In this document: in pieces, positions 1 through 64,000 of the stretch
Position numbering within the stretch: the stretch's first letter is position 1
How the letters are laid out: each line of letters begins with the position of its first letter
Origin: an uncultured Planctomycetota bacterium
GTDB lineage: Bacteria; Planctomycetota; PLA2; JAEUHO01
Assembly: GCA_963752285.1 (NCBI GenBank)
Contig: CAVVXN010000005.1
Span: 256,001-320,000, forward strand
Length of the DNA stretch: 64,000 nucleotides
Direction of reading: 5' to 3'
Made by a program: the position numbers and the translations under genes
Notes under the pieces: generated by a model
What the model was told of the DNA's origin: nothing
Databases searched by the model: none
Seen by the model: the letters and a program-made list of their open reading frames with translations, nothing else

Positions 1-1636
1 CCGCCTCCTTCCGCCACTCCGCGCTGTAGTTGTTCCCGTTGAACACGACCGGCCGCGCCTGGACGTACGCGTCGCGCACGACCTCGAGGATCGCGCTGTC
101 TCCCGGCTCGCCGGCGGCCAGACGCTTCTGGAGCTGATCGCTCATCTCGTCGAGCGCCTCGGCGACGGCCACGTCGAGGTAGGTCATCGGCATCGCGATC
201 GACTGCGACGATCCGACCGCGCGGAACTCGAACTTGTTGCCCGTGAACGCGAAGGGCGAGGTGCGGTTCCGGTCCGTGTTGTCGCGCTTGACCTGCGGCA
301 GGACGCGGAGGCCCGTCTCGATGACCTCCTCCTTCACGTCCTCGACCGTGCGGCCCTCGGCCAGCGTCTCGAGGATCTCGGACAGCCGGTCTCCGAGGAA
401 CGCCGAGATGATCGCCGGCGGGGCCTCGTTCGCGCCCAGCCGGTGGTCGTTCCCGGAGTGGGCGATCGACGCGCGCAGGAGCGACGCGCGCCGGTGCACG
501 CCCTTCAACACCGCGACGAGGAAGAACAGGAACTCGAGGTTGCGGTGCGGTGTGTCGCCGGGGTCGAGCAGGTTGCGTCCCTGGTCGTCCTGCATCGACC
601 AGTTCGAGTGCTTGCCCGAGCCGTTTACGCCCGCGAAGGGCTTCTCGTGGAACAGGACGGCCATGCCGCGGCGCTTCGCGACACGGCGCATCAGCTCCAT
701 CAGGATCTGGTTCTGGTCCACGGCGACGTGCGCGGGCCCGAAGATCGGCGCCACTTCGTACTGGTGGGGGGCCACCTCGTTGTGGCGGGTCTTGAGCGGG
801 ATCCCGAGCGACCACGCCTCGGCCTCGAACTCGGCCATGAACTCGAGCGCGGTCTGGTCGATCGCCCCGAAGTAGTGGTCCTCGAGCTGCTGACCCTTGG
901 GCGGCGACGCTCCGATCACGGTGCGGCCCGTGACCTGGAGGTCCGGCCGGCCGTCGTAGTACGAGCGGCGAACGAGGAAGTACTCCTGTTCCGCGCCGAG
1001 CGTGGCGATGACCTGCCGCGACTCGCTCCCGAGCAGCCCGAGGGCCCGGACCGCCGACCGCGAGAGCCGCTCGAGCGAGCGGAGGAGCGGCGTCTTCTTG
1101 TCGAGCGCCTCTCCCGTGTACGACACGAACACGGAGGGGATCGTGAGGGTCGCGCCCCCCTCGTGGAAGACGAGGAACGCCGGCGAGGTCGGGTCCCACG
1201 CCGTGTACCCGCGGGCCTCGAAGGTCGAACGCATGCCCCCGCTCGGGAAGGACGACGCGTCGGGCTCGGCCTGGATGAGCTGGGCGCCGGTGAACGCCTC
1301 CAGCGGCGCGCCCTCGCCGAGGGTGAGGAAGGCGTCGTGCTTCTCGGCCGTCGCGCCGGTCAGGGGCTGGAACCAGTGCGTGAAGTGCGTCGCGCCGTGC
1401 TCGAGCGCCCAGTCCTTCATGGCGCCGGCGACGGCGTCGGCCAGGGTCGTGTCGAGGGCCTCTCCCCTCCGGATCGTGGCCTGCAGGGCCTCGAAGACGG
1501 GGCGGGGCAGACGCCGCTTCATGGTCGCGAGGTCGAAGGTGTGGCGTCCGAACCGGCTGGAGGCCGGACCGGAGCTCTCCGGCGCGGGCAGGGCGGAAGG
1601 CGGGGTCGCGGGACGGGACATCGTGGTCTCGGGCAT
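1..1636 (-). CDS. glnA: Glutamine synthetase type III (C-terminus runs off the left edge; absent from the ORF track)
   Basis: Manual minus-strand translation from ATG 1636: ...AVAGAMKDWALEHGATHFTHWFQPLTGATAEKHDAFL...EPDASSFPSGGMRSTFEARGYTAWDP...GAEQEYF...HNEVAPHQYE...HEKPFAGVNGSGKHSNWS...DRNRTSPFAFTGNKFEFRAVG, all GSIII hallmark motifs. Confidence 0.95.
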   Translation of the reverse strand, partial: MPETTMSRPATPPSALPAPESSGPASSRFGRHTFDLATMKRRLPRPVFEALQATIRRGEALDTTLADAVAGAMKDWALEHGATHFTHWFQPLTGATAEKHDAFLTLGEGAPLEAFTGAQLIQAEPDASSFPSGGMRSTFEARGYTAWDPTSPAFLVFHEGGATLTIPSVFVSYTGEALDKKTPLLRSLERLSRSAVRALGLLGSESRQVIATLGAEQEYFLVRRSYYDGRPDLQVTGRTVIGASPPKGQQLEDHYFGAIDQTALEFMAEFEAEAWSLGIPLKTRHNEVAPHQYEVAPIFGPAHVAVDQNQILMELMRRVAKRRGMAVLFHEKPFAGVNGSGKHSNWSMQDDQGRNLLDPGDTPHRNLEFLFFLVAVLKGVHRRASLLRASIAHSGNDHRLGANEAPPAIISAFLGDRLSEILETLAEGRTVEDVKEEVIETGLRVLPQVKRDNTDRNRTSPFAFTGNKFEFRAVGSSQSIAMPMTYLDVAVAEALDEMSDQLQKRLAAGEPGDSAILEVVRDAYVQARPVVFNGNNYSAEWRKEA

Positions 1637-1703
1637 ATGGGGAACCTCCCTGGAACGCGGCCGATTCTCGGACGCGTCGAGGCCCGTTCCCCCCCGAATC
1701 CCG

Positions 1704-3029
1704 CTAATGGGCGGATGAGCCGCCGTAGAGGTAGAGCGCCCGCTCGGCCTGCAGGAGGGGGCTGTAGGGCAACGGGTCCTTGAAGCCCGGATCCTGGCGC
1801 GGCTCGATCGAGCCGAGCGTGTCCTTGAGGTAGGTGACGAGACGGTCCGCGCTGCCCGCCTCGCCCCAGCGGAGCCCGACGGCGTCGCGCAGCACGCGTT
1901 CCTCGGCCGAGACGTCGGGCGCCGCGAGGTCCTCGACCAGCTTCGCGACGGGGCCGTCCTGGGGGGGCGCCGGTCCGACCAGGCAGAGCTGGATCGCCAG
2001 CCGCGGCCGGGCCGAGAGGGGGCCGCCGCGCGCGCCCTTCTTCCACCACGTCTCGATGCGGGAGAACGCCTCGGAGTCGCCGCGGCGGTAGCGGTGGACC
2101 ACGGCGTCGAGGTACCAGAGGAGGAGCATGTCCACGGGGCGCTCGAACGGGATCTGCGGGAGGACCCGCGCCTCCGCCGCCCAGCGCCCGCCGGCGACGA
2201 GTCCGATCGAGGCCATCGCCGCGTCCGCCCGGTCGTTCGGCGCGGAGCTCTTCGCGAGCTCGTTCACCACCCCCTCGAGCGCGTCGAGCGCGCCGGCGTC
2301 CTCGGAGCGGCCGAGCGCCAGGCAGGAGATCGCCCAGTCGGGGCGGCGCTTCTGCCTCGCGTCGCTCTCCACCTCCTCCTTCAGCCGCCCCAGGTCCGCG
2401 TCCCGTTCGGGGTACGGGTCGGGGCCCATCTGGAGGCGCGCGGCCGCGAGGTCGGCTTCGAGGTCCTGCTTCGCGCGGAGCTCGTCGAGCATGCGGCGCT
2501 GGAGCGCTTGGGAGCCGAAGAACCAGGTCGTGAAGTAGAGGGACGCCCACCGAGGCAGGGGATTGTCGCCCGAGAGGGTGTCGAACCGCTCGAGCGCCTG
2601 GGGGTCGCCGCCGTCCGCGAGCACCGACGTGACGACGTCCGAGATCGGAGGCTGGGGGCGTTCCATGTGCACCGGGTCGTCGAAAGCGACGTCGAGGAGC
2701 AGGAGCCTCCCGAGACGCCGCGTGGCGTCGGGCAGGTCCCGCCGGAGCCCGGGGTCGCGCCAGACCGTGTCGATGGCCGGGCCGGCCAGGTGGGAGTGGA
2801 GGAGCAGCCGGGCCGCGTACCAACGGTCCTCCGCACGGTCGCCGTAGCGACCGAGATAGTCCTCGACGCTCGCCACGAACTGCTGCACCCCCTCGGGGTT
2901 GCCGAAGGCAGAGCCGGCGAGACGCTCCAGGTTCTTCCGGTCGGCGTCGCGCCGGGGATCGCCCTGGACGCGCCAGACGACGAACCCGAGGACGAGGAGG
3001 ACGAGGAGCGGCGGCAACCATCGCTTCAT
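1704..3029 (-). CDS. Hypothetical membrane-anchored helical-repeat protein
   Basis: 441-aa ORF, N-terminal hydrophobic segment MKRWLPPLLVLLVLGFVVW, protein-like composition. Confidence 0.7.
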   Translation of the reverse strand: MKRWLPPLLVLLVLGFVVWRVQGDPRRDADRKNLERLAGSAFGNPEGVQQFVASVEDYLGRYGDRAEDRWYAARLLLHSHLAGPAIDTVWRDPGLRRDLPDATRRLGRLLLLDVAFDDPVHMERPQPPISDVVTSVLADGGDPQALERFDTLSGDNPLPRWASLYFTTWFFGSQALQRRMLDELRAKQDLEADLAAARLQMGPDPYPERDADLGRLKEEVESDARQKRRPDWAISCLALGRSEDAGALDALEGVVNELAKSSAPNDRADAAMASIGLVAGGRWAAEARVLPQIPFERPVDMLLLWYLDAVVHRYRRGDSEAFSRIETWWKKGARGGPLSARPRLAIQLCLVGPAPPQDGPVAKLVEDLAAPDVSAEERVLRDAVGLRWGEAGSADRLVTYLKDTLGSIEPRQDPGFKDPLPYSPLLQAERALYLYGGSSAH

Positions 3030-3223
3030 GGGTGGGCCCGGGCGGGTCGCTCGACGTCTGGCCCCCCGCGGGACCCGGTCGCGGGGGAACCGCAGGTCGG
3101 AGGCGCGTGCGGGCCGCCGCCAGCCCGGGAGCCGTCTCCCGTGCGGCCGTCCCGCATGACCTCGGGTGCGAAGGAGCCTACCATGGGCGCGGCGGGCCCT
3201 CCCCCGCCCGGAGGGAGTCTTCG

Positions 3224-3616
3224 ATGCGCTGGATCCCCGTTCTGCTCCTGGTCGCGTTGGGCGGCGTGTTCGCGGCGAGCCGCGCCCGCGGTGACGACGC
3301 CAGCTCCACGGAACCCGCCGTGCTCAAGCAGCGGTTGGACGCTCTCGACTTCGAGGTGTCCTACCTGCTCGCACGCGAGCGGGCGCTCACGGACTACGTG
3401 ACGAAGAACCAGGACCGCGCACGGGCGCTCGAGCGCGGGATCGCCCAGGTGCGCGCCCAGGGCTTCACCGGCGGCGCGATCTCGTCCACGTCCCGGGAGA
3501 CCCTCCTGGCGACGTTCGAGGCCGTGGCGCGGGACCTCCAGAAGGAGGTGCCCGTCATGACGGCGGAGCAGGGCCGCGCGCTGGAGCAGATCCAGCGGTT
3601 GCAGAAGAAGCACTGA
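3224..3616 (+). CDS. Hypothetical secreted protein
   Basis: GGAG upstream of ATG 3224; signal peptide MRWIPVLLLVALGGVFAASRARG; coiled-coil-like body. Confidence 0.7.
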   Translation: MRWIPVLLLVALGGVFAASRARGDDASSTEPAVLKQRLDALDFEVSYLLARERALTDYVTKNQDRARALERGIAQVRAQGFTGGAISSTSRETLLATFEAVARDLQKEVPVMTAEQGRALEQIQRLQKKH

Positions 3617-4895
3617 GCTTCCTCAGGAGCCGCGCCCGCCGGTGCCGGAACGCGTCCGCTGCGGGCGAGCCCGGCGCGGCGCGCGCGAGGGCGCGATCGG
3701 TCCAGGTGAGCGCCGTCACGAGGTCGTGGCGCCGGTGCTCGTGGATCTTCGCGACCTGCTCGTAGGCCTCCGACTCGAAGGTCGCGCCCGCGGACGCCAG
3801 CAGGTCGAAGTGTTGGAGCGCGTCGTCCCAGCGGCCCTCGCGCCGGCACGCGTGACCGAGGGCCCTCAGCACCACGCGGCGCTCGCGCGGGCTCGCCACC
3901 TCGAGAGCCCGTTCCAGGCAGCCGCCGACATCGTCGCGGCGTCCGATCTCCTCGAGGAGCCGCGCCGTGGCGAGGAGGTCCTTCGTGGTGGCGGACGTGC
4001 GCTCCCAGGGCGCCGCGATCGTCTCCCCGGCCAGGGCCATCAGCGCCACCATGCTCACGACGTCGGTCTCGTTGTGGGCGAAGGCGCGCGCGACCTCGTG
4101 GGGCGGGCCGCCGCGCACGTACGCGAAGTAGGCCGCCGGGATCTCGGCGCCGCGCAAGTCGTCCACGCGCGCGTGGCCGAGCAGCGCCGTCTCGAGCGCG
4201 CCGAGCGTGTGCGACGCGACGCTGTCCGCCCAGAGCCGTCGGGCGAGGGGCAGCAGGTCGAGGTGGGCGCGCGCCCGCGTGGAGAGCCGGTTCAGGGCGA
4301 ACCGCGTCGTCAGGAGCGGCCAGTCGAACGCGCGCCCGTTGAACGTCACCAGCGGCCGGTCGCCGAGGTCCTCGTGGAGCGCGAGGAGCAGCGCCGGCTC
4401 CTCGGGGTAGTCGCGCATGCAGTACTGGCGCACGACGAGCAGGCCGTCCTCGACCGCGCCCGTCCCGACGAGGAACGCGACGGTGCCGGTGCCCCCGGAG
4501 AGCCCCGTCGTCTCGGTGTCGAGGAACACCGCCTCCTCCGCCCGGAGGTGCGTCCGGCCCTCGGGACCCCGCTCGGGGCGTCGGAGCGGGACGGGCACGC
4601 CCCGCGCGCGTGCGAGGGCCACCTCTCCGTGACGTCGGTCGAGCGGCATGCGTCGCTCGACGTAGAGGAACGGGCCCGCGGCGGTCGCCCGCTCCGCGCC
4701 GCCGACGAGCTCGGCGAGAGCGGGTCCCGACCGGGCGCGTCCCGGGTCGGCGCGGCCAGCGCGCTCGGTCCCGAGGTCCGCGAGACGCCGCAGCAGGTCG
4801 CCGCCTCGTGGCGGCGCGGCGGGGCCGGGCGTGGGGGCGGCGGGGGCCTCGCCCTCGAGGAGCATGCGCCGTAGGCGGTCGGGCGGCGTCGCCAC
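3555..4895 (-). CDS. RNase H-like (DEDD) exonuclease with TPRs, YprB/MrfB-like
   Basis: FLDTETTGLSGGTGTVAFLVG, LVTFNGRAFDWP, HLDLL, HNETDV motifs, C-terminal TPR-like helices; directly downstream of the MrfA-like helicase. Confidence 0.88.
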   Translation of the reverse strand: MATPPDRLRRMLLEGEAPAAPTPGPAAPPRGGDLLRRLADLGTERAGRADPGRARSGPALAELVGGAERATAAGPFLYVERRMPLDRRHGEVALARARGVPVPLRRPERGPEGRTHLRAEEAVFLDTETTGLSGGTGTVAFLVGTGAVEDGLLVVRQYCMRDYPEEPALLLALHEDLGDRPLVTFNGRAFDWPLLTTRFALNRLSTRARAHLDLLPLARRLWADSVASHTLGALETALLGHARVDDLRGAEIPAAYFAYVRGGPPHEVARAFAHNETDVVSMVALMALAGETIAAPWERTSATTKDLLATARLLEEIGRRDDVGGCLERALEVASPRERRVVLRALGHACRREGRWDDALQHFDLLASAGATFESEAYEQVAKIHEHRRHDLVTALTWTDRALARAAPGSPAADAFRHRRARLLRKLSASSATAGSAPARGPAPPS

Positions 4896-4954
4896 GGGGG
4901 GATTCTACGGAGCCCCGACCCCCGTACCGCGCCGCCGGCCCCCGAGCGAGCGGT

Positions 4955-7375
4955 TCACGGCCCGGTTCGGGTCAGGCGGGCCAGCACGCGGGCGGCCGTC
5001 TCCTTCGCCGCGGGCCCGACCTGGCCGCGCGGTCCGACGCACGAGGGACACCCGTCGGCGCAGGGGCAGGCGGCGAGGCGCTCGGCGGCCCCGGCGAGGA
5101 GCTCGGGCACGCGCAGGTACAGCGCCTCGGAGAGGCCGATCCCGCCCGCGTACTGGTCGTACAGGAAGATCGTCGGGTCGAACCGGTCGAGCTCCGGCGG
5201 CGGCGGCGCGGGATGGCCCGGCCACGCCGGGGTCGAGAACCACGCGCGCGCGCGGTCGCCGATCACGACCCCGAGGTCGCGGCCGTCGCACATGAGGAGC
5301 AGCGCCGCGAGGCCGTGTACGAGGTGCGCGATGCCGTGGAGCGCGTCGAGCGCGTCGCTCGGTCGAACCTCGAGGCTCCGGAGCAGCGCGCCCGGCACGG
5401 TGAACCACACGGCCTGCGTGTGGTACGTGTCCTCGGGGAGCGCGATCTCGCCCCAGCCGAGGTTCTCCTGCGTGTAGAACTTGATCTTCTTGTAGCCCAC
5501 CGCCTTGCGGACGACCTGCACCTCGCCGTACTCGCACGGCACCGGGAGGGGGGCGGGGACGACGTCTTGGGCGCCGAGCACGTCCCGACGGACCTCGGCC
5601 TCGCGCAGCACCTGGAGCACCTTCACCTGCGCGTAGCTCAGCGCGTCGGTGTAGTACTCCGACTCCACGCGGCGCACGAACGCCTTCCGGCGCTCCCAGT
5701 CGAGGCGGTCCACGTGGTACTGCTCCGACTGCACCATGTAGATGGCGCCCTCGTGGATCGTCGTGAAGGCCCACGAGTAGTCCACCTCGGCGATGACCTC
5801 GTTCGCGCTCGTCGTCGTGTCCACGACCACGAAGTTCGAGGAGGTCACGCTGCGGAGGGAGATCTCGTTGGCGGGATACGCGTCCGCGGACCAGTGCCAG
5901 CGCTCGCCGGCGTGGCGCAGCCGCCCGCGCTCCTCGAGGAAGGCGAGGATCTCGGGCACGTCCTCGGCGCCGCTCCCCGCGCCGTACGCCTCGCCGTCCT
6001 CGAGGGGCAGCTCGAACGCCGCGCACTTGAGGTGGCTCGCGAGGATCTGGAGGTTGTCCGGGTTGACCTGGGCGCACTCGGGGGACGCCGAGAGCAGGTA
6101 CTCCGGGTGGTCGGCGAGGTGCTGGTCGAGCGGCGCGGAGCGGAGTACGAGCACCGTGGCGCTCGCCCCCTGCCGGCGCCCGGCGCGTCCGGCCTGCTGC
6201 CGCGTGCTCGCCACGGTGCCCGGGTAGCCGGCGATGACGCAGGCGTCGAGCGACCCGATGTCCACGCCGAGCTCGAGCGCGTTCGTCGAGACGACGCCGA
6301 GGATCGAGCCGTCGCGGAGCCCGCGCTCGATCTCGCGCCGCTCGCGCGGGAGGTAGCCGCCCCGGTAGCCGACGACGCGTGGCCTCGGGTCGATGTGGCT
6401 GCGGAAGGCGTCCTTCAGGTACTTCGTCATGACCTCGGTGGTCGTGCGCGCGCCCGCGAAGACGATGGTGTGGACGCCGGTAGAGAGGAACGCCTTCGCG
6501 GCCTCGCGGGCGACGGCGAGGTACGACGCACGGAGCCCGAGGGCCGGGTTCACGACCGGCGGGTTCAGCACGACGAAGTGCCGCTCGCCGAGAGGGGCGC
6601 CGTTCTCCTCGACGAGCGCGACCGGCCGCTCGAGCAGTCGCTCCGCGAACTCCCGCGCGTTCCCGATGGTGGCGCTCGTCGCCACGAACACGGGATCGGA
6701 GCCGTGGAAGCGGCACACGCGCCGCAGGCGCCGGAGCACGTTCGCCAGGTGGCTCCCGAACACGCCGCGGTACGTGTGGAGCTCGTCCACCACGACCACC
6801 TTCAGGTTCTCGAACACGCGCATCCATCGCGCGTGGTGGGGGAGCACGGCCGTGTGGAGCATGTCCGGGTTCGAGAGGACGACCTGCGCGCGGTCCCGGA
6901 TGACGCGCCGCTCGCCGGGCGGGGTGTCGCCGTCGTAGACGGCTGCGGCGAGGTCTCCCGAGGCCGCGCGCATGAGCTCCTGGAGCTCGGCGGCCTGGTC
7001 CCGGGCCAGGGCCTTGGTCGGGAAGAGATAGAGGGCGCGGCCGCCGGGGTCCCGGAGCAGGCGCTCCAGGACCGGGAGGTTGTAGCAGAGGGTCTTCCCG
7101 CTCGCGGTGGGGGTGACGACGACGGTGTCGCGGCCGGCGGCCACGTGGTCGTACGCCTCGCGCTGGTGGACGTAGAGACGAGAGATGCCGCGGGCCCGGA
7201 GCGCCGGCCCGAGCCGGGGATCGAGGCCGTCGGGCAGCTCGGCCCACCGGGCCTCGCACGCGGGCTCCACCCGGTGGACGACGATCCCCGGTCCGAGGAA
7301 GGGGTCCGCGCGGATGCCCGCGAGCACCGTCCGTACGTCGGCGGGGGCTACGCGACCCGGCGGGACGTTCGGCAC
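4955..7375 (-). CDS. DEAH-box helicase with C-terminal Zn (DUF1998) domain, YprA/MrfA/Hrq1 family
   Basis: TPTASGKT, DELH, SATIGN, STNALELGVDIG, QQAGRAGR, C-terminal CPCADGCPSCVG; start approximate (GTG 7375). Confidence 0.92.
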   Translation of the reverse strand: MPNVPPGRVAPADVRTVLAGIRADPFLGPGIVVHRVEPACEARWAELPDGLDPRLGPALRARGISRLYVHQREAYDHVAAGRDTVVVTPTASGKTLCYNLPVLERLLRDPGGRALYLFPTKALARDQAAELQELMRAASGDLAAAVYDGDTPPGERRVIRDRAQVVLSNPDMLHTAVLPHHARWMRVFENLKVVVVDELHTYRGVFGSHLANVLRRLRRVCRFHGSDPVFVATSATIGNAREFAERLLERPVALVEENGAPLGERHFVVLNPPVVNPALGLRASYLAVAREAAKAFLSTGVHTIVFAGARTTTEVMTKYLKDAFRSHIDPRPRVVGYRGGYLPRERREIERGLRDGSILGVVSTNALELGVDIGSLDACVIAGYPGTVASTRQQAGRAGRRQGASATVLVLRSAPLDQHLADHPEYLLSASPECAQVNPDNLQILASHLKCAAFELPLEDGEAYGAGSGAEDVPEILAFLEERGRLRHAGERWHWSADAYPANEISLRSVTSSNFVVVDTTTSANEVIAEVDYSWAFTTIHEGAIYMVQSEQYHVDRLDWERRKAFVRRVESEYYTDALSYAQVKVLQVLREAEVRRDVLGAQDVVPAPLPVPCEYGEVQVVRKAVGYKKIKFYTQENLGWGEIALPEDTYHTQAVWFTVPGALLRSLEVRPSDALDALHGIAHLVHGLAALLLMCDGRDLGVVIGDRARAWFSTPAWPGHPAPPPPELDRFDPTIFLYDQYAGGIGLSEALYLRVPELLAGAAERLAACPCADGCPSCVGPRGQVGPAAKETAARVLARLTRTGP

Positions 7376-7508
7376 GAGGGGCCTCCGAAGAGCGCCTCCG
7401 ACGGCCGATCGCGGTTGCGGCGCGCCGAGGTGCACGGAGGATACGGGCGCCCGGGGACGGACCGGCGCCCCCGGGATCGTGGTATGCCTCCCGCGTCTGG
7501 AGTGCCCG

Positions 7509-8333
7509 GTGAAACACGCGGCTCGCAGAACGAACGGCCCGGTCCGCCTGACGGCCACGGAGGTCGAGCAGATGCGCGAGGCCGGCCGCCTGGCGGCCCG
7601 GATCCTCGACGAGGTGGCGGGGATGATCGAGCCCGGCGTCTCCACCGAGGAGATCAACCGGGTCGTGGACGCGCGCACGCGGGAGGCGGGCGCAGTCAGC
7701 GCCCCGTACGGCTACCCCGCGGGGAGCCCCCACCCGTTCCCCAAGCACTGCTGCATTTCCTTGAACGACGTGGTCTGCCACGGGATCCCCGACCCCCGGA
7801 CCCTCCTCGCCGAGGGGGACATCGTCAACGTGGACGTGACGCCTCGTCTCGCCGGCTTCCACGGGGACACCAGCCGGACCTTCCTGGTCGGGCGGGTGGA
7901 CCCGGAGGCCCGTCGCCTCGTCGAGGACACGTTCGAGGCGATGCGCCGCGGCATCGCGGTCGTCCGGCCGGGCGCCACGGTCGGCGACATCGGCCACGCC
8001 ATCCAGCGATTCGCCGAGCGGCGGGGATACTCCGTGGTCCGCCAGTTCGCGGGACACGGCATCGGGCGGATCTTCCACGGGCAGCCGACGATCTCGCACA
8101 CCGGCCGACCGGGCGAGGGCCTCGTGCTGCTCCCGGGCATGACCTTCACCATCGAGCCGATGGTGAACGTGGGCGACTGGCGCTGCGCGATCCTGCCGGA
8201 CCACTGGACCGCGGTGACGGTGGACGGGTCCCTCTCGGCGCAGTTCGAGCACACCTTGACGGTGACCGAGGACGGCGTGGACGTCCTGACCCTGGGCGAG
8301 AACGAGACCCTGGACCTCACGGTCGAGGACTGA
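7509..8333 (+). CDS. map: Methionine aminopeptidase type I
   Basis: CISLNDVVCHGIP, GDIVNVDVT, GFHGDTSRT, GHGIG, FTIEPMVN, SAQFEHT; GGAG before GTG 7509. Confidence 0.95.
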   Translation: MKHAARRTNGPVRLTATEVEQMREAGRLAARILDEVAGMIEPGVSTEEINRVVDARTREAGAVSAPYGYPAGSPHPFPKHCCISLNDVVCHGIPDPRTLLAEGDIVNVDVTPRLAGFHGDTSRTFLVGRVDPEARRLVEDTFEAMRRGIAVVRPGATVGDIGHAIQRFAERRGYSVVRQFAGHGIGRIFHGQPTISHTGRPGEGLVLLPGMTFTIEPMVNVGDWRCAILPDHWTAVTVDGSLSAQFEHTLTVTEDGVDVLTLGENETLDLTVED

Positions 8334-8344
8334 CGGCGTAGGTT

Positions 8345-8388
8345 GTACGGAGGCGGGGCAATTTCCGCCGCTCTGCTCGCCTCCGTAC
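8345..8388. other. Intergenic inverted repeat (possible terminator or RNA stem)
   Basis: GTACGGAGGCG (8345-8355) pairs with CGCCTCCGTAC (8378-8388) between map and lysS; no U-tract. Confidence 0.4.
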
Positions 8389-8427
8389 CTCGTACGAAGT
8401 AGACTCCCGCGCCTCGGGAGGCGAACG

Positions 8428-9927
8428 ATGCTCGAGGACCTGCGGCGCACGCGCATCGACAAGGTCGAGGCGCTTCGGAGCGAGGGGATCGCCCCGTACG
8501 CCGAGCGCTACCCGATCACGCACCGACTCGACAGGGCCCGCGCGCTCGTCGAGTCGGGGGACGCTCCCGACGCGGCCGTCCGCGTCGCGGGCCGCGTCGT
8601 CCTCGTCCGGTCGTTCGGGAAGCTCGTCTTCTTCCACCTCCTCGACGGCACGGGACGCCTCCAGATGGCGCTCGACGCCCGCACGGTCGGCGCCGAGACG
8701 ATGGACCGCTTCGCGCGCCTCGTGGACCTCGGCGACCACGTCGGGGTCGAGGGCACGCTCGGTCGGACGAAGAAGGGCGAGCCGACCGTCTTCGCGAGCG
8801 CCTGGACGTTCCTCTCGAAGGCGCTCCGGCCCCTCCCCGAGAAGTGGCACGGCCTCTCCGACGTCGAGGCGCGCCAGCGCGACCGGGTGCTCGACCTCGT
8901 CACGAACCCGGAGACCCGCGAGCGCTTCCGCCTGCGCGCGCGCGTGCTCCGCGCGCTCCGCGCCTGGCTCGACGACAACGGGTTCGAGGAGGTCGAGACG
9001 CCCGTCCTGCAGACGAAGGTGTCGGGCGCCCTCGCCCGTCCCTTCCTCACCCACCACAACGCCCTCGACCTCGACCTCGTGCTGCGCATCGCGCCCGAGA
9101 CGTGGCTCAAGCAGTGCGTGGCCGGGGGCATCGACCGGGTCTACGAGGTCGCGCGGTGCTTCCGGAACGAGGGTATGGACCCCTCGCACCTGCAGGACTT
9201 CACGATGGTGGAGTGGTACGCGGCGTACTGGAACTACGTGGACAACATGGACTTCACCGAGCGTCTCGTCCTCCATCTGCTGGACGAGGTGGTCGGCGCG
9301 CGCCGGCTCCGCCACGGGGAGCACGAGATCGACTTCACGCCGCCCTGGCCGCGCCGGAGCATGCACGACCTCGTGCTCGAGGACTCGGGGATCGACTACG
9401 ACCGGTATCCCGACGCCCCGTCGCTCCTGGCGGCGATCCGTGCGCAGGGGATCGTGCTGGAACATCCGGAGCTCCTGCGCCTCGGCCGCGGGTCCCTGAT
9501 CGACCTGCTCTACAAGAAGGTCTCCCGGCCGAAGCTCGTGAACCCGACGTTCCTCGTCGGGCACCCGATCGACCTGTCGCCCCTCGCGCGCCGGAACGAC
9601 TCGGACCCCACGAAGGTCGATCGCTACCAGCTCCTCGTCCGGGGCTGGGAGATCGTGAACGCCTACAGCGAGCTCGTAGACCCGCTCGACCAGCGCGCGC
9701 GCTTCGAGGCGCAGGCGGCGGCCCGCGCGGCCGGCGACGACGAGGCCCTGGAGGTGGACGAGGACTACCTCCGCGCGATGGAGCAGGGGATGCCCCCGAT
9801 GAGCGGCTGGGGGATGGGCATCGACCGGTTCGTGTCGCTCCTGACGAACCAGGACACGCTCCGCGAGACCGTGCTCTTCCCGCTCCTGAAGCCGATCGCC
9901 GAGACGGAGCCGGAGCCGCTCCCTTGA
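8428..9927 (+). CDS. lysS: Lysine--tRNA ligase (class II)
   Basis: OB-fold N-terminus, LPEKWHGL, EVETPVL, ARPFLTHHNAL, LRIAPE, FRNEG, EIVNAYSELVDP, GMPPMSGWGMGIDR. Confidence 0.97.
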   Translation: MLEDLRRTRIDKVEALRSEGIAPYAERYPITHRLDRARALVESGDAPDAAVRVAGRVVLVRSFGKLVFFHLLDGTGRLQMALDARTVGAETMDRFARLVDLGDHVGVEGTLGRTKKGEPTVFASAWTFLSKALRPLPEKWHGLSDVEARQRDRVLDLVTNPETRERFRLRARVLRALRAWLDDNGFEEVETPVLQTKVSGALARPFLTHHNALDLDLVLRIAPETWLKQCVAGGIDRVYEVARCFRNEGMDPSHLQDFTMVEWYAAYWNYVDNMDFTERLVLHLLDEVVGARRLRHGEHEIDFTPPWPRRSMHDLVLEDSGIDYDRYPDAPSLLAAIRAQGIVLEHPELLRLGRGSLIDLLYKKVSRPKLVNPTFLVGHPIDLSPLARRNDSDPTKVDRYQLLVRGWEIVNAYSELVDPLDQRARFEAQAAARAAGDDEALEVDEDYLRAMEQGMPPMSGWGMGIDRFVSLLTNQDTLRETVLFPLLKPIAETEPEPLP

Positions 9928-11578
9928 CGGCGGGAAGCGCGCTCGCCGTCCCGTCGGCGGCCGCGCGGTGGGCCGTCCTCGCGCTCCTTCTCGCCACGGT
10001 CCTGACCGCCTTCGTCCCGCGCGACCTCTGGACCCCGGACGAGCAGCGCTACGGCGAGGTCCCGCGCGAGATGCTCCGCTCGGGCGACCTCGTCGTGCCG
10101 CACCTGAACGCCAGGCCCTACGCCGAGAAGCCCCCGGTGTTCTTCTGGGCCGTGGCGATCCTCTCGCTCCCCTCGGGCGACGTCACGTCGTTCACCGCGC
10201 GGCTCGCGGGCTGTCTCTTCGCCGCGGGCGCGTTCCTGCTCGTCCACCGGCTCGGTCGTCGCCTCGCCGACGACGACCGCGCCGGCGCGATCGCCGCGTT
10301 CGCCTTCGGGACCTCGCTCCTCCTCCTCTTCAACGCGACCCGCGCGACGATGGACCTCGCGCTGACCTTCTTCGTCCTCCTCTCGATCGAGCGCGGCTTC
10401 GCCTGGCTCGACCGCGGCGGCGCCGGCCGCGCGCTCGTCTCCGGCGTCGCCGCTGCGGCGGCGGTCCTCGCGAAGGGGCCGCTCGGCGTCCTCCTCCCCG
10501 CGTTCGCGATCGGGGCCCGCGCGCTCCTCGGCCCGCGTCCCCCCCCGCGGTCGGCGGGCTGGTGGATCGCGCCGCTCGCCCTCTCGGGCGGCGTGGCCCT
10601 CTGGCTCGTGCCCGCCGCCGTACTCGGGGGCGAGGCCTACCGCGACCGCCTCTTCGGACAGATCCTCTCCCGAACGAGCGGCGCCGAGGCGCACCACGTC
10701 CAGGGCGTCCTCTACTACTTCCCCCTCCTCGCGGCCACCGGGCTCCCCTGGACGCTCCACGGTCTCGCGGGCGCCGCGCGCGCGTTCGGCCCACGGCGCG
10801 CGGGGGCGCCGGGCCCGGGGCTTTGCGCGCTCGCGATCGCCGGTGTGCTCGGCCTGGTCGTCCTCTCCCTCGCGGCGACGAAGCGCGAGGTCTACCCGAT
10901 CCCCGTCCTCGCGCTGCTCGCCCTGCCGGCGGGCGCGGCCGTGGTCGAGGCGCGTCCGGGTCGGCTCGTCCGCGCGGGGAAGCACCTCCTCCTCGCCGCC
11001 GCGCCGGTCGGCGCGCTCCTCTGCCTCGCGCTGCCGTTCCTCGGGACGAAGCTCTTCGTGAAGGGCGAGCCGTGGCCCGACACGCTCTTCGACGGCGCGC
11101 GATTCCTCCACCTCCTGCCCGCGTTCCTCGTATTCGTGCTCGGGAGCGTGTGGGCGTTTCGCCGCCGCGGGGACGGGACCCGGGTCGCGCTCCAGGCGGG
11201 CGTCGTCCTCGCGGTGGGGGCGCTGCTCGTGAAGGCGGCGATCTACCCCGAGATCGACGCGTTGAAGTCGTTCGGGAACGTCGCACGCGCGGCCCTCGAG
11301 GCGTCGGACGGCCGCGAGGTGGTGGTCGCGGGGCCGATCGAGGACGACTGGCTCTGGAACCTCGACCGGCCGCGCGTCTCGGCGATGGCGGACCTCGCGG
11401 CGCTCGTCGGTCGGCTCGGGCGGGGGGGACGGCCGGCGCGGCGATCGTCGAGTCGAAGTGGTGGGACGCGGCGCGGGAGCGCGCGGCGCCGGACGTCCGC
11501 GAGGCGGCGGAACGCCTCCACGAGACCGCGCGCGTCCGCGCCGAGCACCGGACCTATCTGATCCTCCGCTCCGACTAG
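9924..11578 (+). CDS. ArnT/PMT-like (GT39/GT83) membrane glycosyltransferase, apparent frameshift near 11425
   Basis: DEQRYGEVPREM, YAEKPPVFFW, LAKGPLG, multiple TM segments; a plausible C-terminus (AIVESKWW...TYLILRSD) lies in another frame after a G-run at ~11422-11428. Confidence 0.85.
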
Positions 11579-11603
11579 AAGCCTCCGGATTCGAGTGACG
11601 CGG

Positions 11604-13637
11604 TCAGTCGGTGTGGAAGGTCCACGTGAACCGGCGGGTGCGGCCGCCCTCGTCCGTCGCCGTCCACTCCGCCCAGTACTGCTGCTTCGGCTCGAGCGGC
11701 TGGTCGGGGAGGAAGAACGCCGTTCCGTCGTTGTCGGCGTGCGTCGCGGCGATCGGGTGTTCCGGCGCGTAGGCGTGGCCCGGGAGCGCCGTCTCGCCGT
11801 CGCCGAAGAAGAGGCGGACCTTCGCATCGTGGAGCCCGAGCGGCCAGAGCGTGACCGAGATCGGGTAGCCGCGGGGCGCCTCGTAGACGTCGGGCGCGTC
11901 GTCGGGGTGCGGGGCCTCGCCCGACGCGCGGAGCGGGACGTTTCGCTGACCGGGCGCGGGCACGCACACGGGTGCGCCGCGCGCCGACGCGTCGCCGCTC
12001 CCGGTCCAGACGACGCACCAGGAGCCGTTTCGGCGCGCGACGCCAAGGCCCGCGCCGCCCTCCTCCGCCGCGAGCCAGTGGGTGCGGTGGAGCATCGTGC
12101 GCTCGATCTGGCGCACCACCGACGCGGCGTCCCCCTGGCCCACGCACGAGCTCGAGGCCGCCCGGAGCCCAGCTTCCGTGTAACCCGGGCGCCCGGCGTC
12201 CTCGGTGTGCGCCGCGCCCTCGCCGGCGTCGCTCCGCGGCGACGCGTTCCGCGCGAGGTAGGCGGCGTGGAGCGCGGCGCCGCGCGCCTTCTCGCCGTCG
12301 AAGGCGAGCGGGGCGAGGCCGATTCCGTTCCGGAATGCGTTGAGCGCCGCGAGTCCCTGGAGCGGGTCGGCCGGCGCCCCCCTCGGGGCGGGCTCCGGCG
12401 TCGTGGTGATCCGCCACCCCTCGGCCGCCCGCTCCAGCGCGAACGAGAGCGCGTCGCGCGCGTCGGGCAGCCGGCGTCCGGCGCCCACGGGCCGGAACGC
12501 GCCGCCGGCCCACGCCAGCCGGTCGGCCGAACCGTCGAACCGACCGTCGAGATCGACGTCCCAGAACAGGATCTCCCTCTTCACCGCCGTACCGCGCAGG
12601 AGCGAGGCGGAGCACGCGTACCAGCGGCCGCGCTTGGCGTAGAGGAGCACCGGGCGCGTGCCCCTCGGCCCCACGTGGACGACCGCCGTCTCGCCGGGGT
12701 GGAGTCGCGTCTCGAACGCGCCGTCGCCCTCCGCGTCCACCACGAGGTCGCCCTCGACGACGCGCGCCGCGCGCGGCGACGCCGGCCACGTCGAGGGGTC
12801 GATCGGCGGGATCTCGCGTTCGGCCTCCGCGGGCACGCGCTCCCAGTCGAGGTCCTCGGCCGGCGCGAGCGCGACGCCCGTCGCGACGCCGGGGGCCGAG
12901 GCGCCCTCGAGACGCTCGAGCCACGCGTCCACCACCCGCGCGGTCGATCCGGAGAGCCGTTCGCGCGCGGCGCGGAGCCGCTCGGCCGCCCGTGCGGTCC
13001 CGACGCCCTCGAAGAGTCGGGTCGCGGCGGACTCCCCGGCGCGGCTGTCGAGCGTGCGCGCCTCCTGCGCCAGGATCGCCAGCATGTCCGCGCCAAAGGT
13101 GACGAGGGCGCGCTCCGCGCCGTCCCGCTCGCGCGGGCTGTTCGCGACGAGGTGCGCCACGACGTCGCGGGCCCAGCGCGTCTCCTCGGGATCCGGCGCT
13201 CCAGTCGGCGACGTTCCGCGCGCCGGCGGGGTCGCGCCGAGGAGCGCCGCCTCGATCTCGTCGAGCCGTTTCGCGGTCACGCCGCGCGCGCCCTCCCGCA
13301 GGCGGCGGATCCGCCCGCCGACCTCGTCCCGGCCCCACGCGAAGAGCACGCGGTCGCGCGCGTCCCGCCGCGGCGCGTCGGTCCACGCGGCGGTCTCGTC
13401 GATCACGAGGGCGAGCGCGTCGGGACCGAACGCGACGAGCGCCGCCTCCGCGCCCGCCGCGACGCGCGGGCTCTCCGCGTCGAGGGCGTCGAGGCACGCC
13501 TCGACCCACCTGCGTTCCTCGCGACTCGGCTCCCGCGCGAGCGCCCGCGACGCGCCCACGAGTGCCAGGATCGCGAGGAACGCCGCTGCGCTCCCGCTTC
13601 GCGCGGCACGTCCCCGCGGCGTCCCGGGGATCCCCAC
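11604..13637 (-). CDS. Secreted protein with HEAT-like N-terminus and probable C-terminal CAP/SCP domain
   Basis: Signal-like segment; repeated ALV(A/T)FG motif; LNAFRNGIGLAPL...AALHAAYL...AHTED...HRTHWL pattern typical of CAP domains. Confidence 0.65.
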   Translation of the reverse strand: MGIPGTPRGRAARSGSAAAFLAILALVGASRALAREPSREERRWVEACLDALDAESPRVAAGAEAALVAFGPDALALVIDETAAWTDAPRRDARDRVLFAWGRDEVGGRIRRLREGARGVTAKRLDEIEAALLGATPPARGTSPTGAPDPEETRWARDVVAHLVANSPRERDGAERALVTFGADMLAILAQEARTLDSRAGESAATRLFEGVGTARAAERLRAARERLSGSTARVVDAWLERLEGASAPGVATGVALAPAEDLDWERVPAEAEREIPPIDPSTWPASPRAARVVEGDLVVDAEGDGAFETRLHPGETAVVHVGPRGTRPVLLYAKRGRWYACSASLLRGTAVKREILFWDVDLDGRFDGSADRLAWAGGAFRPVGAGRRLPDARDALSFALERAAEGWRITTTPEPAPRGAPADPLQGLAALNAFRNGIGLAPLAFDGEKARGAALHAAYLARNASPRSDAGEGAAHTEDAGRPGYTEAGLRAASSSCVGQGDAASVVRQIERTMLHRTHWLAAEEGGAGLGVARRNGSWCVVWTGSGDASARGAPVCVPAPGQRNVPLRASGEAPHPDDAPDVYEAPRGYPISVTLWPLGLHDAKVRLFFGDGETALPGHAYAPEHPIAATHADNDGTAFFLPDQPLEPKQQYWAEWTATDEGGRTRRFTWTFHTD

Positions 13638-14474
13638 CTATCCTCCCCGGAGGCTCGTGATCGCGTCCTGGCACGCGGTCTTCACCTGCAACGCGGTCTC
13701 GTCCTCGATCGCCTTCTCGAGGAGGGGGATCGTGTCCGCCCGCTTCGAGTGCTTCATGCCGGTCGCCGCGGCGGCGCGCGCCCGTCCGTTCTTGTCGTTT
13801 CGGAGAGCGTCGTCGAGTCGGGCGATCGCCTCGTCCGTCGCGAGATACCCGAGCGCCTCCAGCGTGTACGAACGGATCGTGTCCTTCCTGTGGTCCGCGT
13901 ACTGGAAGAGGACGTCCACCACGCGCGGGTCGGTCGGCGCCGACTGGGCGAGCGCGAGCGCACACGCGCCCACGACCTCGATCTTCGTCCGTGCGTTCGT
14001 CATGACGTCGAGCAACGGGGCGGTCGCGCGGTCGTCCTTGGTCTTCGCCAGGGCCTGGGCCGCGGATTGCGCGACGAGGAAGTTCTTCGATCGGAGTGCG
14101 TCCTTGCCGCAGAGGAACTCGATGCTCTTCTTGCCCCCGATCTTCGAGAGCGCCTGGAAGGCCTTCGACACGTACTCCTGGTTCTTGTTGCCCGTCGCGA
14201 ACTCCATCAGCGCGTCGCGCGACGCGCGCGAGGCCTCGGCGCCGAGGTCCTCGAGCATGCCGGTCACGACCTCCTGGTTCTTCTCGGCCTCCAGGCGCGC
14301 CAGGATCTCCTTCACCCTCTTGTCGTGCGCCTTCTTCTCCTCGCCCTTGAGCTCCGGCTCCTCGTCGCTCGCCGCGGCCTGGTCGTCCGCGCGGGCGCGC
14401 GGCGGCGCCAGGGCGCCGAAGAGCGTCCCGGCGAGGATCCCGATCCCGATCCACCCGACGACGCGCATGCGCAT
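13638..14474 (-). CDS. Secreted HEAT-repeat protein
   Basis: Signal peptide ending ARA-D; repeated helical units (AAQALAK, ACALALAQ, TLEALGYL). Confidence 0.8.
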   Translation of the reverse strand: MRMRVVGWIGIGILAGTLFGALAPPRARADDQAAASDEEPELKGEEKKAHDKRVKEILARLEAEKNQEVVTGMLEDLGAEASRASRDALMEFATGNKNQEYVSKAFQALSKIGGKKSIEFLCGKDALRSKNFLVAQSAAQALAKTKDDRATAPLLDVMTNARTKIEVVGACALALAQSAPTDPRVVDVLFQYADHRKDTIRSYTLEALGYLATDEAIARLDDALRNDKNGRARAAAATGMKHSKRADTIPLLEKAIEDETALQVKTACQDAITSLRGG

Positions 14475-14675
14475 GACTGGATCCCCCGTCCGTACCGATC
14501 GATCGCTCGCAGCATAGCACCGCGCGGTCCGCGGTCGGATCGGCGGGGTGGACCGCGCGGGTCCCTGCCGGAGGGGCCCACCGCCCCGCGCGAACCGGCG
14601 CGGCGTGCGGACCGTTCACGAAGGTGGTCGGTGCGTGCGGAAGCGAACGAGGACGCGACGGCGGAGGCGGATCCA

Positions 14676-16534
14676 TGCGACGGGACGACGGACGGAGGAT
14701 GCGCGGTCGGGCCGGACGCTTCGCCGCGGTGGCGCTCGTGCTCGTCGTGGCCGGAGGGTTCGTCGCGCGGCACCTCCGCGACGCCCCGCCGTCGTCGGGT
14801 GCGACGCGCGCGTGCAGCCTCGCGACGAGGCCCCCGGCCGCGGACGAGGCGCCCGAGACGACGAAGGAGATCGGGCCGGAGGATGTCGTCCCTCCGCAGC
14901 CCGTGGTTCGCGACGCGGCCCCGGCCGACCCCGTCGAGACCGACAACGACCTGCCGGCCGAGGAGTCCGTCGGCGAGGACGGCATCTCCGACGCGCCGTT
15001 CACCGGTCCCGCGCAGAACGGGGCGATCGGGTTCGGCGGGGCACCGGGCGGCCGGTGGCGCCGGGGCGGGGTCGAGGATGCGGTCCACCGAGCGCGTCCT
15101 CCGTTCACGACGGAGGGCTACGACCGGCTGCCCGAGAACCCGTTCGTCCGCACGGCCGACCAGGACGTCTCGACCTTCGCGATCGACGTGGACACGGCCT
15201 CGTACGCGAACGTGCGCCGGTTCCTGCGCGACGAGGGCCGGCTGCCGCCGAAGGACGCGGTGCGGATCGAGGAGCTCGTGAACTACTTCTCCTACGCGTA
15301 CGAGCCGCCGCCGCCGGGCAGCGAGCACCCCTTCCTTTGGCACGCGACGATGGTCGGGTGTCCCTGGGCGCCGGCGCACCGGCTGCTCCGCGTCGCGTTG
15401 AAGGGGCGGGTGCTCGACGCGGCGACACGACCCGCGGCGAACCTCGTCTTCCTGATCGACGTGTCGGGCTCCATGAACGCGCCGAACAAGCTGCCCCTCG
15501 TGCAGAGCGCCCTCGGGCTCCTCGTGCCGCTGCTCGACGCCCGGGACCGAGTCTCGATCGTCGTGTACGCCGGCGCGGCGGGCCAGGTCCTGGCGCCGAC
15601 CTCCGGCGCCGAGCACGAAGCGATCCGCGAGGCGGTCGATCGGCTGCGCGCCGGCGGATCGACGAACGGCGGCCAGGGGATCGAGCTCGCGTACCGGTGC
15701 GCCGTCGAGAACCGGATCGAGGGCGGGGTCAACCGGGTGATCCTGTGCACGGACGGCGACTTCAACGTCGGCGTGAGCGACCACGGCGCCCTGACCCGGA
15801 TGATCGAGGCGAAGGCGAAGCAGGGCGTGTTCCTGACCGTGCTCGGGTTCGGGACGGGCAACCTGAAGGACGACCTCCTCGAGCAGCTCTCGGACCGCGG
15901 CGACGGGAACTACGCGTACGTGGACGACCTCGCCGAGGCGCGGAAGGTGTTCGTGGAGCAGGGGCTCTCGACGCTGGTGACGATCGCGAAGGACGTGAAG
16001 ATCCAGGTGTTCTTCAACCCGGCGAAGGTCGCGGGCTGGCGCCTCCTGGGCTACGAGGACCGGCGCCTCGCGAAGCAAGACTTCAACGACGACACGAAGG
16101 ACGCGGGCGAGGTCGGCGCGGGCCACGCGGTGACCGCGCTCTACGAGATCGTCCCGGCGGGCCAGGGCGTGCCGGGCCCCGTCCCCGCCGACCCGAACCC
16201 GTTCGTGGCGGCCGGCGGCGCGCCGTCGCTCGGGGCGAACGCGTGGCTCCGCGTCCGCGCGCGGTACCAGCCCCCCTCCGGCGGCGCGAGCACCCTCCTC
16301 GAGCAGGACGTCCCGGACGGCGCGCTGCCGTTCGAGGCCGGCGACCTCGACCTCCAGTGGGCCTCGGCCGTCGCGGGCTTCGCCATGATGCTCCGCGACG
16401 ACCCCGAGAAGGAGCAGTGCTCCTGGGCCCTCGTCGAGGAGATCGCCCGCGCGGCGCGAGGCGACGACCCGCACGGCTACCGCGCGGAGATGCTCCGCCT
16501 GGTCGAGCTGGCCCGGAGCCTTGCGCAGCCTTGA
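14676..16534 (+). CDS. VWA-domain protein (YfbK / DUF3520 family)
   Basis: STFAIDVDTASY, VRIEELVNYF, MIDAS FLIDVSGSM, NRVILCTDGDFNVG, TIAKDVKIQVFFNP, DAGEVGAGH; start uncertain. Confidence 0.92.
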
Positions 16535-16579
16535 CCGGGAGGGCGCGAACGGCCCGTACCTCCCGCGTGCGCCGCTACG

Positions 16580-18967
16580 ATGAGCGCCATGCGCGCGCGA
16601 GGGAGTGCCGTCGAGGCGAGTCATCGTGCCCCCGCGGTCCGAACCGTTCCCCGGCGCGGCGCGCGCGCGAACGCCCGCGAGACGGTGGCCCGGGCCGTGG
16701 CGGTCGCGTCGCTCTTCCTGTTCGGCCTGCTCGGCGGCGCTTCGGCGAACGCGGCGGACGACGCGGACGCGAGCCTGCTGCTGCGCCTCTCCACGCCGGG
16801 GCGTGAGGGCCGCGCCGCGGCGCTCGCCGACTGGAGCGCGCGGTCCGAGTACGCGCGGGTCTCGCTCCTGCGGCGCTTCCTCCAGGCCGACGCCCCGGAC
16901 CTGGCGCGCCTCGCCGCGGCCGAGATCGGCGCCGACTACCTCTCGCTCGACGAGATGCACCGGTGCACGGCGCTGCTCGGAGGGCGTGTCGAGGCGGCGC
17001 TCTTCCCCCCGTTCCTCCGCTGGGGCGTCGGCGGGGCATCCACGGTGGGGTCCCCGGACGTCGTGCCGCTCTTCCGCGCGCTCGCGGAACGAACGAAGTC
17101 GCCCGCGAAGACGGTGCTGGACGGTCTTTCCCGGACCGCGGTCCCGGACGAGATTCCCGACCTCGTCCCGCTCCTGGACCGGGGCGACGACGAGTACGTC
17201 CGGAGCCTGCTTTCGACCATCTCGTCCCTCGCCGTCGCGGACCGTCGGGACCGCTACCGCGGCTGGGTGGCACGGGCGCTCGACTACGGCCTTCGCGTCC
17301 GAGCCGGAGCGCCTCGCCCCGCGCTGGAGCCGGGCCCCCTTCCCCTCTCCGACGGGCCCGGCCTCCCAGCGGCCTTCCGGGCGATCGCCTCCGCGCTGTG
17401 GGGGTTCGGGGAGGGTGCCGACACGCGCGAAGGATCGGTCCTGGACCTCGCGGCCGTCCCGGCCCTCCAGGGCTGGCTTCGCCGGTGGGCCCACGGGCTC
17501 GAGCCGGTGGACGCCGACGGTTTCTTCGTCACGGACCTCGTGCGGGCCGACGGCGTCGATGTCGGGATGCGGTTCTGGGCGATGAAGCACCTCCTCAGGC
17601 TTTCCCCCGACTGGGGGGGACGGGTCGTGGGCGACCTCGCCGCCGGGACGGACGACGCCGCGGCCGCGGCCTCGGCGGCCCTGGCCCTCGCCGGGCGGCC
17701 CGACGCGTGGACGCGGATGCTCGCGCTCGACGAACCCCCCGGACCCGTGGCGATCCTCGCGTGGGCCGTCGATCCCGAGTCGGCACGGCGGCGCTGGCTC
17801 GAGGCCCTCGTGAAGACGGACGCGCTACGGGGCTCGTACGTGTTCGATCTGTCCCCCCTGGCGCGACAGCAGATGGCGAGCGCGTTCTCCGTCCGGATCC
17901 GCGACGAGGACCTCCGATGGATCGCCGACCGCCTCCGCGAAGGCGCCGCGCCACCGGGCGACACCGCCTTCTTCTTCGCACGCGTGCTTCCTCGAGCCCT
18001 GACGCCCGCCGAGGTGGGAGCGCTCGCCCATCGGCTCGAGGACCTGCCGAGCGTGGAGGGGAAGGACTTCTCCGCCGCGGACGTGCCGGAGGACGTGCTC
18101 GGTTGGCTGGAGGTCGGGAACCCCGACGCGTTGAAGCGACTCCTCGGCGCGTGGCTCCCGCTCGTCCCGAGAGACGACCGCGCGCGGGTCCTCGCGTGGC
18201 TCGCTCGGCTCGGCGACACCGCGCACGTCGATGAGATGGTCCGCACGTGGTCCGAAGGGAGCGACAGGGAGCTCCGACGGGACATCGGCCACGTCGCCGA
18301 TCCTCGCGTCGAGGCCATGCTCCTCCAACGCCTCGCGGGCGACGACCGGGACGAGGCCGAGCTCGCGTTCCTGGCGCTCGCGGTCGAGCGCGGGATCCCG
18401 GACGCCGTGTTCGAGGGGGGCTGTGACTTCCCCGAACCCGCGGACGACGCCTCGTGGGCCCGCGCGGTCGGGCTCATGTCCCGCGGGGACGCGGTGGGTG
18501 CGATCCTCGCCTGGCCGCCGGACGTCGGTCGGCTCGGTCTCGTGAAGGACCCCCGGGTCGTCGCGGCGTTGCGAAGCGTTCGATCCGAGCGGGGGAACGG
18601 CCTGTACTGGGAGGCCACGGCCGGTCTGGCCCTCCTCGGCGACGCCGAGGCCCGCTCCGAGATGCTCGGTCTCGTGCGCGAGGGGCACACGTGGCTCTTC
18701 GACCGATTCGACGATCCCCTGCTCCTCTCGCTCGACGGCGACCCGGAGGTGATCGCGGCCTGGGTGGCGCACGTGGAGTCGAACTGCTGCCTCGGCTGGC
18801 AGGCCCAGCAGGTGCTCCGCGCGCGGTTCCCGACCCTGCCGCTGGAGAGTGACGCCGGGGGGACGACGACCTCGGCCGAGGCGGCGGCGTGGCTCGCGGC
18901 GCACGAGGGCCGCCTTCGCCACAGCCGGATCCTCGGCGGTTGGATCCCCGGCCCGGGAGCCGACTGA
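16580..18967 (+). CDS. Large hypothetical secreted helical-repeat protein
   Basis: 795-aa ORF with signal-like hydrophobic stretch ending ANA-A; HEAT-like helices. Confidence 0.65.
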   Translation: MSAMRARGSAVEASHRAPAVRTVPRRGARANARETVARAVAVASLFLFGLLGGASANAADDADASLLLRLSTPGREGRAAALADWSARSEYARVSLLRRFLQADAPDLARLAAAEIGADYLSLDEMHRCTALLGGRVEAALFPPFLRWGVGGASTVGSPDVVPLFRALAERTKSPAKTVLDGLSRTAVPDEIPDLVPLLDRGDDEYVRSLLSTISSLAVADRRDRYRGWVARALDYGLRVRAGAPRPALEPGPLPLSDGPGLPAAFRAIASALWGFGEGADTREGSVLDLAAVPALQGWLRRWAHGLEPVDADGFFVTDLVRADGVDVGMRFWAMKHLLRLSPDWGGRVVGDLAAGTDDAAAAASAALALAGRPDAWTRMLALDEPPGPVAILAWAVDPESARRRWLEALVKTDALRGSYVFDLSPLARQQMASAFSVRIRDEDLRWIADRLREGAAPPGDTAFFFARVLPRALTPAEVGALAHRLEDLPSVEGKDFSAADVPEDVLGWLEVGNPDALKRLLGAWLPLVPRDDRARVLAWLARLGDTAHVDEMVRTWSEGSDRELRRDIGHVADPRVEAMLLQRLAGDDRDEAELAFLALAVERGIPDAVFEGGCDFPEPADDASWARAVGLMSRGDAVGAILAWPPDVGRLGLVKDPRVVAALRSVRSERGNGLYWEATAGLALLGDAEARSEMLGLVREGHTWLFDRFDDPLLLSLDGDPEVIAAWVAHVESNCCLGWQAQQVLRARFPTLPLESDAGGTTTSAEAAAWLAAHEGRLRHSRILGGWIPGPGAD

Positions 18968-18994
18968 CGTGGGCTTCGCGGAGGCGAGGAAACC

Positions 18995-19777
18995 GTGAGC
19001 GAGACTCCTTCGGATCCCTGGTCGCGCGTCGACTACCGCCGAATGATCCTCTGGGAGAAGCGGATCCGGCGGGAGGCGCCCATGCTCCGCCGCCTCCTCG
19101 AGAAGGCGCCCGAGAGGAGCGTCGTGGACCTCGGCGCGGGCACCGGAGAGCACGTCGCGTTCTTCGCGGGGGAGGGCGCGCGGGCGGTCGGTCTCGACCG
19201 CTCCGCGGAGATGGTCGCCAAGGCCCGCGACCACGAGGCCGCGGGCCACGGTCGATTCCTCGAGGGCGATCTGCTCGAGGCCGACCGGGTCCTCGCCGGC
19301 GACGCCCCCTTCGGGCTCGCGATCTGCCTCGGGAACGTCCTGCCGCACCTGGGCGACGACGACGCGATCGACCGCCTCGCCGCCGTGCTCCGCGCGATCC
19401 TCCTCCCGGGCGGCATCGCGTGGATCCAGATCCTGAGCTACGCGAAGCTCCGCGCCGAGGACACACGGGCGCTCCCCGTGAACGTCCGCGAGGAGGAGGA
19501 CGGAACACGCACCGTCTTCCTGCGGCTCATCGAGCCCGATGGCGACCGCTGGATGCGGTTCTACCCCACGGCGCTCACGCTCACGCCGGGCGCCGAGGAG
19601 CCGGTACGGGTGGTCCGGAGCCGCGAGGTGAGGCTTCGAACGTGGACGCGTGAGGACCTGGTCCGCCCGCTCGAGTCCCACGGGTTCGAGGTGGTCTCCT
19701 TCGGCGACGTCGAGGGTGGCCCGTATGATCCCCGCACCTCGTCGGACCTCGTCCTCGAGGCGCGGCGGACGACGTGA
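18995..19777 (+). CDS. Class I SAM-dependent methyltransferase
   Basis: VVDLGAGTGEH, GLDRSAEM, ICLGNVLPH, LLPGG. Confidence 0.9.
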   Translation: MSETPSDPWSRVDYRRMILWEKRIRREAPMLRRLLEKAPERSVVDLGAGTGEHVAFFAGEGARAVGLDRSAEMVAKARDHEAAGHGRFLEGDLLEADRVLAGDAPFGLAICLGNVLPHLGDDDAIDRLAAVLRAILLPGGIAWIQILSYAKLRAEDTRALPVNVREEEDGTRTVFLRLIEPDGDRWMRFYPTALTLTPGAEEPVRVVRSREVRLRTWTREDLVRPLESHGFEVVSFGDVEGGPYDPRTSSDLVLEARRTT

Positions 19778-21465
19778 CGGCACCCCCGATCCCCTCTCCC
19801 TCGAGCCTCGCGCGGGTCGGCCTGGGCCTCGGCGTGCTCGCGCTCGCCCTCTTCGCGTACCTTTACGATCTCGGTGGTCTCGAGATCCCGCGGACGGGCG
19901 ACGAGCCGCCGTACGTTCACGTCACGCGCCTCACGGCCGCGAACGGCCGACTCCTTCCGCTCCAGGGGGAGCAGGGCCTTCGGAACACGAAACCCCCGCT
20001 CCTCTTCTGGATCGGGGCGGTGGCGACGGCTTGGGGACGGCACTTCGATCTCTTCCACCTGCGCCTGCCGATCGTCCTCTTCTCTCTCGGGACCGCCTGG
20101 CTCGTGTTCGGCGTGGCGGCCCGCCTCGGCGGCGACCGGCGCTCCGGCGCGATCGCCGCCCTCGCCTTCCTCGCGTTCCTCTCGACGTTCCAGTACGGCC
20201 GCCCCTTTCTCGTGAACATGCCGGAGACGTTCTTCGTCTTCCTGCCGTTCGCGGGGGGTCTGACCGACCCCCGGCGCCTCGGCTCGCGCGGCTACTGGGT
20301 CGCCGCGGGGCTCTCGATCGGCGCCGCGTGCCTCGTGAAGTCGTTCGCGCTCGTGGCGCCCGTCGGCGTGGCGTTCGCGGTCTGGCTCTACGTGCGGGCG
20401 CGCCGCCGGAGGCGCCGGCCGACCCCCGCCGAGGTCGGGTGGGTGGCCGCGTCGCTCGCGATCGCGCTCTGCTGCTTTGCGCTCTGGCCCCTGCTCGACC
20501 CGGACCCGGGCGCCGTTCTCCACGACTTCGTGCTCGGCGAGAACGCCGCGAAGGTCGCCGGCGGGGGTTGGGTCCGAAGCCTCGTCTCGCCGACGCACGG
20601 GCTCTGGACGACGCTCCTCGGACCCTTCTTCAACGCCGGGATCCTCGCGTTGCCCCTGGCGTTCGTCTGGTTCGACGCGTGGCGGAGGCGCCGCGACCTC
20701 TCCGACGCCGAGGTCGGGCTCTGGTCGCTCGCGCTCGCGTTCGTGGTCGTGTTCTCGATCCCCGCGCACCGCCAGGCGAACTACCTGATCCCGGCGAGCC
20801 CCGCGTTCGCCGTCCTGCTCGGGCTCGCCTGGGAGCGGATCCCGCGGGGCCTCCTCCGCGTGACGGCCCTCGCGCCGGCCGGCGTCGCGCTGGTGGCCCT
20901 CGGCTTCCTCGTCCTGGTCGCGACGCGCGTGCTGTCGTTTTCGGCGTGGGCGCCCTGGCAGATCGCCGTCCCCGCGGCGACGCTCGCGTTTTCTGTCTTG
21001 CTCGTCGTCCGGGGCGACCTCGTGCGGCTCGGGCTCTTCCCCGCCTGCTTCGGCGCGCTGCTCTCGATCGCGTGCGCGGCCGCACCGTTCGACGGTGCCC
21101 CGGGCCGGTTCGACCCGGCGACGGTCGCGGCTGTCCGCGGGCGGCGCGTGTGGGTGCCGTCGAGCTTCCGCGCCCGCGAGGAACGCGCTCGCTTCCTCCT
21201 CCCCGGCGCCGACGTGCGCGCGTACCCCGCGAAGGACGCCGCGCGGCGCGACGCGCTCGTCGCCGGGCCCGACGTCGTCGCCGTGGACCTCGGTCCGGGC
21301 GAGGCGCCTCCGGCGGGGGCGAAGACGCTCGGCGCGCGGTGGGCGCTCCGCACGCGCCAGACCGGGTCGGAGATCGAGGATCTCCTGCTCCACGGCCGCG
21401 CGGACGTGCTCCTCCAGCGGGAGGTGCTCCTGGCGCCCACCTCCGTCGGAGACGGGCCCCGATGA
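19774..21465 (+). CDS. ArnT-like membrane glycosyltransferase
   Basis: GDEPPY, NTKPPLLFW, LVKSF, many TM helices; GTGA overlap with upstream gene. Confidence 0.8.
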   Translation: MTAPPIPSPSSLARVGLGLGVLALALFAYLYDLGGLEIPRTGDEPPYVHVTRLTAANGRLLPLQGEQGLRNTKPPLLFWIGAVATAWGRHFDLFHLRLPIVLFSLGTAWLVFGVAARLGGDRRSGAIAALAFLAFLSTFQYGRPFLVNMPETFFVFLPFAGGLTDPRRLGSRGYWVAAGLSIGAACLVKSFALVAPVGVAFAVWLYVRARRRRRRPTPAEVGWVAASLAIALCCFALWPLLDPDPGAVLHDFVLGENAAKVAGGGWVRSLVSPTHGLWTTLLGPFFNAGILALPLAFVWFDAWRRRRDLSDAEVGLWSLALAFVVVFSIPAHRQANYLIPASPAFAVLLGLAWERIPRGLLRVTALAPAGVALVALGFLVLVATRVLSFSAWAPWQIAVPAATLAFSVLLVVRGDLVRLGLFPACFGALLSIACAAAPFDGAPGRFDPATVAAVRGRRVWVPSSFRAREERARFLLPGADVRAYPAKDAARRDALVAGPDVVAVDLGPGEAPPAGAKTLGARWALRTRQTGSEIEDLLLHGRADVLLQREVLLAPTSVGDGPR

Positions 21466-22694
21466 AGATCGGATTCCAGCGCTTCGTCGATCGACGGCTC
21501 GGGTCGCTCCTCTGCGCGCTGGTGACCCTGCGCGCCCGCCTCCTGCCCCGGCCGGAGCCCGAAGGCGACCCGCGGCGGATCGTCGTGATCCTGCTCTCCG
21601 AGATGGGGAGCCTCGTCCTCGCGCGACCGATGTTCGAGCGCCTTCGGGCGCTCTACCCCGGCGCCGAGGTGCACGCGCTCGTGTTCCGGCAGAACCGGGA
21701 GATCCTCGACCTGCAGTCGCTCGTGCCGGTGGCGCACGTCCACGCGATCCGAAACGACTCGTTCTTCCACCTCCTCCTCGACATGCGTCGCGAGCTCCGT
21801 GCGCTCCGGCGCCTCGGCACGGACGTGGCGATCGACTGCGAGCTCTTCGCCCGCGTCGGCGCGCTCTGTTCCTGGTTCAGCGGCGCCGGGATCCGCGTGG
21901 GTTTCCACCCGATGACGCAGGAGGGCCTCTACCGGGGTGGCCTCGTGAACCGGCGGGTCCTGTACAACCCGTACCAACACGTGGGGCGACAGTTCGTGAC
22001 GCTCGCGGAGGCGATTCGCGGTGGGGGCGTCCCGGTCGCGAAACGCGAGGTCGAGGAGCGTTTGCCCGTGCTCCCGCGGCTCGCGCTTCCGGCGGCCGAC
22101 GTGGACCGGCTCGTCGATCGTCTGCTCCACGACCATCCCGTCCTCGCGGGACGGCGGCTCGTGCTGGTCTCGCCCGCCGGCGGTCTGTTGCCCATCCGCG
22201 CGTGGCCGATCGAGCACTGGGTGGCGCTCGTACGGGGGCTCCTCGACGACGGCCACGCCGTGGGCGTGCTCGGGCTCCCCCGCGACCGCGACGTGGCGCA
22301 GGACCTGGCGGAGCGCGTCCCGGACGAGCGCCTCGTGGACCTCACGGGCTGGACGAGGAGCGTGCGCGAGGTCCTCCTGCTGTTTCACCGCGCCGCGCTC
22401 CTCGTCGCGAACGACGGAGGCCCCGGGCACTTCGCCGCGATCACGCCCGTCCCGGCGATCGTGCTCTTCGGGCCCGAGACGCCGGTCCTCTACGGGACGC
22501 TCGACGACAAGTCGGTGAATCTCAGGACGAACCTCTCGTGTTCGCCGTGTCTCACGGCCTACAACCACCGACGCTCTCCCTGCGACGGCGACAACGTCTG
22601 CCTCAAGAGCATCCCTGCCGATCACGTGCTCGGTCTCGCGCGCGACGTGCTCGCGCGCGACGGCGCACCGCCGCTCGCGGTCCCGTCGGCCTGA
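21462..22694 (+). CDS. Glycosyltransferase family 9 (heptosyltransferase-like)
   Basis: SEMGSLVL, RAWP..HW, LLVANDGGPGHFAA, VLFGPETP, CSPC...C...C; ATGA overlap. Confidence 0.9.
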   Translation: MKIGFQRFVDRRLGSLLCALVTLRARLLPRPEPEGDPRRIVVILLSEMGSLVLARPMFERLRALYPGAEVHALVFRQNREILDLQSLVPVAHVHAIRNDSFFHLLLDMRRELRALRRLGTDVAIDCELFARVGALCSWFSGAGIRVGFHPMTQEGLYRGGLVNRRVLYNPYQHVGRQFVTLAEAIRGGGVPVAKREVEERLPVLPRLALPAADVDRLVDRLLHDHPVLAGRRLVLVSPAGGLLPIRAWPIEHWVALVRGLLDDGHAVGVLGLPRDRDVAQDLAERVPDERLVDLTGWTRSVREVLLLFHRAALLVANDGGPGHFAAITPVPAIVLFGPETPVLYGTLDDKSVNLRTNLSCSPCLTAYNHRRSPCDGDNVCLKSIPADHVLGLARDVLARDGAPPLAVPSA

Positions 22695-22783
22695 GAGTGG
22701 AGGGCAGGATGGGGCGGGACGCGCGCCCGCGCGCGCCCGCGACGGAAGAGGGAGCGTAGAGGCGCGGCCGGTACGATCCCGAG

Positions 22784-24187
22784 ATGGCCGACTCCAGCCC
22801 CTTCACCGAGATGCGCCCGCTGCGCGTCGCCGTCGTAGGCGCCGGGCCAAGCGGGTTCTACGTCCTCCAGGCCCTCCTCCGCGAGAAGACGACGCCCGTC
22901 TCGATCGACCTGCTCGACCGTCAGCCGGCGCCGTACGGACTCGTGCGCTACGGCGTCGCGCCCGACCACCCCAATATCAAGGCGGTGACGAAGGTCTACG
23001 ACCGTCTCGCCACGGACCCGCGCGTGCGCTACTTCGGAGGCGTAGAGGTCGGCCGCGACCTGGGCGTCGCCGATCTCGCAGTCTTCTACGACGCCGTCGT
23101 GTACTGCACGGGTGCGCAGACCGACCGTCACCTCGGCGTCCCGGGCGAGGACCTCGCGGGGAGCCATCCGGCCACCGCGTTCGTGGCCTGGTACAACGGC
23201 CACCCCGACTTCGGGGCGGAACGGTTCGACCTCGATTGCGAGCGCGCGGTGGTCGTCGGCGTCGGCAACGTGGCGCTCGACGTCGCCCGCATGCTCGTCC
23301 GGACGCCCGACGAGCTCCGGAAGACCGATGTGGCCGACGACGCGCTCGCGGCGCTGACCGCGAGCCGCGTGAGAGAGGTCGTGATCCTCGGCCGGCGCGG
23401 GCCGGCGCAGGCCGCCTTCACGGTCGCGGAGCTCGAGGAGCTCGCGAAGCTCGAGGGGGCCGACGCACGGACGAAGGAGGAGGAGGTCGCCCTCGACGCG
23501 CTCAGCCGTGCGGACCTCCAGACGAGTCCCGACCGACTCACGGAGTCGAAGCTCGTGCACCTGCAGGCGTACGCGAAGACGCCGCAGGCGCCGAAGCCCC
23601 GCTCGCTCTGGATCCGGTTCCTCGTGTCGCCCGTCGAGCTCCTCGGGGACGACGAGGGGCGCGTCCGCGCGGTGCGCGTCGTCAGGAACTCGCTCGTCCG
23701 CGCCAAGGACGGCTCGCTCCGGCCGCTCCCGACTCCGGAGGAAGAGGTGATCGAGGCCGGCCTCGTGTTCCGCGCGGTCGGATACCGCGGCGTCGAGATC
23801 CCCGGGGTCCCGTTCCGCGAGGACTGGGGCACGGTCCCGAACGACGAGGGCCGCGTCCTCGAGACCCCGGGAGGCGCGCCGGTCCCCGGCTTCTACGTGG
23901 CCGGGTGGATCAAGCGCGGCCCGAGCGGCGTGATCGGGACGAACCGGCCCGACGCCCAGGAGACGGTGAACATGCTTCTCGAGGACGTCGCCGCGGGCCG
24001 CGTGGTCCTCGCCCCCAGGCCCGACCCCGGCGCCGTCGTGGACGAGCTCCGGACGCGCGGCGTCCACTGGATCGACTTTCCCGCGTGGCAGCGCCTCGAC
24101 GCGCAGGAGGTCGCCGCCGGACGCGCCGCGGGTCGCCCGCGCCGCAAGCTCGTGCGGCGCGAGGACTTCCTCGGCGGGGTCGAGTAG
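22784..24187 (+). CDS. Ferredoxin--NADP+ reductase (FprA/adrenodoxin reductase type)
   Basis: VVGAGPSG, GLVRYGVAPDH, FVAWYNGHP, GVGNVALDVAR, GRRGPAQAAFT, GWIKRGPSGVIGTN. Confidence 0.93.
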   Translation: MADSSPFTEMRPLRVAVVGAGPSGFYVLQALLREKTTPVSIDLLDRQPAPYGLVRYGVAPDHPNIKAVTKVYDRLATDPRVRYFGGVEVGRDLGVADLAVFYDAVVYCTGAQTDRHLGVPGEDLAGSHPATAFVAWYNGHPDFGAERFDLDCERAVVVGVGNVALDVARMLVRTPDELRKTDVADDALAALTASRVREVVILGRRGPAQAAFTVAELEELAKLEGADARTKEEEVALDALSRADLQTSPDRLTESKLVHLQAYAKTPQAPKPRSLWIRFLVSPVELLGDDEGRVRAVRVVRNSLVRAKDGSLRPLPTPEEEVIEAGLVFRAVGYRGVEIPGVPFREDWGTVPNDEGRVLETPGGAPVPGFYVAGWIKRGPSGVIGTNRPDAQETVNMLLEDVAAGRVVLAPRPDPGAVVDELRTRGVHWIDFPAWQRLDAQEVAAGRAAGRPRRKLVRREDFLGGVE

Positions 24188-24202
24188 GGGGGCCGACGGC
24201 GG

Positions 24203-24688
24203 TCAGAGCGCCGCCGCGCCCCTCAAGGTGGAGACGAGCCCCGCACGGTCCGTCCGCGCCGCCGTCTCGAACGCGCGGGTGAGCGAGCGCGCGAGCTCGA
24301 GGTCGTGGATCCTCGAGCCCGTGCGCTCCTCCTGCATCATCCGCGTGAGGGCCGGGAAGCGCCCCTCGAGCCCGCGCAGGAAGGGCCAGAGCCGGTGGTC
24401 GCCCCGCTCGAGGTCGGCCGCGAGGTCCAGGAACACCTCGGAGAGCCAGCCCCGGAGCGGACGGTCCTCCTCGAAGACCTGGAGCTCGCGGAGCGTCCCC
24501 GCGAGCGCGTCGAAGATCGCGGCGCCGCCCGCCGACCACGCGCGCACGATCTCCAGGAAGGGGCGCCCCTTGTCGTTCCAGAACACGAGGGTGCGGTAGA
24601 GGTGGTAGACGGCCTGGCCCACGCGCCGGCGCTGCTCGTTCGTCCCGAGGACCAGGCGCTTCAGCTCGAGGTCGAGCTCGGTCTCCAC
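24203..24688 (-). CDS. Hypothetical protein (~161 aa)
   Basis: Protein-like C-terminal part (VETELDLELKRLVLG...) of ORF 24203..26278; fills the gap between ppk1 and the reductase. Confidence 0.6.
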   Translation of the reverse strand: METELDLELKRLVLGTNEQRRRVGQAVYHLYRTLVFWNDKGRPFLEIVRAWSAGGAAIFDALAGTLRELQVFEEDRPLRGWLSEVFLDLAADLERGDHRLWPFLRGLEGRFPALTRMMQEERTGSRIHDLELARSLTRAFETAARTDRAGLVSTLRGAAAL

Positions 24689-24732
24689 GGCGCCGACTCT
24701 ACCCGGCGCGCCGCCCGCACCCGTCGGTGGGG

Positions 24733-26910
24733 TCAGACGCCCCCCGCCGCCTCGGCGATGGCGCGGCGCTGGAACACCTCTTGGGCCTCGCGGCGTTCCT
24801 CGCCCGCGGCGGGGCGGCGCTTCACGTACGTCCCGTCGGCCTGGCAGTCCCACGCCGCGTAGTTGTCGGCGAGGTACACGTCCAGGATCTCCTGGATCTC
24901 GGCCTGGTTCACGGCCTCCGGGACGGGCGTGATCGTCTCGACGCGGTGGTCCAGGTTCCGGCGCATCCAGTCCGCGGAGCCGAGGAAGAACTCGGGATGG
25001 CCCGCGTTCTCGAAGCGGTAGATCCGGCTGTGCTCCAGATAGCGGCCGACCACGCTGAACACGCGGATGTTCTCGGAGAGACCCGGCACGCCGGGGCGCA
25101 GCCGGTTGAGCCCCCGAACGATCAGCGTGATCGGGACCCCGGCGCGACCGGCGCGGTAGAGCTCGCGGACCAGGTCCGGGTCCTCGAGCTGATTCATCTT
25201 CGCCAGGATCCCGGAGGGGCGGCCCGCCTTCGCGTGCTCCGCCTCGCGCCGGATCAGCTCGGTGAAGCGAGACCGCAGGAAGGTCGGTGCGACGAGCAGG
25301 CGACGATACTGCGCGTGGGGCGTGGACCCCGTCAGGGCGTTGAACACCGCCGACACGTCGTCGCAGATGTCCGGGTCCGCGGTCAGCAGGCCCAGGTCCT
25401 CGTAGATGCGCGCGGTCCCGGTGTGGTAGTTCCCCGTGCCCACGTGCGCGTAGCGGCGGATCCGTCCCTGCTCCTCGCGGACGACGAGCGCGAGCTTCAC
25501 GTGGGTCTTGAGGCGCTCGACGCCGTAGGCGACGTGGACGCCTTCCTCCTCGAGGTGCTTGCCCCAGGCGATGTTCGGCGCCTCGTCGAACCGCGCGGTG
25601 ATCTCGACGAGGACGGCGACCTGCTTGCCGCGTCGGGACGCGTCCACGAGCGCTTGCATGATGGGGGAGTCGCTGCTCGTCCGGTAGATCGTGAGCTTGA
25701 TGCCGAGCGTCTTCGGGTCGCTCGCCGCCGACTGGAGGAACCTGAGCACCGACGTGTCGAACGAGTGGTACGGGTGGTGGAGCAGGACGTCGCCGCGGGC
25801 GATCTCCCGGAAGATCGCGCTCGTGTCCTTCGGGTCGAGGCCGGAGAGGCGCGGGTGGGTGACCGGCTCGTAGCGGGGAAACCGCAAGGGCTCCACGTCC
25901 GTGGGGTTGAGCTTGAGGAGGTCGCTCACACCGAGCAGGAAATCCTGGGCGAACACGTCGTCGCGGCCGAGGCCCAGGCGCTTCGCGAGCCAGTCCCGCA
26001 CGTCGGTGGGCATCCGGTGGTCCACCTGGAGCCGCACGCACCCGGCGAAGCGACGGGCCTTCAGCTCCTCGGACACCACGCGCACGATCAGGCCCGGCTC
26101 GGCGAGCGCCTCGTCCACCGTCAGGTCGAGCCCGCGCTCGGGATGCCCCTCGGCGCCGCGGCTCACGCGGAACGCGTAGATGCGGCGACGCGTGCTGCCC
26201 GGGAACATGAGGTCGAGGTTGGCGGCGATCACCTGCTCGAGCGGCACCCAGCCGTTCTCCTCCGGGAGAGGGACCCACCGCGGCCGGTTGTCGGGGACCT
26301 TGATCCGGACGAAGCGGTCGCGCCCCGAAGGCGGATCGGGCAGCAGCACGGCGAGGTTCAGTCCGTGGTTGCTGATGAAGGGGAAGGGGTGCTCCGCGTC
26401 CACCGCGAGCGGGGTCAGGATCGGCTGGATCGTCTCCTGGAACGTGCGTCGCAGCGCTTCGCGCTGCGCGGGACGCAGATCGTCCCAGTCACGGATCGGC
26501 CAGCCGCCCTTCTCCAGGGCGGGTCGGATGTGGTCGTCGATCTGCGTCGAGAGGATCTCGATCTGCCGGAGGACCTCGGCGCGCGCCGCCTGGAGCTCCT
26601 CCTCGGGGAGCATGCCGTCGGGTGAGCGCGTGCGCTGCCCCGCCTCGACGCCGTGCTTCATGCCGGACACGCGCTTCATGAAGAACTCGTCGTGGAGCAT
26701 CCCCATGATGCCGGCGAACTTCACGCGCTCGAGGATCGGGAGGTCTCCGTTCTGCACGAGCGCGAGGACGCGCCGGGCGAACCCGAGCCACGAGAGGTCC
26801 CGGTTCACCAGGACCTGCGGGCTGTCGATGTCGATCTCGGGCGCGATCTCGGTCCCGGGCTCGGCTTCGGTCGCGACGCGCGGCGGCGCGGGGGGCGGGT
26901 CACGGTCCAT
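24733..26910 (-). CDS. ppk1: Polyphosphate kinase 1
   Basis: NRDLSWL, HPFPFISN, DVLLHHPYHSF, IKLTIYRT, ARFDE, LKTHVK, GTGNY, GRYLEHSRIY, GSADWMRRNL. Confidence 0.96.
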   Translation of the reverse strand: MDRDPPPAPPRVATEAEPGTEIAPEIDIDSPQVLVNRDLSWLGFARRVLALVQNGDLPILERVKFAGIMGMLHDEFFMKRVSGMKHGVEAGQRTRSPDGMLPEEELQAARAEVLRQIEILSTQIDDHIRPALEKGGWPIRDWDDLRPAQREALRRTFQETIQPILTPLAVDAEHPFPFISNHGLNLAVLLPDPPSGRDRFVRIKVPDNRPRWVPLPEENGWVPLEQVIAANLDLMFPGSTRRRIYAFRVSRGAEGHPERGLDLTVDEALAEPGLIVRVVSEELKARRFAGCVRLQVDHRMPTDVRDWLAKRLGLGRDDVFAQDFLLGVSDLLKLNPTDVEPLRFPRYEPVTHPRLSGLDPKDTSAIFREIARGDVLLHHPYHSFDTSVLRFLQSAASDPKTLGIKLTIYRTSSDSPIMQALVDASRRGKQVAVLVEITARFDEAPNIAWGKHLEEEGVHVAYGVERLKTHVKLALVVREEQGRIRRYAHVGTGNYHTGTARIYEDLGLLTADPDICDDVSAVFNALTGSTPHAQYRRLLVAPTFLRSRFTELIRREAEHAKAGRPSGILAKMNQLEDPDLVRELYRAGRAGVPITLIVRGLNRLRPGVPGLSENIRVFSVVGRYLEHSRIYRFENAGHPEFFLGSADWMRRNLDHRVETITPVPEAVNQAEIQEILDVYLADNYAAWDCQADGTYVKRRPAAGEERREAQEVFQRRAIAEAAGGV

Positions 26911-27112
26911 GACCACGATGGTAGCGCCCGCGCCAACGGGGGGCAGAGTCGCACCGATCGTACGGACGTCTTTACAGAAATCCACGAATACGACGGGCGG
27001 CGCGGGCGCCCGTCCCACCCTACGGCGGGCGGGGGGCGCGCGGATCGGCGCGGGTACGATCCGGCCGCGGCGCGGCGCGCGGTGCGCGATGCGCGACCCA
27101 CGGGAGAGGCAG

Positions 27113-28219
27113 ATGGGCGAGAGCGTGTTCGAGCGGTTCGCCGACGAGTTCGGACCGGAGAAGGTCGTCTACGTGACCGACCCGGCGGTCGGCCTGCGCG
27201 GCATCGTGGTCATCGACAACACGGCCGCGGGACCCGCCATCGGCGGCATCCGCATGGCGCCCGACGTGACGACGGAGGAGGTGTTCCGTCTCGCGCGGGC
27301 CATGACGTGGAAGAACGCCATGGCCGGCCTTTCCCACGGCGGTGGGAAGTCGGCGATCCTCGCGGACCCGGAGCAGGCCGACAAGGAGACGCTCGTCCGA
27401 CACTTCGCGCGGGCGCTCGCGCCGCTCGTCGGGTACATCCCCGGTCCCGACATGGGAACCGACGAGACGTCGATGGCGTGGGTGAGGGACGAGATGGGGC
27501 GGTCCGTCGGTCTGCCGAAGGTCCTGGGCGGCATCCCCCTCGACCAGGTCGGCGCGACGGGCTTCGGCTGCGCGGTGGCCTCGGAGGTGCTCCAGGACTT
27601 CCTCGACCTCCGCCTCGACGGCGCCCGCGTGTCGATCCAGGGCTACGGCAACGTCGGGCAGCACGCCGCCCGCTTCCTCGTGGAGCGCGGCGCGCGCGTG
27701 ACCGTCGTGACCGACCTGGACGGCACGGTCCACGACGAGAAGGGTCTCGACGTCCAGAAGCTGACCGCCCAGAAGCGCGAGACGGGCCGCGTCACGGACT
27801 ACGCCGGCGGGGAGAAGCTCGCGCGCGACGCGTTCATCGACCTGGAGTGCGAGATCTTCGTTCCGGCGGCGCGGCCCGACGTGATCGACCGCTCGAACGC
27901 CCACCGTCTGCGCTGCCGGGCCGTCGTGCAGGGGGCGAACATCCCGTGCACGAAGGAGGCCGAGGCGATCCTCCACCAGCGGGGCATCGTCTCGATCCCC
28001 GACTTCGTGGCGAACGCGGGAGGCGTCATCTGCGCGGCCGTCGAGTACCACGGGGGCACCGAGCGCCACGCCTTCCACGCCATCGAGGACAAGGTCCGCG
28101 AGAACACGGCCGCCGTCCTCGAGCGGGCGCGTCGGACCGGGCAGATGCCGCTCGAGGCCGCGACCACGCTGGCGAGGCAGCGCGTCGCGGAGGCGATGGC
28201 CTACCGTCGCCGTCGCTGA
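27113..28219 (+). CDS. Glu/Leu/Phe/Val dehydrogenase
   Basis: GPAIGGIR, LARAMTWKNA, GGGKS, PGPDMGT, ATGFG, IQGYGNVG, QGANIP, PDFVANAGGVI. Confidence 0.93.
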   Translation: MGESVFERFADEFGPEKVVYVTDPAVGLRGIVVIDNTAAGPAIGGIRMAPDVTTEEVFRLARAMTWKNAMAGLSHGGGKSAILADPEQADKETLVRHFARALAPLVGYIPGPDMGTDETSMAWVRDEMGRSVGLPKVLGGIPLDQVGATGFGCAVASEVLQDFLDLRLDGARVSIQGYGNVGQHAARFLVERGARVTVVTDLDGTVHDEKGLDVQKLTAQKRETGRVTDYAGGEKLARDAFIDLECEIFVPAARPDVIDRSNAHRLRCRAVVQGANIPCTKEAEAILHQRGIVSIPDFVANAGGVICAAVEYHGGTERHAFHAIEDKVRENTAAVLERARRTGQMPLEAATTLARQRVAEAMAYRRRR

Positions 28220-28225
28220 GGGACG

Positions 28226-28275
28226 GTGGACCGCGCGGGGCCCCGCGGGACCCCGCGGGGACCCGCGCGGTACAC
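28226..28275. repeat. Long GC-rich hairpin just after the dehydrogenase stop
   Basis: Arms 28226-28249 and 28252-28275 are complementary at 22/24 positions. Confidence 0.7.
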
Positions 28276-28420
28276 GGAGACCCGGACAGAGGGGCCGACC
28301 CTGGCGAGCGGGCGTCCGGACGGGTAGCATCGCCCCGCCGGTGGGAGGCCGGGCGGGAGGCGAGGTCCTCCCGCGGCCGGGCGGCGGGTCCGCCTCGCCG
28401 TCGTTTGGGAGGTCGCCTCG

Positions 28421-28567
28421 ATGCGTCGTGTCGTCTGGATCCTCGTGCTCGGCTTCGTCGCGATGACCCTCTCCGCGTGCCACTGGAACTGGACGGACCC
28501 GTTCCATCCGACCGTCTGTCCGAGCACGCCGTCCTGCACGCCGCGCTGTCACCAGTACTGCGGCTGA
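28421..28567 (+). CDS. Small Cys-rich lipoprotein (48 aa; below the ORF track cutoff)
   Basis: GGAGGT RBS; MRRVVWILVLGFVAMTLSA-CHWNWTDPFHPTVCPSTPSCTPRCHQYCG*; lipobox LSAC. Confidence 0.7.
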   Translation: MRRVVWILVLGFVAMTLSACHWNWTDPFHPTVCPSTPSCTPRCHQYCG

Positions 28568-28666
28568 GCGCGGGAAGGACCCGCGCCCCGACTCGGCTCC
28601 GCGCGGTCCCCCGGTAGGCTGGCCTCGTCGCGCGAGCGCCGGCTCGCCCCGCACCGGAGGACGGCC

Positions 28667-29062
28667 ATGGCGGCGTACGCGTTCCGCGTCACCTTTCCCG
28701 GCTCGTTCGCGAAGGCGGTCGAGCGCGTGACCGAGGAGCTCAAGAAGGAGGGCTTCGGGATCCTGACCGAGATCGACGTCCGGGGGACGCTCAAGAAGAA
28801 GCTCGACCTGGACAGCCGCCCCTACGTCATCCTCGGGGCCTGCAACCCCGAGCTCGCACACCAGGCGATCGACGCGGAGCCCGACATCGGCTTGCTCCTC
28901 CCGTGCAACGTGGTGGTCCGGGAGGAGCCCGACCACTCGATCACGGTGGCGTTCATGGAGCCCCGCACGGTCCTCGGCCTCACGGGCCGCCGCGACCTCT
29001 CCCACCTCGGCGAGGAAGCCTACGAACGACTGGACCGGGTCCGGAAGGCGCTCGTCACCTGA
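28667..29062 (+). CDS. DUF302 family protein
   Basis: EGFGILTEIDV..TLKKKL, PYVILGACNP, IGLLLPCNVVV. Confidence 0.92.
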   Translation: MAAYAFRVTFPGSFAKAVERVTEELKKEGFGILTEIDVRGTLKKKLDLDSRPYVILGACNPELAHQAIDAEPDIGLLLPCNVVVREEPDHSITVAFMEPRTVLGLTGRRDLSHLGEEAYERLDRVRKALVT

Positions 29063-32000
29063 CGCCGACCTCGAGGTCGAGCGCGACGCGACCGCCGCGC
29101 GGGGCCGCCTCGACGGTCTTCGCGGAGCGGCCGTCCGGGGCACGGACGTCGAGGCGGTAGCGGGTGGCGGCGACGACCTCTGTCGTCGCGGTGCCCGCGC
29201 CGTCGCTCGTGGCCTCGCCGACGTGGAACCACACGTCGCCGATCCTCGCGAGGACCCGGACGTGCGCGTCCGCGACGGGCCGCCCGGCGTCGGGGTCCAC
29301 CACACGTACCGCCACCTCGACCGAGGTCGGCATGGCGTCCTCGCCGCGGACGCGGGGCGCGAGGGCCCCGAGAGACCTCTTCTCCCCGTCGCGGAGCTCG
29401 ACCTCGGCCTCGCCCGCCGGGAAGGGGCTCTCGGGGACCGCACGGCCGTCCTCGTCCTGGCGGATCTCCAGCACCCCCTTCGAGTCGCTCTCCAAGAGGA
29501 GGCCGACCCGAAAGCGTCCCGCCGGAAGCCCCCGGATCTCGTAGGCGCCCGAAGCGCTCGTGAGCGCCTGCCCGACGATCGTGAACGGGGCCTCGGTAGT
29601 CATCACGCGAACGAGACGCTCCGGGATCGGCGCACCCGTGCGCTCGAGCACGCGACCGGAAAGCACGGCGGTACCTGCGGGCGCGCGGACCTCGACCGGC
29701 GGCTCGGGACGGAGACCCACCTCGAACTTCCGCTCGAGCGGCCCTGAGGAGAGTCCCTCGACGTGGGCCCAGTACGTACCGGGATAGAGATCCTGGTGCA
29801 CGCTTCCCTCTTCGTCCGTCGTGAGCTCGAGGGCACCGATGCGCTTCCACTCCTCGATGCTGCCGTCGAATCTGCAGAACGGATGTCCCCAGACCAGGTG
29901 CATCCGGAGCCCCTGGCGCGGGTCGCCGTTCGCGTCGAGGACGCGGACCGTGGTCGGTACGCGTTCGGGGACGACGATCTCCACGGACGTGGTGGTCCCC
30001 GCCGCCAGATCGACGTCCTTCGTTCCCTTCCAGTGCCAGAGCCCGCCGGACTCACCCCTCGAGACCCTCGCCCCGACGATCCCCACGTTGCCGAGCGGTA
30101 GGCCCTCGAATCGGGCTCGGCCCTCGCCGTCGGTTCGTGCTTCCCACTGCTCGCGCGTCGTCCGGACGTCGAGCGTGACCCACGCGTCCGGCGCGGCCTC
30201 GCCCGCCGGCGTGACGGTTCTGATCTCGAGCGAGGCCGGCTCCTCGAGCCGGATCTGGAGGTCGTCTCGAGGGGCCACGACCTCGAGGGATGCGGTCGCC
30301 TTGCCGGGAAGCCGCACGACCAACCGGTAGGGCCCCGGCGGAAGCCCCGCCACCATGAAGCGTCCGTCGGAAGCGGCCGTCGTCCCGGTCACCTCGTGAT
30401 CCGTCCGGTCGTCGGGCTCCATGGCGCGCTCCTCCGGGCGCTCGAGCCCACGCACCTCGACGTGCGCGCCGGGGCCGTCGAGGACGCGGCCCGCGAGGGA
30501 CGGCTCCGCGGTGCCGCGCGTCAAGCGGACTTCGACCCGGGGCGGCTCTCCACCCCGGCGGACGTTCAGGGCCTGTGTGGCCGGCTCATAGCCCGGCGCG
30601 AACACGCGGAGGTCGACGCGGTCGTTCACGATCACCCCTTGACGGCGCGGCGGGTACTCCGCGAAGAGGCGGCCGAGAGGCGCAGGAAACAGGCTGTTCC
30701 AAGCTCTCGACGGCATACCCCAGGCCTCCCGTGAGAGCAGCTCGACGAGGGAACCGTCCTTGGGGTCCGTCACGACGCCGCGCGCCGCCACCGGCTCGTG
30801 CGTCACCGCGTCGACGACGTCTACCACGAGGCCCATCCGGTGGAGGACGAAGTCGCATCGGGAGGTCGGCGGGCTCAGGACGTGGTCCGGCGTGCCGTCG
30901 GGCACGCCGGGGTCGCCCTCCGCGTACTGGCGCACACTCACGAAGACCCGGACGGGCACGTCGTCGAGGGAGCCGAACACGTAGTGACCCTGCGCGTCGG
31001 TCGTCGTGCACGTCGGCACCCTGTCGTCCAGGTGGGCGGTCTCCATGGCGACGACGAGCGCCTTGGCGATCGGGGAACCGTCCGTCTCTCGCACGCTCCC
31101 CTCGAGCCGCCAGGCGGGGTGGAGCACCACGACCAGGTCGGGCCGCATCACCTGCACCTTGGCCACGGCCCAGCCGGGCTTGAGGAAGGCGAGCGCGTCG
31201 CATTCCTTCGGCGTCTCGTGGACGGTGAACGTGCCGTCCTCGGCCGTGATCGCGAGGGCGAGGGCGGGTTCCTCCTCCGCGTGGAGGACACCGTGGGGCG
31301 TGTCGAAGACCGTCACCACCTTCTGTCCGTGCAGCAGCAGGTGCCGAGGGTTCTGGAAGTGGGCCACGCGAACGCCGGCGATGGGCTGGCCATCGGCATC
31401 GACCACCCTGCCCGCGGCGTAGGGCCGTGCGGTGTCGGCTGGCGGCGCCGCCGGCGAGGCTGGGGCCGCGACCGGCTCGGTCGCCCGACCCCGCAGTCGC
31501 GGAGCGGGGGGCTCCTCTGCCCGGGGAGCGTTCGGTGCGGGCTCGGGCGCCGGGGCGGCGGCGGCCGGCGGCGGTTCCGGTGGCAGGACCGCCACGGCGG
31601 TCGGGTCCTTCGCGCGCGGAAGCGTCGTGGAGCCGACCACGACCAGCCCTCCCAGGAGCAGCAGGACGAGCACCGCCCCGCCGATGGTCTTCGTGGTGCT
31701 GGACACGATCGCGACTCCTCCTGCGACGGTCGTGGGCGCCGCGAGGGTCGGCGCGCCCGGGCGCGCGAACGAGAGCAGTGCGAGGGCCCACCGCCCCCGA
31801 TCGCCGTGGCTCTCCGCGTCGAAACGCTCCCGCAGGCGGTCGAGCCCTCGCTTGAGACGCGAGCGAACCGTCGCCTCGGGGACGCCGTGTCGATCCGCGA
31901 TCTCGCGGAGCGAGAGCTCGTCCACGTAGCGGAGCAGCACCGTCGTGCGGAACGGCTCGTCGAGCGCGAGGACCGCGTCCACGAGGCGGCGCTGCGTCTC

Positions 32001-32303
32001 CGCGCGGGCCACGACGTCGATCGTCGCGGGGATCCGCTCGGGCCGGGCGGCGGCCTCCTCGCGCCGGCGGCGCCTCGCGGTGGTGCGCCAGAGCCCGCGC
32101 GCGGCGTTTCGCGCGACGTGGGCGAGCCAGGCGGGCAGCGCCCGAGCGTCCCTCGGCGGGCGTTCGAGGGCGCGCCGCCACGTCTCCTGGACGACGTCGT
32201 CGGCGTCGGCTTCGTCCTCGACGAGCCGGAGCGCGAGCCGGCGGAGCCAGCCCTCGTGCCGGAGGAGCGAGGCGGGATCGGGCGGGGTGGGGGAGGCGCC
32301 CAT
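29055..32303 (-). CDS. ECF sigma factor fused to a TM helix and carboxypeptidase-regulatory-like beta-sandwich repeats
   Basis: ADDVVQETW, AWLAHVARN, LSLREIA...VPEATVRSRLKRG; TM GGAVLVLLLLGGLVVV; repeated GRVVDADGQPIAG / GSVRETDGSPIA / GRVLERTGAPIP units. Confidence 0.88.
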   Translation of the reverse strand: MGASPTPPDPASLLRHEGWLRRLALRLVEDEADADDVVQETWRRALERPPRDARALPAWLAHVARNAARGLWRTTARRRRREEAAARPERIPATIDVVARAETQRRLVDAVLALDEPFRTTVLLRYVDELSLREIADRHGVPEATVRSRLKRGLDRLRERFDAESHGDRGRWALALLSFARPGAPTLAAPTTVAGGVAIVSSTTKTIGGAVLVLLLLGGLVVVGSTTLPRAKDPTAVAVLPPEPPPAAAAPAPEPAPNAPRAEEPPAPRLRGRATEPVAAPASPAAPPADTARPYAAGRVVDADGQPIAGVRVAHFQNPRHLLLHGQKVVTVFDTPHGVLHAEEEPALALAITAEDGTFTVHETPKECDALAFLKPGWAVAKVQVMRPDLVVVLHPAWRLEGSVRETDGSPIAKALVVAMETAHLDDRVPTCTTTDAQGHYVFGSLDDVPVRVFVSVRQYAEGDPGVPDGTPDHVLSPPTSRCDFVLHRMGLVVDVVDAVTHEPVAARGVVTDPKDGSLVELLSREAWGMPSRAWNSLFPAPLGRLFAEYPPRRQGVIVNDRVDLRVFAPGYEPATQALNVRRGGEPPRVEVRLTRGTAEPSLAGRVLDGPGAHVEVRGLERPEERAMEPDDRTDHEVTGTTAASDGRFMVAGLPPGPYRLVVRLPGKATASLEVVAPRDDLQIRLEEPASLEIRTVTPAGEAAPDAWVTLDVRTTREQWEARTDGEGRARFEGLPLGNVGIVGARVSRGESGGLWHWKGTKDVDLAAGTTTSVEIVVPERVPTTVRVLDANGDPRQGLRMHLVWGHPFCRFDGSIEEWKRIGALELTTDEEGSVHQDLYPGTYWAHVEGLSSGPLERKFEVGLRPEPPVEVRAPAGTAVLSGRVLERTGAPIPERLVRVMTTEAPFTIVGQALTSASGAYEIRGLPAGRFRVGLLLESDSKGVLEIRQDEDGRAVPESPFPAGEAEVELRDGEKRSLGALAPRVRGEDAMPTSVEVAVRVVDPDAGRPVADAHVRVLARIGDVWFHVGEATSDGAGTATTEVVAATRYRLDVRAPDGRSAKTVEAAPRGGRVALDLEVGVR

Positions 32304-32384
32304 CGACCGCCTACAGGATGCCGCGAACCCGCATCCTGTTCCCAGGTCCCGCTCGGCGACCTCCCCAGAGCGCGGCGCGGCCGC

Positions 32385-32795
32385 TCAGAAGGCGATGCCG
32401 TCCTTCCAGAGGGCGACCTCGATCTCGTACCCCGAGGGGTCGGAGACGTACCAGGAGGTCGAGTGCGGCCAGCGGACCGGCCCGCCATACTGGACCTCCA
32501 CGTTCTCGCGGTGGAGCGTGTCCTCCCACGCGGCCCGGTCGTCGATCCGGAGCCCGAAGTGGGCGACGCCGAGGAGCCCCTTCTCCGCGAGCCCGTCCCC
32601 GCCGTCGGGGGAGGCCCGCTCGGGATGCTCGTAGAGGCAGAGCAGGGCGCCCTCGCTCCGGACGATCGCCCAGGGCGCGCCGTCGTAGACGCCGTCCTCC
32701 ACCTTCTCGAACCCGAAGACGCGACCGTACCAGTCGAGGCTCTCCGCGAGATCTCGAACCGACATGTTCAGGTGGTCCAGGGCCACGGCCTTCAT
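32385..32795 (-). CDS. VOC/glyoxalase family protein
   Basis: LDHLNMSVRDL..S..WY..VFGF, HFGL, YVSDPSGYEIE. Confidence 0.9.
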   Translation of the reverse strand: MKAVALDHLNMSVRDLAESLDWYGRVFGFEKVEDGVYDGAPWAIVRSEGALLCLYEHPERASPDGGDGLAEKGLLGVAHFGLRIDDRAAWEDTLHRENVEVQYGGPVRWPHSTSWYVSDPSGYEIEVALWKDGIAF

Positions 32796-32903
32796 GGGAC
32801 CTCCAGATAAAGAAAGGATCTGCTTTCGATAGGAGAGCCCCGCGGCCTGGATTGGTCAAGCCCGGTATTTCGAAACCCCGGTGCCCGACGTACGATCCGG
32901 GAC

Positions 32904-33551
32904 ATGCGTCCCGCCCCCGATGCGCCGCCGGCCGAGAAGATCCTCTTCGACCTGAAGATCCAGGGCCCGAAGACCACGGCGGCGCTGGCCCGCCGCCTCG
33001 GCGTGACGTCGGTGGCCGTCCGCCAGCAGCTCGCCCGCCTCGAGGCCGACGGGCTCGTCGTGCGCGAGACGGAGGCCGGCCGCGTCGGACGCCCGCGGCA
33101 CGTGTGGGACCTCTCTCCCGCCGCCTCGGCCCGCTTCCCGGACGCGCACGCGGAGCTCGCCGTCGGCTTCCTCGAGTCGGTGCGGCGCTCGTTCGGCGAG
33201 GACGGTCTTCAGAAGCTCGTCGAGGACCGCCGCCGGGCGCAGCAGGAGGCCTATCGCCGCCGTGTCCCCGGCCCCGAGGCGCCGCTCGAGCGGCGCGTCG
33301 CCGCGCTCGCGAAGCTCCGTCGGGACGAGGGTTACATGGCCGTCTGGTCGCGCTCGAAGGACGGCACGTTCCTCCTCGCGGAGAACCACTGCCCGATCTG
33401 CAGCGCGGCCCGCGTGTGCGTCGGTCTCTGCGCGGCGGAGCTCCGGCTCTTCCGGGCCCTCCTCGGTCCGGGCGTCGCGGTCGAGCGCGAGGAGTACGTG
33501 CTCGACGGCGACCGCCGGTGCCTCTACCGCATTCGGGCGGACGCCGGCTGA
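32904..33551 (+). CDS. Winged-HTH transcriptional regulator (SufR-like)
   Basis: LARRLGVTSVAVRQQLARLE, GRPRHVW, ENHCPIC, LCAAEL, RC.Y. Confidence 0.88.
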   Translation: MRPAPDAPPAEKILFDLKIQGPKTTAALARRLGVTSVAVRQQLARLEADGLVVRETEAGRVGRPRHVWDLSPAASARFPDAHAELAVGFLESVRRSFGEDGLQKLVEDRRRAQQEAYRRRVPGPEAPLERRVAALAKLRRDEGYMAVWSRSKDGTFLLAENHCPICSAARVCVGLCAAELRLFRALLGPGVAVEREEYVLDGDRRCLYRIRADAG

Positions 33552-33561
33552 GGCCGCCGCG

Positions 33562-34866
33562 TCAGAGTCGCTCGAGCCATCGGCGCAGGAGGTCGATCGC
33601 CTCGATCGTCGGCGCGGCGTGTTCCGTGACCCACGCGTCGTCGAGCTTCGTCCCGTTCGCGGCCGCGGCGAGCGCCGCGCCCCCGTCGAAGTCCACGTAC
33701 GCGAGGCGCGCGGTGAGCTCGGAGCCGGGGCGTCCGAAGACGACGCCGGGAAGGATCGCCACGCCGGTGTCCGTCAGCAGGCGCTCCGCGAGACGTTCCG
33801 CCGCGTCGAGACCGCGCGCGGCCAGGCGGTCGCGATGGGCCTCGAAGTCGGGGAAGAGGTAGAAACCGCCCGCCGGCGCCGGACAACGCACGTCCGCCGC
33901 GGAGAGCCGGTGGTGCGTCGCGCGCCCGATCGCCGACAGGACCCGGCGTGAGCGCGCGAGGTAGTCGTCGATCTCGGCGCTCCCCACGAAGGCGGTGACC
34001 GCGGCGTACTGGATGGGCGCGCTCGTCGAGGTGAACGTCTCGCTCGCGGCGGACGCCATCGCGTCGAGGAGCCACCGAAGCCCGCTCGGGAACACGAAGG
34101 TGCCGAGGCGCCACCCCCCGGCCCCGCACCACTTGCTGAGCCCCGACGAGATGATCGTCCCCTCGGGGTAGAAACGCGCGATCGACACGTGCTGCCCGCG
34201 GTGGTGGAGCTCGCCGTAGATCTCGTCCGAGAGGAGCACGACGCGGTGCCGGCGGGCCACACGCGCGATCTGCTTCAGCTCGTCGAGCGTGAACGTCGCG
34301 CCCGTCGGGTTGCTCGGGTAGTTGAGCACCACGATCCGCGGACGATCTTGATCGACCCCGCAGATGGCCTCGAGGCCTTCGGCCGTGAGCATCCAGTCGT
34401 CCTCGCGCCGGGTGGGGACGAGCTGGACGGTGCGTCCGAGGATCCGCGCCTGCGGCGCGTAGGACACCCATGCCGGCGTCGGCACGACGAGGTCGCCGTA
34501 GTACACCAGCTGGAGCAGGAACATCAGCTCCTTGCTCCCGGGGCCGATCAGCACGTCCGCCCCGGCGCGGGCGACGCCGACGGCCCGCTCGGTGTACGCC
34601 GCCACCGCCTCGCGGAGGGCCGGAAGGCCCTGGACCGGCAGGTAGTCCTTCTCGTGCGCGTGGCGCCGGAGCGACTCCACCACCTGGTCGGGCACGGGGA
34701 AGGGCGACTGGCCGAGTCCGAGCTTGTGGACGGGCTTCCCCGCGGCCCGGAGCGCGTTCGAACGCTCGTTGATCGCGATCGTCGCCGAGTGGCCCATCCC
34801 GCGGACGTTCAAGTTGAGGATCTTGTCCGGGGGGAGCGGACTCCGCCGCGGGGCGCGCATGGTCAT
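33562..34866 (-). CDS. PLP-dependent aminotransferase class I/II
   Basis: GLGQSPFP, GLPALREA, GPGSKEL, NYPSNPTG, SDEIY, SGLSKWCGAGGWRLG. Confidence 0.93.
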   Translation of the reverse strand: MTMRAPRRSPLPPDKILNLNVRGMGHSATIAINERSNALRAAGKPVHKLGLGQSPFPVPDQVVESLRRHAHEKDYLPVQGLPALREAVAAYTERAVGVARAGADVLIGPGSKELMFLLQLVYYGDLVVPTPAWVSYAPQARILGRTVQLVPTRREDDWMLTAEGLEAICGVDQDRPRIVVLNYPSNPTGATFTLDELKQIARVARRHRVVLLSDEIYGELHHRGQHVSIARFYPEGTIISSGLSKWCGAGGWRLGTFVFPSGLRWLLDAMASAASETFTSTSAPIQYAAVTAFVGSAEIDDYLARSRRVLSAIGRATHHRLSAADVRCPAPAGGFYLFPDFEAHRDRLAARGLDAAERLAERLLTDTGVAILPGVVFGRPGSELTARLAYVDFDGGAALAAAANGTKLDDAWVTEHAAPTIEAIDLLRRWLERL

Positions 34867-34876
34867 GGGCCCGACC

Positions 34877-35815
34877 CTACACCCGTCCTGCCGATCGGGC
34901 CACGCCCCCGCCCGGCCCGTCGCTCCAGGCGTCCAGACGGACGCGGTCCGCAAGCCCGGCGCGCGCGCCCACCTGCGTGGCGACCCCCGCGGCGACCCAC
35001 GCCGCGAGCTCGAAGGTCCGCTCGACGTCCCACCCGCGGAGCCAGCCCTCGATCACCGCGGCGTGGAACGCGTCCCCGCAGCCGGTCGTGTCCACCACCT
35101 CGACGCGGCGCGCCGGGCGCTCGATCAGGCGTCCCCCCGCGAGCACGACGTAGCCGCGCTCGCCCAACGTGACCCCGGCCACCTCGGCGCCGTGCTCGGC
35201 GATCTTCCGGCACGCGCCCACCGGGTCGTCGCCGCCCACGAACGCGCGCGCGAAGGACGACGACGCGACGAACACGTGCGCGTGGTCGAGGAGCGCCCGG
35301 GTGCCGTCGCGGAGGGTCCCCGCGTCCACGACGACCCGCGGCGCGGCGCGCGCGAGGGAGAGGGAGGCGTCCTCGTAGAGCCCGTCCGACAGGAAGACCT
35401 TCGCACGGGGCCAGTGGACCTCGCGGGCGTTTGGCGGCGCGCCCGTCGGGCGCTGCCAGGCGATCTGCCGTCTCCCCGTCCGCTCGTCGATCGCGATCGA
35501 GGCCTCCTGCGAGCGCGTTCCCGGCCGGACGAGGAGCTGCGCGAGGTCCACGCCCTCCGCGCGAAGGTCCCGGGCGAGGATCCCACCCGCGTCGTCGTCG
35601 CCGACGACCCCCGCGAAGGCCGTCCGCCGTCCCCATCGGGCGAGGGCGACGAGCGCGCTCGCCACGGGGCCGCCGCTCGCCACCGCGAGCGACCTCCCCT
35701 CGAGCTTCTCGTCCTCGCCGAGGGCGTGGGGCACGAGGAGGAGCCGGTCGAGGGCGACCTGTCCGAGCCCGAACACCTCGGGCGCCGACGCGGGGGATCG
35801 TCCGGCCCGGCTCAC
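34877..35815 (-). CDS. PfkB-family carbohydrate kinase
   Basis: GGPVASALVALARWG, GVVGDD, VTLGERG, VVDTTGCGDAFHA; start approximate. Confidence 0.9.
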   Translation of the reverse strand: MSRAGRSPASAPEVFGLGQVALDRLLLVPHALGEDEKLEGRSLAVASGGPVASALVALARWGRRTAFAGVVGDDDAGGILARDLRAEGVDLAQLLVRPGTRSQEASIAIDERTGRRQIAWQRPTGAPPNAREVHWPRAKVFLSDGLYEDASLSLARAAPRVVVDAGTLRDGTRALLDHAHVFVASSSFARAFVGGDDPVGACRKIAEHGAEVAGVTLGERGYVVLAGGRLIERPARRVEVVDTTGCGDAFHAAVIEGWLRGWDVERTFELAAWVAAGVATQVGARAGLADRVRLDAWSDGPGGGVARSAGRV

Positions 35816-35861
35816 CCCTCCACCTTCGCACGCGCGGCCCCCGGGCGATACTCGTCCGGCC

Positions 35862-36626
35862 GTGCCCGACCGCCGACGCCACCGCGGACCGAGTCCCCTG
35901 GACGACGCGCTCTTCGCGCCGGACGCCCTCCCGCCGCTTCGCGCGGCGGCGCAAGACCTCGCGTGGCTCCTCACGCGGGGGTACGTCGTGCCGTCGGCCC
36001 TGAAGCTCGTGGGCGACCGGCACGGCCTCCGCGAACGGCAGCGCATGGCGGTGTACCGATCGACCTGCAGCGACCCGGAGCGCGCCGCGCGGCGCGCGCG
36101 CGAGGTCGATCCGCGCGACCTCGCCGGCGCCGACGTGTGGATCGACGGGCTGAACGTCCTGATCACCGTCGAGGCCGCGCTGGCCGGGGGCGCGCTCCTC
36201 CTCGGTCGCGACGGCTGTCTCCGCGACCTCGCGAGCCTCTCCGGGAGCTTCCACCGCGTCCTCGAGACCGACGCCGCGCTCGGCGCGATCGGCGCCTGGC
36301 TCGCGACCCGTGACGTGCGTCTCGCGCGATGGCTCCTCGACCGGCCCGTCTCGAACAGCGGACGGCTCGCGGCGCGCATGCGCGAGGTCGCGGCCGCGTC
36401 GGGGTTCCCCTGGGAGGTGGAGCTCGTTCCGAGCCCGGACGCGGCGCTCGCCGGCGCGCCGGTCGTCGTCGCGACGTCCGACCGCGCGGTGCTGGACCGC
36501 GCGGCCCGCTGGCTGAACCTCGCCCGACACGTCGTGGCGGCCACGGTCCCGGGCGCGAGGTGGATCTCGTTCGAGGACGGGCCGGCGAGTGGGGACGCAC
36601 GAGGACCGGCCGAGCAGGGCCAGTAG
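35862..36626 (+). CDS. DUF434-like protein
   Basis: RRHRG, WLLTRGY...LKLVGDRH.L..RQR, IDGLNVLITVE, DGCLRDLAS, LDRPVSNSGRL. Confidence 0.8.
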   Translation: MPDRRRHRGPSPLDDALFAPDALPPLRAAAQDLAWLLTRGYVVPSALKLVGDRHGLRERQRMAVYRSTCSDPERAARRAREVDPRDLAGADVWIDGLNVLITVEAALAGGALLLGRDGCLRDLASLSGSFHRVLETDAALGAIGAWLATRDVRLARWLLDRPVSNSGRLAARMREVAAASGFPWEVELVPSPDAALAGAPVVVATSDRAVLDRAARWLNLARHVVAATVPGARWISFEDGPASGDARGPAEQGQ

Positions 36627-36627
36627 C

Positions 36628-37176
36628 ATGGGCGGCGACAAGCCCGCGCGCCGCGAGGAGCCCGCCGTGACCCACCCGACCGACGACGCCCACGCCCACG
36701 AGCTCGCCGGCGAGCTCGGGCACGAGGACGGGATCCGACGCCAGCGCGCGCGGCATCACCTCGTCTTCCTCGGGTCCGCCTCCGTCCCCGCGCTCGTCAG
36801 GGCGCTCAGGAGCCCCGACCGCACGGTCCGGTGGGAGGCGGCGAAGGCCCTCGTCGGGCTTCGGGACCCGCGCGCGCTCGAGGCCCTCGGTCACGCCCTG
36901 GCCGACGAGGACGACGGCGTGTCCTGGCTCGCCGCGATGGCGCTGATCGAGCTCGGCCGCCCCGGGCTCGAGGCCGCCCTCCGCGCCGTGACGCAGCACC
37001 CGTCGTCCTACAACGTCGGCGTCGGGGCGCACCACGTGATGCACGAGCTCGGCAAGAAGGGCTACGCCGAGATCCTGGCGCCGGCCATGCGCGCGCTCGA
37101 GAGCATGGAGCGCGAGTCCGCGGCCCCCGGCGCCTGCGAGCGCGCGCTCGAGGCGCTCGAAGCCCTCGACGCGTAG
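36628..37176 (+). CDS. HEAT-repeat protein
   Basis: VPALVRALRSPDRTVRWEAAKAL, ALADEDDGVSWLAAMAL; alternative start GTG 36667. Confidence 0.8.
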   Translation: MGGDKPARREEPAVTHPTDDAHAHELAGELGHEDGIRRQRARHHLVFLGSASVPALVRALRSPDRTVRWEAAKALVGLRDPRALEALGHALADEDDGVSWLAAMALIELGRPGLEAALRAVTQHPSSYNVGVGAHHVMHELGKKGYAEILAPAMRALESMERESAAPGACERALEALEALDA

Positions 37177-37210
37177 TCGAGCTCGGGCCGTTGGCCCGCG
37201 TGGCGGGCGT

Positions 37211-37792
37211 TCAGGGGCGCGCGGGGAGGGGGCGGATCCGCTTCGCGAGGGCGAGGCAGGTCGCGAAGGCGGGATGCTCCTTCGTCCCGAGGAGCTCGTA
37301 CATCGCCGAGAGGACGCCCGTCGGCACGGCGCCGGCTCTCTCCATGCGCCGCAGCGCCGGGGCGATCTGCCAGGTCTGCCCGGCCGTGACCGCGTCCGTC
37401 GCCACGAACGCCGTGCGTCCGGACGCGGTGAGGTCGAGAACGGTCTGGAGTACGCACACGTGCGCCTCGATCCCGCACACGAGGACCTCGGACCGCCGCC
37501 ACGCGCCGAGGGCGTCCTCCACCTCGGGGACGAGCGCGCTGAAGCGGCTCTTGGTCACGCGGCGCACCGAGGGCCCCAGGCGGCGCGCGATCGAGCCGAC
37601 CGTCGGCCCGAGACCGCGCGGGTACTGTTCGGTGACGATCGCCGGGAGGCCGAGCGCCTCCGCCATCTCCACCAGGACGAGGACGTTCTCCACGAGCGCC
37701 TCCGCCGACGCGAGGGTCGGCATCAGGCGCTCCTGCACGTCCACGACGAGGAGAGCGGTGTCGTGCTCGTCGAGTCGGGGGATCGCGGGCAT
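37211..37792 (-). CDS. Isochorismatase-family hydrolase
   Basis: LLVVDVQERL, TEQYPRGLGPT, KSRFS, GIEAHVCVLQT. Confidence 0.92.
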   Translation of the reverse strand: MPAIPRLDEHDTALLVVDVQERLMPTLASAEALVENVLVLVEMAEALGLPAIVTEQYPRGLGPTVGSIARRLGPSVRRVTKSRFSALVPEVEDALGAWRRSEVLVCGIEAHVCVLQTVLDLTASGRTAFVATDAVTAGQTWQIAPALRRMERAGAVPTGVLSAMYELLGTKEHPAFATCLALAKRIRPLPARP

Positions 37793-37898
37793 CGCGGAAG
37801 CCTACCGGCGCGCCGGGGCGCCTGCCGCGCCCGCGCGCGTGGCGAGGAAGTCCGGCCTCGGTGGGGCGCATCGGCGGTCCCTCCCGTAGGATGGGCGG

Positions 37899-38606
37899 AT
37901 GCGCGTCGCGCTCTTCGTGCCGTGCTTCGTGAACCTGCTCTCGCCCGAGGTCGGGCTGCGCACCGCGCGGCTGCTCGAGCGTCTCGGGCACGAGGTGGTC
38001 GCGCCCGCGGGTCAGACCTGCTGCGGGCAACCGGCGCTCAACTCCGGGCGGCTCTCCGAGGCGCGGCTCGTCGCGTCGCGGCAGCTCGACGTCCTCGCCC
38101 GGGCCGAGGCCGAAGCGGTCGTGGCCCCCTCCGGTTCGTGCGTCGCGGCGATCACGAGGCTGGCGCGCCACCACCTGGGCCTCGACCACCCGTTGATGGC
38201 CCGGACGTACGAGCTCTCCTCGTTCCTCGTGGACGTCCTCGGGGTGGAGGACGTGGGGGCCCGCTTCGACGGGAAGGTCGCCTGGCACGACGGATGCCAC
38301 GCGCTCCGGCTCCTCGGGGTCCGCGAGGCGCCCCGCCGGCTCCTCGATCGTGTCCGGGGCCTCGAGCTCGTCGAGCTCGATCCCGCCGAGGAATGCTGTG
38401 GCTTCGGCGGCACGTTCTCCGTGAAGCTCCCCGAGGTCTCCGTTGGCATGGGCACCCGCAAGGCGCTCGCGATCGAGGCGACCGGGGCCGACGTGGTCGC
38501 CTCGGCGGAGCCGTCCTGCCTCCTCCAGATCGAGGGCGTGTTGAAGCGGCGGGGGAGCCGCGTGCGCGCGGTCCACCTCGTGGACCTCCTCGAGGGGTCC
38601 CGGTGA
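37899..38606 (+). CDS. lutA: Lactate utilization protein A (CCG Fe-S domains)
   Basis: QTCCGQPA.NSG, PSGSC, HDGCH, ECCGFGGTFSVK. Confidence 0.88.
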   Translation: MRVALFVPCFVNLLSPEVGLRTARLLERLGHEVVAPAGQTCCGQPALNSGRLSEARLVASRQLDVLARAEAEAVVAPSGSCVAAITRLARHHLGLDHPLMARTYELSSFLVDVLGVEDVGARFDGKVAWHDGCHALRLLGVREAPRRLLDRVRGLELVELDPAEECCGFGGTFSVKLPEVSVGMGTRKALAIEATGADVVASAEPSCLLQIEGVLKRRGSRVRAVHLVDLLEGSR

Positions 38607-39985
38607 AGGGGCCGCTCGCCGACGCCTCGCGCCGCGCCGCCTCCGACGCCGTGCTCGGAAGGAACGTGCTCCGGGCCACGAACGCGTCGCTCGCGCACCG
38701 CGCCACGGCCGTCGCGGAGCGCCCCGACTGGGACCAGCTCCGGGACCGTGCGGCCCGCCTCAAGGACCATGCGCTCACGAACCTCGACGTGCTCCTCGAC
38801 CGCTTCGTCACGGAGGCGACGCGCCGCGGGGCGATCGTCCACTTGGAGACCGACGCCGAGGCCGCGCGTCGGCGGATCGTCGGGATCGTCCGCGACGCGG
38901 GCGGCCGGCACGTCTTGAAGTCCAAGTCGATGACGACGGAGGAGATCGACCTCAACCCCGCGCTCGAGGCCGCGGGTGCGGTGCCCCTCGAAACGGACCT
39001 CGGCGAGTTCATCGTCCAGCTCGCGGGGGAGCCGCCGTCGCACATCACCGCGCCGGCGCTCCACCGCTCGGCGGAGGAGATCCTCGACCTCTTCCGGAAG
39101 CACGGGGTTCTCGAGGGGGCGGGCGAACCGCCGGCCGAGCGAAAGGACCTGCCCACGTGGCTCAGCCTCGCGGCGCGCGCGCACCTTCGCGCGCGCCTCC
39201 TCGCGGCCGACGTCGGCGTCACCGGCGCGAACGCCCTGGTGGCCGACACGGGGACCGTCGTGCTGCTCGAGAACGAGGGCAACATCCGATACACCTTGCT
39301 CTCGCCGAGGGTGCAGATCGCCGTGGCCGGAATCGAGAAGCTCGTCCCGCGCCTCGAGGACCTCGCGACGATCCTCCCCCTCCTCACGCGGTCGGCGACG
39401 GGCCAGCGGATGACGACGTACGTCTCGATGCTCTCGGGGCCGGTGTCGGGCGCGCTCCACGTCGTGCTGATCGACAACGGGCGGACGCGCATGCTGGGGA
39501 ACGACGCCGAGCGCGAGATCCTGCGCTGCATCCGCTGCGGCGCGTGCATGAACGTGTGCCCCGTGTACCGGACGATCGGCGGACACGCGTACGGCGCGCC
39601 GTACCCGGGGCCGATCGGCGCGGTCCTCGTGCCGACCCTGCGCGGCCGGGACGACGACCAGGACCTTCCCTGGGCGTCCTCGCTCTGCGGCGCGTGCGCC
39701 GACGTGTGCCCCGTGAAGATCGACCTTCCCGCGCATCTCGTCCGCCTCCGGGCGCGCGCGGTCGCTCGGGGGCGGGCCGGCGGGCTCGAGTCCGCTGGCT
39801 GGCGGGTATGGCGGTACCTCGTCGGCGACCCGCGCCGACTCGAGGCCCTCGCGCGGCTCGCGCGACCGTTCCAGGGCCTCCTCTCCCGTGGCGGGCCGCT
39901 CGGGGTGTGGCGGCGCGGGCGCGCGGTCCCCCGCCTCGCCCGCCGCTCGTTCTTCGCGCGCTGGAGACGCGATGGACGTTCGTGA
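38603..39985 (+). CDS. lutB: Lactate utilization protein B (Fe-S)
   Basis: KSKSMTTEEI, ETDLGEFIVQL, PSHITAPALH, ENEGN, CIRCGACMNVCPVY, SSLCGACADVCPVKI. Confidence 0.92.
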   Translation: MKGPLADASRRAASDAVLGRNVLRATNASLAHRATAVAERPDWDQLRDRAARLKDHALTNLDVLLDRFVTEATRRGAIVHLETDAEAARRRIVGIVRDAGGRHVLKSKSMTTEEIDLNPALEAAGAVPLETDLGEFIVQLAGEPPSHITAPALHRSAEEILDLFRKHGVLEGAGEPPAERKDLPTWLSLAARAHLRARLLAADVGVTGANALVADTGTVVLLENEGNIRYTLLSPRVQIAVAGIEKLVPRLEDLATILPLLTRSATGQRMTTYVSMLSGPVSGALHVVLIDNGRTRMLGNDAEREILRCIRCGACMNVCPVYRTIGGHAYGAPYPGPIGAVLVPTLRGRDDDQDLPWASSLCGACADVCPVKIDLPAHLVRLRARAVARGRAGGLESAGWRVWRYLVGDPRRLEALARLARPFQGLLSRGGPLGVWRRGRAVPRLARRSFFARWRRDGRS

Positions 39986-40535
39986 CCGGATCGGCCGCGC
40001 GCTCCTCGGCGTCGAGCGTGTGCCTTGCCCGCCCGGCCCGCCCCCGAGCGGCGCCGACGTGGGCGAGGACCTCGGCGCGGCTTTCGACGCGGCGCTTGGC
40101 CGCGCCGGGGGCGAGGTGTTCGTGGTCCCCGACCTCGAGCACGCGCGGTCCCTCGTCCGGGAGCGCGCGCAGGGCCGCACGGTCGCGTGGGCGGACGACG
40201 CGCCCGGCGAGGACGTGCTCCGTCAGGCCGAGATCGGCGTGGACGTCGCGGACCTGCTCGTCGCGGAGACGGGTACCGTGGTGAGGACGTTCGCGTCGCC
40301 CGAGGCGGCGCGCGTCACGCTCGTCCCACCCGTCGCCGTCTTCCTCGCGAGCGACGACGCGCTCGTCCGCGACCTCCCGGAAGCCCTCCGGCGCGTCGCC
40401 GCGCGTCACGAGAGCGGACGGGCCGCGACCGTCTTCGTGACGGGGCCCAGCCGGACGGCCGACATCGAGAAGCAGCTCGTGATCCCCGCCCACGGACCGC
40501 GCGCGCTCCTCGTGATCCGCGTCGGCGCGCTCTGA
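39972..40535 (+). CDS. lutC: Lactate utilization protein C (LUD domain)
   Basis: VAETGT, TGPSRTADIEKQLV..AHGP; operon position. Confidence 0.85.
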   Translation: MDVRDRIGRALLGVERVPCPPGPPPSGADVGEDLGAAFDAALGRAGGEVFVVPDLEHARSLVRERAQGRTVAWADDAPGEDVLRQAEIGVDVADLLVAETGTVVRTFASPEAARVTLVPPVAVFLASDDALVRDLPEALRRVAARHESGRAATVFVTGPSRTADIEKQLVIPAHGPRALLVIRVGAL

Positions 40536-41371
40536 TGCCCGAGCTCCCCGAGGTCGAGCACGGGCGCCGCCTCGCCCAGGCCGTCGCGGTGGGGCGGCGG
40601 ATCGTGGCGGTCCGCGCGGCGCGCGACCCGATCGTCTTCGAACGTGCGGCGCCGAGGCGCATCGAGGCCACCCTCGAGGGCCGAAGGGTTTGCGCCGCGC
40701 GGCGCCACGGGAAGCACCTGTGGCTCGAGCTCGACCGCCGGCCCTGGCCCGTCTTCCACTTCGGCATGACCGGTGCCCTTCGCGCGCCCGCGCGCCCTCG
40801 CCTCCGGCTCCGGAGTCACGGAGCGAGGCCCGACGACGGTTGGCCGCCGCGATTCGTGAAGCTCTCGCTCTCGTTCGACGACGGCGGCGAGCTCGCCTTC
40901 ACCAACGCGAGACGCCTCGGCCGCGTGCGACTCCGCGACGACCCGCCGCGCGAACCGCCGATCGTCGGTCTCGGCTTCGACCCGTTGACCGACCTCCCCA
41001 ACGGCGTGCGCTTCGCGTCGCTGCTCCTCCGCCGGCGCGGGTCGCTCAAGAGCGTCCTCCTCGACCAGTCGTTCGCGGCCGGCGTCGGAAACTGGATCGC
41101 GGACGAGACTTTGTACCAAGCGCGCCTCGACCCGCGACGCCGCGCGACGTCCCTCACGCGGGACGAGATCCTCCGATTGCGTCGCGCGCTCGGCCGGATC
41201 GTCGCGACCGCCGTGCGCGCAGACGCGGAGAAGGCGCGATTCCCCAGGACCTGGCTGTTTCATCGCCGCTGGGGCGGTCCCGAGGGCACGCATACCGTGC
41301 GCGGCGAGCCGATCGAACGATTGACCCTGGCCGGTCGCACGACGGCGTGGGTGCCGTCGGTACAGCGCTGA
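40535..41371 (+). CDS. Fpg/Nei family DNA glycosylase (no C-terminal Cys4 zinc finger)
   Basis: [49 protein letters not shown]. Confidence 0.92.
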
Positions 41372-41501
41372 TCGCGCGGAGCGTCGTCGCGACCGCATTG
41401 CGCGCTCGCTCCCGCCTACGTCCTCCAACTTGCGGCGGGTACGATCCGCTCGTCGTCGAGGATCGGCTCCCCTCGGACCCCGATCCGACGGAGGAGGGCC
41501 C

Positions 41502-42920
41502 ATGGCCGAGGACGTACAGGTCGAGTCCCGTCAGAGCATCGATCGCCAGTCGGCGCGCCAGCTCGCGACCACCACGAAGAGCGTGCCCCAGATGGTGGGG
41601 ATCACGCCGCGGCTCCTGCTGCGCCTCCTCCCCTGGGTGCAGGTCGAGTCGGGCACGTACCGCGTGAACCGCCGCCGCGCGGTCCCGCGCGACAGGGGTC
41701 GGCTGCGCGTCGACGTGACGAACGGGAGCGTCCGGCTCTCGGGCTCGGACCTCCAGAACGTCCCGCTGTTCAGGGACACCGACGGGAGGGTCCTCGACCA
41801 GCTCGCGAAGAAGTTCAAGACCGAGGTGTACAAACCCGGCCAGACGGTCGTCCAGGAGGGCGACGCCGCGGACCGGTTCTTCCTGGTCGCGCAGGGCAAG
41901 GTCGAGGCCTCCACGACGGGGCCGCACGGCGAGCGGCTGCGCCTCGGCGTCCTCGGCGACGGCGACTACTGCGGCGAGATGGCGCTCCTCTGCGACAGCC
42001 CGCGCATGGCCACGCTCACGTGTCTCACGCGCGGCGTGCTCCTCGCGCTGCCGAAGGACGAGTTCCAGGCGCTCCTCGGGAAGGCGCCGCGGCTCCAGGA
42101 CGAGCTCCAGGAGGCCGTCGACCGCCGGCTCCGTCTGCTCCGCGAGGTGAACGAGCACGGCGAGCGGCCGGTGCAGGTCGCGGCGAGCCACGACGGCGAG
42201 CCCGACGTGCCCGAGGTGATGCTCGACTACGAGACGGAGCCGCGCGAGTACCCGCTCTTCAGCGCGCAGACGATCGTCCGCGTCCACACGCGCGTCTCCG
42301 ACATCTTCAACCAGCCGATCAACCAGCTCCGCGAGCAGATCCGGCTCGCCATCGAGGGGCTGAAGGAACGGCAGGAGTGGGAGATGGTGAACAACGCGGA
42401 CTTCGGCCTGCTCCACCAGGCCGACCCGCTCATGCGGATCCCGACCCGCAAGGGGCCGCCCACGCCCGACGACCTCGACGAGCTGATCTCGCGCGTGTGG
42501 AAGAAGCCGGCGTACTTCCTGGCCCACCCGCGGGCCATCGCGGCGTTCGGGCGCGAGTGCACGCGGCGCGGCGTCCCGCCGGCGACCGTCAACGTGTTCG
42601 GGAGCCCCTTCCTCACGTGGCGCGGCATCCCGCTCTTTCCCTGCGACAAGGTCGAGGTGAAGAACGACGAGCGCGGCGCGGGCGAGACGAGCATGCTCCT
42701 GATGCGCGTCGGCGAGCAGGAGCAGGGCGTCGTCGGCCTCCACCAGACGGGCATCCCCGGCGAGCAGATGCCGAGCCTCTCCGTCCGCTTCATGGGCATC
42801 AACCAGCGGTCGGTCGCCTCGTACCTGGTCACGAACTACTACTCGGTCGCGGTGCTCACGCCGGACGCGCTGGGCGTGCTCGAAGGCGTCCAGGTGGGGC
42901 ACTACCATGAGTACGCGTAG
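41502..42920 (+). CDS. Family 2B encapsulin shell protein (HK97 fold with inserted cNMP-binding domain)
   Basis: [36 protein letters not shown], cNMP domain (GDYCGEMAL...PRMAT), [55 protein letters not shown]. Confidence 0.93.
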
Positions 42921-45198
42921 CGGCGCGAACGACCCCTCCGCCTGGGGGACGCTCGAGCCCCTCTTCCTGCCCGCTCCCTCGAGGAACGGCGCGGCGCCGA
43001 CGACCGGGCCCGCGGTGCCGTCCCCGCTCGGGAGCGCCGAGGGCGAGGCGAAGCCCGCGGTCCCGGCCGCGGGCGGCGGGGACCCGCGCGGACTGCCGCC
43101 GCAAGCTCTCGCCGTGGCGATCGGATCGGTTCCCGGCGGCACGGGCGCGCCCGGCTACTACTTCCTCCCGCTCCCCGGCGCGGCGTCGCTCCAGACGCCG
43201 GGCGACCTGTCCGCGGGCGTGCTCCCCTCGGCGCCGAGCGTCGTGCTCTGGCCCGAGACCGCGCCGCCCCCGACGCCGACGCCCACCGCCGAGGCGCCGG
43301 CGCCCGTGTCGCCCGCGACCGGCGCCGCCGATCCGTACGCGGACTCGGCCGTCTACTTCGGTGGACCGCGCGGGGCCCCGCCGGCGTCGGCACACCGGGC
43401 GCCGTCGGCCGAGGCTCCGGGCGGGCCGACCGCGCCCGTCGCGACGCCGTCGTCCCGGGGCACGACGTCCGTCGCGCCGCCCTCCGAGGTCTGGGGCGCG
43501 CCCGCGGCGCCGATCGCCGCGCCCTTCCTCCCGTCGCCCGACGCCGACCTCGACGTCTCCGGGGAGGACCACGACGGAGCGGGGGTCGATCCGCGCGGCG
43601 CCGCGCCGTCGGTCGCCCCGCCCGCACGCTCCGATGCCGGCGCCCTCGACGGACACGACCTCCCACCCGGCGTCCCGCCGCCCGCGAGCGCCGAGGACGC
43701 CGCGGCGCTCCGGCTCGCGCTCGACCTCCAGCGGCGGATCGACGGGCCGAGCGCGGCGCTCCAGGGCGAGCCGATCCGCCATGGCGAGCGCCTCGGCGCG
43801 GTACCGCACCTCCCGACGAGCGACGCGGGGATCCGCCGCCTCGTCTCGTCCGCATTCGGCCTCACGCCGCCGGAGGCGGCGACGGACGCGCCCGACGCGC
43901 CCGCCGTGCCCGGTCACGGGACGGCCCAAGACCTCTACTTCCTGCCCGCCGTGCCGCGCGTCGCCGCGCCGTCGGCGGACGGGTTCGACGTGAACGCCGT
44001 CCGCCGCGACTTCCCCGTGCTCCAGCAGAGGGTGCACGGGAAGCCGCTCGTCTGGTTCGACAACGCGGCCACCACGCAGAAGCCCCAGGCCGTCATCGAC
44101 GCGGTGTCCCGCTACTACGAGCAGGACAACTCGAACATCCACCGCGGGGCGCACGCGCTCGCGGCCCGCTCGACGGAGGCGTACGAGAATGCGCGGTCCA
44201 CGGTGCGCCGGTACCTCGGCGCGTCGCTGCCCGAGGAGATCGTGTTCGTCCGCGGTACGACGGAGGCGATCAACCTCGTCGCGAAGTCGTGGGGGCGGAA
44301 GAACGTCGGCCAGGGCGACGAGATCGTCCTGACGCAGCTCGAGCACCACGCGAACATCGTCCCGTGGCAGATGCTCGCGCAGCGCACGGGCGCGGTGCTC
44401 AAGGTCGTGCCCGTGACGGACCGCGGCGAGGTGATCCTCGAGGCGTACACGCGCCTCTTGGGCCCCCGCACGCGGCTGGTGGGGGTGACGCAGGTCTCGA
44501 ACGCACTCGGCACGGTGGTCCCCGTGAAGGAGATGGCGGTCCTCGCGCACCGGCACGGGGTGCCGATCCTCGTGGACGGCGCGCAGTCGATCCCGCACCT
44601 CCGGGTAAACGTCCAGGACCTCGACGCCGACTTCTTCGTGTTCTCGGGGCACAAGATCTTCGCGCCCATGGGCATCGGCGTGCTCTACGCGAAGAAGGAG
44701 CACCTCGAGACGATGCCGCCCTGGCAGGGCGGCGGCAGCATGATCCGGGACGTCACGTTCGAGCGGACGACCTACTCCGACCCGCCGGCGAAGTTCGAGG
44801 CGGGGACGCCGTCCGTCGCGGACGCGGTCGGCCTCGGCGCGGCGCTCGAGTACCTGGAGCGCCTCGGGATCGAGAACCTGGTCCGCTACGAGGACGAGCT
44901 GCTCCACTACGCGACGGAGTGCGTCGGCTCGATCCCCGGGATCCGCCTGATCGGGACGGCGGCGCACAAGGTGAGCGTGCTCTCGCTCCTGGTCGAGGGC
45001 GCGCGCGTGGAGGACGTCGGCCGGTACCTCGACGGCGAGGGGATCGCGGTCCGCGCGGGCCACCACTGCGCGCAGCCGACGATGCAGCGCTTCGGCATCT
45101 CGGGCACGGTCCGTCCGTCGCTCGCCTTCTACAACACGAAGGCCGAGGTCGACCGTCTGGCGACCGCGCTGCGCCGCTTCCGCCCCGGCCCCTCCTGA
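42907..45198 (+). CDS. SufS-type cysteine desulfurase with ~350-aa Pro/Ala-rich N-terminal extension (encapsulin cargo)
   Basis: [52 protein letters not shown]; overlaps the shell gene end. Confidence 0.94.
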
Positions 45199-45204
45199 GG
45201 GGCA

Positions 45205-46927
45205 CGTCGGGTCGCGGCCGCGCCAGGCGCGGTGAGGGGCGGCGGCCGAGCCGGGTCGGAAAGCCCCGGCCGTGACCGCCTCGTCGCTCGCCGCGGTCTC
45301 TCTCCGTGGGCGTCACGCGAGAGAGCGTCGGCCGGCCGGGGGCACGGGCGGCCCCGCCGCCGACGAGGGTCTACCGGCCGCGTCACCCGGAGCGCACCGC
45401 CCTCTACCAGGTGCTCGAGGCACGCTTCGAGGACTACCGGCGGGCGTACCCCGACCGCTTCGAGCCCGAGGCGGGCCCTTGGCGGAAGGAGATCGAGGAG
45501 GCGGTCTACGCGTACCTGGACTGCGGCCGCCTTCACGGGGGCTTTGCCCGCATTAGGTGCCCGAGGTGCGGCGCGGAGCACCTGCTCGCCTTCTCGTGCC
45601 GGACGAGGAACCTGTGTCCGTCGTGCCCGTCGAAGCGCTCGTGGGTCTTCGCGGAGTGGCTGGGGCGAGAGGTGCTGCTGGAGGTCGCGCACCGGCACGT
45701 GGTGTTCACGGTGCCCAAGCGGCTCCGGGGCCTGGTCGCGCGAGACCGGGCGCTCCACGGGGTGATGGCGCGGGCCGCCTGGGAGGTGCTCCGCGAGAGC
45801 CTCTCCGAAGCCGCCTCCGAACGAGAGGGCGCTCCGGGGGCGGTGATCTCGCTCCAGACGTTCGGGTCGTTCGGCGCGAACTTCCATCCCCACCTGCACG
45901 CGATCGTGACGGAGGGGGTGTTCACGAAGGACGGCCGGTTCCATCCCGTGATCTGGCCGACGCCGGCGCGCCTGGAGATGCGGTTTCGCCTACGTTTCCT
46001 GGGGGCGCTGGTGGAGGGGGGGCGGCTGCGGGCCGAGACGCGGTCGCGGTTCCTCGCCTGGTCGAGGTCGGGGTTCTCGGTGGACGCGACGCACCGGGTG
46101 GCGGCCGGCGAACGGGAGCGGGCCGAGCGGCTGGCGCGCTACGCGACGCGGGTGGTGCTGGCGACGGGGAAGGTGAGGCGGCTCGAGGGGGGCCGGGTGC
46201 GGGTCGAGACCCCCCCCGACCCGTGGACGGGTCGGACGTGGCTCGAGCTGGACGAGCTCGAGCTCGTCCACGCAGTGTGCCAGCAGGTGCCGTCCCGGGG
46301 GCGGCACCTCGTCCACTACTACGGGGTGTACGCGAACCGGCTTCGCCGGGCGTTCCGGGCGGCGCGAGCGGCGCGGGCGGGGGAGGAGGCGCCGACGGGT
46401 GGGGGGGCAAAGGGCCGGACGCCGGTCAAGCGGGGTCCGGAGGAGCGGGCCCCGGAGGCGTCGTCCGGGCCGACGTCGAGAGCCGCGTCCCTCAAGCGAC
46501 AGGCGTGGGCGCGGCTCCTGAGGAAGGTGTTCGAGGTGGACCCGCTGCTCTGTCCGCGTTGCCAGGAGACGATGGAGAAAGTGGCGTTGATCCTCGACCC
46601 GAAGACGGTGGAGCGAATCCTCAGCCATCGGCGCGAGCGAGGGCTCGAGTCGGCGTTCGAGGGGCCGCCCGCGAGGGCGCCGCCGGCGGCGCAGGGCGAA
46701 CGAAGAGACTTCGGGAGGAGGAGGGGGGCCGTCGTGTAGAGGCGGGCGGGAGCGGTACGTCCCCGTTGGCCGCCCCGGGCCTTGCGAGAGGGACCCAGAG
46801 TGCCGCGAATCCGGGCATGGGCCCGTACGGCGCAGATCCCGAGCGCGAGGAGGTGCGAAGCGGTCGACACAACCCTTGCGCGACCACGCGACGCCGCCCA
46901 CGACGAGGATTCAATGTCCTATGCGTC
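45205..46927 (+). mobile_element. Full-length IS91/ISCR-type rolling-circle element
   Basis: Transposase plus a right end shared with three other copies; left end inferred from CGTC at 45205 and palindrome 45218-45232. Confidence 0.85.
45306..46739 (+). CDS. IS91-family HUH transposase (ISCR-like, single Tyr)
   Basis: Zn domain CPRCG...CRTRNLCPSC, HRHVVFTVP, HUH motif FHPHLH, RLARYATR, HLVHYYGV, WARLLRKVFEVDPLLCPRC, ARAPP. Confidence 0.93.
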   Translation: MGVTRESVGRPGARAAPPPTRVYRPRHPERTALYQVLEARFEDYRRAYPDRFEPEAGPWRKEIEEAVYAYLDCGRLHGGFARIRCPRCGAEHLLAFSCRTRNLCPSCPSKRSWVFAEWLGREVLLEVAHRHVVFTVPKRLRGLVARDRALHGVMARAAWEVLRESLSEAASEREGAPGAVISLQTFGSFGANFHPHLHAIVTEGVFTKDGRFHPVIWPTPARLEMRFRLRFLGALVEGGRLRAETRSRFLAWSRSGFSVDATHRVAAGERERAERLARYATRVVLATGKVRRLEGGRVRVETPPDPWTGRTWLELDELELVHAVCQQVPSRGRHLVHYYGVYANRLRRAFRAARAARAGEEAPTGGGAKGRTPVKRGPEERAPEASSGPTSRAASLKRQAWARLLRKVFEVDPLLCPRCQETMEKVALILDPKTVERILSHRRERGLESAFEGPPARAPPAAQGERRDFGRRRGAVV

Positions 46928-47348
46928 TGGGCGCGTGGAAGCCACCCCCGCCGCGCCATCCCCCCGCGAGAGGTCCGCCTCCCCGGCCCAAGCCGGTCCG
47001 CGCCGCTGAGATTCGAACGCCATGGACCCCCCCCTCCGGGATCGGTCGCTTCGCGGGACCGCCCCCGGCCGCCTCATTTCGGGTGGATCGGCGCGTGGAC
47101 CGGGCGCCCGGTCGCCCCCATTTCGCGGGGGGAGAAAGGGGTCCGCTCGGACGGATAACGAGACGCAATGCACCTCATCAGCGGATTTGATACGGGATTC
47201 GGACCCCCAGCGGGAAATCCCCCCATGGAAGTACGGGTCGGCTCCCCACCGGGTGGTGCGGGAACGGGGCTCGGTACTGGAGTTGGGCCTGGGTCGTGGC
47301 CTCGCGCGGCCATGACCCGGGTCGCCATGAGAAGGAGAGGAGTACACC

Positions 47349-50300
47349 GTGGCCAAGGTCGTCCGTGTGGCGGGTCGGGCTCTCTGGATCGTTCTGCCGC
47401 TGCTGGCCGTGGGGATCTTCCTGGCGTTCCCCCCGGGCACCGCCCGGGCGAGTTACACGAATCCGTACTGGTCGAGCTCCTCTCCCTCCCCCGAGTGCGG
47501 GTGCAGCGGGTGCGGCTGCGCCCGGCCGCCCGAGTGGTCGCCCGAGGGCGTGTCGTACCGAACGGGAGAGGCACGAATCGGCTTCTTCCTCTTCGACACG
47601 CCCGGGATGGTGGGCCGGCACGACTTCGCGCTCACCTGGCGATCCATGACCAGCGGGGCCACACAGTTCGGAAACGGGATGCTGTTCAACCTCGAGCGCA
47701 CACTCGAGATCACACTCGGGGAGACCATCGTCTATGACCGCTGGCCGAGCGGACGGATCGTCACGTGGTACCTGGACGCCGGCACCTACGTGACGTCGGA
47801 CTGCAGCGTTCACGACACCCTCGAGAAGAACGGCAGCGGGTACTTCGAGATCCACGGCAAGTACAAGGACGTGTGGACGTTCGACGCGAACGGGATGCCG
47901 AGCACCTACGCGGATCGAAACGGGAACGCGCTCACCTTCACCTACAGCACGTATCAACTGACCGGCATCACGGACGACCGGGGGAAGTCCTACACCTTCC
48001 ATCACGACGGCAGCGGGTTCGTCGACTACATCACCGACCCCACGAGCCGGACCTGGAACTTCTCGTACTCGTCTGGGAACCTCGTGGGCATCACCACGCC
48101 GCACACGCCCGACCAGACGAGTGGGATCACGACGACGATCTCCTACGACGGCTCGGACCGCATCGACGCGATCGAAGACGGGAACGAGAACACCGTCTAC
48201 GAGTACGCCTACGTCACGGGGACCGAGAAGATCGACCACGTCACGATCGACGGGGACGACCCGAGCTACGCCTACTACACCGGACGTACCGACGTGACCG
48301 ACCGGCTCGGGAACCTCTGGCGCTACTACTACTCGGGCGCCAACATCACGAAGACCTGCATGTACGTGGACTCGGAAGAGCAGTACGTCACGAACTACAC
48401 CTACAACGGCGACGACCTGATCACCGTCGTCTACCCCCGCGGGAACCGCCTGGACCTCACCTACGACGGGGACTCGAACATCACCGAGCGCCGCCGGAAG
48501 ACGACCGACACCGCGAGCACGAGCGGTACGGACATCGTGGAGAGCTACGCGTACAGCCACAACTTCCTGACCTCGTACACGGACGCCCTCGGAAACGAGA
48601 CCACGTACACGCGAGACACCCCGGGGAACCTGACGCGGATCGACTTCCCGGACGTCACGGACCCGTCCTCCCAGTCCGCCTACAAGACTTGGACGTACAA
48701 CGGCTACGGGCAGGTCACCGCGGCGACCGACGAGGAGGGGACGGAGGTCGACTACTCCTACTTCTCCTCAGGTGACTACGTCGGACTGCTCCACACCGTG
48801 GAGGTGGACCCGAGCGGATTGGACCTGACCACCACCTACGCCTATGACTCGTATCGAAACGTCTCCTCGGTCACCGACCCCAACGGGAACGCCACGACGA
48901 CCACCTGGGACGCGCTACGTCGAAGGACCGAGGTCGACGCGCCCTACCCGCTCTCCTACCAGACGAAGTACAAGTACGACGGGATGGGGAACCTCGTCCA
49001 GGCGGACGTCCAGAACGTCGACAAGGACGGGAACGTCAGCGGGTCGAACCCCTGGTTCACGACGACCTACACGTACACGGCCACGAACCACGTCGCGACG
49101 ATCACCGAGGAGATCGACGCGAGTACGACCCGCACGACCACCGTCGAGTACGACGCGAACGAGAACCGGATCCGCGTGACCAAGCCCGAGGGGAACAAGG
49201 AGAAGTGGGTCTACGACGAGCGAGACCTCGTCTACCAGCACATCCGAGGCGAGACCGACGAAGAGGCCTCGACGGAGACGTTCGCATACGACGACAACGG
49301 GAACCTCGTCACGAGGACCGACGGCCGCTCGCACAGCACGACCTACACGTACGACCTCTTCGACCGGCGGACCCGGACCACGAACGCCCTCTCGCACTAC
49401 GAGACGACCGACTACGACAAGGCCGGGCACGTCACGAAGATCGAGCGGCGGGACTCGGGGGACACCCTGCTCGAGCGCCGCGAGTTCGCCTACGACGAGC
49501 GGGGGCGGCTCTTCGAGGTGACCGACCTCTACAAGGACCCCGGGACGACCTACGACGACGCCGTGACCACGATCGAGCGGCGGAAGACCGGCCAGGTCCT
49601 GGTCGTGACGAACGCGAGGGGGAAGGACACGACCTACGACTTCGACGACGCCGGGCGGATGGTGTCGGTGACGGACGCCATGGGGAACGAGACCGCCTGG
49701 ACCCTGGACGACGCTGGGAACCGGACGGACTGGTCGGTCACGGAGATCGACGGCGAGTCGAGCGTGACGCACCAGTACGAGGCGACGTACGATGTGCTGA
49801 ACCGCATGGCCACCCGGACCGAGATCGACCGCCTGGACGGGGAGCACGAGCTCGACGACGACCTACGGGCGCGACAGCCGGTCGAACCTCGTGTGGATGG
49901 TGAACGCCGAGGGGAACCCGACGCGCTTCACCTTCGACGGCCTGGGCCGGATGACCAAGAAGGAGGTCGCGCTCTCCTACGGCGACCCGATCGAGACGTT
50001 CACGAGCGCGATCGTCACGCAGTGGGGGTTCGACGACAATGACCGGCTCGTGTCCTTCAAGGACGACGCGAGCCACGAGACGACCTGGACGTACGACGCG
50101 CTCGACCGCGCCGCGACGATGACCTACCCGGACTCGACCTACATCACGTACACGCACGACGCGACAGACGACGTGGTCGAGACGGTCGACGCGGCCGGGA
50201 ACGACATCGAGGACACGTTCGACAACCTGAACCGGATGACGGCTCGGAACATCACGCGGGCGGGCTCGTTCATCGGGACGACCTCGGAGTCCTACTCCTA

Positions 50301-52331
50301 CGACGCGTTGAATCGCCTGACGGAGGCCGAGAACAACGACTACACGGTGGACTTCACGTACGGGGTCCGGGGGCTCGACTCGACCGTCTACACGGAGGCC
50401 CAGGAGTACGCATCGGGGACGGCGTACACGAAGACCGTGACGAGCACGTACGACGCGGTCGGGAATCTGAAGTCGCTCGACCTACCCCTCCGGCCTCGCG
50501 CTTGCCGAGAGCTACAACGACGTCGGCGCCCTCTCCTCGATCTCGGACGGGACGAACACGATCGCCTCGTTCACCTACATCGGGACGCGGCCGAAGGTGA
50601 CGACGTTCCAGAACGGCACGACCCAGACGAACACGCTACGGCGGGTTCCGGGAGGAGGTCACGAGCATCGACCACGAGACGTCGAGCCCCTCGACGATCG
50701 TCAGGCTCGACTACGCCTACAACGACGTCCACGACCGGATCTACGAGCGGTACGGCAGCTCGGGCTCGTCCGGGGACGCCTTCGAGTACGACAAGGCGCG
50801 GCGTCTCACGGTCGCCTGGATGGGCTCGGCCTCGCCGGACAGCCCGAGCGGGGCGGCCTACACCAAGAAGATCGAGTACAACTACGACGACGACGGGAAC
50901 AGGACTTCCGTCGTGGTGACCCCGTACGGGCAGTCTCCGGCGACGACCAGCTACAGCACCAACACGCTGAACCAGTACACCGCCGTGGGTGGGGTCAGCC
51001 ACAGCTGGGACGGCAACGGAAACCTCTCGGACGACGGGACCTTGACGTACGAGTACAACTACCGTAATGAGATCTGCCGGGTCAAGAACGGCGGCACGAC
51101 GGTGGCGACCTACAAGTACGACGCGCTGGGCCGACGGGTGGAGAAGGCCGTGACGGGCGGCGTCACCGAGCGCTACGTCTACGCGGGCGTCGAGACGATC
51201 GCGACCTACGACGGCTCGAACACCTGGAAGCAGGACTTCGTGTTCGGCCAGGGGATCGACAACGTCCTGATGCTCGAGCAGGCGGACGTGCTCGACTTCG
51301 ACGCGGACCAGAACACGAGCGAGACGACGCGGTCCTTCTACCACAAGAACGCGCTCGGCTCCGTGATGGCGATCACGGACATGAGCGAGGCGACGGCGGT
51401 GTCGTACCGCTACGATCCGTACGGGACCGTCACGATCACGCGGGGCGGGCAGACGCAGTCGACCGATCCACTCGGGCAGCACTGGGGCTATGCGGGTCGT
51501 TACTACGATGAAGAAACCGGCGGGGTCTATTCCCGGGCGCGAGAATATGGACCTAACCTAGGGCGCTTTGGGCAACGAGACCCGCTGAGGGCAGCAAGCC
51601 TCAAGAATTCGTATTGCTACGGAAGCAATTCGCCAGTATCTCGGTGCGACCCAACCGGGCTGGTCGACGGCCCTGACCACAGGCCAATGCCAGGAACGGA
51701 CCCCGGCAACCCGCCCAGCATACCTCCGTCCGATCCAACGATACCCAACGATCCCGCGGGTTTGCCCGATACCCATTTCCGCGCGCGAAACGATCCAAGA
51801 GTCAAGGTCGGAGGGGCCAAGATCACGGACTTGCTGGGTAACGAGGGCTTCTGTCTCGCGGCGCTTGGGCCGGCCGGTCGTCGCCTAGCATGGGTGCAAT
51901 ACTACAAGTGGGACCTTCTATGGGAGATCATTGGGGAGAACGCGACATCTGTTCCGACGGGCATGCCGGGGCCGCAGAATGATCCTCCGGGGAATTCGGG
52001 CCTCTACCCCAAGCAGAATGGAGCCGGCACACACGCAGTTGGTTTGGGTGACGCGCCGGGCTGGAACATCGGAGGCGAGCCGGCGGCTTGGGCTGCAATG
52101 GTGGCGCATCCGGACATCTTCCTCGAAACAGTGTTCCGGGAGGCAGGCATTTCCCCGGCTCCACCAAGCGGTGTGATTTATGCCGTTTCGACTCTGGACC
52201 TGCGATCCTTTCTGATCGACCTTCAGACCGGACGCGTCCTCGAGAGGGTGCGCACAGTAAAGACGTACATATACAATCTCTTCGGGGATCCTCAATTGAC
52301 CCAGCACGTCCAGGGTCCGGCGCAGTTCTAG
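47349..52331 (+). CDS. Secreted RHS/YD-repeat protein with variable C-terminal extension; three apparent frameshifts (~49857, ~50482, ~50637)
   Basis: Signal peptide; dozens of YD repeats continuing across frames; core end YRYDPYG...GRYYDEETG...RAREY...GRFGQRDP...DPTGL (ends 51662), then ~222 aa of distinct composition. Confidence 0.9.
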
Positions 52332-52348
52332 TGCGTGAGGTGGCGGGC

Positions 52349-53497
52349 ATGAGCTGGCGAGCATCCGCTCTCCTTGTGCTACTGCTTTCGGTCGACAGTA
52401 CTCTACCCCAGTCGACTGCACGCGGAGCAGGCAACAACCGCCTGTCCGATATCGTCGAGATGGTTGACGACCACTTCTTCTTGATGAAGCCAGATAAGAC
52501 AAGATGGGCCCTGGTCTACTCGGAGCAACGATCGTGCAGAGATGGCTTCCTGGGGGGCCTGGGGATCAGGACACACGAAGCGCAGGGTCGGGATGAGGTC
52601 AGGACCTTCGATTGGCGAGAGTTGCGATTTGAGAAGTCCGATGGGTGGGTTGAGGTCGGAGTAGAGGGGATCTTGAGGCGCAGGGTGGTCGAATTGCGGG
52701 GGCAGACAGATGGCGGCAGTGTCGGCAAGATACTGCGGATCCAGCGCGCCAGGATGCCGGACAGGGCATCCCCCGAGCTGGAGGTGGTCCTGCTGCGTGG
52801 TTGCATCGCATGGTTCACTAGACACGCACACGACCAGCGCCGACGGCGCGCGGCCGTGCTTGGCGAAATCGCTGACAGTCTCGATGTCATCGCGGCAGCA
52901 TGCCCCGCGGAGAGGTCGACCCTCCTTGCGGGCCAGCTGGGTGATCTCTGGGCGACAAGCGCGGTGCTTGACTACGCGAGTGAATTGTCCGTGCGTGGAG
53001 GGGTTGGGCAGCGACTGCATTGGTACGTCACAAGTGGCCTTGTGGGTAGTTATGGTCCAGAGGTAAGGAGCCTGGTGGAGAACTGGCCCAGTGAGGTTGA
53101 GTTGGCCGACGCCGGGGGCAGCACGGAGGACCTGGTTAGGTCGCTTTGGAGCCAACATGGATGGTCGGCCGTTACACCAGGGTGGCCGGACGTGTTCCTG
53201 GACGAGCGTCCTGAGAGCCCTGCTATGCGGATCCTGAGGAGGGGGGAAGCAGTACTACCCACTCTGCTTGATTCTCTCAGCAACGCTACTCCGACGCGCA
53301 CCCTAGCACGAGACGCGTACCCTGGTGGGCTGCCAGCGCTCCTGCGAATCGGCGATGTTGTCGGGCAGGTGCTGGAGAAGTTGCTGGATCAACGGCTACC
53401 TCGCCGGAGCCTCGCGGATGAGGGTCTGGAAGCCTGGGCGCGTCGCGTGCGGCGCGCCATTGGATCTCGTGGTGCGCGGCCGAAGCCAGGCGGCTGA
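52349..53497 (+). CDS. Hypothetical exported protein, candidate RHS immunity/partner
   Basis: Starts 17 bp after the RHS stop; signal-like MSWRASALLVLLLSV; same lower-GC style as the RHS tip. Confidence 0.65.
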   Translation: MSWRASALLVLLLSVDSTLPQSTARGAGNNRLSDIVEMVDDHFFLMKPDKTRWALVYSEQRSCRDGFLGGLGIRTHEAQGRDEVRTFDWRELRFEKSDGWVEVGVEGILRRRVVELRGQTDGGSVGKILRIQRARMPDRASPELEVVLLRGCIAWFTRHAHDQRRRRAAVLGEIADSLDVIAAACPAERSTLLAGQLGDLWATSAVLDYASELSVRGGVGQRLHWYVTSGLVGSYGPEVRSLVENWPSEVELADAGGSTEDLVRSLWSQHGWSAVTPGWPDVFLDERPESPAMRILRRGEAVLPTLLDSLSNATPTRTLARDAYPGGLPALLRIGDVVGQVLEKLLDQRLPRRSLADEGLEAWARRVRRAIGSRGARPKPGG

Positions 53498-53509
53498 GCA
53501 AGTGTAACG

Positions 53510-53690
53510 TATCCGTCCCGTCAACCCAGGTAGCGGCACATTGGCCCGCGCCGGACGTCAGCCCGTATCGGGTGCAGCCCGACCGCGGGCCTCCCGCCAT
53601 CCCCGCTGCGTGAGCTTGTGCATGCGCTCCGCGGGGTTGTCGCGGAGCCACCGGGCGGAGACGTGCGCCCTCACGTAGAGGCCCATGAAA
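53510..53690 (-). pseudogene. Possible IS66-family right-end remnant
   Basis: Minus-strand peptide WLRDNPAERMHKLTQRGWREAR resembles IS66 TnpC C-termini, followed by ...GACGGGACGGATAC resembling an IS66 end; recognised from memory only. Confidence 0.4.
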
Positions 53691-54690
53691 TGACCTGGCC
53701 GACGCCGGCGCGCCTGGAGATGCGGTTTCGCCGACGTTTCCTGGGGGCGCTGGTGGAGGGGGGGCGGCTGCGGGCCGAGACGCGGGCGCGGTTCCTCGCC
53801 TGGTCGAGGTCGGGGTTCTCGGTGGACGCGACGCACCGGGTGGCGGCCGGCGAACGGGAGCGGGCCGAGCGGCTGGCGCGCTACGCGACGCGGGTGGTGC
53901 TGGCGACGGGGAAGGTGAGGCGGCTCGAGGGGGGCCGGGTGCGGGTCGAGACCCCCCCCGACCCGTGGACGGGTCGGACGTGGCTCGAGCTGGACGAGCT
54001 CGAGCTCGTCCACGCAGTGTGCCAGCAGGTGCCGTCCCGGGGGCGGCACCTCGTCCACTACTACGGGGTGTACGCGAACCGGCTTCGCCGGGCGTTCCGG
54101 GCGGCGCGAGCGGCGCGAGCGGCGCGGGCGGGGGAGGAGGCGCCGACGGGTGGGGGGGCAGAGGGCCGGACGCCGGTCAAGCGGGGTCCGGAGGAGCGGG
54201 CCCCGGAGGCGTCGTCCGGGCCGACGTCGAGAGCCGCGTCCCTCAAGCGACAGGCGTGGGCGCGGCTCCTGAGGAAGGTGTTCGAGGTGGACCCGCTGCT
54301 CTGTCCGCGTTGCCAGGAGACGATGGAGATCGTGGCGTGGATCCTCGACCCGAAGACGGTGGACCGAATCCTCAGCCATCGGCGCGAGCGAGGGCTCGAG
54401 TCGGCGTTCGAGGGGCCGCCCGCGAGGGCGCCGCCGGCGGCGTAGGGCGAACGAAGAGACTTCGGGAGGAGGAGGGGGGCCGTCGGGAGAGGCCGTCGTG
54501 AGAGGCGGGCGGGAGCGGTACGTCCCCGCTGGACGCCCCGGGCCTTGCGAGAGGGACGCAGAGTGCCGAGAATCCGGGCATGGGCCCGTACGGCGCAGAT
54601 CCCGAGCGCGAGGAGGTGCGAAGCGGTCGACACAACCCTTGCGCGACCACGCGACGCCGCCCACGACGAGGATTCAATGTCCTATGCGTC
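53691..54690 (+). mobile_element. 5'-truncated copy 2 of the IS91/ISCR-type element (1000 bp)
   Basis: Near-identical to 45949-46927; lacks Zn and HUH motifs; same terminus. Confidence 0.95.
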
Positions 54691-54721
54691 GCCCACGACG
54701 AGGATTCAATGTCCAATGCGT
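54691..54721 (+). repeat. Tandem second copy of the terminal 31 bp of the element
   Basis: GCCCACGACGAGGATTCAATGTCCAATGCGT directly follows GCCCACGACGAGGATTCAATGTCCTATGCGTC (1 internal mismatch). Confidence 0.95.
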
Positions 54722-54848
54722 AAGCCGACGTGCTTGCCGCCCATCTCGATCGAGTACCAGAGATCCTGGTCTCCGTGGCGCCGGCAGGCCGGGCGCCGAG
54801 GAACAGGACGAGGAGGGGGAGGGCGGCAGGGAGTAGACGGCGTCTCAT
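54722..54848 (-). pseudogene. N-terminal fragment of a secreted-protein gene cut at the element terminus
   Basis: MRRRLLPAALPLLVLFLGARPAGA-TET... runs into the terminal repeat. Confidence 0.55.
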
Positions 54849-54997
54849 CGGGATCTCCGGTTCCCTCTCGGGGGCGGCGCGCACCCTATCAGGGAGCCGA
54901 CGGGCGGGGTGCGGCCTCGGCCGTCGCGGCGATTGACAGGCGAGCCGGAAACTGGCAAGGTGCTCCTATTCTCGGACGAGTGGAGGAGGTGGATCTG

Positions 54998-55601
54998 TGC
55001 GTGTCTTGTCGAAGCTCGTGGTCGGCGGCATCGGCGTCGCCGGCGTCGTTGGGGTGTCGGGGAGATGAGGCTCGCCGGGGCGGCGAAGGACGCGCCGACC
55101 CGCATGACCTGCAAGGACCTGGGCGAGAAGGGCGCGGCGGAGAACGCCCACGTCCTCCTCACCGACTTCGTCCTGACCTCGGACATCGTGTACAAGACCA
55201 AGCGCACGGCGAGCAGCACGGCGAAGTGGACGAAGGTGTGGGTGCCGGCCGTCCCCTCCGACAGCCCCTACGCGAAGGCGATCGCGGCGGCCGGGGCCGA
55301 CGTCTCGAGCGTTCCCTTCCCCCGCCCGGTGAGAGTGATCGTCGTCAGCGACGACACGATGAACGAGGCGCAGCTCGCAGCGCTCGGCGCCCGGTCGAGC
55401 TCGACGGCATGGTCACGAACCTGATCCATTCCCTCGGCAGCGAGGAGCGAAAGCTCCTCGAGGAAGGCTACGGCGACGTCTCGAACGCGCAGATCTTTCG
55501 AGGTCGGACGCAAACCCGCGAAGACCGTCCTCGCTCTGCTCGCGATCGCCGCGGGCGGCTTGGCCGCGCTCGGCATCCTCGTCTCGTTCTTCCGCAAGTA
55601 G
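54998..55601 (+). pseudogene. Frameshifted hypothetical membrane protein
   Basis: GGAGGAGG RBS, GTG start; protein-like text continues across ~3 frame changes (~55050, ~55395, ~55497) to a C-terminal TM helix ...LAALGILVSFFRK*. Confidence 0.6.
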
Positions 55602-56032
55602 CGTCCCGCCGCGTAGCGTGCTCGGTCGGTCCGGCCGGGGCGGACGCTAGCGCCTTCGGCCTGGGGTGTCCGCGCGCATCATCCACCTTGCGTCGCGGAC
55701 GACGGTCCGAAAGCCACGAAGACCACGACGAACTCGAGTCGTCCCAGGAACATCCCCAGCGTCTCTATGCGTATGCGTACTACCGGATCATCCACCGGGT
55801 GACACAGCAGAGGCCGGAGGGTTGGGAGTGCGTCGCCCCAGATCCCAAGACAGTGGAATGGATCGACTTAGTGACATGTCAGAGGATCAGTTCAAGGCCT
55901 GGAAGAGTGCCAAGGAACTGGTGATACTGGATCGTCGCCTGTAGGAGCTGCATAAGGATTTCATGCGATGCACAGAACGACTCGAGTCTGCCTCTCCGTT
56001 CGTTCCCGCCTTGTGCGGCATCGTCGTCGCTA

Positions 56033-56926
56033 TTGGCTCGCTCCCTGCGGCTTACACTTCCACTCATCTTGGCAGTGGGCGCAGTACAATTACCTGCCTG
56101 CGGTAACAGGGCCGACTCCGGAGAGTCCGGCATGAGTTCTGGCGAGCAGGTTAATGGATCTGCATGCGGCGATCCGTCCGCTGGCCCGGCGCAAGCCACG
56201 ACGGAAGCGATTGGGCAAATCGATCGGAGCCTGGAGCGCGCCGATTCCGATACTCTCATGAAGCCGAGGCGCGTCTGCGGGAACTGGGTGACACGGGATT
56301 CAAGATGGCATGCTCGCACCTGGTCGAGTTGTTCTCGCCTGGGAATCAACTCCGGCGTCAGTACTGGATCGGGTTCTGTGTCGACTGGAGACGGGCCCTG
56401 CCCCTTGAAGTGTATGGCATGCTCGACAAGGTGCAACTTACGTACTACGACTGGGTGAACATCGTGCACACGCTGCCTGGTCACACGAGACGTGGGCTGT
56501 GGACCTGGCACTCCGCCTCCGGCAGCACGAAGCGAGCAGCATTCGGCTTCAGGCGGTGGAAGCCTTGCTGGAGTGTTGCGAGGCGCGAGTGCGCAAGGCG
56601 CTGCTTGAGTCGATTCAGAGTGATCCGTCGCCATCCGTTCGCTGGGAGGCGGCGAAGATCGGACTCAGTCCGTGCTTCGCAGGGACGCCTGAGGATCTGC
56701 ACTTCCTGAGCGTGGCGCTGGATGATCCCGATCCACTTGGGGCCGCCGCGGGCGCCGTGGAGAGCCTCTATGCGGTCGTTCCCCTCTCCTCGGCGCCCCG
56801 GGTACCGCGGATCCAGTTGCGCCGCTCGACGATGATGGGGTGCGTAGGATCTGGGCGAAGTGGCTGCATCAGAACGCAGCCCTACTGAAGTGGGACCCCG
56901 ATCGAAGGAAACTTTACATGCCGTAG
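56033..56926 (+). pseudogene. Frameshifted HEAT-repeat lipoprotein-like gene
   Basis: Lipobox-like LPAC; HEAT-like SIRLQAVEAL, DPSPSVRWEAAK, ALDDPDP spread over several frames; lower GC. Confidence 0.55.
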
Positions 56927-57069
56927 CCGACGTCTGTGACGGAGGACTGCAATCGAACTACGCGTCGCAACACCTGACTGGGACCAGTCAGGGCCAGGAC
57001 GTACGATCAAGCGGATCGCGTGCTTTCCGAGCGGGGGCGGGATCTCGAATCCGCCGAGGTGCTGCTTCT

Positions 57070-58288
57070 CAAGCGGCTCCGGGGCCTGGTCGCGCGAGAC
57101 CGGGCGCTCCACGGGGTGATGGCGCGGGCCGCCTGGGAGGTGCTCCGCGAGAGCCTGTCCGAAGCCGCCTCTGAACGAGAGGGCGCTCCGGGGGCGGTGA
57201 TCTCGCTCCAGACGTTCGGGTCGTTCGGCGCGAACTTCCATCCCCACCTGCACGCGATCGTGACGGAGGGGGTGTTCACGAAGGACGGCCGGTTCCATCC
57301 CGTGATCTGGCCGACGCCGGCGCGCCTGGAGATGCGGTTTCGCCGACGTTTCCTGGGGGCGCTGGTGGAGGCGGGGCGGCTGCGGGCCGAGACGCGGGCG
57401 CGGTTCCTCGCCTGGTCGAGGTCGGGGTTCTCGGTGGACGCGACGCACCGGGTGGCGGCCGGCGAACGGGAGCGGGCCGAGCGGCTGGCGCGCTACGCGA
57501 CGCGGGTGGTGCTGGCGACGGGGAAGGTGAGGCGGCTCGAGGGGGGCCGGGTGCGGGTCGAGACCCCCCCCGACCCGTGGACGGGTCGGACGTGGCTCGA
57601 GCTGGACGAGCTCGAGCTCGTCCACGCAGTGTGCCAGCAGGTGCCGTCCCGGGGGCGGCACCTCGTCCACTACTACGGGGTGTACGCGAACCGGCTTCGC
57701 CGGGCGTTCCGGGCGGCGCGAGCGGCGCGAGGGCGCGGGCGGGGGAGGAGGCGCCGACGGGTGGGGGGGCAGAGGGCCGGACGCCGGTCAAGCGGGGTCC
57801 GGAGGAGCGGGCCCCGGAGGCGTCGTCCGGGCCGACGTCGAGAGCCGCGTCCCTCAAGCGACAGGCGTGGGCGCGGCTCCTGAGGAAGGTGTTCGAGGTG
57901 GACCCGCTGCTCTGTCCGCGTTGCCAGGAGACGATGGAGATCGTGGCGTGGATCCTCGACCCGAAGACGGTGGACCGAATCCTCAGCCATCGGCGCGAGC
58001 GAGGGCTCGAGTCGGCGTTCGAGGGGCCGCCCGCGAGGGCGCCGCCGGCGGCGTAGGTCGAACGAAGAGACTTCGGGAGGAGGAGGGGGGCCGTCGTGAG
58101 AGGCGGGCGGGAGCGGTACGTCCCCGTTGGCCGCCCCGGGCCTTGCGAGAGGGACGCAGAGTGCCGAGAATCCGGGCATGGGCCCGTACGGCGCAGATCC
58201 CGAGCGCGAGGAGGTGCGAAGCGGTCGACACAACCCTTGCGCGACCACGCGACGCCGCCCACGACGAGGATTCAATGTCCTATGCGTC
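57070..58288 (+). mobile_element. 5'-truncated copy 3 of the IS91/ISCR-type element (1219 bp)
   Basis: Near-identical to 45716-46927; retains HUH motif but lacks Zn domain; frameshift near 57730; same terminus. Confidence 0.95.
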
Positions 58289-58409
58289 CGCTCTAAGAGT
58301 CCTTTCGCGCTGCGAATGACTCGGTGGTTCGCCATGCCGCGACACTCTAGCGAATCCCGTCGAGTACTTGACACGCCTGTCCTGCTCGCCCCGACTCCCG
58401 CCGGGTCAG

Positions 58410-58686
58410 GGAAGCCTTCCGAAGAAGGACGCTGGGCAGTTGATGCTGAGTTTGCAGTGGTTCGCAGAAAACTACGGCAACAGAACTGATGCCATTCCGG
58501 TCATCTTCGCAAGGAAGGCCATTGCCGAGCGACGAGCAGACTTCCCGGAGGGGACTCGCGTGGTCACTGACGAGAAGGCCACACTTCTCATGAACGCGCT
58601 AGCGGGACTGTGGAAAGGCCTAGTGAACGAGCCCCTCCTTTACCGCAATGCAAAGCAACTCGGCGAGAGGATCCGCGCACTCACCC
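58410..58686 (+). pseudogene. Internal gene fragment, possibly the C-terminal region of a helicase-like protein
   Basis: KKDAGQLMLSLQWFAENYG...AIPVIF protein-like low-GC fragment with no clear start, cut by the opposing HNH fragment; family assignment weak. Confidence 0.35.
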
Positions 58687-58922
58687 GGGGCCACGCCGAG
58701 GGGGACGACGTGGTCCACCTGCGTAGCGGGCTCGGTCAGCCCCCGGCGCGCGCATTCCCGGCAGAGGGGCTCCTCGCGCAGAACCTGGGCCCGCACGGCC
58801 TGCCAGCCGGCGGACCCGTGGATGCGGGCCACGACGGGGTCGCGGCGGGTGCGGTTGTACTCCGCGTCCGCATGGCGGCGGCTGCGTAGGATCCCAGCGA
58901 GCGTGCGCGGCTTCGAAGGCAT
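58686..58922 (-). pseudogene. Truncated phage-type HNH endonuclease
   Basis: MPSKP...WQAVRAQVLREEPLCRECARRG...ATQVDHVVP; the second half (N..LC..CH) is missing. Confidence 0.75.
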
Positions 58923-59198
58923 CGGTGCCTCGGCTCGCGCCGGCTGGGATCAGCGCCCTGGGAGCCTACCACGCCAGAGCGACGTGCAAACCCAGATGCC
59001 CTGCGGGCCAACCCTCCGAGCCGACATGCGCAGCGCGAACCTCGGCTCCGTTCCATCCGCGGCGCTCCATCCGCAGTGCGGTCAGCGCGGGGCCCTGATC
59101 AGATTGGAGTCGTGCGTGTCGTCGACTCATGGGCCTAAAGCCCATGGCTGAACGGCCTGAGGAGCGTACAATCCCTCCTGTGAATTGGGAGGTACCAC

Positions 59199-59546
59199 AT
59201 GCCGTTGAGAGGAGCCAAGGTCGTCGCTGTCGCGTTCGTCATGGCCGCCGGGACGCTTGCATTCGGAGCGGCCCTCTCCGTGTTGGCGGACTGCCCCAAC
59301 ATGGAGCCCCAGAAGCATCCGACAATCTCTTGGGGGTCGAACGTCAAGTGCGGCGACCCGCCGGAGCAGTGTGGGCAGAACTACTCCATTACCAACAACT
59401 GGGCGTGCGACCTGCCTTCCGACGACCACCGGTGCGTCCCGGGCGAGGTCGTGTTGGTGGAAGTGCACCAGTTCCGCTGTCCCTGCGCCGAGACGGTGAC
59501 CGAGATCAAGGGAGCGGGGCCGACAGCGCAGGTTTGCCCTCCGTAG
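59199..59546 (+). CDS. Small secreted Cys-rich protein (115 aa)
   Basis: GGAGGT RBS, signal peptide ending VLA-D, 8 Cys in the mature part. Confidence 0.7.
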   Translation: MPLRGAKVVAVAFVMAAGTLAFGAALSVLADCPNMEPQKHPTISWGSNVKCGDPPEQCGQNYSITNNWACDLPSDDHRCVPGEVVLVEVHQFRCPCAETVTEIKGAGPTAQVCPP

Positions 59547-59567
59547 CCGTTAGATTGAGGGGCACCG

Positions 59568-60959
59568 ATGCCGCCTCGACCGCTTGCAAGCAGGCGCTCC
59601 CTCCGCGCGGTGGTTCTTGTGGTGGCACTCTCAGCGCTATTGTTCGGTCTCCTGCAGCAGCCAAACCCGGAAGCTCCACCGCCTCCCAACTTGGGTCAGC
59701 GACTCGACGCGGGCACCGGAGAGTCCCCGCGGCTTAGTTCTCCTCCGCGGACGCATCCTCCGGACGTCACCGAGTGCACATGGTTCTCCCGATGGGCATC
59801 ACTGGCACCCGATCCTAGAGAGGTTCCGCGCCTCCTAGTTGCCCTCCGCGCAGATGTTGCGCGCCGCACGCGCTGCCTACCGGACCCTTGGCTTCTACTC
59901 CTGACACGGGCTCGCTGTGACGGCACAGTTGAGATGCCTGCGCGGGAGGTCGATGCGTTGGGCGGGGCGTGGACCGAGCGCGGCCCGCGGAGCGCCGCGT
60001 GGGCTCTCGGCGCGGACACTGAGGGGTGCGTGCTGTCGCTTCTGGCCGAAACAGCGGATGCTGGTTCGCTGGCCCACATTCTCTCTGCATTAGGGGAGGC
60101 ATACTCCGGTGACGGCCTGCTGTCCCCCAACGAACGATTGATCGACCAAGCCGCACGTCTCCTCGCGCTCCGATCGCTCCACGATAGTGGGTACTGGACG
60201 GACTTCTGGAGCGGGATAGAGGACGGCGCGGCCGGAATCCACCTACGCCGCGCGATTTACGAGGCGGCGATTCGAGACGCAGATGAGCCAGCAATCGTCG
60301 ACAGGCTGCACTTTCTTGCTGATCTTGAACAGAGTGTGGGTGGATCCGCCTCGGCGAGTACCGCGCTGGCCGCGATGGGGATGGCCATGCAAGGCAGGTT
60401 AGACGCAAGCGTGATCTCGTCGGGGTTAGCGTGGGATCGAAGCGTCAACTGGAAACGAGCCTTGCTCTGGAGCATCGGCCCCGGGAACGGGTGGCCGGAG
60501 AAGCCCCTCCCATGGGATGGTCGGTCCAGCGAGATGATAGTGCGGTTCGTGCTGTCTGCCCCAGAGTCGCCGGGCGCACGCTACTATCGGCTGGAACTCG
60601 TCGAGCGGTTGTTTGAGGTTCTTGGCCCCATAGACGCAGCTCGGGCATTCACGTCGTATCGAGCGGACCCCTATGCCTCGGTCCCAGAGACAATAGAGTG
60701 GTTGTCTAGTGGCCTGCGATTCACGGGCGCTGAGACGCAGGGCGGCGGTCCGGCGTGGCGGTCGGCGCGCGCAACGGTCGATTCGGCTATTGGGTACATC
60801 TTGGAGGCGAACCGGTGGCGACTTGATTCGGTCATCGTCGCGTTGCTCGACAAGCCAGACTTCAAGCCGGCCGCTGGTGCTCGGGAGGCGTTGGTGCGCC
60901 TGCTCGATCGCGACCTGGACCTATTGGAACCCGGCACGCGGGCGCGCCTCGCTCACTGA
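59568..60959 (+). CDS. Hypothetical membrane-anchored helical protein (463 aa)
   Basis: Long ORF 21 bp downstream of the Cys-rich gene; N-terminal TM; lower GC. Confidence 0.65.
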   Translation: MPPRPLASRRSLRAVVLVVALSALLFGLLQQPNPEAPPPPNLGQRLDAGTGESPRLSSPPRTHPPDVTECTWFSRWASLAPDPREVPRLLVALRADVARRTRCLPDPWLLLLTRARCDGTVEMPAREVDALGGAWTERGPRSAAWALGADTEGCVLSLLAETADAGSLAHILSALGEAYSGDGLLSPNERLIDQAARLLALRSLHDSGYWTDFWSGIEDGAAGIHLRRAIYEAAIRDADEPAIVDRLHFLADLEQSVGGSASASTALAAMGMAMQGRLDASVISSGLAWDRSVNWKRALLWSIGPGNGWPEKPLPWDGRSSEMIVRFVLSAPESPGARYYRLELVERLFEVLGPIDAARAFTSYRADPYASVPETIEWLSSGLRFTGAETQGGGPAWRSARATVDSAIGYILEANRWRLDSVIVALLDKPDFKPAAGAREALVRLLDRDLDLLEPGTRARLAH

Positions 60960-61483
60960 GAGCCCAGGTAGTGGTCATCGGCCTCGAGTCCAGAGTAGAC
61001 GCCGCGCGCGTAGAGCTCGCGGTTGCGGTGGACCCAGCGGTGCTGCTTCTCAGTTCGAACGGGACATTTCGTTCGAGTTCTCGGCAGCCGGTCGGTGCGG
61101 GATGCGGGCTGCGGCCCGCGTGAGCGGAGTACCCACGAAGGTGCCGGGGGTGTGGCGGCGCGACAGGGGGGCAAAGAGCGAGGCGGGTCAGGCGCAGACG
61201 ACGCATCGTCGCGCGCGGTTCCCGGCGAGGCGTCGAGCTCGGGCGTCGGCGCGGTGGGCGGCGAGGCGGTCGGGCACGCCTAACGTACACCGCCGCCCCC
61301 GAATGCGAGGTCGATACTTCGGTCGCTGGGGGAGTGAGGAGAGCAAGCCGGCAGGAGAACCCAGGCTCCTCCACGGTGCCGCGCAGATCGACCCGCTGAC
61401 GGCTCGTCTCGGCGACGGCGCGGCGTGCGCGGCGCGTCGCATCCCGGGAGACATCGTTGGGGGACTCACCAAGCGCAGCGGAC

Positions 61484-61620
61484 ACGGGGAGGCGCTCGAC
61501 GCCGTCTCCCGCGAGATCCAGGTCTCGACTGCCCGCCTGGCCCAGTGGCGGGACGATTTCCTCGCCGCGGGCCAGGTCGGCCTGAAGAGCCGTGAGCCCG
61601 ACGCTCGGGATGAGGAGATC
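61484..61620 (+). pseudogene. Transposase HTH remnant (IS3-like OrfA)
   Basis: GEALDAVSREIQVSTARLAQWRDDFLAAGQVGLKSREPDARDEEI. Confidence 0.6.
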
Positions 61621-61903
61621 GGCTCGGTTCTTCGCCACTCCAGGGGTGGTTTAGACCTCGTCTTCGACCCAAGGGCTGGCGCTGACTTGCCGAACGTCCA
61701 CCACCTCGATCCCTGCTCGAAGTGATGCGGTAGGCCTTCGGCACAACCGCACCGCCCCGCGCTCTATCCGCGAGGGAGCAGGCAGTGTCTGGTCCAGGTC
61801 GCATTCGAGCCGCCCGACTACCGCGCCAGCATCGCAATCGCTGCCGCCGCCGCCACCCCAACGACCCAGGCCCCGCCGGTCCCGGAGAGGCGGGGTTGTC
61901 ACT

Positions 61904-62504
61904 TGTACGCGAACCGGCTTCGCCGGGCGTTCCGGGCGGCGCGAGCGGCGCGGGCGGGGGAGGAGGCGCCGACGGGTGGGGGGGCAGAGGGCCGGACGCC
62001 GGTCAAGCGGGGTCCGGAGGAGCGGGCCCCGGAGGCGTCGTCCGGGCCGACGTCGAGAGCCGCGTCCCTCAAGCGACAGGCGTGGGCGCGGATCCTGAGG
62101 AAGGTGTTCGAGGTGGACCCGCTGCTCTGTCCGCGTTGCCAGGAGACGATGGAGATCGTGGCGTTGATCCTCGACCCGAAAACGGTGGACCGAATCCTCA
62201 GCCATCGGCGCGAGCGAGGGCTCGAGTCGGCGTTCGAGGGGCCGCCCGCGAGGGCGCCGCCGGCGGCGTAGGGCGAACGAAGAGACTTCGGGAGGAGGAG
62301 AGGGGCCGTCGTGTGGAGGCGGGCGGGAGCGGTACGTCCCCGTTGGCCGCCCCGGGCCTTGCGAGAGGGACCCAGAGTGCCGAGAATCCGGGCATGGGCC
62401 CGTACGGCGCAGATCCCGAGCGCGAGGAGGTGCGAAGCGGTCGACACAACCCTTGCGCGACCACGCGACGCCGCCCACGACGAGGATTCAATGTCCTATG
62501 CGTC
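61904..62504 (+). mobile_element. 5'-truncated copy 4 of the IS91/ISCR-type element (601 bp)
   Basis: Near-identical to 46327-46927; same terminus. Confidence 0.95.
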
Positions 62505-62777
62505 GTCCCCGGGGAGGACCTCGACGGGGCGGGGGCCGGTCCGCGCGGCGCCGCGCCGTCGGTCGCCTCGCCCGCGCGCCCCGAGGCGGGCCTCCTCGAC
62601 GGACACGACCTCCCGCCCGGCGTCCCGCCGCCCGCGAGCGCCGAGGACGCCGCCGCGCTCCGGCTCGCGTTCGACCTCCAGCGGCGGATCGAGGGGCCGA
62701 GCACGGCGCTCCAGGGCGAGCCGATCCACCAGGGCGAGCGCGTCGGCGCGGCGCCGCACCTCCCGACGAGCGACGCG
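62505..62777 (+). repeat. Diverged internal fragment of the cysteine desulfurase gene (43555-43827)
   Basis: Ungapped manual alignment: 22 mismatches in 273 bp (~92%). Confidence 0.95.
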
Positions 62778-62797
62778 TGGACCCGTGCGGAGCGCGG

Positions 62798-64000
62798 TTA
62801 CTTGCCCAACGAGCTGCTGAGCCTCACCCTGATCACGTCGGCGCCTCGTTCCGGCGAGAGGGCCGACGCGTACCAGGCTTCCTCTGCTCCTTGTGCCCGC
62901 CCGGCAACGGAAACCGGAAATCGATCAGGATGGATCCACACGGTCAGGACCCGTCCAAAGAGTAGTGCGCCTCCGCCACAGCCCGCTCCCTTGCGATCGC
63001 TGACTTGGACCAAGAGCCATGGAGACTCGGAGCCCATCTCTCGAGGCGGCGACACCTCCAATCGGATCGCCTGCTCGAAGCGAAGGGAGAGCTCGAGCTC
63101 GCGGCCCGCGACCGCCGGCACCGCCGGCGCATCGAGGTGCCCGAGGCGTGATGCGGTTTCGGGCGGGGGGCGCGCCGAGGCCATGAGGTCGCTGCCGGTC
63201 GGGATGCCGTCGAAACGACACGTGCCGGAGTCGTCCGTAACTCCATTCCAGGGGAAGGACCCCTCCCGTCCCCGGAGGATTACGAGGGCGCCGCTCGCCG
63301 GCTCGCCGGAGGGGCCGTAGACCCTGACGCGGATCGCGGCGCACCCGGGAGCGCGCCGGGCGACCACGCGCACCTGTCCCGCTCCATCGGAGGGCACTCT
63401 CGCTTCTCCCTGCCAAGGCGACGGCGAACGCAGGATCTCTCCCCATGCGACCTGCATTCGTTCGCTCCGGAGCACGAGCCGGCACGCACTGGGCGTCCCG
63501 GCCGGACAGCCGAGGTCGAAGACCCCGCTCCCAGTCGTCCACGTCGAGGCGATGCGTTCTCCGTCCGCCTGAACCAAGTCCACCCCGACCCCTGCGACTC
63601 GCCCCCCCCCCTCGGTCACGACCAGCCCGCGAATCGAACGCCGGGGACGTAACGTGACCTCGATCTCCTGCTTGCCGCGCGCCTGTGATGCAGCAAGCTC
63701 CTCTCGCATCCAGCGCCCGCCGTCCGTGGCGCCGGGATCGACGATGACTAGGCGCGAGTCGTCGGCGAGAAAGACTCGGGCCCGACCCAGAAGGTCTGTC
63801 GTGACGCCGTAGATGCCTGCGCTCGTCTGCACGGCCACCGTGCACTCCGGGAGTGGTTCCCCGATCGAGGTCAGTACGCGCACATCGATCGGCTTCCCTG
63901 GCGTGGTACAGGTTCGCAACTCGACTCTGGCGACTTGCCCCGAGCGGACGTGGACCTCCTGCGCCACGTAGGGCGCACCGGGAACACGCGCAACGACGCG
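62798..64000 (-). CDS. Carboxypeptidase-regulatory-like repeat protein (N-terminus beyond the right edge)
   Basis: VRVLTSIGEPLP, IRGLVVTEGGGRVAGV, VRVYGPSGEPASGA, TDDSGTCRFDGIP; frame open to the window edge. Confidence 0.7.
   Translation of the reverse strand, partial: RVVARVPGAPYVAQEVHVRSGQVARVELRTCTTPGKPIDVRVLTSIGEPLPECTVAVQTSAGIYGVTTDLLGRARVFLADDSRLVIVDPGATDGGRWMREELAASQARGKQEIEVTLRPRRSIRGLVVTEGGGRVAGVGVDLVQADGERIASTWTTGSGVFDLGCPAGTPSACRLVLRSERMQVAWGEILRSPSPWQGEARVPSDGAGQVRVVARRAPGCAAIRVRVYGPSGEPASGALVILRGREGSFPWNGVTDDSGTCRFDGIPTGSDLMASARPPPETASRLGHLDAPAVPAVAGRELELSLRFEQAIRLEVSPPREMGSESPWLLVQVSDRKGAGCGGGALLFGRVLTVWIHPDRFPVSVAGRAQGAEEAWYASALSPERGADVIRVRLSSSLGK

Follow-up and report, generated by a model that had tools for sequence, protein, structure and literature searches.

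A complete IS91-family element is followed, within 35 kb, by six 5'-truncated copies, all in one orientation and with flanks that are not contiguous. The array begins in the 64,000-nucleotide stretch analysed here (the window; positions 256,001–320,000 of contig C5 of the genome under study, G000). Our preferred reading, which we judge somewhat probable, is that the array is the trail of aborted or prematurely ended rolling-circle transpositions of one IS91-family element and involves no dedicated capture device. Comparison with a relative (G001:C10) places the start of a variable island directly after the cysteine desulfurase gene, the last syntenic gene; the locus thus varies between relatives, as the polymorphism envisaged in an earlier note on this DNA had implied. 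The coordinates of the features are collected in Table 1.

Table 1. Features of the window and of the adjoining part of the array (window coordinates unless a contig is named)
Feature	Position	Strand	Remarks
Type 2A encapsulin gene	41430-42920		upstream of cysteine desulfurase
Cysteine desulfurase (Aminotran_5)	42907..45198	+	long N-terminal extension; Pfam
Complete IS91-family element	45255..46927	+	left end approximate (45240-45271), right end exact
tnpA, 477 aa	45306..46739	+	Zn-binding and Y2 HUH domains; Pfam, translation
Predicted oriIS-side end, ...GATTCAATGTCCTATGCGT(C)	46860..46927	+	imperfect subterminal palindrome
Cargo 1 RHS-repeat gene	47349..52331	+	three overlapping frames (47349-50042, 49891-50919, 50820-52331); Pfam
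Truncated copy 2	53691..54690	+	matches 45949-46927; partial Y2_Tnp Pfam match
Tandem mini-copy of origin end, 32 nt	54691..54722	+	2 mismatches
Truncated copy 3	57070..58288	+	matches 45716-46927
HNH-like gene, 100 aa	58620..58922	-	family of ~8 copies; motif read by eye, no Pfam match on ORF
115-aa Cys-rich ORF and 463-aa ORF	59199..60959	+	both with hydrophobic N-termini; no Pfam match
Truncated copy 4	61904..62504	+	matches 46327-46927
91% copy of desulfurase codons 43551-43835	62501..62785	+	starts directly at origin end 4
Three further fragments past the window	ends C5:324442, 329633, 335917 (window-equivalent 68442, 73633, 79917)	+	

The tnpA reading frame matches the Pfam families Zn_Tnp_IS91 (PF14319, E = 2.9e-18) and Y2_Tnp (PF04986, E = 3.2e-20), both past the cut-offs, and its translation contains HPHLHAIV and HYYGVYAN, which we take to be the HUH motif and the catalytic tyrosine pair. 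Polarised variants indicate that the frame has been extended by a private stop-loss at 46692. The right end of the element was set from seven copies and sits 188 bp past the tnpA stop codon; in a described IS91-type element oriIS lies ~167 bp after the coding sequence (PMC5737581). Folding of this end gave a z of -2.1, with 4 of 200 shuffles folding equally well. At the left end, alignments with the G001 copy and with a relative on G000:C2 begin at 45262–45271, and a hairpin is predicted over 45241–45281. Self-comparison of the sequence found no inverted repeat pairing the two ends. Judged by its sequence, the element is an IS91/ISCR-type HUH transposon and the shared end is its predicted origin (oriIS) side; the earlier note had made both assignments, of which the first now has the two Pfam matches behind it and the second the distance from the stop codon.

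The terminal 30-mer of the right end is exact at 46898–46927, 54661–54690, 58259–58288 and 62475–62504, with a fifth copy (two mismatches) at 54693–54722, and no match is expected in shuffled sequence. We thus reproduced the four identical right ends (46927, 54690, 58288 and 62504) described in the earlier note, as well as the points in the full element (45949, 45716 and 46327) at which it had placed the left ends of the copies starting at 53691, 57070 and 61904. Its observations that unrelated DNA starts after every right end and that the copies cluster in a single orientation behind one complete copy also hold, and the count continues beyond 64 kb with three more plus-strand fragments on the same contig. 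The repeat copies comprise 299–1220 bp of IS sequence. Allowing up to three mismatches, a 29-mer of the origin end occurs eight times in forward and once in reverse orientation in G000 and in none of 60 relatives, and the exact end pattern gave no match in the JGI metagenomes. A protein-based search for similar loci returned 22 metagenome contigs, mostly of 1–7 kb (one locus, of 11.4 kb, came from a 16.9-kb contig), and three genome contigs, which are too short or too few to reveal arrays; a phylum-wide protein search scored four candidates per genome, a depth at which arrays are not visible.

Copies 2 and 3 have in common an 8–9-bp insertion and other variants absent from the full copy, copies 4, 5 and 7 likewise share variants that it lacks, and its private states are derived wherever an outgroup aligns. 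The fragments therefore stem from an older master or from each other, or have been homogenised by gene conversion. The closest relative of copy 2 is copy 3, which nevertheless lies downstream of it; a simple downstream-only hop does not predict this order, which to that extent counts against aborted transposition.

The two ends of the element fare very differently. Eight truncated copies in G000 keep the origin end, one is internal and none has the left end alone (the 79%-identical relative at C2:86313 is represented by a left-end piece). G009 is a genome of another genus with a related element; in the parts of it that were analysed, the origin end is retained by seven distinct truncated copies and one copy consists of the left end alone. 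Overall, the origin end is kept in 15 of 16 truncated copies (one-sided binomial p ~3e-4, the copies not being independent). This asymmetry speaks against repeated full-length insertions whose 5' parts were later removed by ordinary deletions, IS insertions and recombination, the origin ends being kept by chance or by selection, for instance against extra transposase genes. Among the IS801 fragments of P. syringae, those with an intact right end and no left end make up only 5 of 17 (PMC3189936). In favour of such a history, a retrospective analysis attributes most natural IS801 fragments to reorganisations (PMC3189936), and decay is visible in our material: copy 6 has an internal deletion, an internal-only piece lies at C5:907638–907806, the copy at C5:911488–912372 is split by a 677-bp insertion, and an ISL3 element has inserted in origin ends of G009. 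Two G009 copies are, however, 99.3–100% identical to their full copy and already truncated, and we regard insertion followed by decay as quite unlikely.

We infer an order of strand transfer and a mode of left-junction formation as follows. The transposase would nick at the origin end, and this end would be the first to be linked, with precision, to a target close by; transfer would often halt short of the far (terIS) end, and illegitimate joining of the broken end would then remove target DNA on that side. Each such event would leave a copy whose origin end is exact, whose 5' part is truncated at random and whose flanks are non-contiguous. Downstream of the master copy such events would build up locally, always in the same orientation, within a non-essential, decaying island, and fragments could be copied in turn by transposase supplied in trans. 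There is precedent in IS801, for which 26% of insertions are right-end fragments produced by one-ended transposition (PMC3189936), and all fragments bearing ori801, of which plasmids carry up to eight, are potentially mobilisable (PMC6354349).

The left junctions bear directly on this scheme. All six left ends of the G000 array and all four of the G009 array are different, no motif or microhomology shared by the left junctions was found in either array, and no other match within the genome extends across any of the six junctions between cargo and fragment in G000. Flanking genes are cut as well: origin end 7 interrupts a member of the HNH family whose left part is missing, copy 6 has a cut IstB gene on its left, and origin end 4 adjoins a desulfurase fragment. 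A pseudo-terIS motif was sought and not found across the ten array left ends and three further ones from G009. The same 13 ends count against aborted transposition in one respect, since IS801 miniatures begin at a target-like tetranucleotide and these do not; premature termination by the transposase is therefore insufficient, and additional illegitimate joining must be assumed.

For the origin side we took the element to end at ...CCTATGCGT in G000 and at ...CCTATGCAT in G009, a placement backed by a junction in G009 that is defined by homology to a paralogous gene (see below). The four bases that follow are CTGG, CGCC, AAGC, CCGC, CGTC, GTGC, GGGG and AGTC in G000 and ACCC, CATC, TCTT, CATC and AGGC in G009; no conserved target tetranucleotide of the CTTG/GTTC type was found beside these ends. 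A GTNN target with the element ending at ...CCTATGC looked good in G000 and was discarded, because the sequence at the G009 ends is ...GCAT, and by the paralog junction the cut falls after CAT.

The second array, in G009:C8, consists of a full copy and four co-oriented truncated copies, and in both arrays the full copy is leftmost. Since the same layout is found in another genus, it is not an accident. The near-identical truncated copies mentioned above are copies 2 and 3 of this array. Over 1333 bp, copy 3 and the full copy are 100% identical. To the left of copy 3 lies unrelated DNA and to its right a cut gene, and its origin end coincides exactly with the start of homology to a paralogous CIA30-domain gene. 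The ~570 bp that would complete the cut CIA30-domain gene were not found anywhere in C8:264–320 kb. One-ended transposition from the G009 full copy cannot give rise to such an arrangement. Two further G009 contexts, on G009:C5 and G009:C7, were set aside as independent cases, being 99% identical over ~10 kb, that is, duplicates or haplotypes; they differ by a ~107-bp indel exactly at the origin end.

The earlier note had read the locus as possibly integron-like, with stacked cassettes. The stretches from one origin to the next would be non-autonomous units: the single transposase would start at one origin, end at the next, much as on a rolling-circle plasmid with two origins, and release a circle that re-inserts at the nick of a resident origin. 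Seven direct origin ends, each with a hairpin, the leftmost position of both full copies and the 32-nt mini-copy exactly at an origin end are all in keeping with this proposal, as is the finding that IS91 and IS801 movement needs just an origin and transposase in trans (PMC3189936, PMC6354349). So are the non-contiguous flanks, which would be just as compatible with an import of units together with their cargo and to that extent count against aborted transposition. The DNA to which origin end 4 is joined derives from a site 1.7 kb upstream of the full copy, as expected from one-ended transposition or from a circle; this junction favours stacking for at least that unit and, if so, would be a fossil of an origin-to-origin cassette event. 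If the whole array had arisen in this way, it would be a locus of environmental bacteria that keeps growing by HUH-driven accretion of genes.

Several findings lead us to consider such stacking unlikely. No unit and no cargo/fragment junction occurs twice in G000, G001 and G009, and neither G001 nor G009 yielded any of the units of cargo and fragment. The left ends, different in every copy and without a common motif, are not accounted for, the model leaving the origin of each truncated junction unexplained. Copy 3 of the G009 array, although freshly copied from the full element, has neither that element's 5' part nor its upstream flank. A 1317-bp block abutting three G009 origin ends was examined as an origin insertion and resembled a cassette; it is in fact an ISL3 insertion, which has inverted repeats and comes with an 8-bp duplication. 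Finally, other IS elements and cut genes make up a good part of the cargo.

The cargo is 3.5–10 kb long and lies on both strands, and the units, of 3.6–7.8 kb, hold several genes together with gene fragments; a complete IS66, an IstB fragment and IS66 scraps are among the contents. The GC content of the cargo is 0.59–0.69, compared with 0.70–0.78 in the repeat copies and the upstream operon, in agreement with the lower GC given in the earlier note. That note had also listed secreted, RHS, HEAT and Cys-rich genes: RHS is confirmed by Pfam, the signal-peptide-like, Cys-rich and hydrophobic N-terminal features were seen by eye (eight cysteines in the 115-aa protein; a signal-peptide-like N-terminus in the RHS protein), and HEAT gave no Pfam match among the cargo ORFs of the window. 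The module of 115-aa and 463-aa ORFs is also found in G001:C4 at 78% identity, and 49739–51499 is 94.7% identical to C1:18808–20565. Short-read contigs of runs X1 and X3 lack one nucleotide at 49856, and the first frame break in the RHS gene may be an assembly error. An RHS/polymorphic-toxin orphan array, with a conserved core and variable tips, was considered and rejected, as the repeat encodes the 3' part of a transposase and RHS is confined to unit 1.

A more trivial origin would be an assembly artefact, in which a metagenome assembler chained alternative haplotypes through the shared repeat. The G000 genome is 89% complete in five contigs and therefore probably metagenome-assembled. Read data are thin (the best run contained 0.16 of sampled words) and left most junctions uncovered: independent short-read contigs bridged one of 13 window junctions, a sparse coverage that also counts against the preferred reading, and the sole origin/cargo junction so bridged differs by 30 nt. 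This difference, in a contig of run X1, is an indel after 58287, exactly at the origin end; like the ~107-bp indel in G009 it speaks for aborted transposition. Run X4 contains a low-depth joint from 45256 to 61962 with 12 extra letters. Chaining cannot, however, create the variants and the left junction to unique DNA that every copy has of its own, and the same layout exists in a separate genome; we consider an artefact highly improbable.

Of the systems already described, IS801 of P. syringae plasmids comes close to the trail of aborted transpositions proposed here. It too moves by rolling-circle transposition, has an exact shared origin end and a variable other end, is mobilisable in trans, and reaches up to eight origins per replicon, beside secreted or virulence-type genes and with origin-linked deletions (PMC3189936, PMC6354349). 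Unlike the copies in our array, its experimentally trapped fragments start at a target-like tetranucleotide, and a co-oriented row behind a single full copy is not described in the passages of these papers on P. syringae (PMC3189936, PMC6354349); the fragments found in nature are a mixed set, with 5 of 17 origin-only (PMC3189936). The present array is, moreover, chromosomal and its host belongs to an uncultured high-GC lineage. In ISCR2 and ISCR1 resistance regions, such as ISCR2-tet(X)-ISCR2, direct IS91-like repeats, complete or partial, likewise separate unrelated gene blocks, a layout credited to rolling-circle transposition and recombination (PMC7722449, PMC8239412). Those units recur in many replicons with intact selected genes (PMC7722449, PMC8239412), whereas no two units are alike here, and other IS elements or cut genes account for much of what they carry.

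The likeness to an integron (IntI, attI, attC) lies in a row of unrelated gene blocks between which one sequence recurs, with a single enzyme gene alongside. The earlier note was right that no tyrosine integrase is at hand: PF00589 has 12 matches in G000, none of them in C5:256–352 kb and the nearest on C5 at 1.098 Mb, so that the HUH transposase is the only enzyme beside the array. Unlike attC, the repeat consists of 0.3–1.2 kb of a transposase gene; no short recombination site bounding single-gene cassettes was found, the repeats being IS sequence and the units multi-gene, on both strands and partly junk. Eukaryotic Helitrons are also HUH rolling-circle elements with one essential end, often truncated copies and pick-up of host DNA, but they belong to another family and the essential end is the other one.

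IS801 fragments that carry the origin have been described before, as have partial units of ISCR2, and the array does not disclose a novel mode of gene capture. IS91/ISCR elements move resistance and virulence genes by a mechanism still argued from a few laboratory systems. Under the reading that we prefer, the two natural arrays, with ten origin-keeping, truncated, co-oriented copies, would form a readable record of failed rolling-circle transpositions in which every origin end is exact and no opposite end is, and they supply concrete junctions bearing on whether a second origin acts as terminator.

The row of IS91-family copies that the earlier note had described in the window was recovered in full and proved to be longer. 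The terminal 30-mer of the complete element (copy 1) recurs exactly at the right ends 46927, 54690, 58288 and 62504, where no match is expected by chance, whereas the left ends differ, the three fragments in the window starting at the equivalents of 45949, 45716 and 46327. The translated transposase contains HPHLHAIV and HYYGVYAN. BLAST against the whole host genome (G000; 4.64 Mb, 5 contigs, GC 73%, completeness 89%) confirmed the clustering behind the full copy and extended the row past the window; within 35 kb there are a full copy, six copies truncated at the 5' end and a mini-copy. Outside this array, the same search found only a small minus-strand cluster on contig C5 and a related piece on C2. 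The 29-mer origin end (oriIS side), with up to 3 mismatches, occurs eight times forward and once reverse in G000 and has zero copies among 60 relatives. G000 also encodes another, different IS91-family transposase (C1:8118-9654; Y2_Tnp, E 3.9e-65), directly after a Phage_integrase match.

Features of the two arrays and related loci (bare positions are window coordinates; the window corresponds to G000:C5:256001-320000)
Feature	Position	Strand	Details
IS91-family transposase ORF	45306-46739	+	Pfam Zn_Tnp_IS91 and Y2_Tnp
Tandem mini-copy of origin end, 32 nt	54691-54722		directly after right end 54690
Small HNH-like cargo gene, ~100 aa	58620-58922	-	family of ~8 members
Truncated copy 5	ends C5:324442	+	left end at 46626 equivalent (BLAST)
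Truncated copy 6	ends C5:329633	+	left end at 46201 equivalent; internal deletion (BLAST)
Truncated copy 7	ends C5:335917	+	left end at 46581 equivalent (BLAST)
Minus-strand cluster	C5:907638-912372	-	an origin-bearing copy interrupted by a 677-bp insertion; one internal piece
Left-end piece of related element	C2:86313		79% identical
G009 full element	G009:C8, about 272444-274233
G009 truncated copies	end at G009:C8 277758, 287949, 294660, 300552		co-oriented, after full element; left ends at equivalents of 272719, 272901, 273595, 273695

A second, independent case of the same layout is present on contig C8 of G009, a relative of a different genus in the same family, which encodes a transposase 64% identical. 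Additional origin-keeping fragments were seen on its contigs C5 and C7, within the stretches examined. Counting distinct truncated copies in G000 and the examined parts of G009, and leaving out the 79%-identical C2 relative, 15 keep the origin, one has the left end only and one is internal; for 15/16, a hand-calculated one-sided binomial gives p ~3e-4, a value that overstates the evidence as the copies are kin. The third G009 truncated copy is interrupted by an ISL3-family element. ISL3 sits at an identical position inside the IS91 origin end at G009:C8:293330-294645, C5:26371-27687 and C11:1996-3311, in all three copies with an 8-bp duplication, CAAATGCC; it either targets CAAATGCC or was copied along with the origin end.

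The right junctions are exact. After G009 origin end 3, homology to a CIA30-domain paralog on C7 starts at the first base past ...CCTATGCAT, which places the element end there. At the left junctions of the G000 and G009 copies, neither a motif nor microhomology was found, and the flanks of the copies are non-contiguous. The ~570 bp needed to complete the CIA30 gene are missing from G009 C8:264-320 kb, the left side of copy 3 included. In G000, an HNH-family member is cut by origin end 7 and lacks its left 200 bp, and copy 6 is flanked on the left by a cut IstB gene. Over 1333 bp, G009 copy 3 and its full copy are 100% identical, so truncation and loss of neighbouring target DNA took place at, or soon after, copying. 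Two indels fall exactly at an origin end: a contig of short-read run X1 differs by 30 nt after 58287, and G009 C7 and C5 differ from each other by about 107 bp. Read support extends to one junction only. In run X4, a low-depth contig connects 45256 (approximately the element left end) to 61962 (the 46385 equivalent) with 12 extra letters; it may come from a strain whose first copy is truncated.

The earlier note had interpreted each origin-to-origin stretch as a cassette in an integron-like array. This is formally possible because direct origins bound the units, and the predicted lack of a tyrosine integrase was borne out, no PF00589 recombinase being found within the array or close to it. However, no other match in the G000 genome crosses any of the six cargo/fragment junctions, no unit was found in G001 (a relative of the same genus) or in the stretches of G009 examined, and the model leaves the formation of the truncated junctions unexplained. 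The only block in G009 that looked like an insertion at the origin was ruled out, as it is the ISL3 element. The observation stands and is extended; its interpretation is supported only in part.

Instead, the data fit an origin-first strand transfer that is often unfinished. The origin end would be joined first and precisely, transfer would frequently stop short of completion, and illegitimate joining would seal the other end, with target DNA lost in the process, such events recurring locally in a single orientation. Published accounts support these components: termination often fails in the IS91 family, 26% of trapped IS801 insertions in P. syringae are right-end fragments (PMC3189936), every ori801-bearing fragment is regarded as mobilisable, plasmids carry up to eight ori801, and deletions starting at the origin end arise from one-ended events (PMC6354349). 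Cumulative GC skew on C5 peaks and turns near 820 kb, and IS91 origin ends lie on the plus strand before and the minus strand after this point, so that the array (301-336 kb, +) and the cluster (907-912 kb, -) are co-oriented relative to the inferred replication direction; two loci make this no more than a hint. Against the origin-first reading, imported units would also give non-contiguous flanks, and origin end 4 adjoins a 285-bp desulfurase-codon copy (91% identical; source 1.7 kb upstream of the full element), a junction expected from one-ended transposition or from a circle.

The array does not seem to be young, given that this desulfurase fragment has diverged by 9%. Copies 2 and 3 have an 8-9-bp insertion and other variants in common, and copies 4, 5 and 7 are mutually 99.0-99.4% identical. 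The full copy has eight private states, derived wherever the outgroup aligns. One is a stop-loss at 46692 (TAG to CAG), a position at which a stop codon (TAG/TGA) is present in all six fragments as well as in the G001 copy; the transposase ORF of the full copy is therefore 15 aa longer than the ancestral one. Given these shared variants and derived states, the fragments may descend from an older master or from one another, or may have been homogenised by gene conversion.

G000 and G001 share synteny at the encapsulin and cysteine desulfurase genes and again at the next anchor (G000 C5:348285, G001 C10:241492). Unrelated DNA of ~47 kb in G000 vs 20 kb in G001 separates these anchors, defining a variable island; that of G001 also contains an internal IS91 piece. 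Cargo GC is 0.59-0.69. An RHS gene (Pfam) is spread over three reading frames, but an assembly error may account for the first break, because 1 nt at 49856 is missing from contigs of runs X1 and X3; the gene is possibly intact. RHS fragments beside the second IS91 transposase (C1:7-21 kb) are 92-95% identical to this cargo. A Cys-rich ORF and a 463-aa ORF also occur together on G001:C4, where the same module with the HNH gene (45797-49050) lies 77 bp from a 51-bp IS91 piece. Other HNH-like family members, with a conserved flank, are at C5:335918-336240 and from 1079067, 2156117, 2165984, 2177419 and 2183607; two of the family are located no more than 400 bp from IS91 origin ends. Further cargo, on both strands, comprises a CarboxypepD_reg protein, a complete IS66, an IstB fragment, IS66 scraps, a TPR protein, a Ser/Thr kinase and a DUF1579 gene.

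We regard the array as a probable natural record of errors made in rolling-circle transposition. IS91, IS801 and IS1294 have CTTG/GTTC-type targets, whereas the four bases after the origin ends of G000 and G009 have no consensus; IS801 miniatures carry a tetranucleotide at the left end that is absent from the array left ends, which also counts against the origin-first reading. The nearest described layouts come from resistance regions and consist of partial ISCR2 units and composites (PMC7722449, PMC8239412).

Follow-up and report, generated by a model that had tools for sequence, protein, structure and literature searches.

The 64,000-nt stretch of DNA analyzed here (C5:256001-320000, hereafter the window) raises the question of how a piece of a cysteine desulfurase gene came to lie, to the base, against the end of a transposon copy. 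The window is part of an assembly (G000) of 4.64 Mb in 5 contigs, with 73% G+C and 89% completeness. The first-pass annotation had read the arrangement as a rolling-circle junction. The geometry supports a junction of this kind, but it does not prove the mechanism, and a plain insertion followed by deletion fits about as well. Positions of the relevant features are collected in Table 1.

Table 1. Features of the desulfurase locus and of the IS91-family array (window coordinates; window-equivalent positions lie beyond the end of the window).
Feature	Position	Strand	Evidence and remarks
Family-2 encapsulin shell gene, cNMP-binding domain and SrpI-like shell	41430..42920	+	Pfam SrpI-like E 1e-117, cNMP_binding E 5e-24
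Resident cysteine desulfurase, 763 aa	42907..45198	+	Pfam Aminotran_5 E 1e-140 at residues 382-751
Source-like segment, codons ~216-310 of N-terminal extension	43551..43835	+	self-blastn, translation
IS91-family element, only full-length one in assembly; tnpA 45306-46739	45205..46927 (left end approximate)	+	Pfam Zn_Tnp_IS91 and Y2_Tnp
Truncated copy 2 (= 45949-46927) with 32-nt tandem repeat of its own terminus	53691..54722	+	self-blastn
Truncated copy 3 (= 45716-46927)	57070..58288	+	blastn 98.1% over 1220 nt
Truncated copy 4 (= 46327-46927)	61904..62504	+	10 mismatches in 601 nt; oriIS end abuts fragment
Orphan desulfurase fragment	62504..62787	+	open in desulfurase frame, without own start codon, no indel, GC3 0.98
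CarboxypepD_reg-repeat gene, 3' part, convergent, 896 aa	62798..64000, runs to window-equivalent 65488	-	Pfam CarboxypepD_reg E 4.5e-47; GC3 0.76
Copy 5 (equivalent starts at 46626)	window-equivalent 68144-68445	+	
Copy 6 (equivalent starts at 46201)	window-equivalent 72985-73631	+	
Copy 7 (equivalent starts at 46579)	window-equivalent 79570-79918	+	

Self-blastn of the window aligned 62501-62785 with 43551-43835 in the same orientation (+/+; 285 nt without a gap; 25 mismatches; 91.2% identity; E 5e-112), and a MAFFT alignment of both segments gave the same ungapped register. This match is not due to chance. The narrower match reported by the first-pass annotation, 273 ungapped nt to 43555-43827 with 22 mismatches, proved exact by the mismatch list. 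On its right side the homology ends at 62785-62787, 11-13 nt short of the CarboxypepD_reg stop codon (62798-62800). Because the fragment has no start codon and sits between a transposon end and a convergent stop codon, it is a gene piece, not a gene, and no function would be expected of it. Its composition is host-like, since its GC3 of 0.98 compares with 0.74-0.76 in the genes on its right, of which the CarboxypepD_reg gene is the first; native genes have values of 0.90-0.94. By composition, then, a stretch resembling host DNA is caught here between the end of a transposon and foreign cargo.

The source gene is one of a pair. In the shell protein a cNMP-binding domain precedes the SrpI-like fold, and the desulfurase is read as a probable cargo of this family-2 encapsulin by gene context, because the start of its gene overlaps the 3' end of the SrpI-like shell gene. 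The label of desulfurase gene given to the source was right, since Aminotran_5 occupies residues 382-751 of the source ORF. The copied part, however, is not the enzyme domain: it belongs to the coding region of an N-terminal extension of ~380 aa, rich in Pro, Ala and Gly in translation, which lies ahead of Aminotran_5. For the Synechococcus SrpI system, the desulfurase's N-terminal domain is described as disordered, fast-evolving or poorly conserved, and needed for loading, and motifs of the LARLANEFFS and AASPYYFLDG types are given for it (PMC8049743). YYFLP and LYFLP are visible by eye in the translation of the resident desulfurase. AALRLALDL, which falls within the stretch covered by the fragment, may at most be a counterpart of the LARLANEFFS type. 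The locus resembles SrpI-type family-2 encapsulins with desulfurase cargo in the presence of the shell gene pair and in the long N-terminal extension before the desulfurase domain. Unlike in those systems, the shell here has a cNMP-binding domain; the fragment has neither start codon nor partner, and nothing points to a function for it.

A SrpI-like shell gene adjacent to a long-extension desulfurase gene, both full length, was found in 3 of 40 relatives (G001, G009 and G011). Counting G000 and one partial match, the pair occurs in 5 of the 41 related genomes searched. Between G000 and the same-genus genome G001, the shell orthologues share 70% aa identity and the catalytic parts of the desulfurases ~78%, and of the source-like segment only short stretches are kept (AL..ALDL, HLPTSD). 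When 9 GC3-rich ORFs of the G001 locus were compared, two upstream ORFs, the encapsulin and the desulfurase matched the same place in G000, and the two ORFs downstream of the G001 desulfurase had no match in G000 at E <= 1e-20. It had been suggested that a related strain carries the element at the same locus; G001, the one same-genus genome, has the gene pair with no IS91 beside it, which speaks against this suggestion. Elsewhere in G000, a second desulfurase gene (C5:1818848-1820422) encodes a protein with 49% aa identity to the cargo from residue 225 on, including part of the extension region.

The transposase of the full-length element contains Zn_Tnp_IS91 (E 2.9e-18) and Y2_Tnp (E 3.2e-20) domains in Pfam, with CxxC pairs at 85 and 104, HPHLH at 194-198 and YYGVY at 338-342. 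By these domains and motifs the element is an IS91-family rolling-circle transposon with an HUH/Y2 transposase. A search of GTDB species representatives gave only three relatives of the transposase, the closest with 70% aa identity. No terminal inverted repeat above chance was detected when the left 92 nt were aligned with the right 90 nt in reverse complement (best local score 20; shuffles mean 16.5, max 27). Similarity to L020, the locus with the nearest transposase relative (70% aa identity), begins near 45262. A small palindrome lies at 45218-45232, two 7-nt ones lie at 45215-45248 near the left end, and the last 196 nt hold no inverted repeat >=7 nt (6-nt seed; perfect palindromes only). 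With the desulfurase stop codon at 45196-45198 and the transposase ORF starting at 45306, a left end near 45205-45260 is reasonable, and with it the earlier estimate that the source lies ~1.65 kb upstream of the element.

The right end of the full element reads ...GATTCAATGTCCTATGCGTC. All four in-window copies have the terminus ...GATTCAATGTCCTATGCGT(C) in common and diverge beyond it, and ...GAGGATTCAATGTCCTATGCGT is exact in 6 of the 7 array copies, copy 5 having two changes. The 23-nt terminus of the array recurs at L032, a locus of metagenome origin unrelated to it, and L020 carries GAGGATTGAAT in the corresponding position; in one metagenome contig the element stops at 62503, followed by other DNA. 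Because this terminus is conserved in the array copies, the metagenome contig, L032 and L020, and lies downstream of tnpA as in IS91, it is the oriIS-type end, in line with the view that the fused end is the ori end of an IS91-type element. It presumably resembles the published ISCR/IS91 ori consensus. A scan of metagenome contigs with a 17-nt ori motif gave 48 loci, none of which matched the element (blastn E <= 1e-5); 47 were AT-rich chance matches, and L032 alone had the same terminus. Short tandem repeats of the terminus were observed after copy 2 (32 nt at 54691-54722, with 2 mismatches) and at L032 (15 nt at ~1518-1532), and may represent abortive transposase events or slippage.

Seven same-strand copies of the element lie in ~35 kb. 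The oriIS end is present in all of them, the left end in the first only. Over the assembly as a whole, the ori end is preserved in 7 truncated pieces and the left end in none of them; were retention of the two ends equally probable, this outcome would have a probability of ~0.008 (hand calculation). The piece outside the array is a 103-bp stump on the other strand (C5:911488-911590).

The IS91-family pieces are separated by patchwork DNA (Rhs, HEAT, TPR, Ser/Thr kinase, IS66, IstB/IS21 and a dispersed repeat), and G+C falls to 61-69% in places between 46.9 and ~80 kb. The Rhs-repeat gene at 47349-53497 is broken into three or more frames (47349-50042, 49891-50919 and 50820-52331), and contigs C1 and C2 have Rhs pieces of 92-95% identity to it close to their ends. 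A complete IS66-family element with three ORFs occupies window-equivalent 69849-72423 (L011 5849-8423); an end remnant of this family at 53508-53652 is 88% identical to it and lies 40 bp left of IS91 copy 2. Copies 5 and 6 have IstB/IS21 fragments, two in all, on their left. The dispersed repeat of ~300 bp has at least 8 copies with 82-90% identity, most of them at C5:2156-2184 kb and others at 58687-58971 and window-equivalent 79919-80240 (L011 15919-16240). Its copy after IS91 copy 7 is cut internally, exactly at the ori end of copy 7, which implies that DNA has repeatedly been joined at the ori boundary. The encapsulin-desulfurase operon stands at the edge of a very unstable island.

At the junction itself, the last base that copy 4 shares with the other copies is 62503/62504, and desulfurase homology starts at 62504/62505. 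No base lies between them, as the first-pass annotation had observed. The junction reads GCGT-CGTC and the resident gene TCGA-CGTC, with no useful microhomology. Since GCGT stands at the junction where the resident gene has TCGA, a target-derived tetranucleotide is not evident. No conserved tetranucleotide of the CTTG/GTTC/GTCC type was found beside the ori ends in the array copies, the metagenome contig or L032: the four bases after ...CCTATGCGT are CTGG, CGCC, CCGC, CGTC, GTGC and GGGG in the array copies, TTGG in the metagenome contig and CAAT/CGGG in L032. A different target may lie inside the constant GCGT. GACGTC, present at the break and near the left end of the element, was considered as a ter-like motif, but it is no commoner than chance (62 in the window vs 74 expected by shuffling), so its presence at both places is meaningless. 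With non-conserved bases after the terminus and a break motif at chance level, IS91 target rules are unusable for orienting the event. Among 12 public runs ranked by word share, the best reached 0.32; metagenome contigs of four runs were compared with the region and match only the IS part, 61904-62504, and a few 18-30-nt scraps elsewhere. None of them bridges 62504/62505, and they are uninformative on the junction.

We searched for the origin of the fragment at several levels. In the assembly it has two matches in all, itself and the resident gene (91.5% over 281 nt). The presence of a second full desulfurase paralog matching the fragment had been named as a finding that would tell against a rolling-circle junction; none was found in the assembly, where the other desulfurases are distant (best 49% aa identity). 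A tblastn search without low-complexity filter gave hundreds of spurious Pro/Ala matches. Of the 5' part of another desulfurase allele, the assembly shows no trace. A closer allele was not detected in the 40 relatives with the resident N-terminal DNA as query (nothing above 57 bits outside the own genome), in a set of 5.8 billion proteins with residues 205-325 (own protein only, among 6091 candidates) or in metagenome contigs with the fragment translation (598 pattern matches, 0 confirmed).

The pattern of differences favors a diverged allele, as had been proposed, over a copy of the resident gene. The gene piece is 91% identical to the resident gene, whereas the adjoining IS part is 98.3% identical to the full copy, and for this reason the fragment was evidently not copied from the resident gene at the same time as the IS copies. 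The IS element is also present in wetland and soil metagenome contigs of several studies at 95-99+% identity. The data would fit an IS that is young and mobile, while the host genes had time to diverge.

A comparison of synonymous and other sites had been put forward as a way of telling a foreign functional allele from decay, and by this comparison the differences look random. Mismatches between fragment and resident gene fall 8/8/9 on the three codon positions, 6 being synonymous and 19 non-synonymous (dN/dS 1.23), and are not clustered (P 0.52). Taken alone, the even spread and the dN/dS value would fit decay, but the test has little power in a domain described as disordered and fast-evolving and nearly free to vary (PMC8049743; G000 vs G001). 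Three minor features point the other way. The 285 nt contain no indel and no stop codon in the desulfurase frame. Of the 9 third-position differences, 6 set A/T in the resident gene against G/C in the fragment, and none is the other way round (two-sided P ~0.03, hand calculation); the GC3 of 0.98 compares with 0.91 in the resident segment; with this bias and this GC3, the A/T-ward drift expected of dead DNA is absent. In addition, a run of 25 codons has two synonymous and no amino-acid changes (P 0.035, permutation). Judged from these few sites, the fragment seems to come from a diverged working allele that selection maintained through most of the divergence, and to have been orphaned recently.

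We tentatively prefer the explanation that the fragment is a relic of a second allele, ~9% diverged, that was joined to the oriIS end by the rolling-circle chemistry of the element itself. In the IS91 family, transfer is reported to start at oriIS and to run through the element to terIS, terIS is missed in 1-14% of events so that terIS-side DNA is moved, and circles of the ori-ter and ori-to-far-end types exist (PMC13181058). Because the full copy lies directly downstream of the desulfurase gene and on the same strand, read-through would enter this gene at its 3' end, and a junction between ori and mid-gene sequence would be expected. We infer both the direction and the order of the events, as well as a foreign origin for the fragment. 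In a related strain, an ori-bearing unit would have resided downstream of, or within, the desulfurase gene of that strain. Transfer would have run from oriIS leftwards, past the left boundary of the unit, and ended in the coding region for the desulfurase N terminus (one-ended transposition). The product would then have been set against the ori end of the preceding array copy, either by insertion at an ori-adjacent site or through a circle recombining via shared IS sequence.

The fragment would thus represent the far end of a read-through unit. It need not stem from the 3.4-kb circle (43555-46927) invoked by the first-pass annotation. Such a circle predicts that ori is followed by 43555 through to 45198 and then by the element, and only 285 bp are present, so that this part of the proposal fails. 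Since only 285 bp of the expected 1.65 kb are found, followed by unrelated low-GC3 genes, an extra rearrangement is needed. Later IS traffic could have replaced whatever stood right of the fragment; alternatively, the unit could have been gutted later, or the moving unit could have been a different one, for example the fragment with the cargo after it and the 300-bp ori stump at window-equivalent 68144-68445.

A rolling-circle read-through junction is plausible on this evidence. Exact abutment, same-strand geometry and an IS91-type transposase would all count for it. Recurrent events at the ori boundary, seen in the terminus repeats, the cut dispersed repeat and the asymmetry of the retained ends, would support it further. 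Against it stand the absence of a donor allele and of a second instance of the junction in our searches, as well as the locus of G001 without IS91. The 8/8/9 spread with a dN/dS of 1.23 would fit plain decay too, and neither a tetranucleotide of the CTTG/GTTC type at the ori ends nor a ter-like motif at the break was found.

The strongest competing explanation, which we consider somewhat less likely, is a plain insertion of an IS91-family copy into another desulfurase allele, at the site corresponding to 43553/43554, followed by decay and deletions. The fragment would then be target DNA on the ori side, and this other allele would have belonged to a donor strain or to a paralog since lost. IS21/IS66/IS91 traffic and deletions would have removed the 5' part of this gene, 1.1 kb from the left of the element and all sequence past 285 bp. 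In favor of this, the region is an IS graveyard with IS66, IstB/IS21 fragments, the dispersed repeat and seven IS91 pieces, and an IS66 end remnant lies 40 bp left of copy 2. The seven copies could be independent same-strand insertions at a hotspot. The extra events required equal in number those of read-through, and the sequence is fitted about as well. However, a plain insertion leaves it to coincidence that the gene struck is the one directly upstream of the only full copy. It also has to account for the lack of any 5' remnant of the second allele in the whole assembly and for a junction (GCGT, resident TCGA) with no evident target-derived tetranucleotide.

Very improbable, in our view, is an old local segmental duplication, or an illegitimate recombination independent of the transposase, followed by neutral decay, with an end that falls at the IS terminus by chance. 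Although the unclustered mismatches (P 0.52), their even codon-position spread and a dN/dS of ~1.2 agree with such decay, the boundary coincides with the transposon terminus to the base, third positions show no A/T-ward drift (6 vs 0, GC3 0.98), and no indel occurred in 285 nt at 9% divergence. Least probable of all is an assembly artefact, a contig that passes within the IS91 repeat from one strain of a mixed population to another: the assembly (5 contigs, 89% complete) does have many IS and Rhs repeats at its contig ends and the junction is not covered by the public runs compared, but a strain switch predicts the rest of the other desulfurase gene instead of a break after 285 bp at a site that is not a repeat, and nothing in the assembly other than the resident gene matches the fragment.

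Returning to read-through, the closest parallel is the one-ended transposition of IS91, IS1294 and IS801. These elements share with the present one the transposase architecture, unlike ends and an oriIS downstream of tnpA; in addition, read-through of terIS moves upstream DNA in them, and an ori-to-far-end junction is expected (PMC13181058). They differ in that the transposase here is distant, that CTTG, GTTC or GTCC does not stand beside ori and that transposition of the present element is a prediction. Helitrons offer only an analogy. They are likewise rolling-circle HUH elements and leave gene fragments captured by end bypass as short orphan pieces beside the element (PMC4778049), but they are eukaryotic, have Rep/helicase proteins and, in the usual depiction, capture at the functionally opposite end.

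The array recalls those of ISCR elements. Intact or partial ISCR2 copies are reported to flank tet(X) units (PMC7722449), and the oriIS side of ISCR1 to face the variable region (PMC6218425). Shared features are copies in the same orientation, most of them without the terIS side and with oriIS kept, and unrelated genes between them. In contrast, the cargo of ISCR arrays consists of resistance genes in clinical Proteobacteria, whereas here Rhs, kinase, IS debris and unknown genes are found in an uncultured high-GC soil/wetland bacterium. Both the desulfurase piece and the cut dispersed repeat abut ori ends, for which capture and insertion are alike possible. A bolder version of the preferred explanation, improbable but worth stating, is that the entire 35-kb stretch is a natural ISCR-like capture array in this soil/wetland bacterium, probably a planctomycete. 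Ori stumps lacking tnpA would have been moved in trans together with upstream DNA, each being set against the previous ori end, so that the array grew head-to-tail. On this view, the desulfurase piece would document, with a date, that such units are transferred between strains ~9% apart in their host genes.

The junction described here is a clearly delimited scar left by a mobile element of a known type, and as a sign of DNA mobility it is rather commonplace. Of more interest than the desulfurase junction is the array of stumps that bear ori. If read-through is true, the locus would be a natural case of one-ended transposition by an IS91-family element outside clinical Proteobacteria, in which host DNA was carried between related strains. 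The captured piece would then serve as a rough clock (91% for the host gene and 98% for the element) and would help to explain the way in which islands of gene shuffling are assembled by these elements in environmental bacteria.
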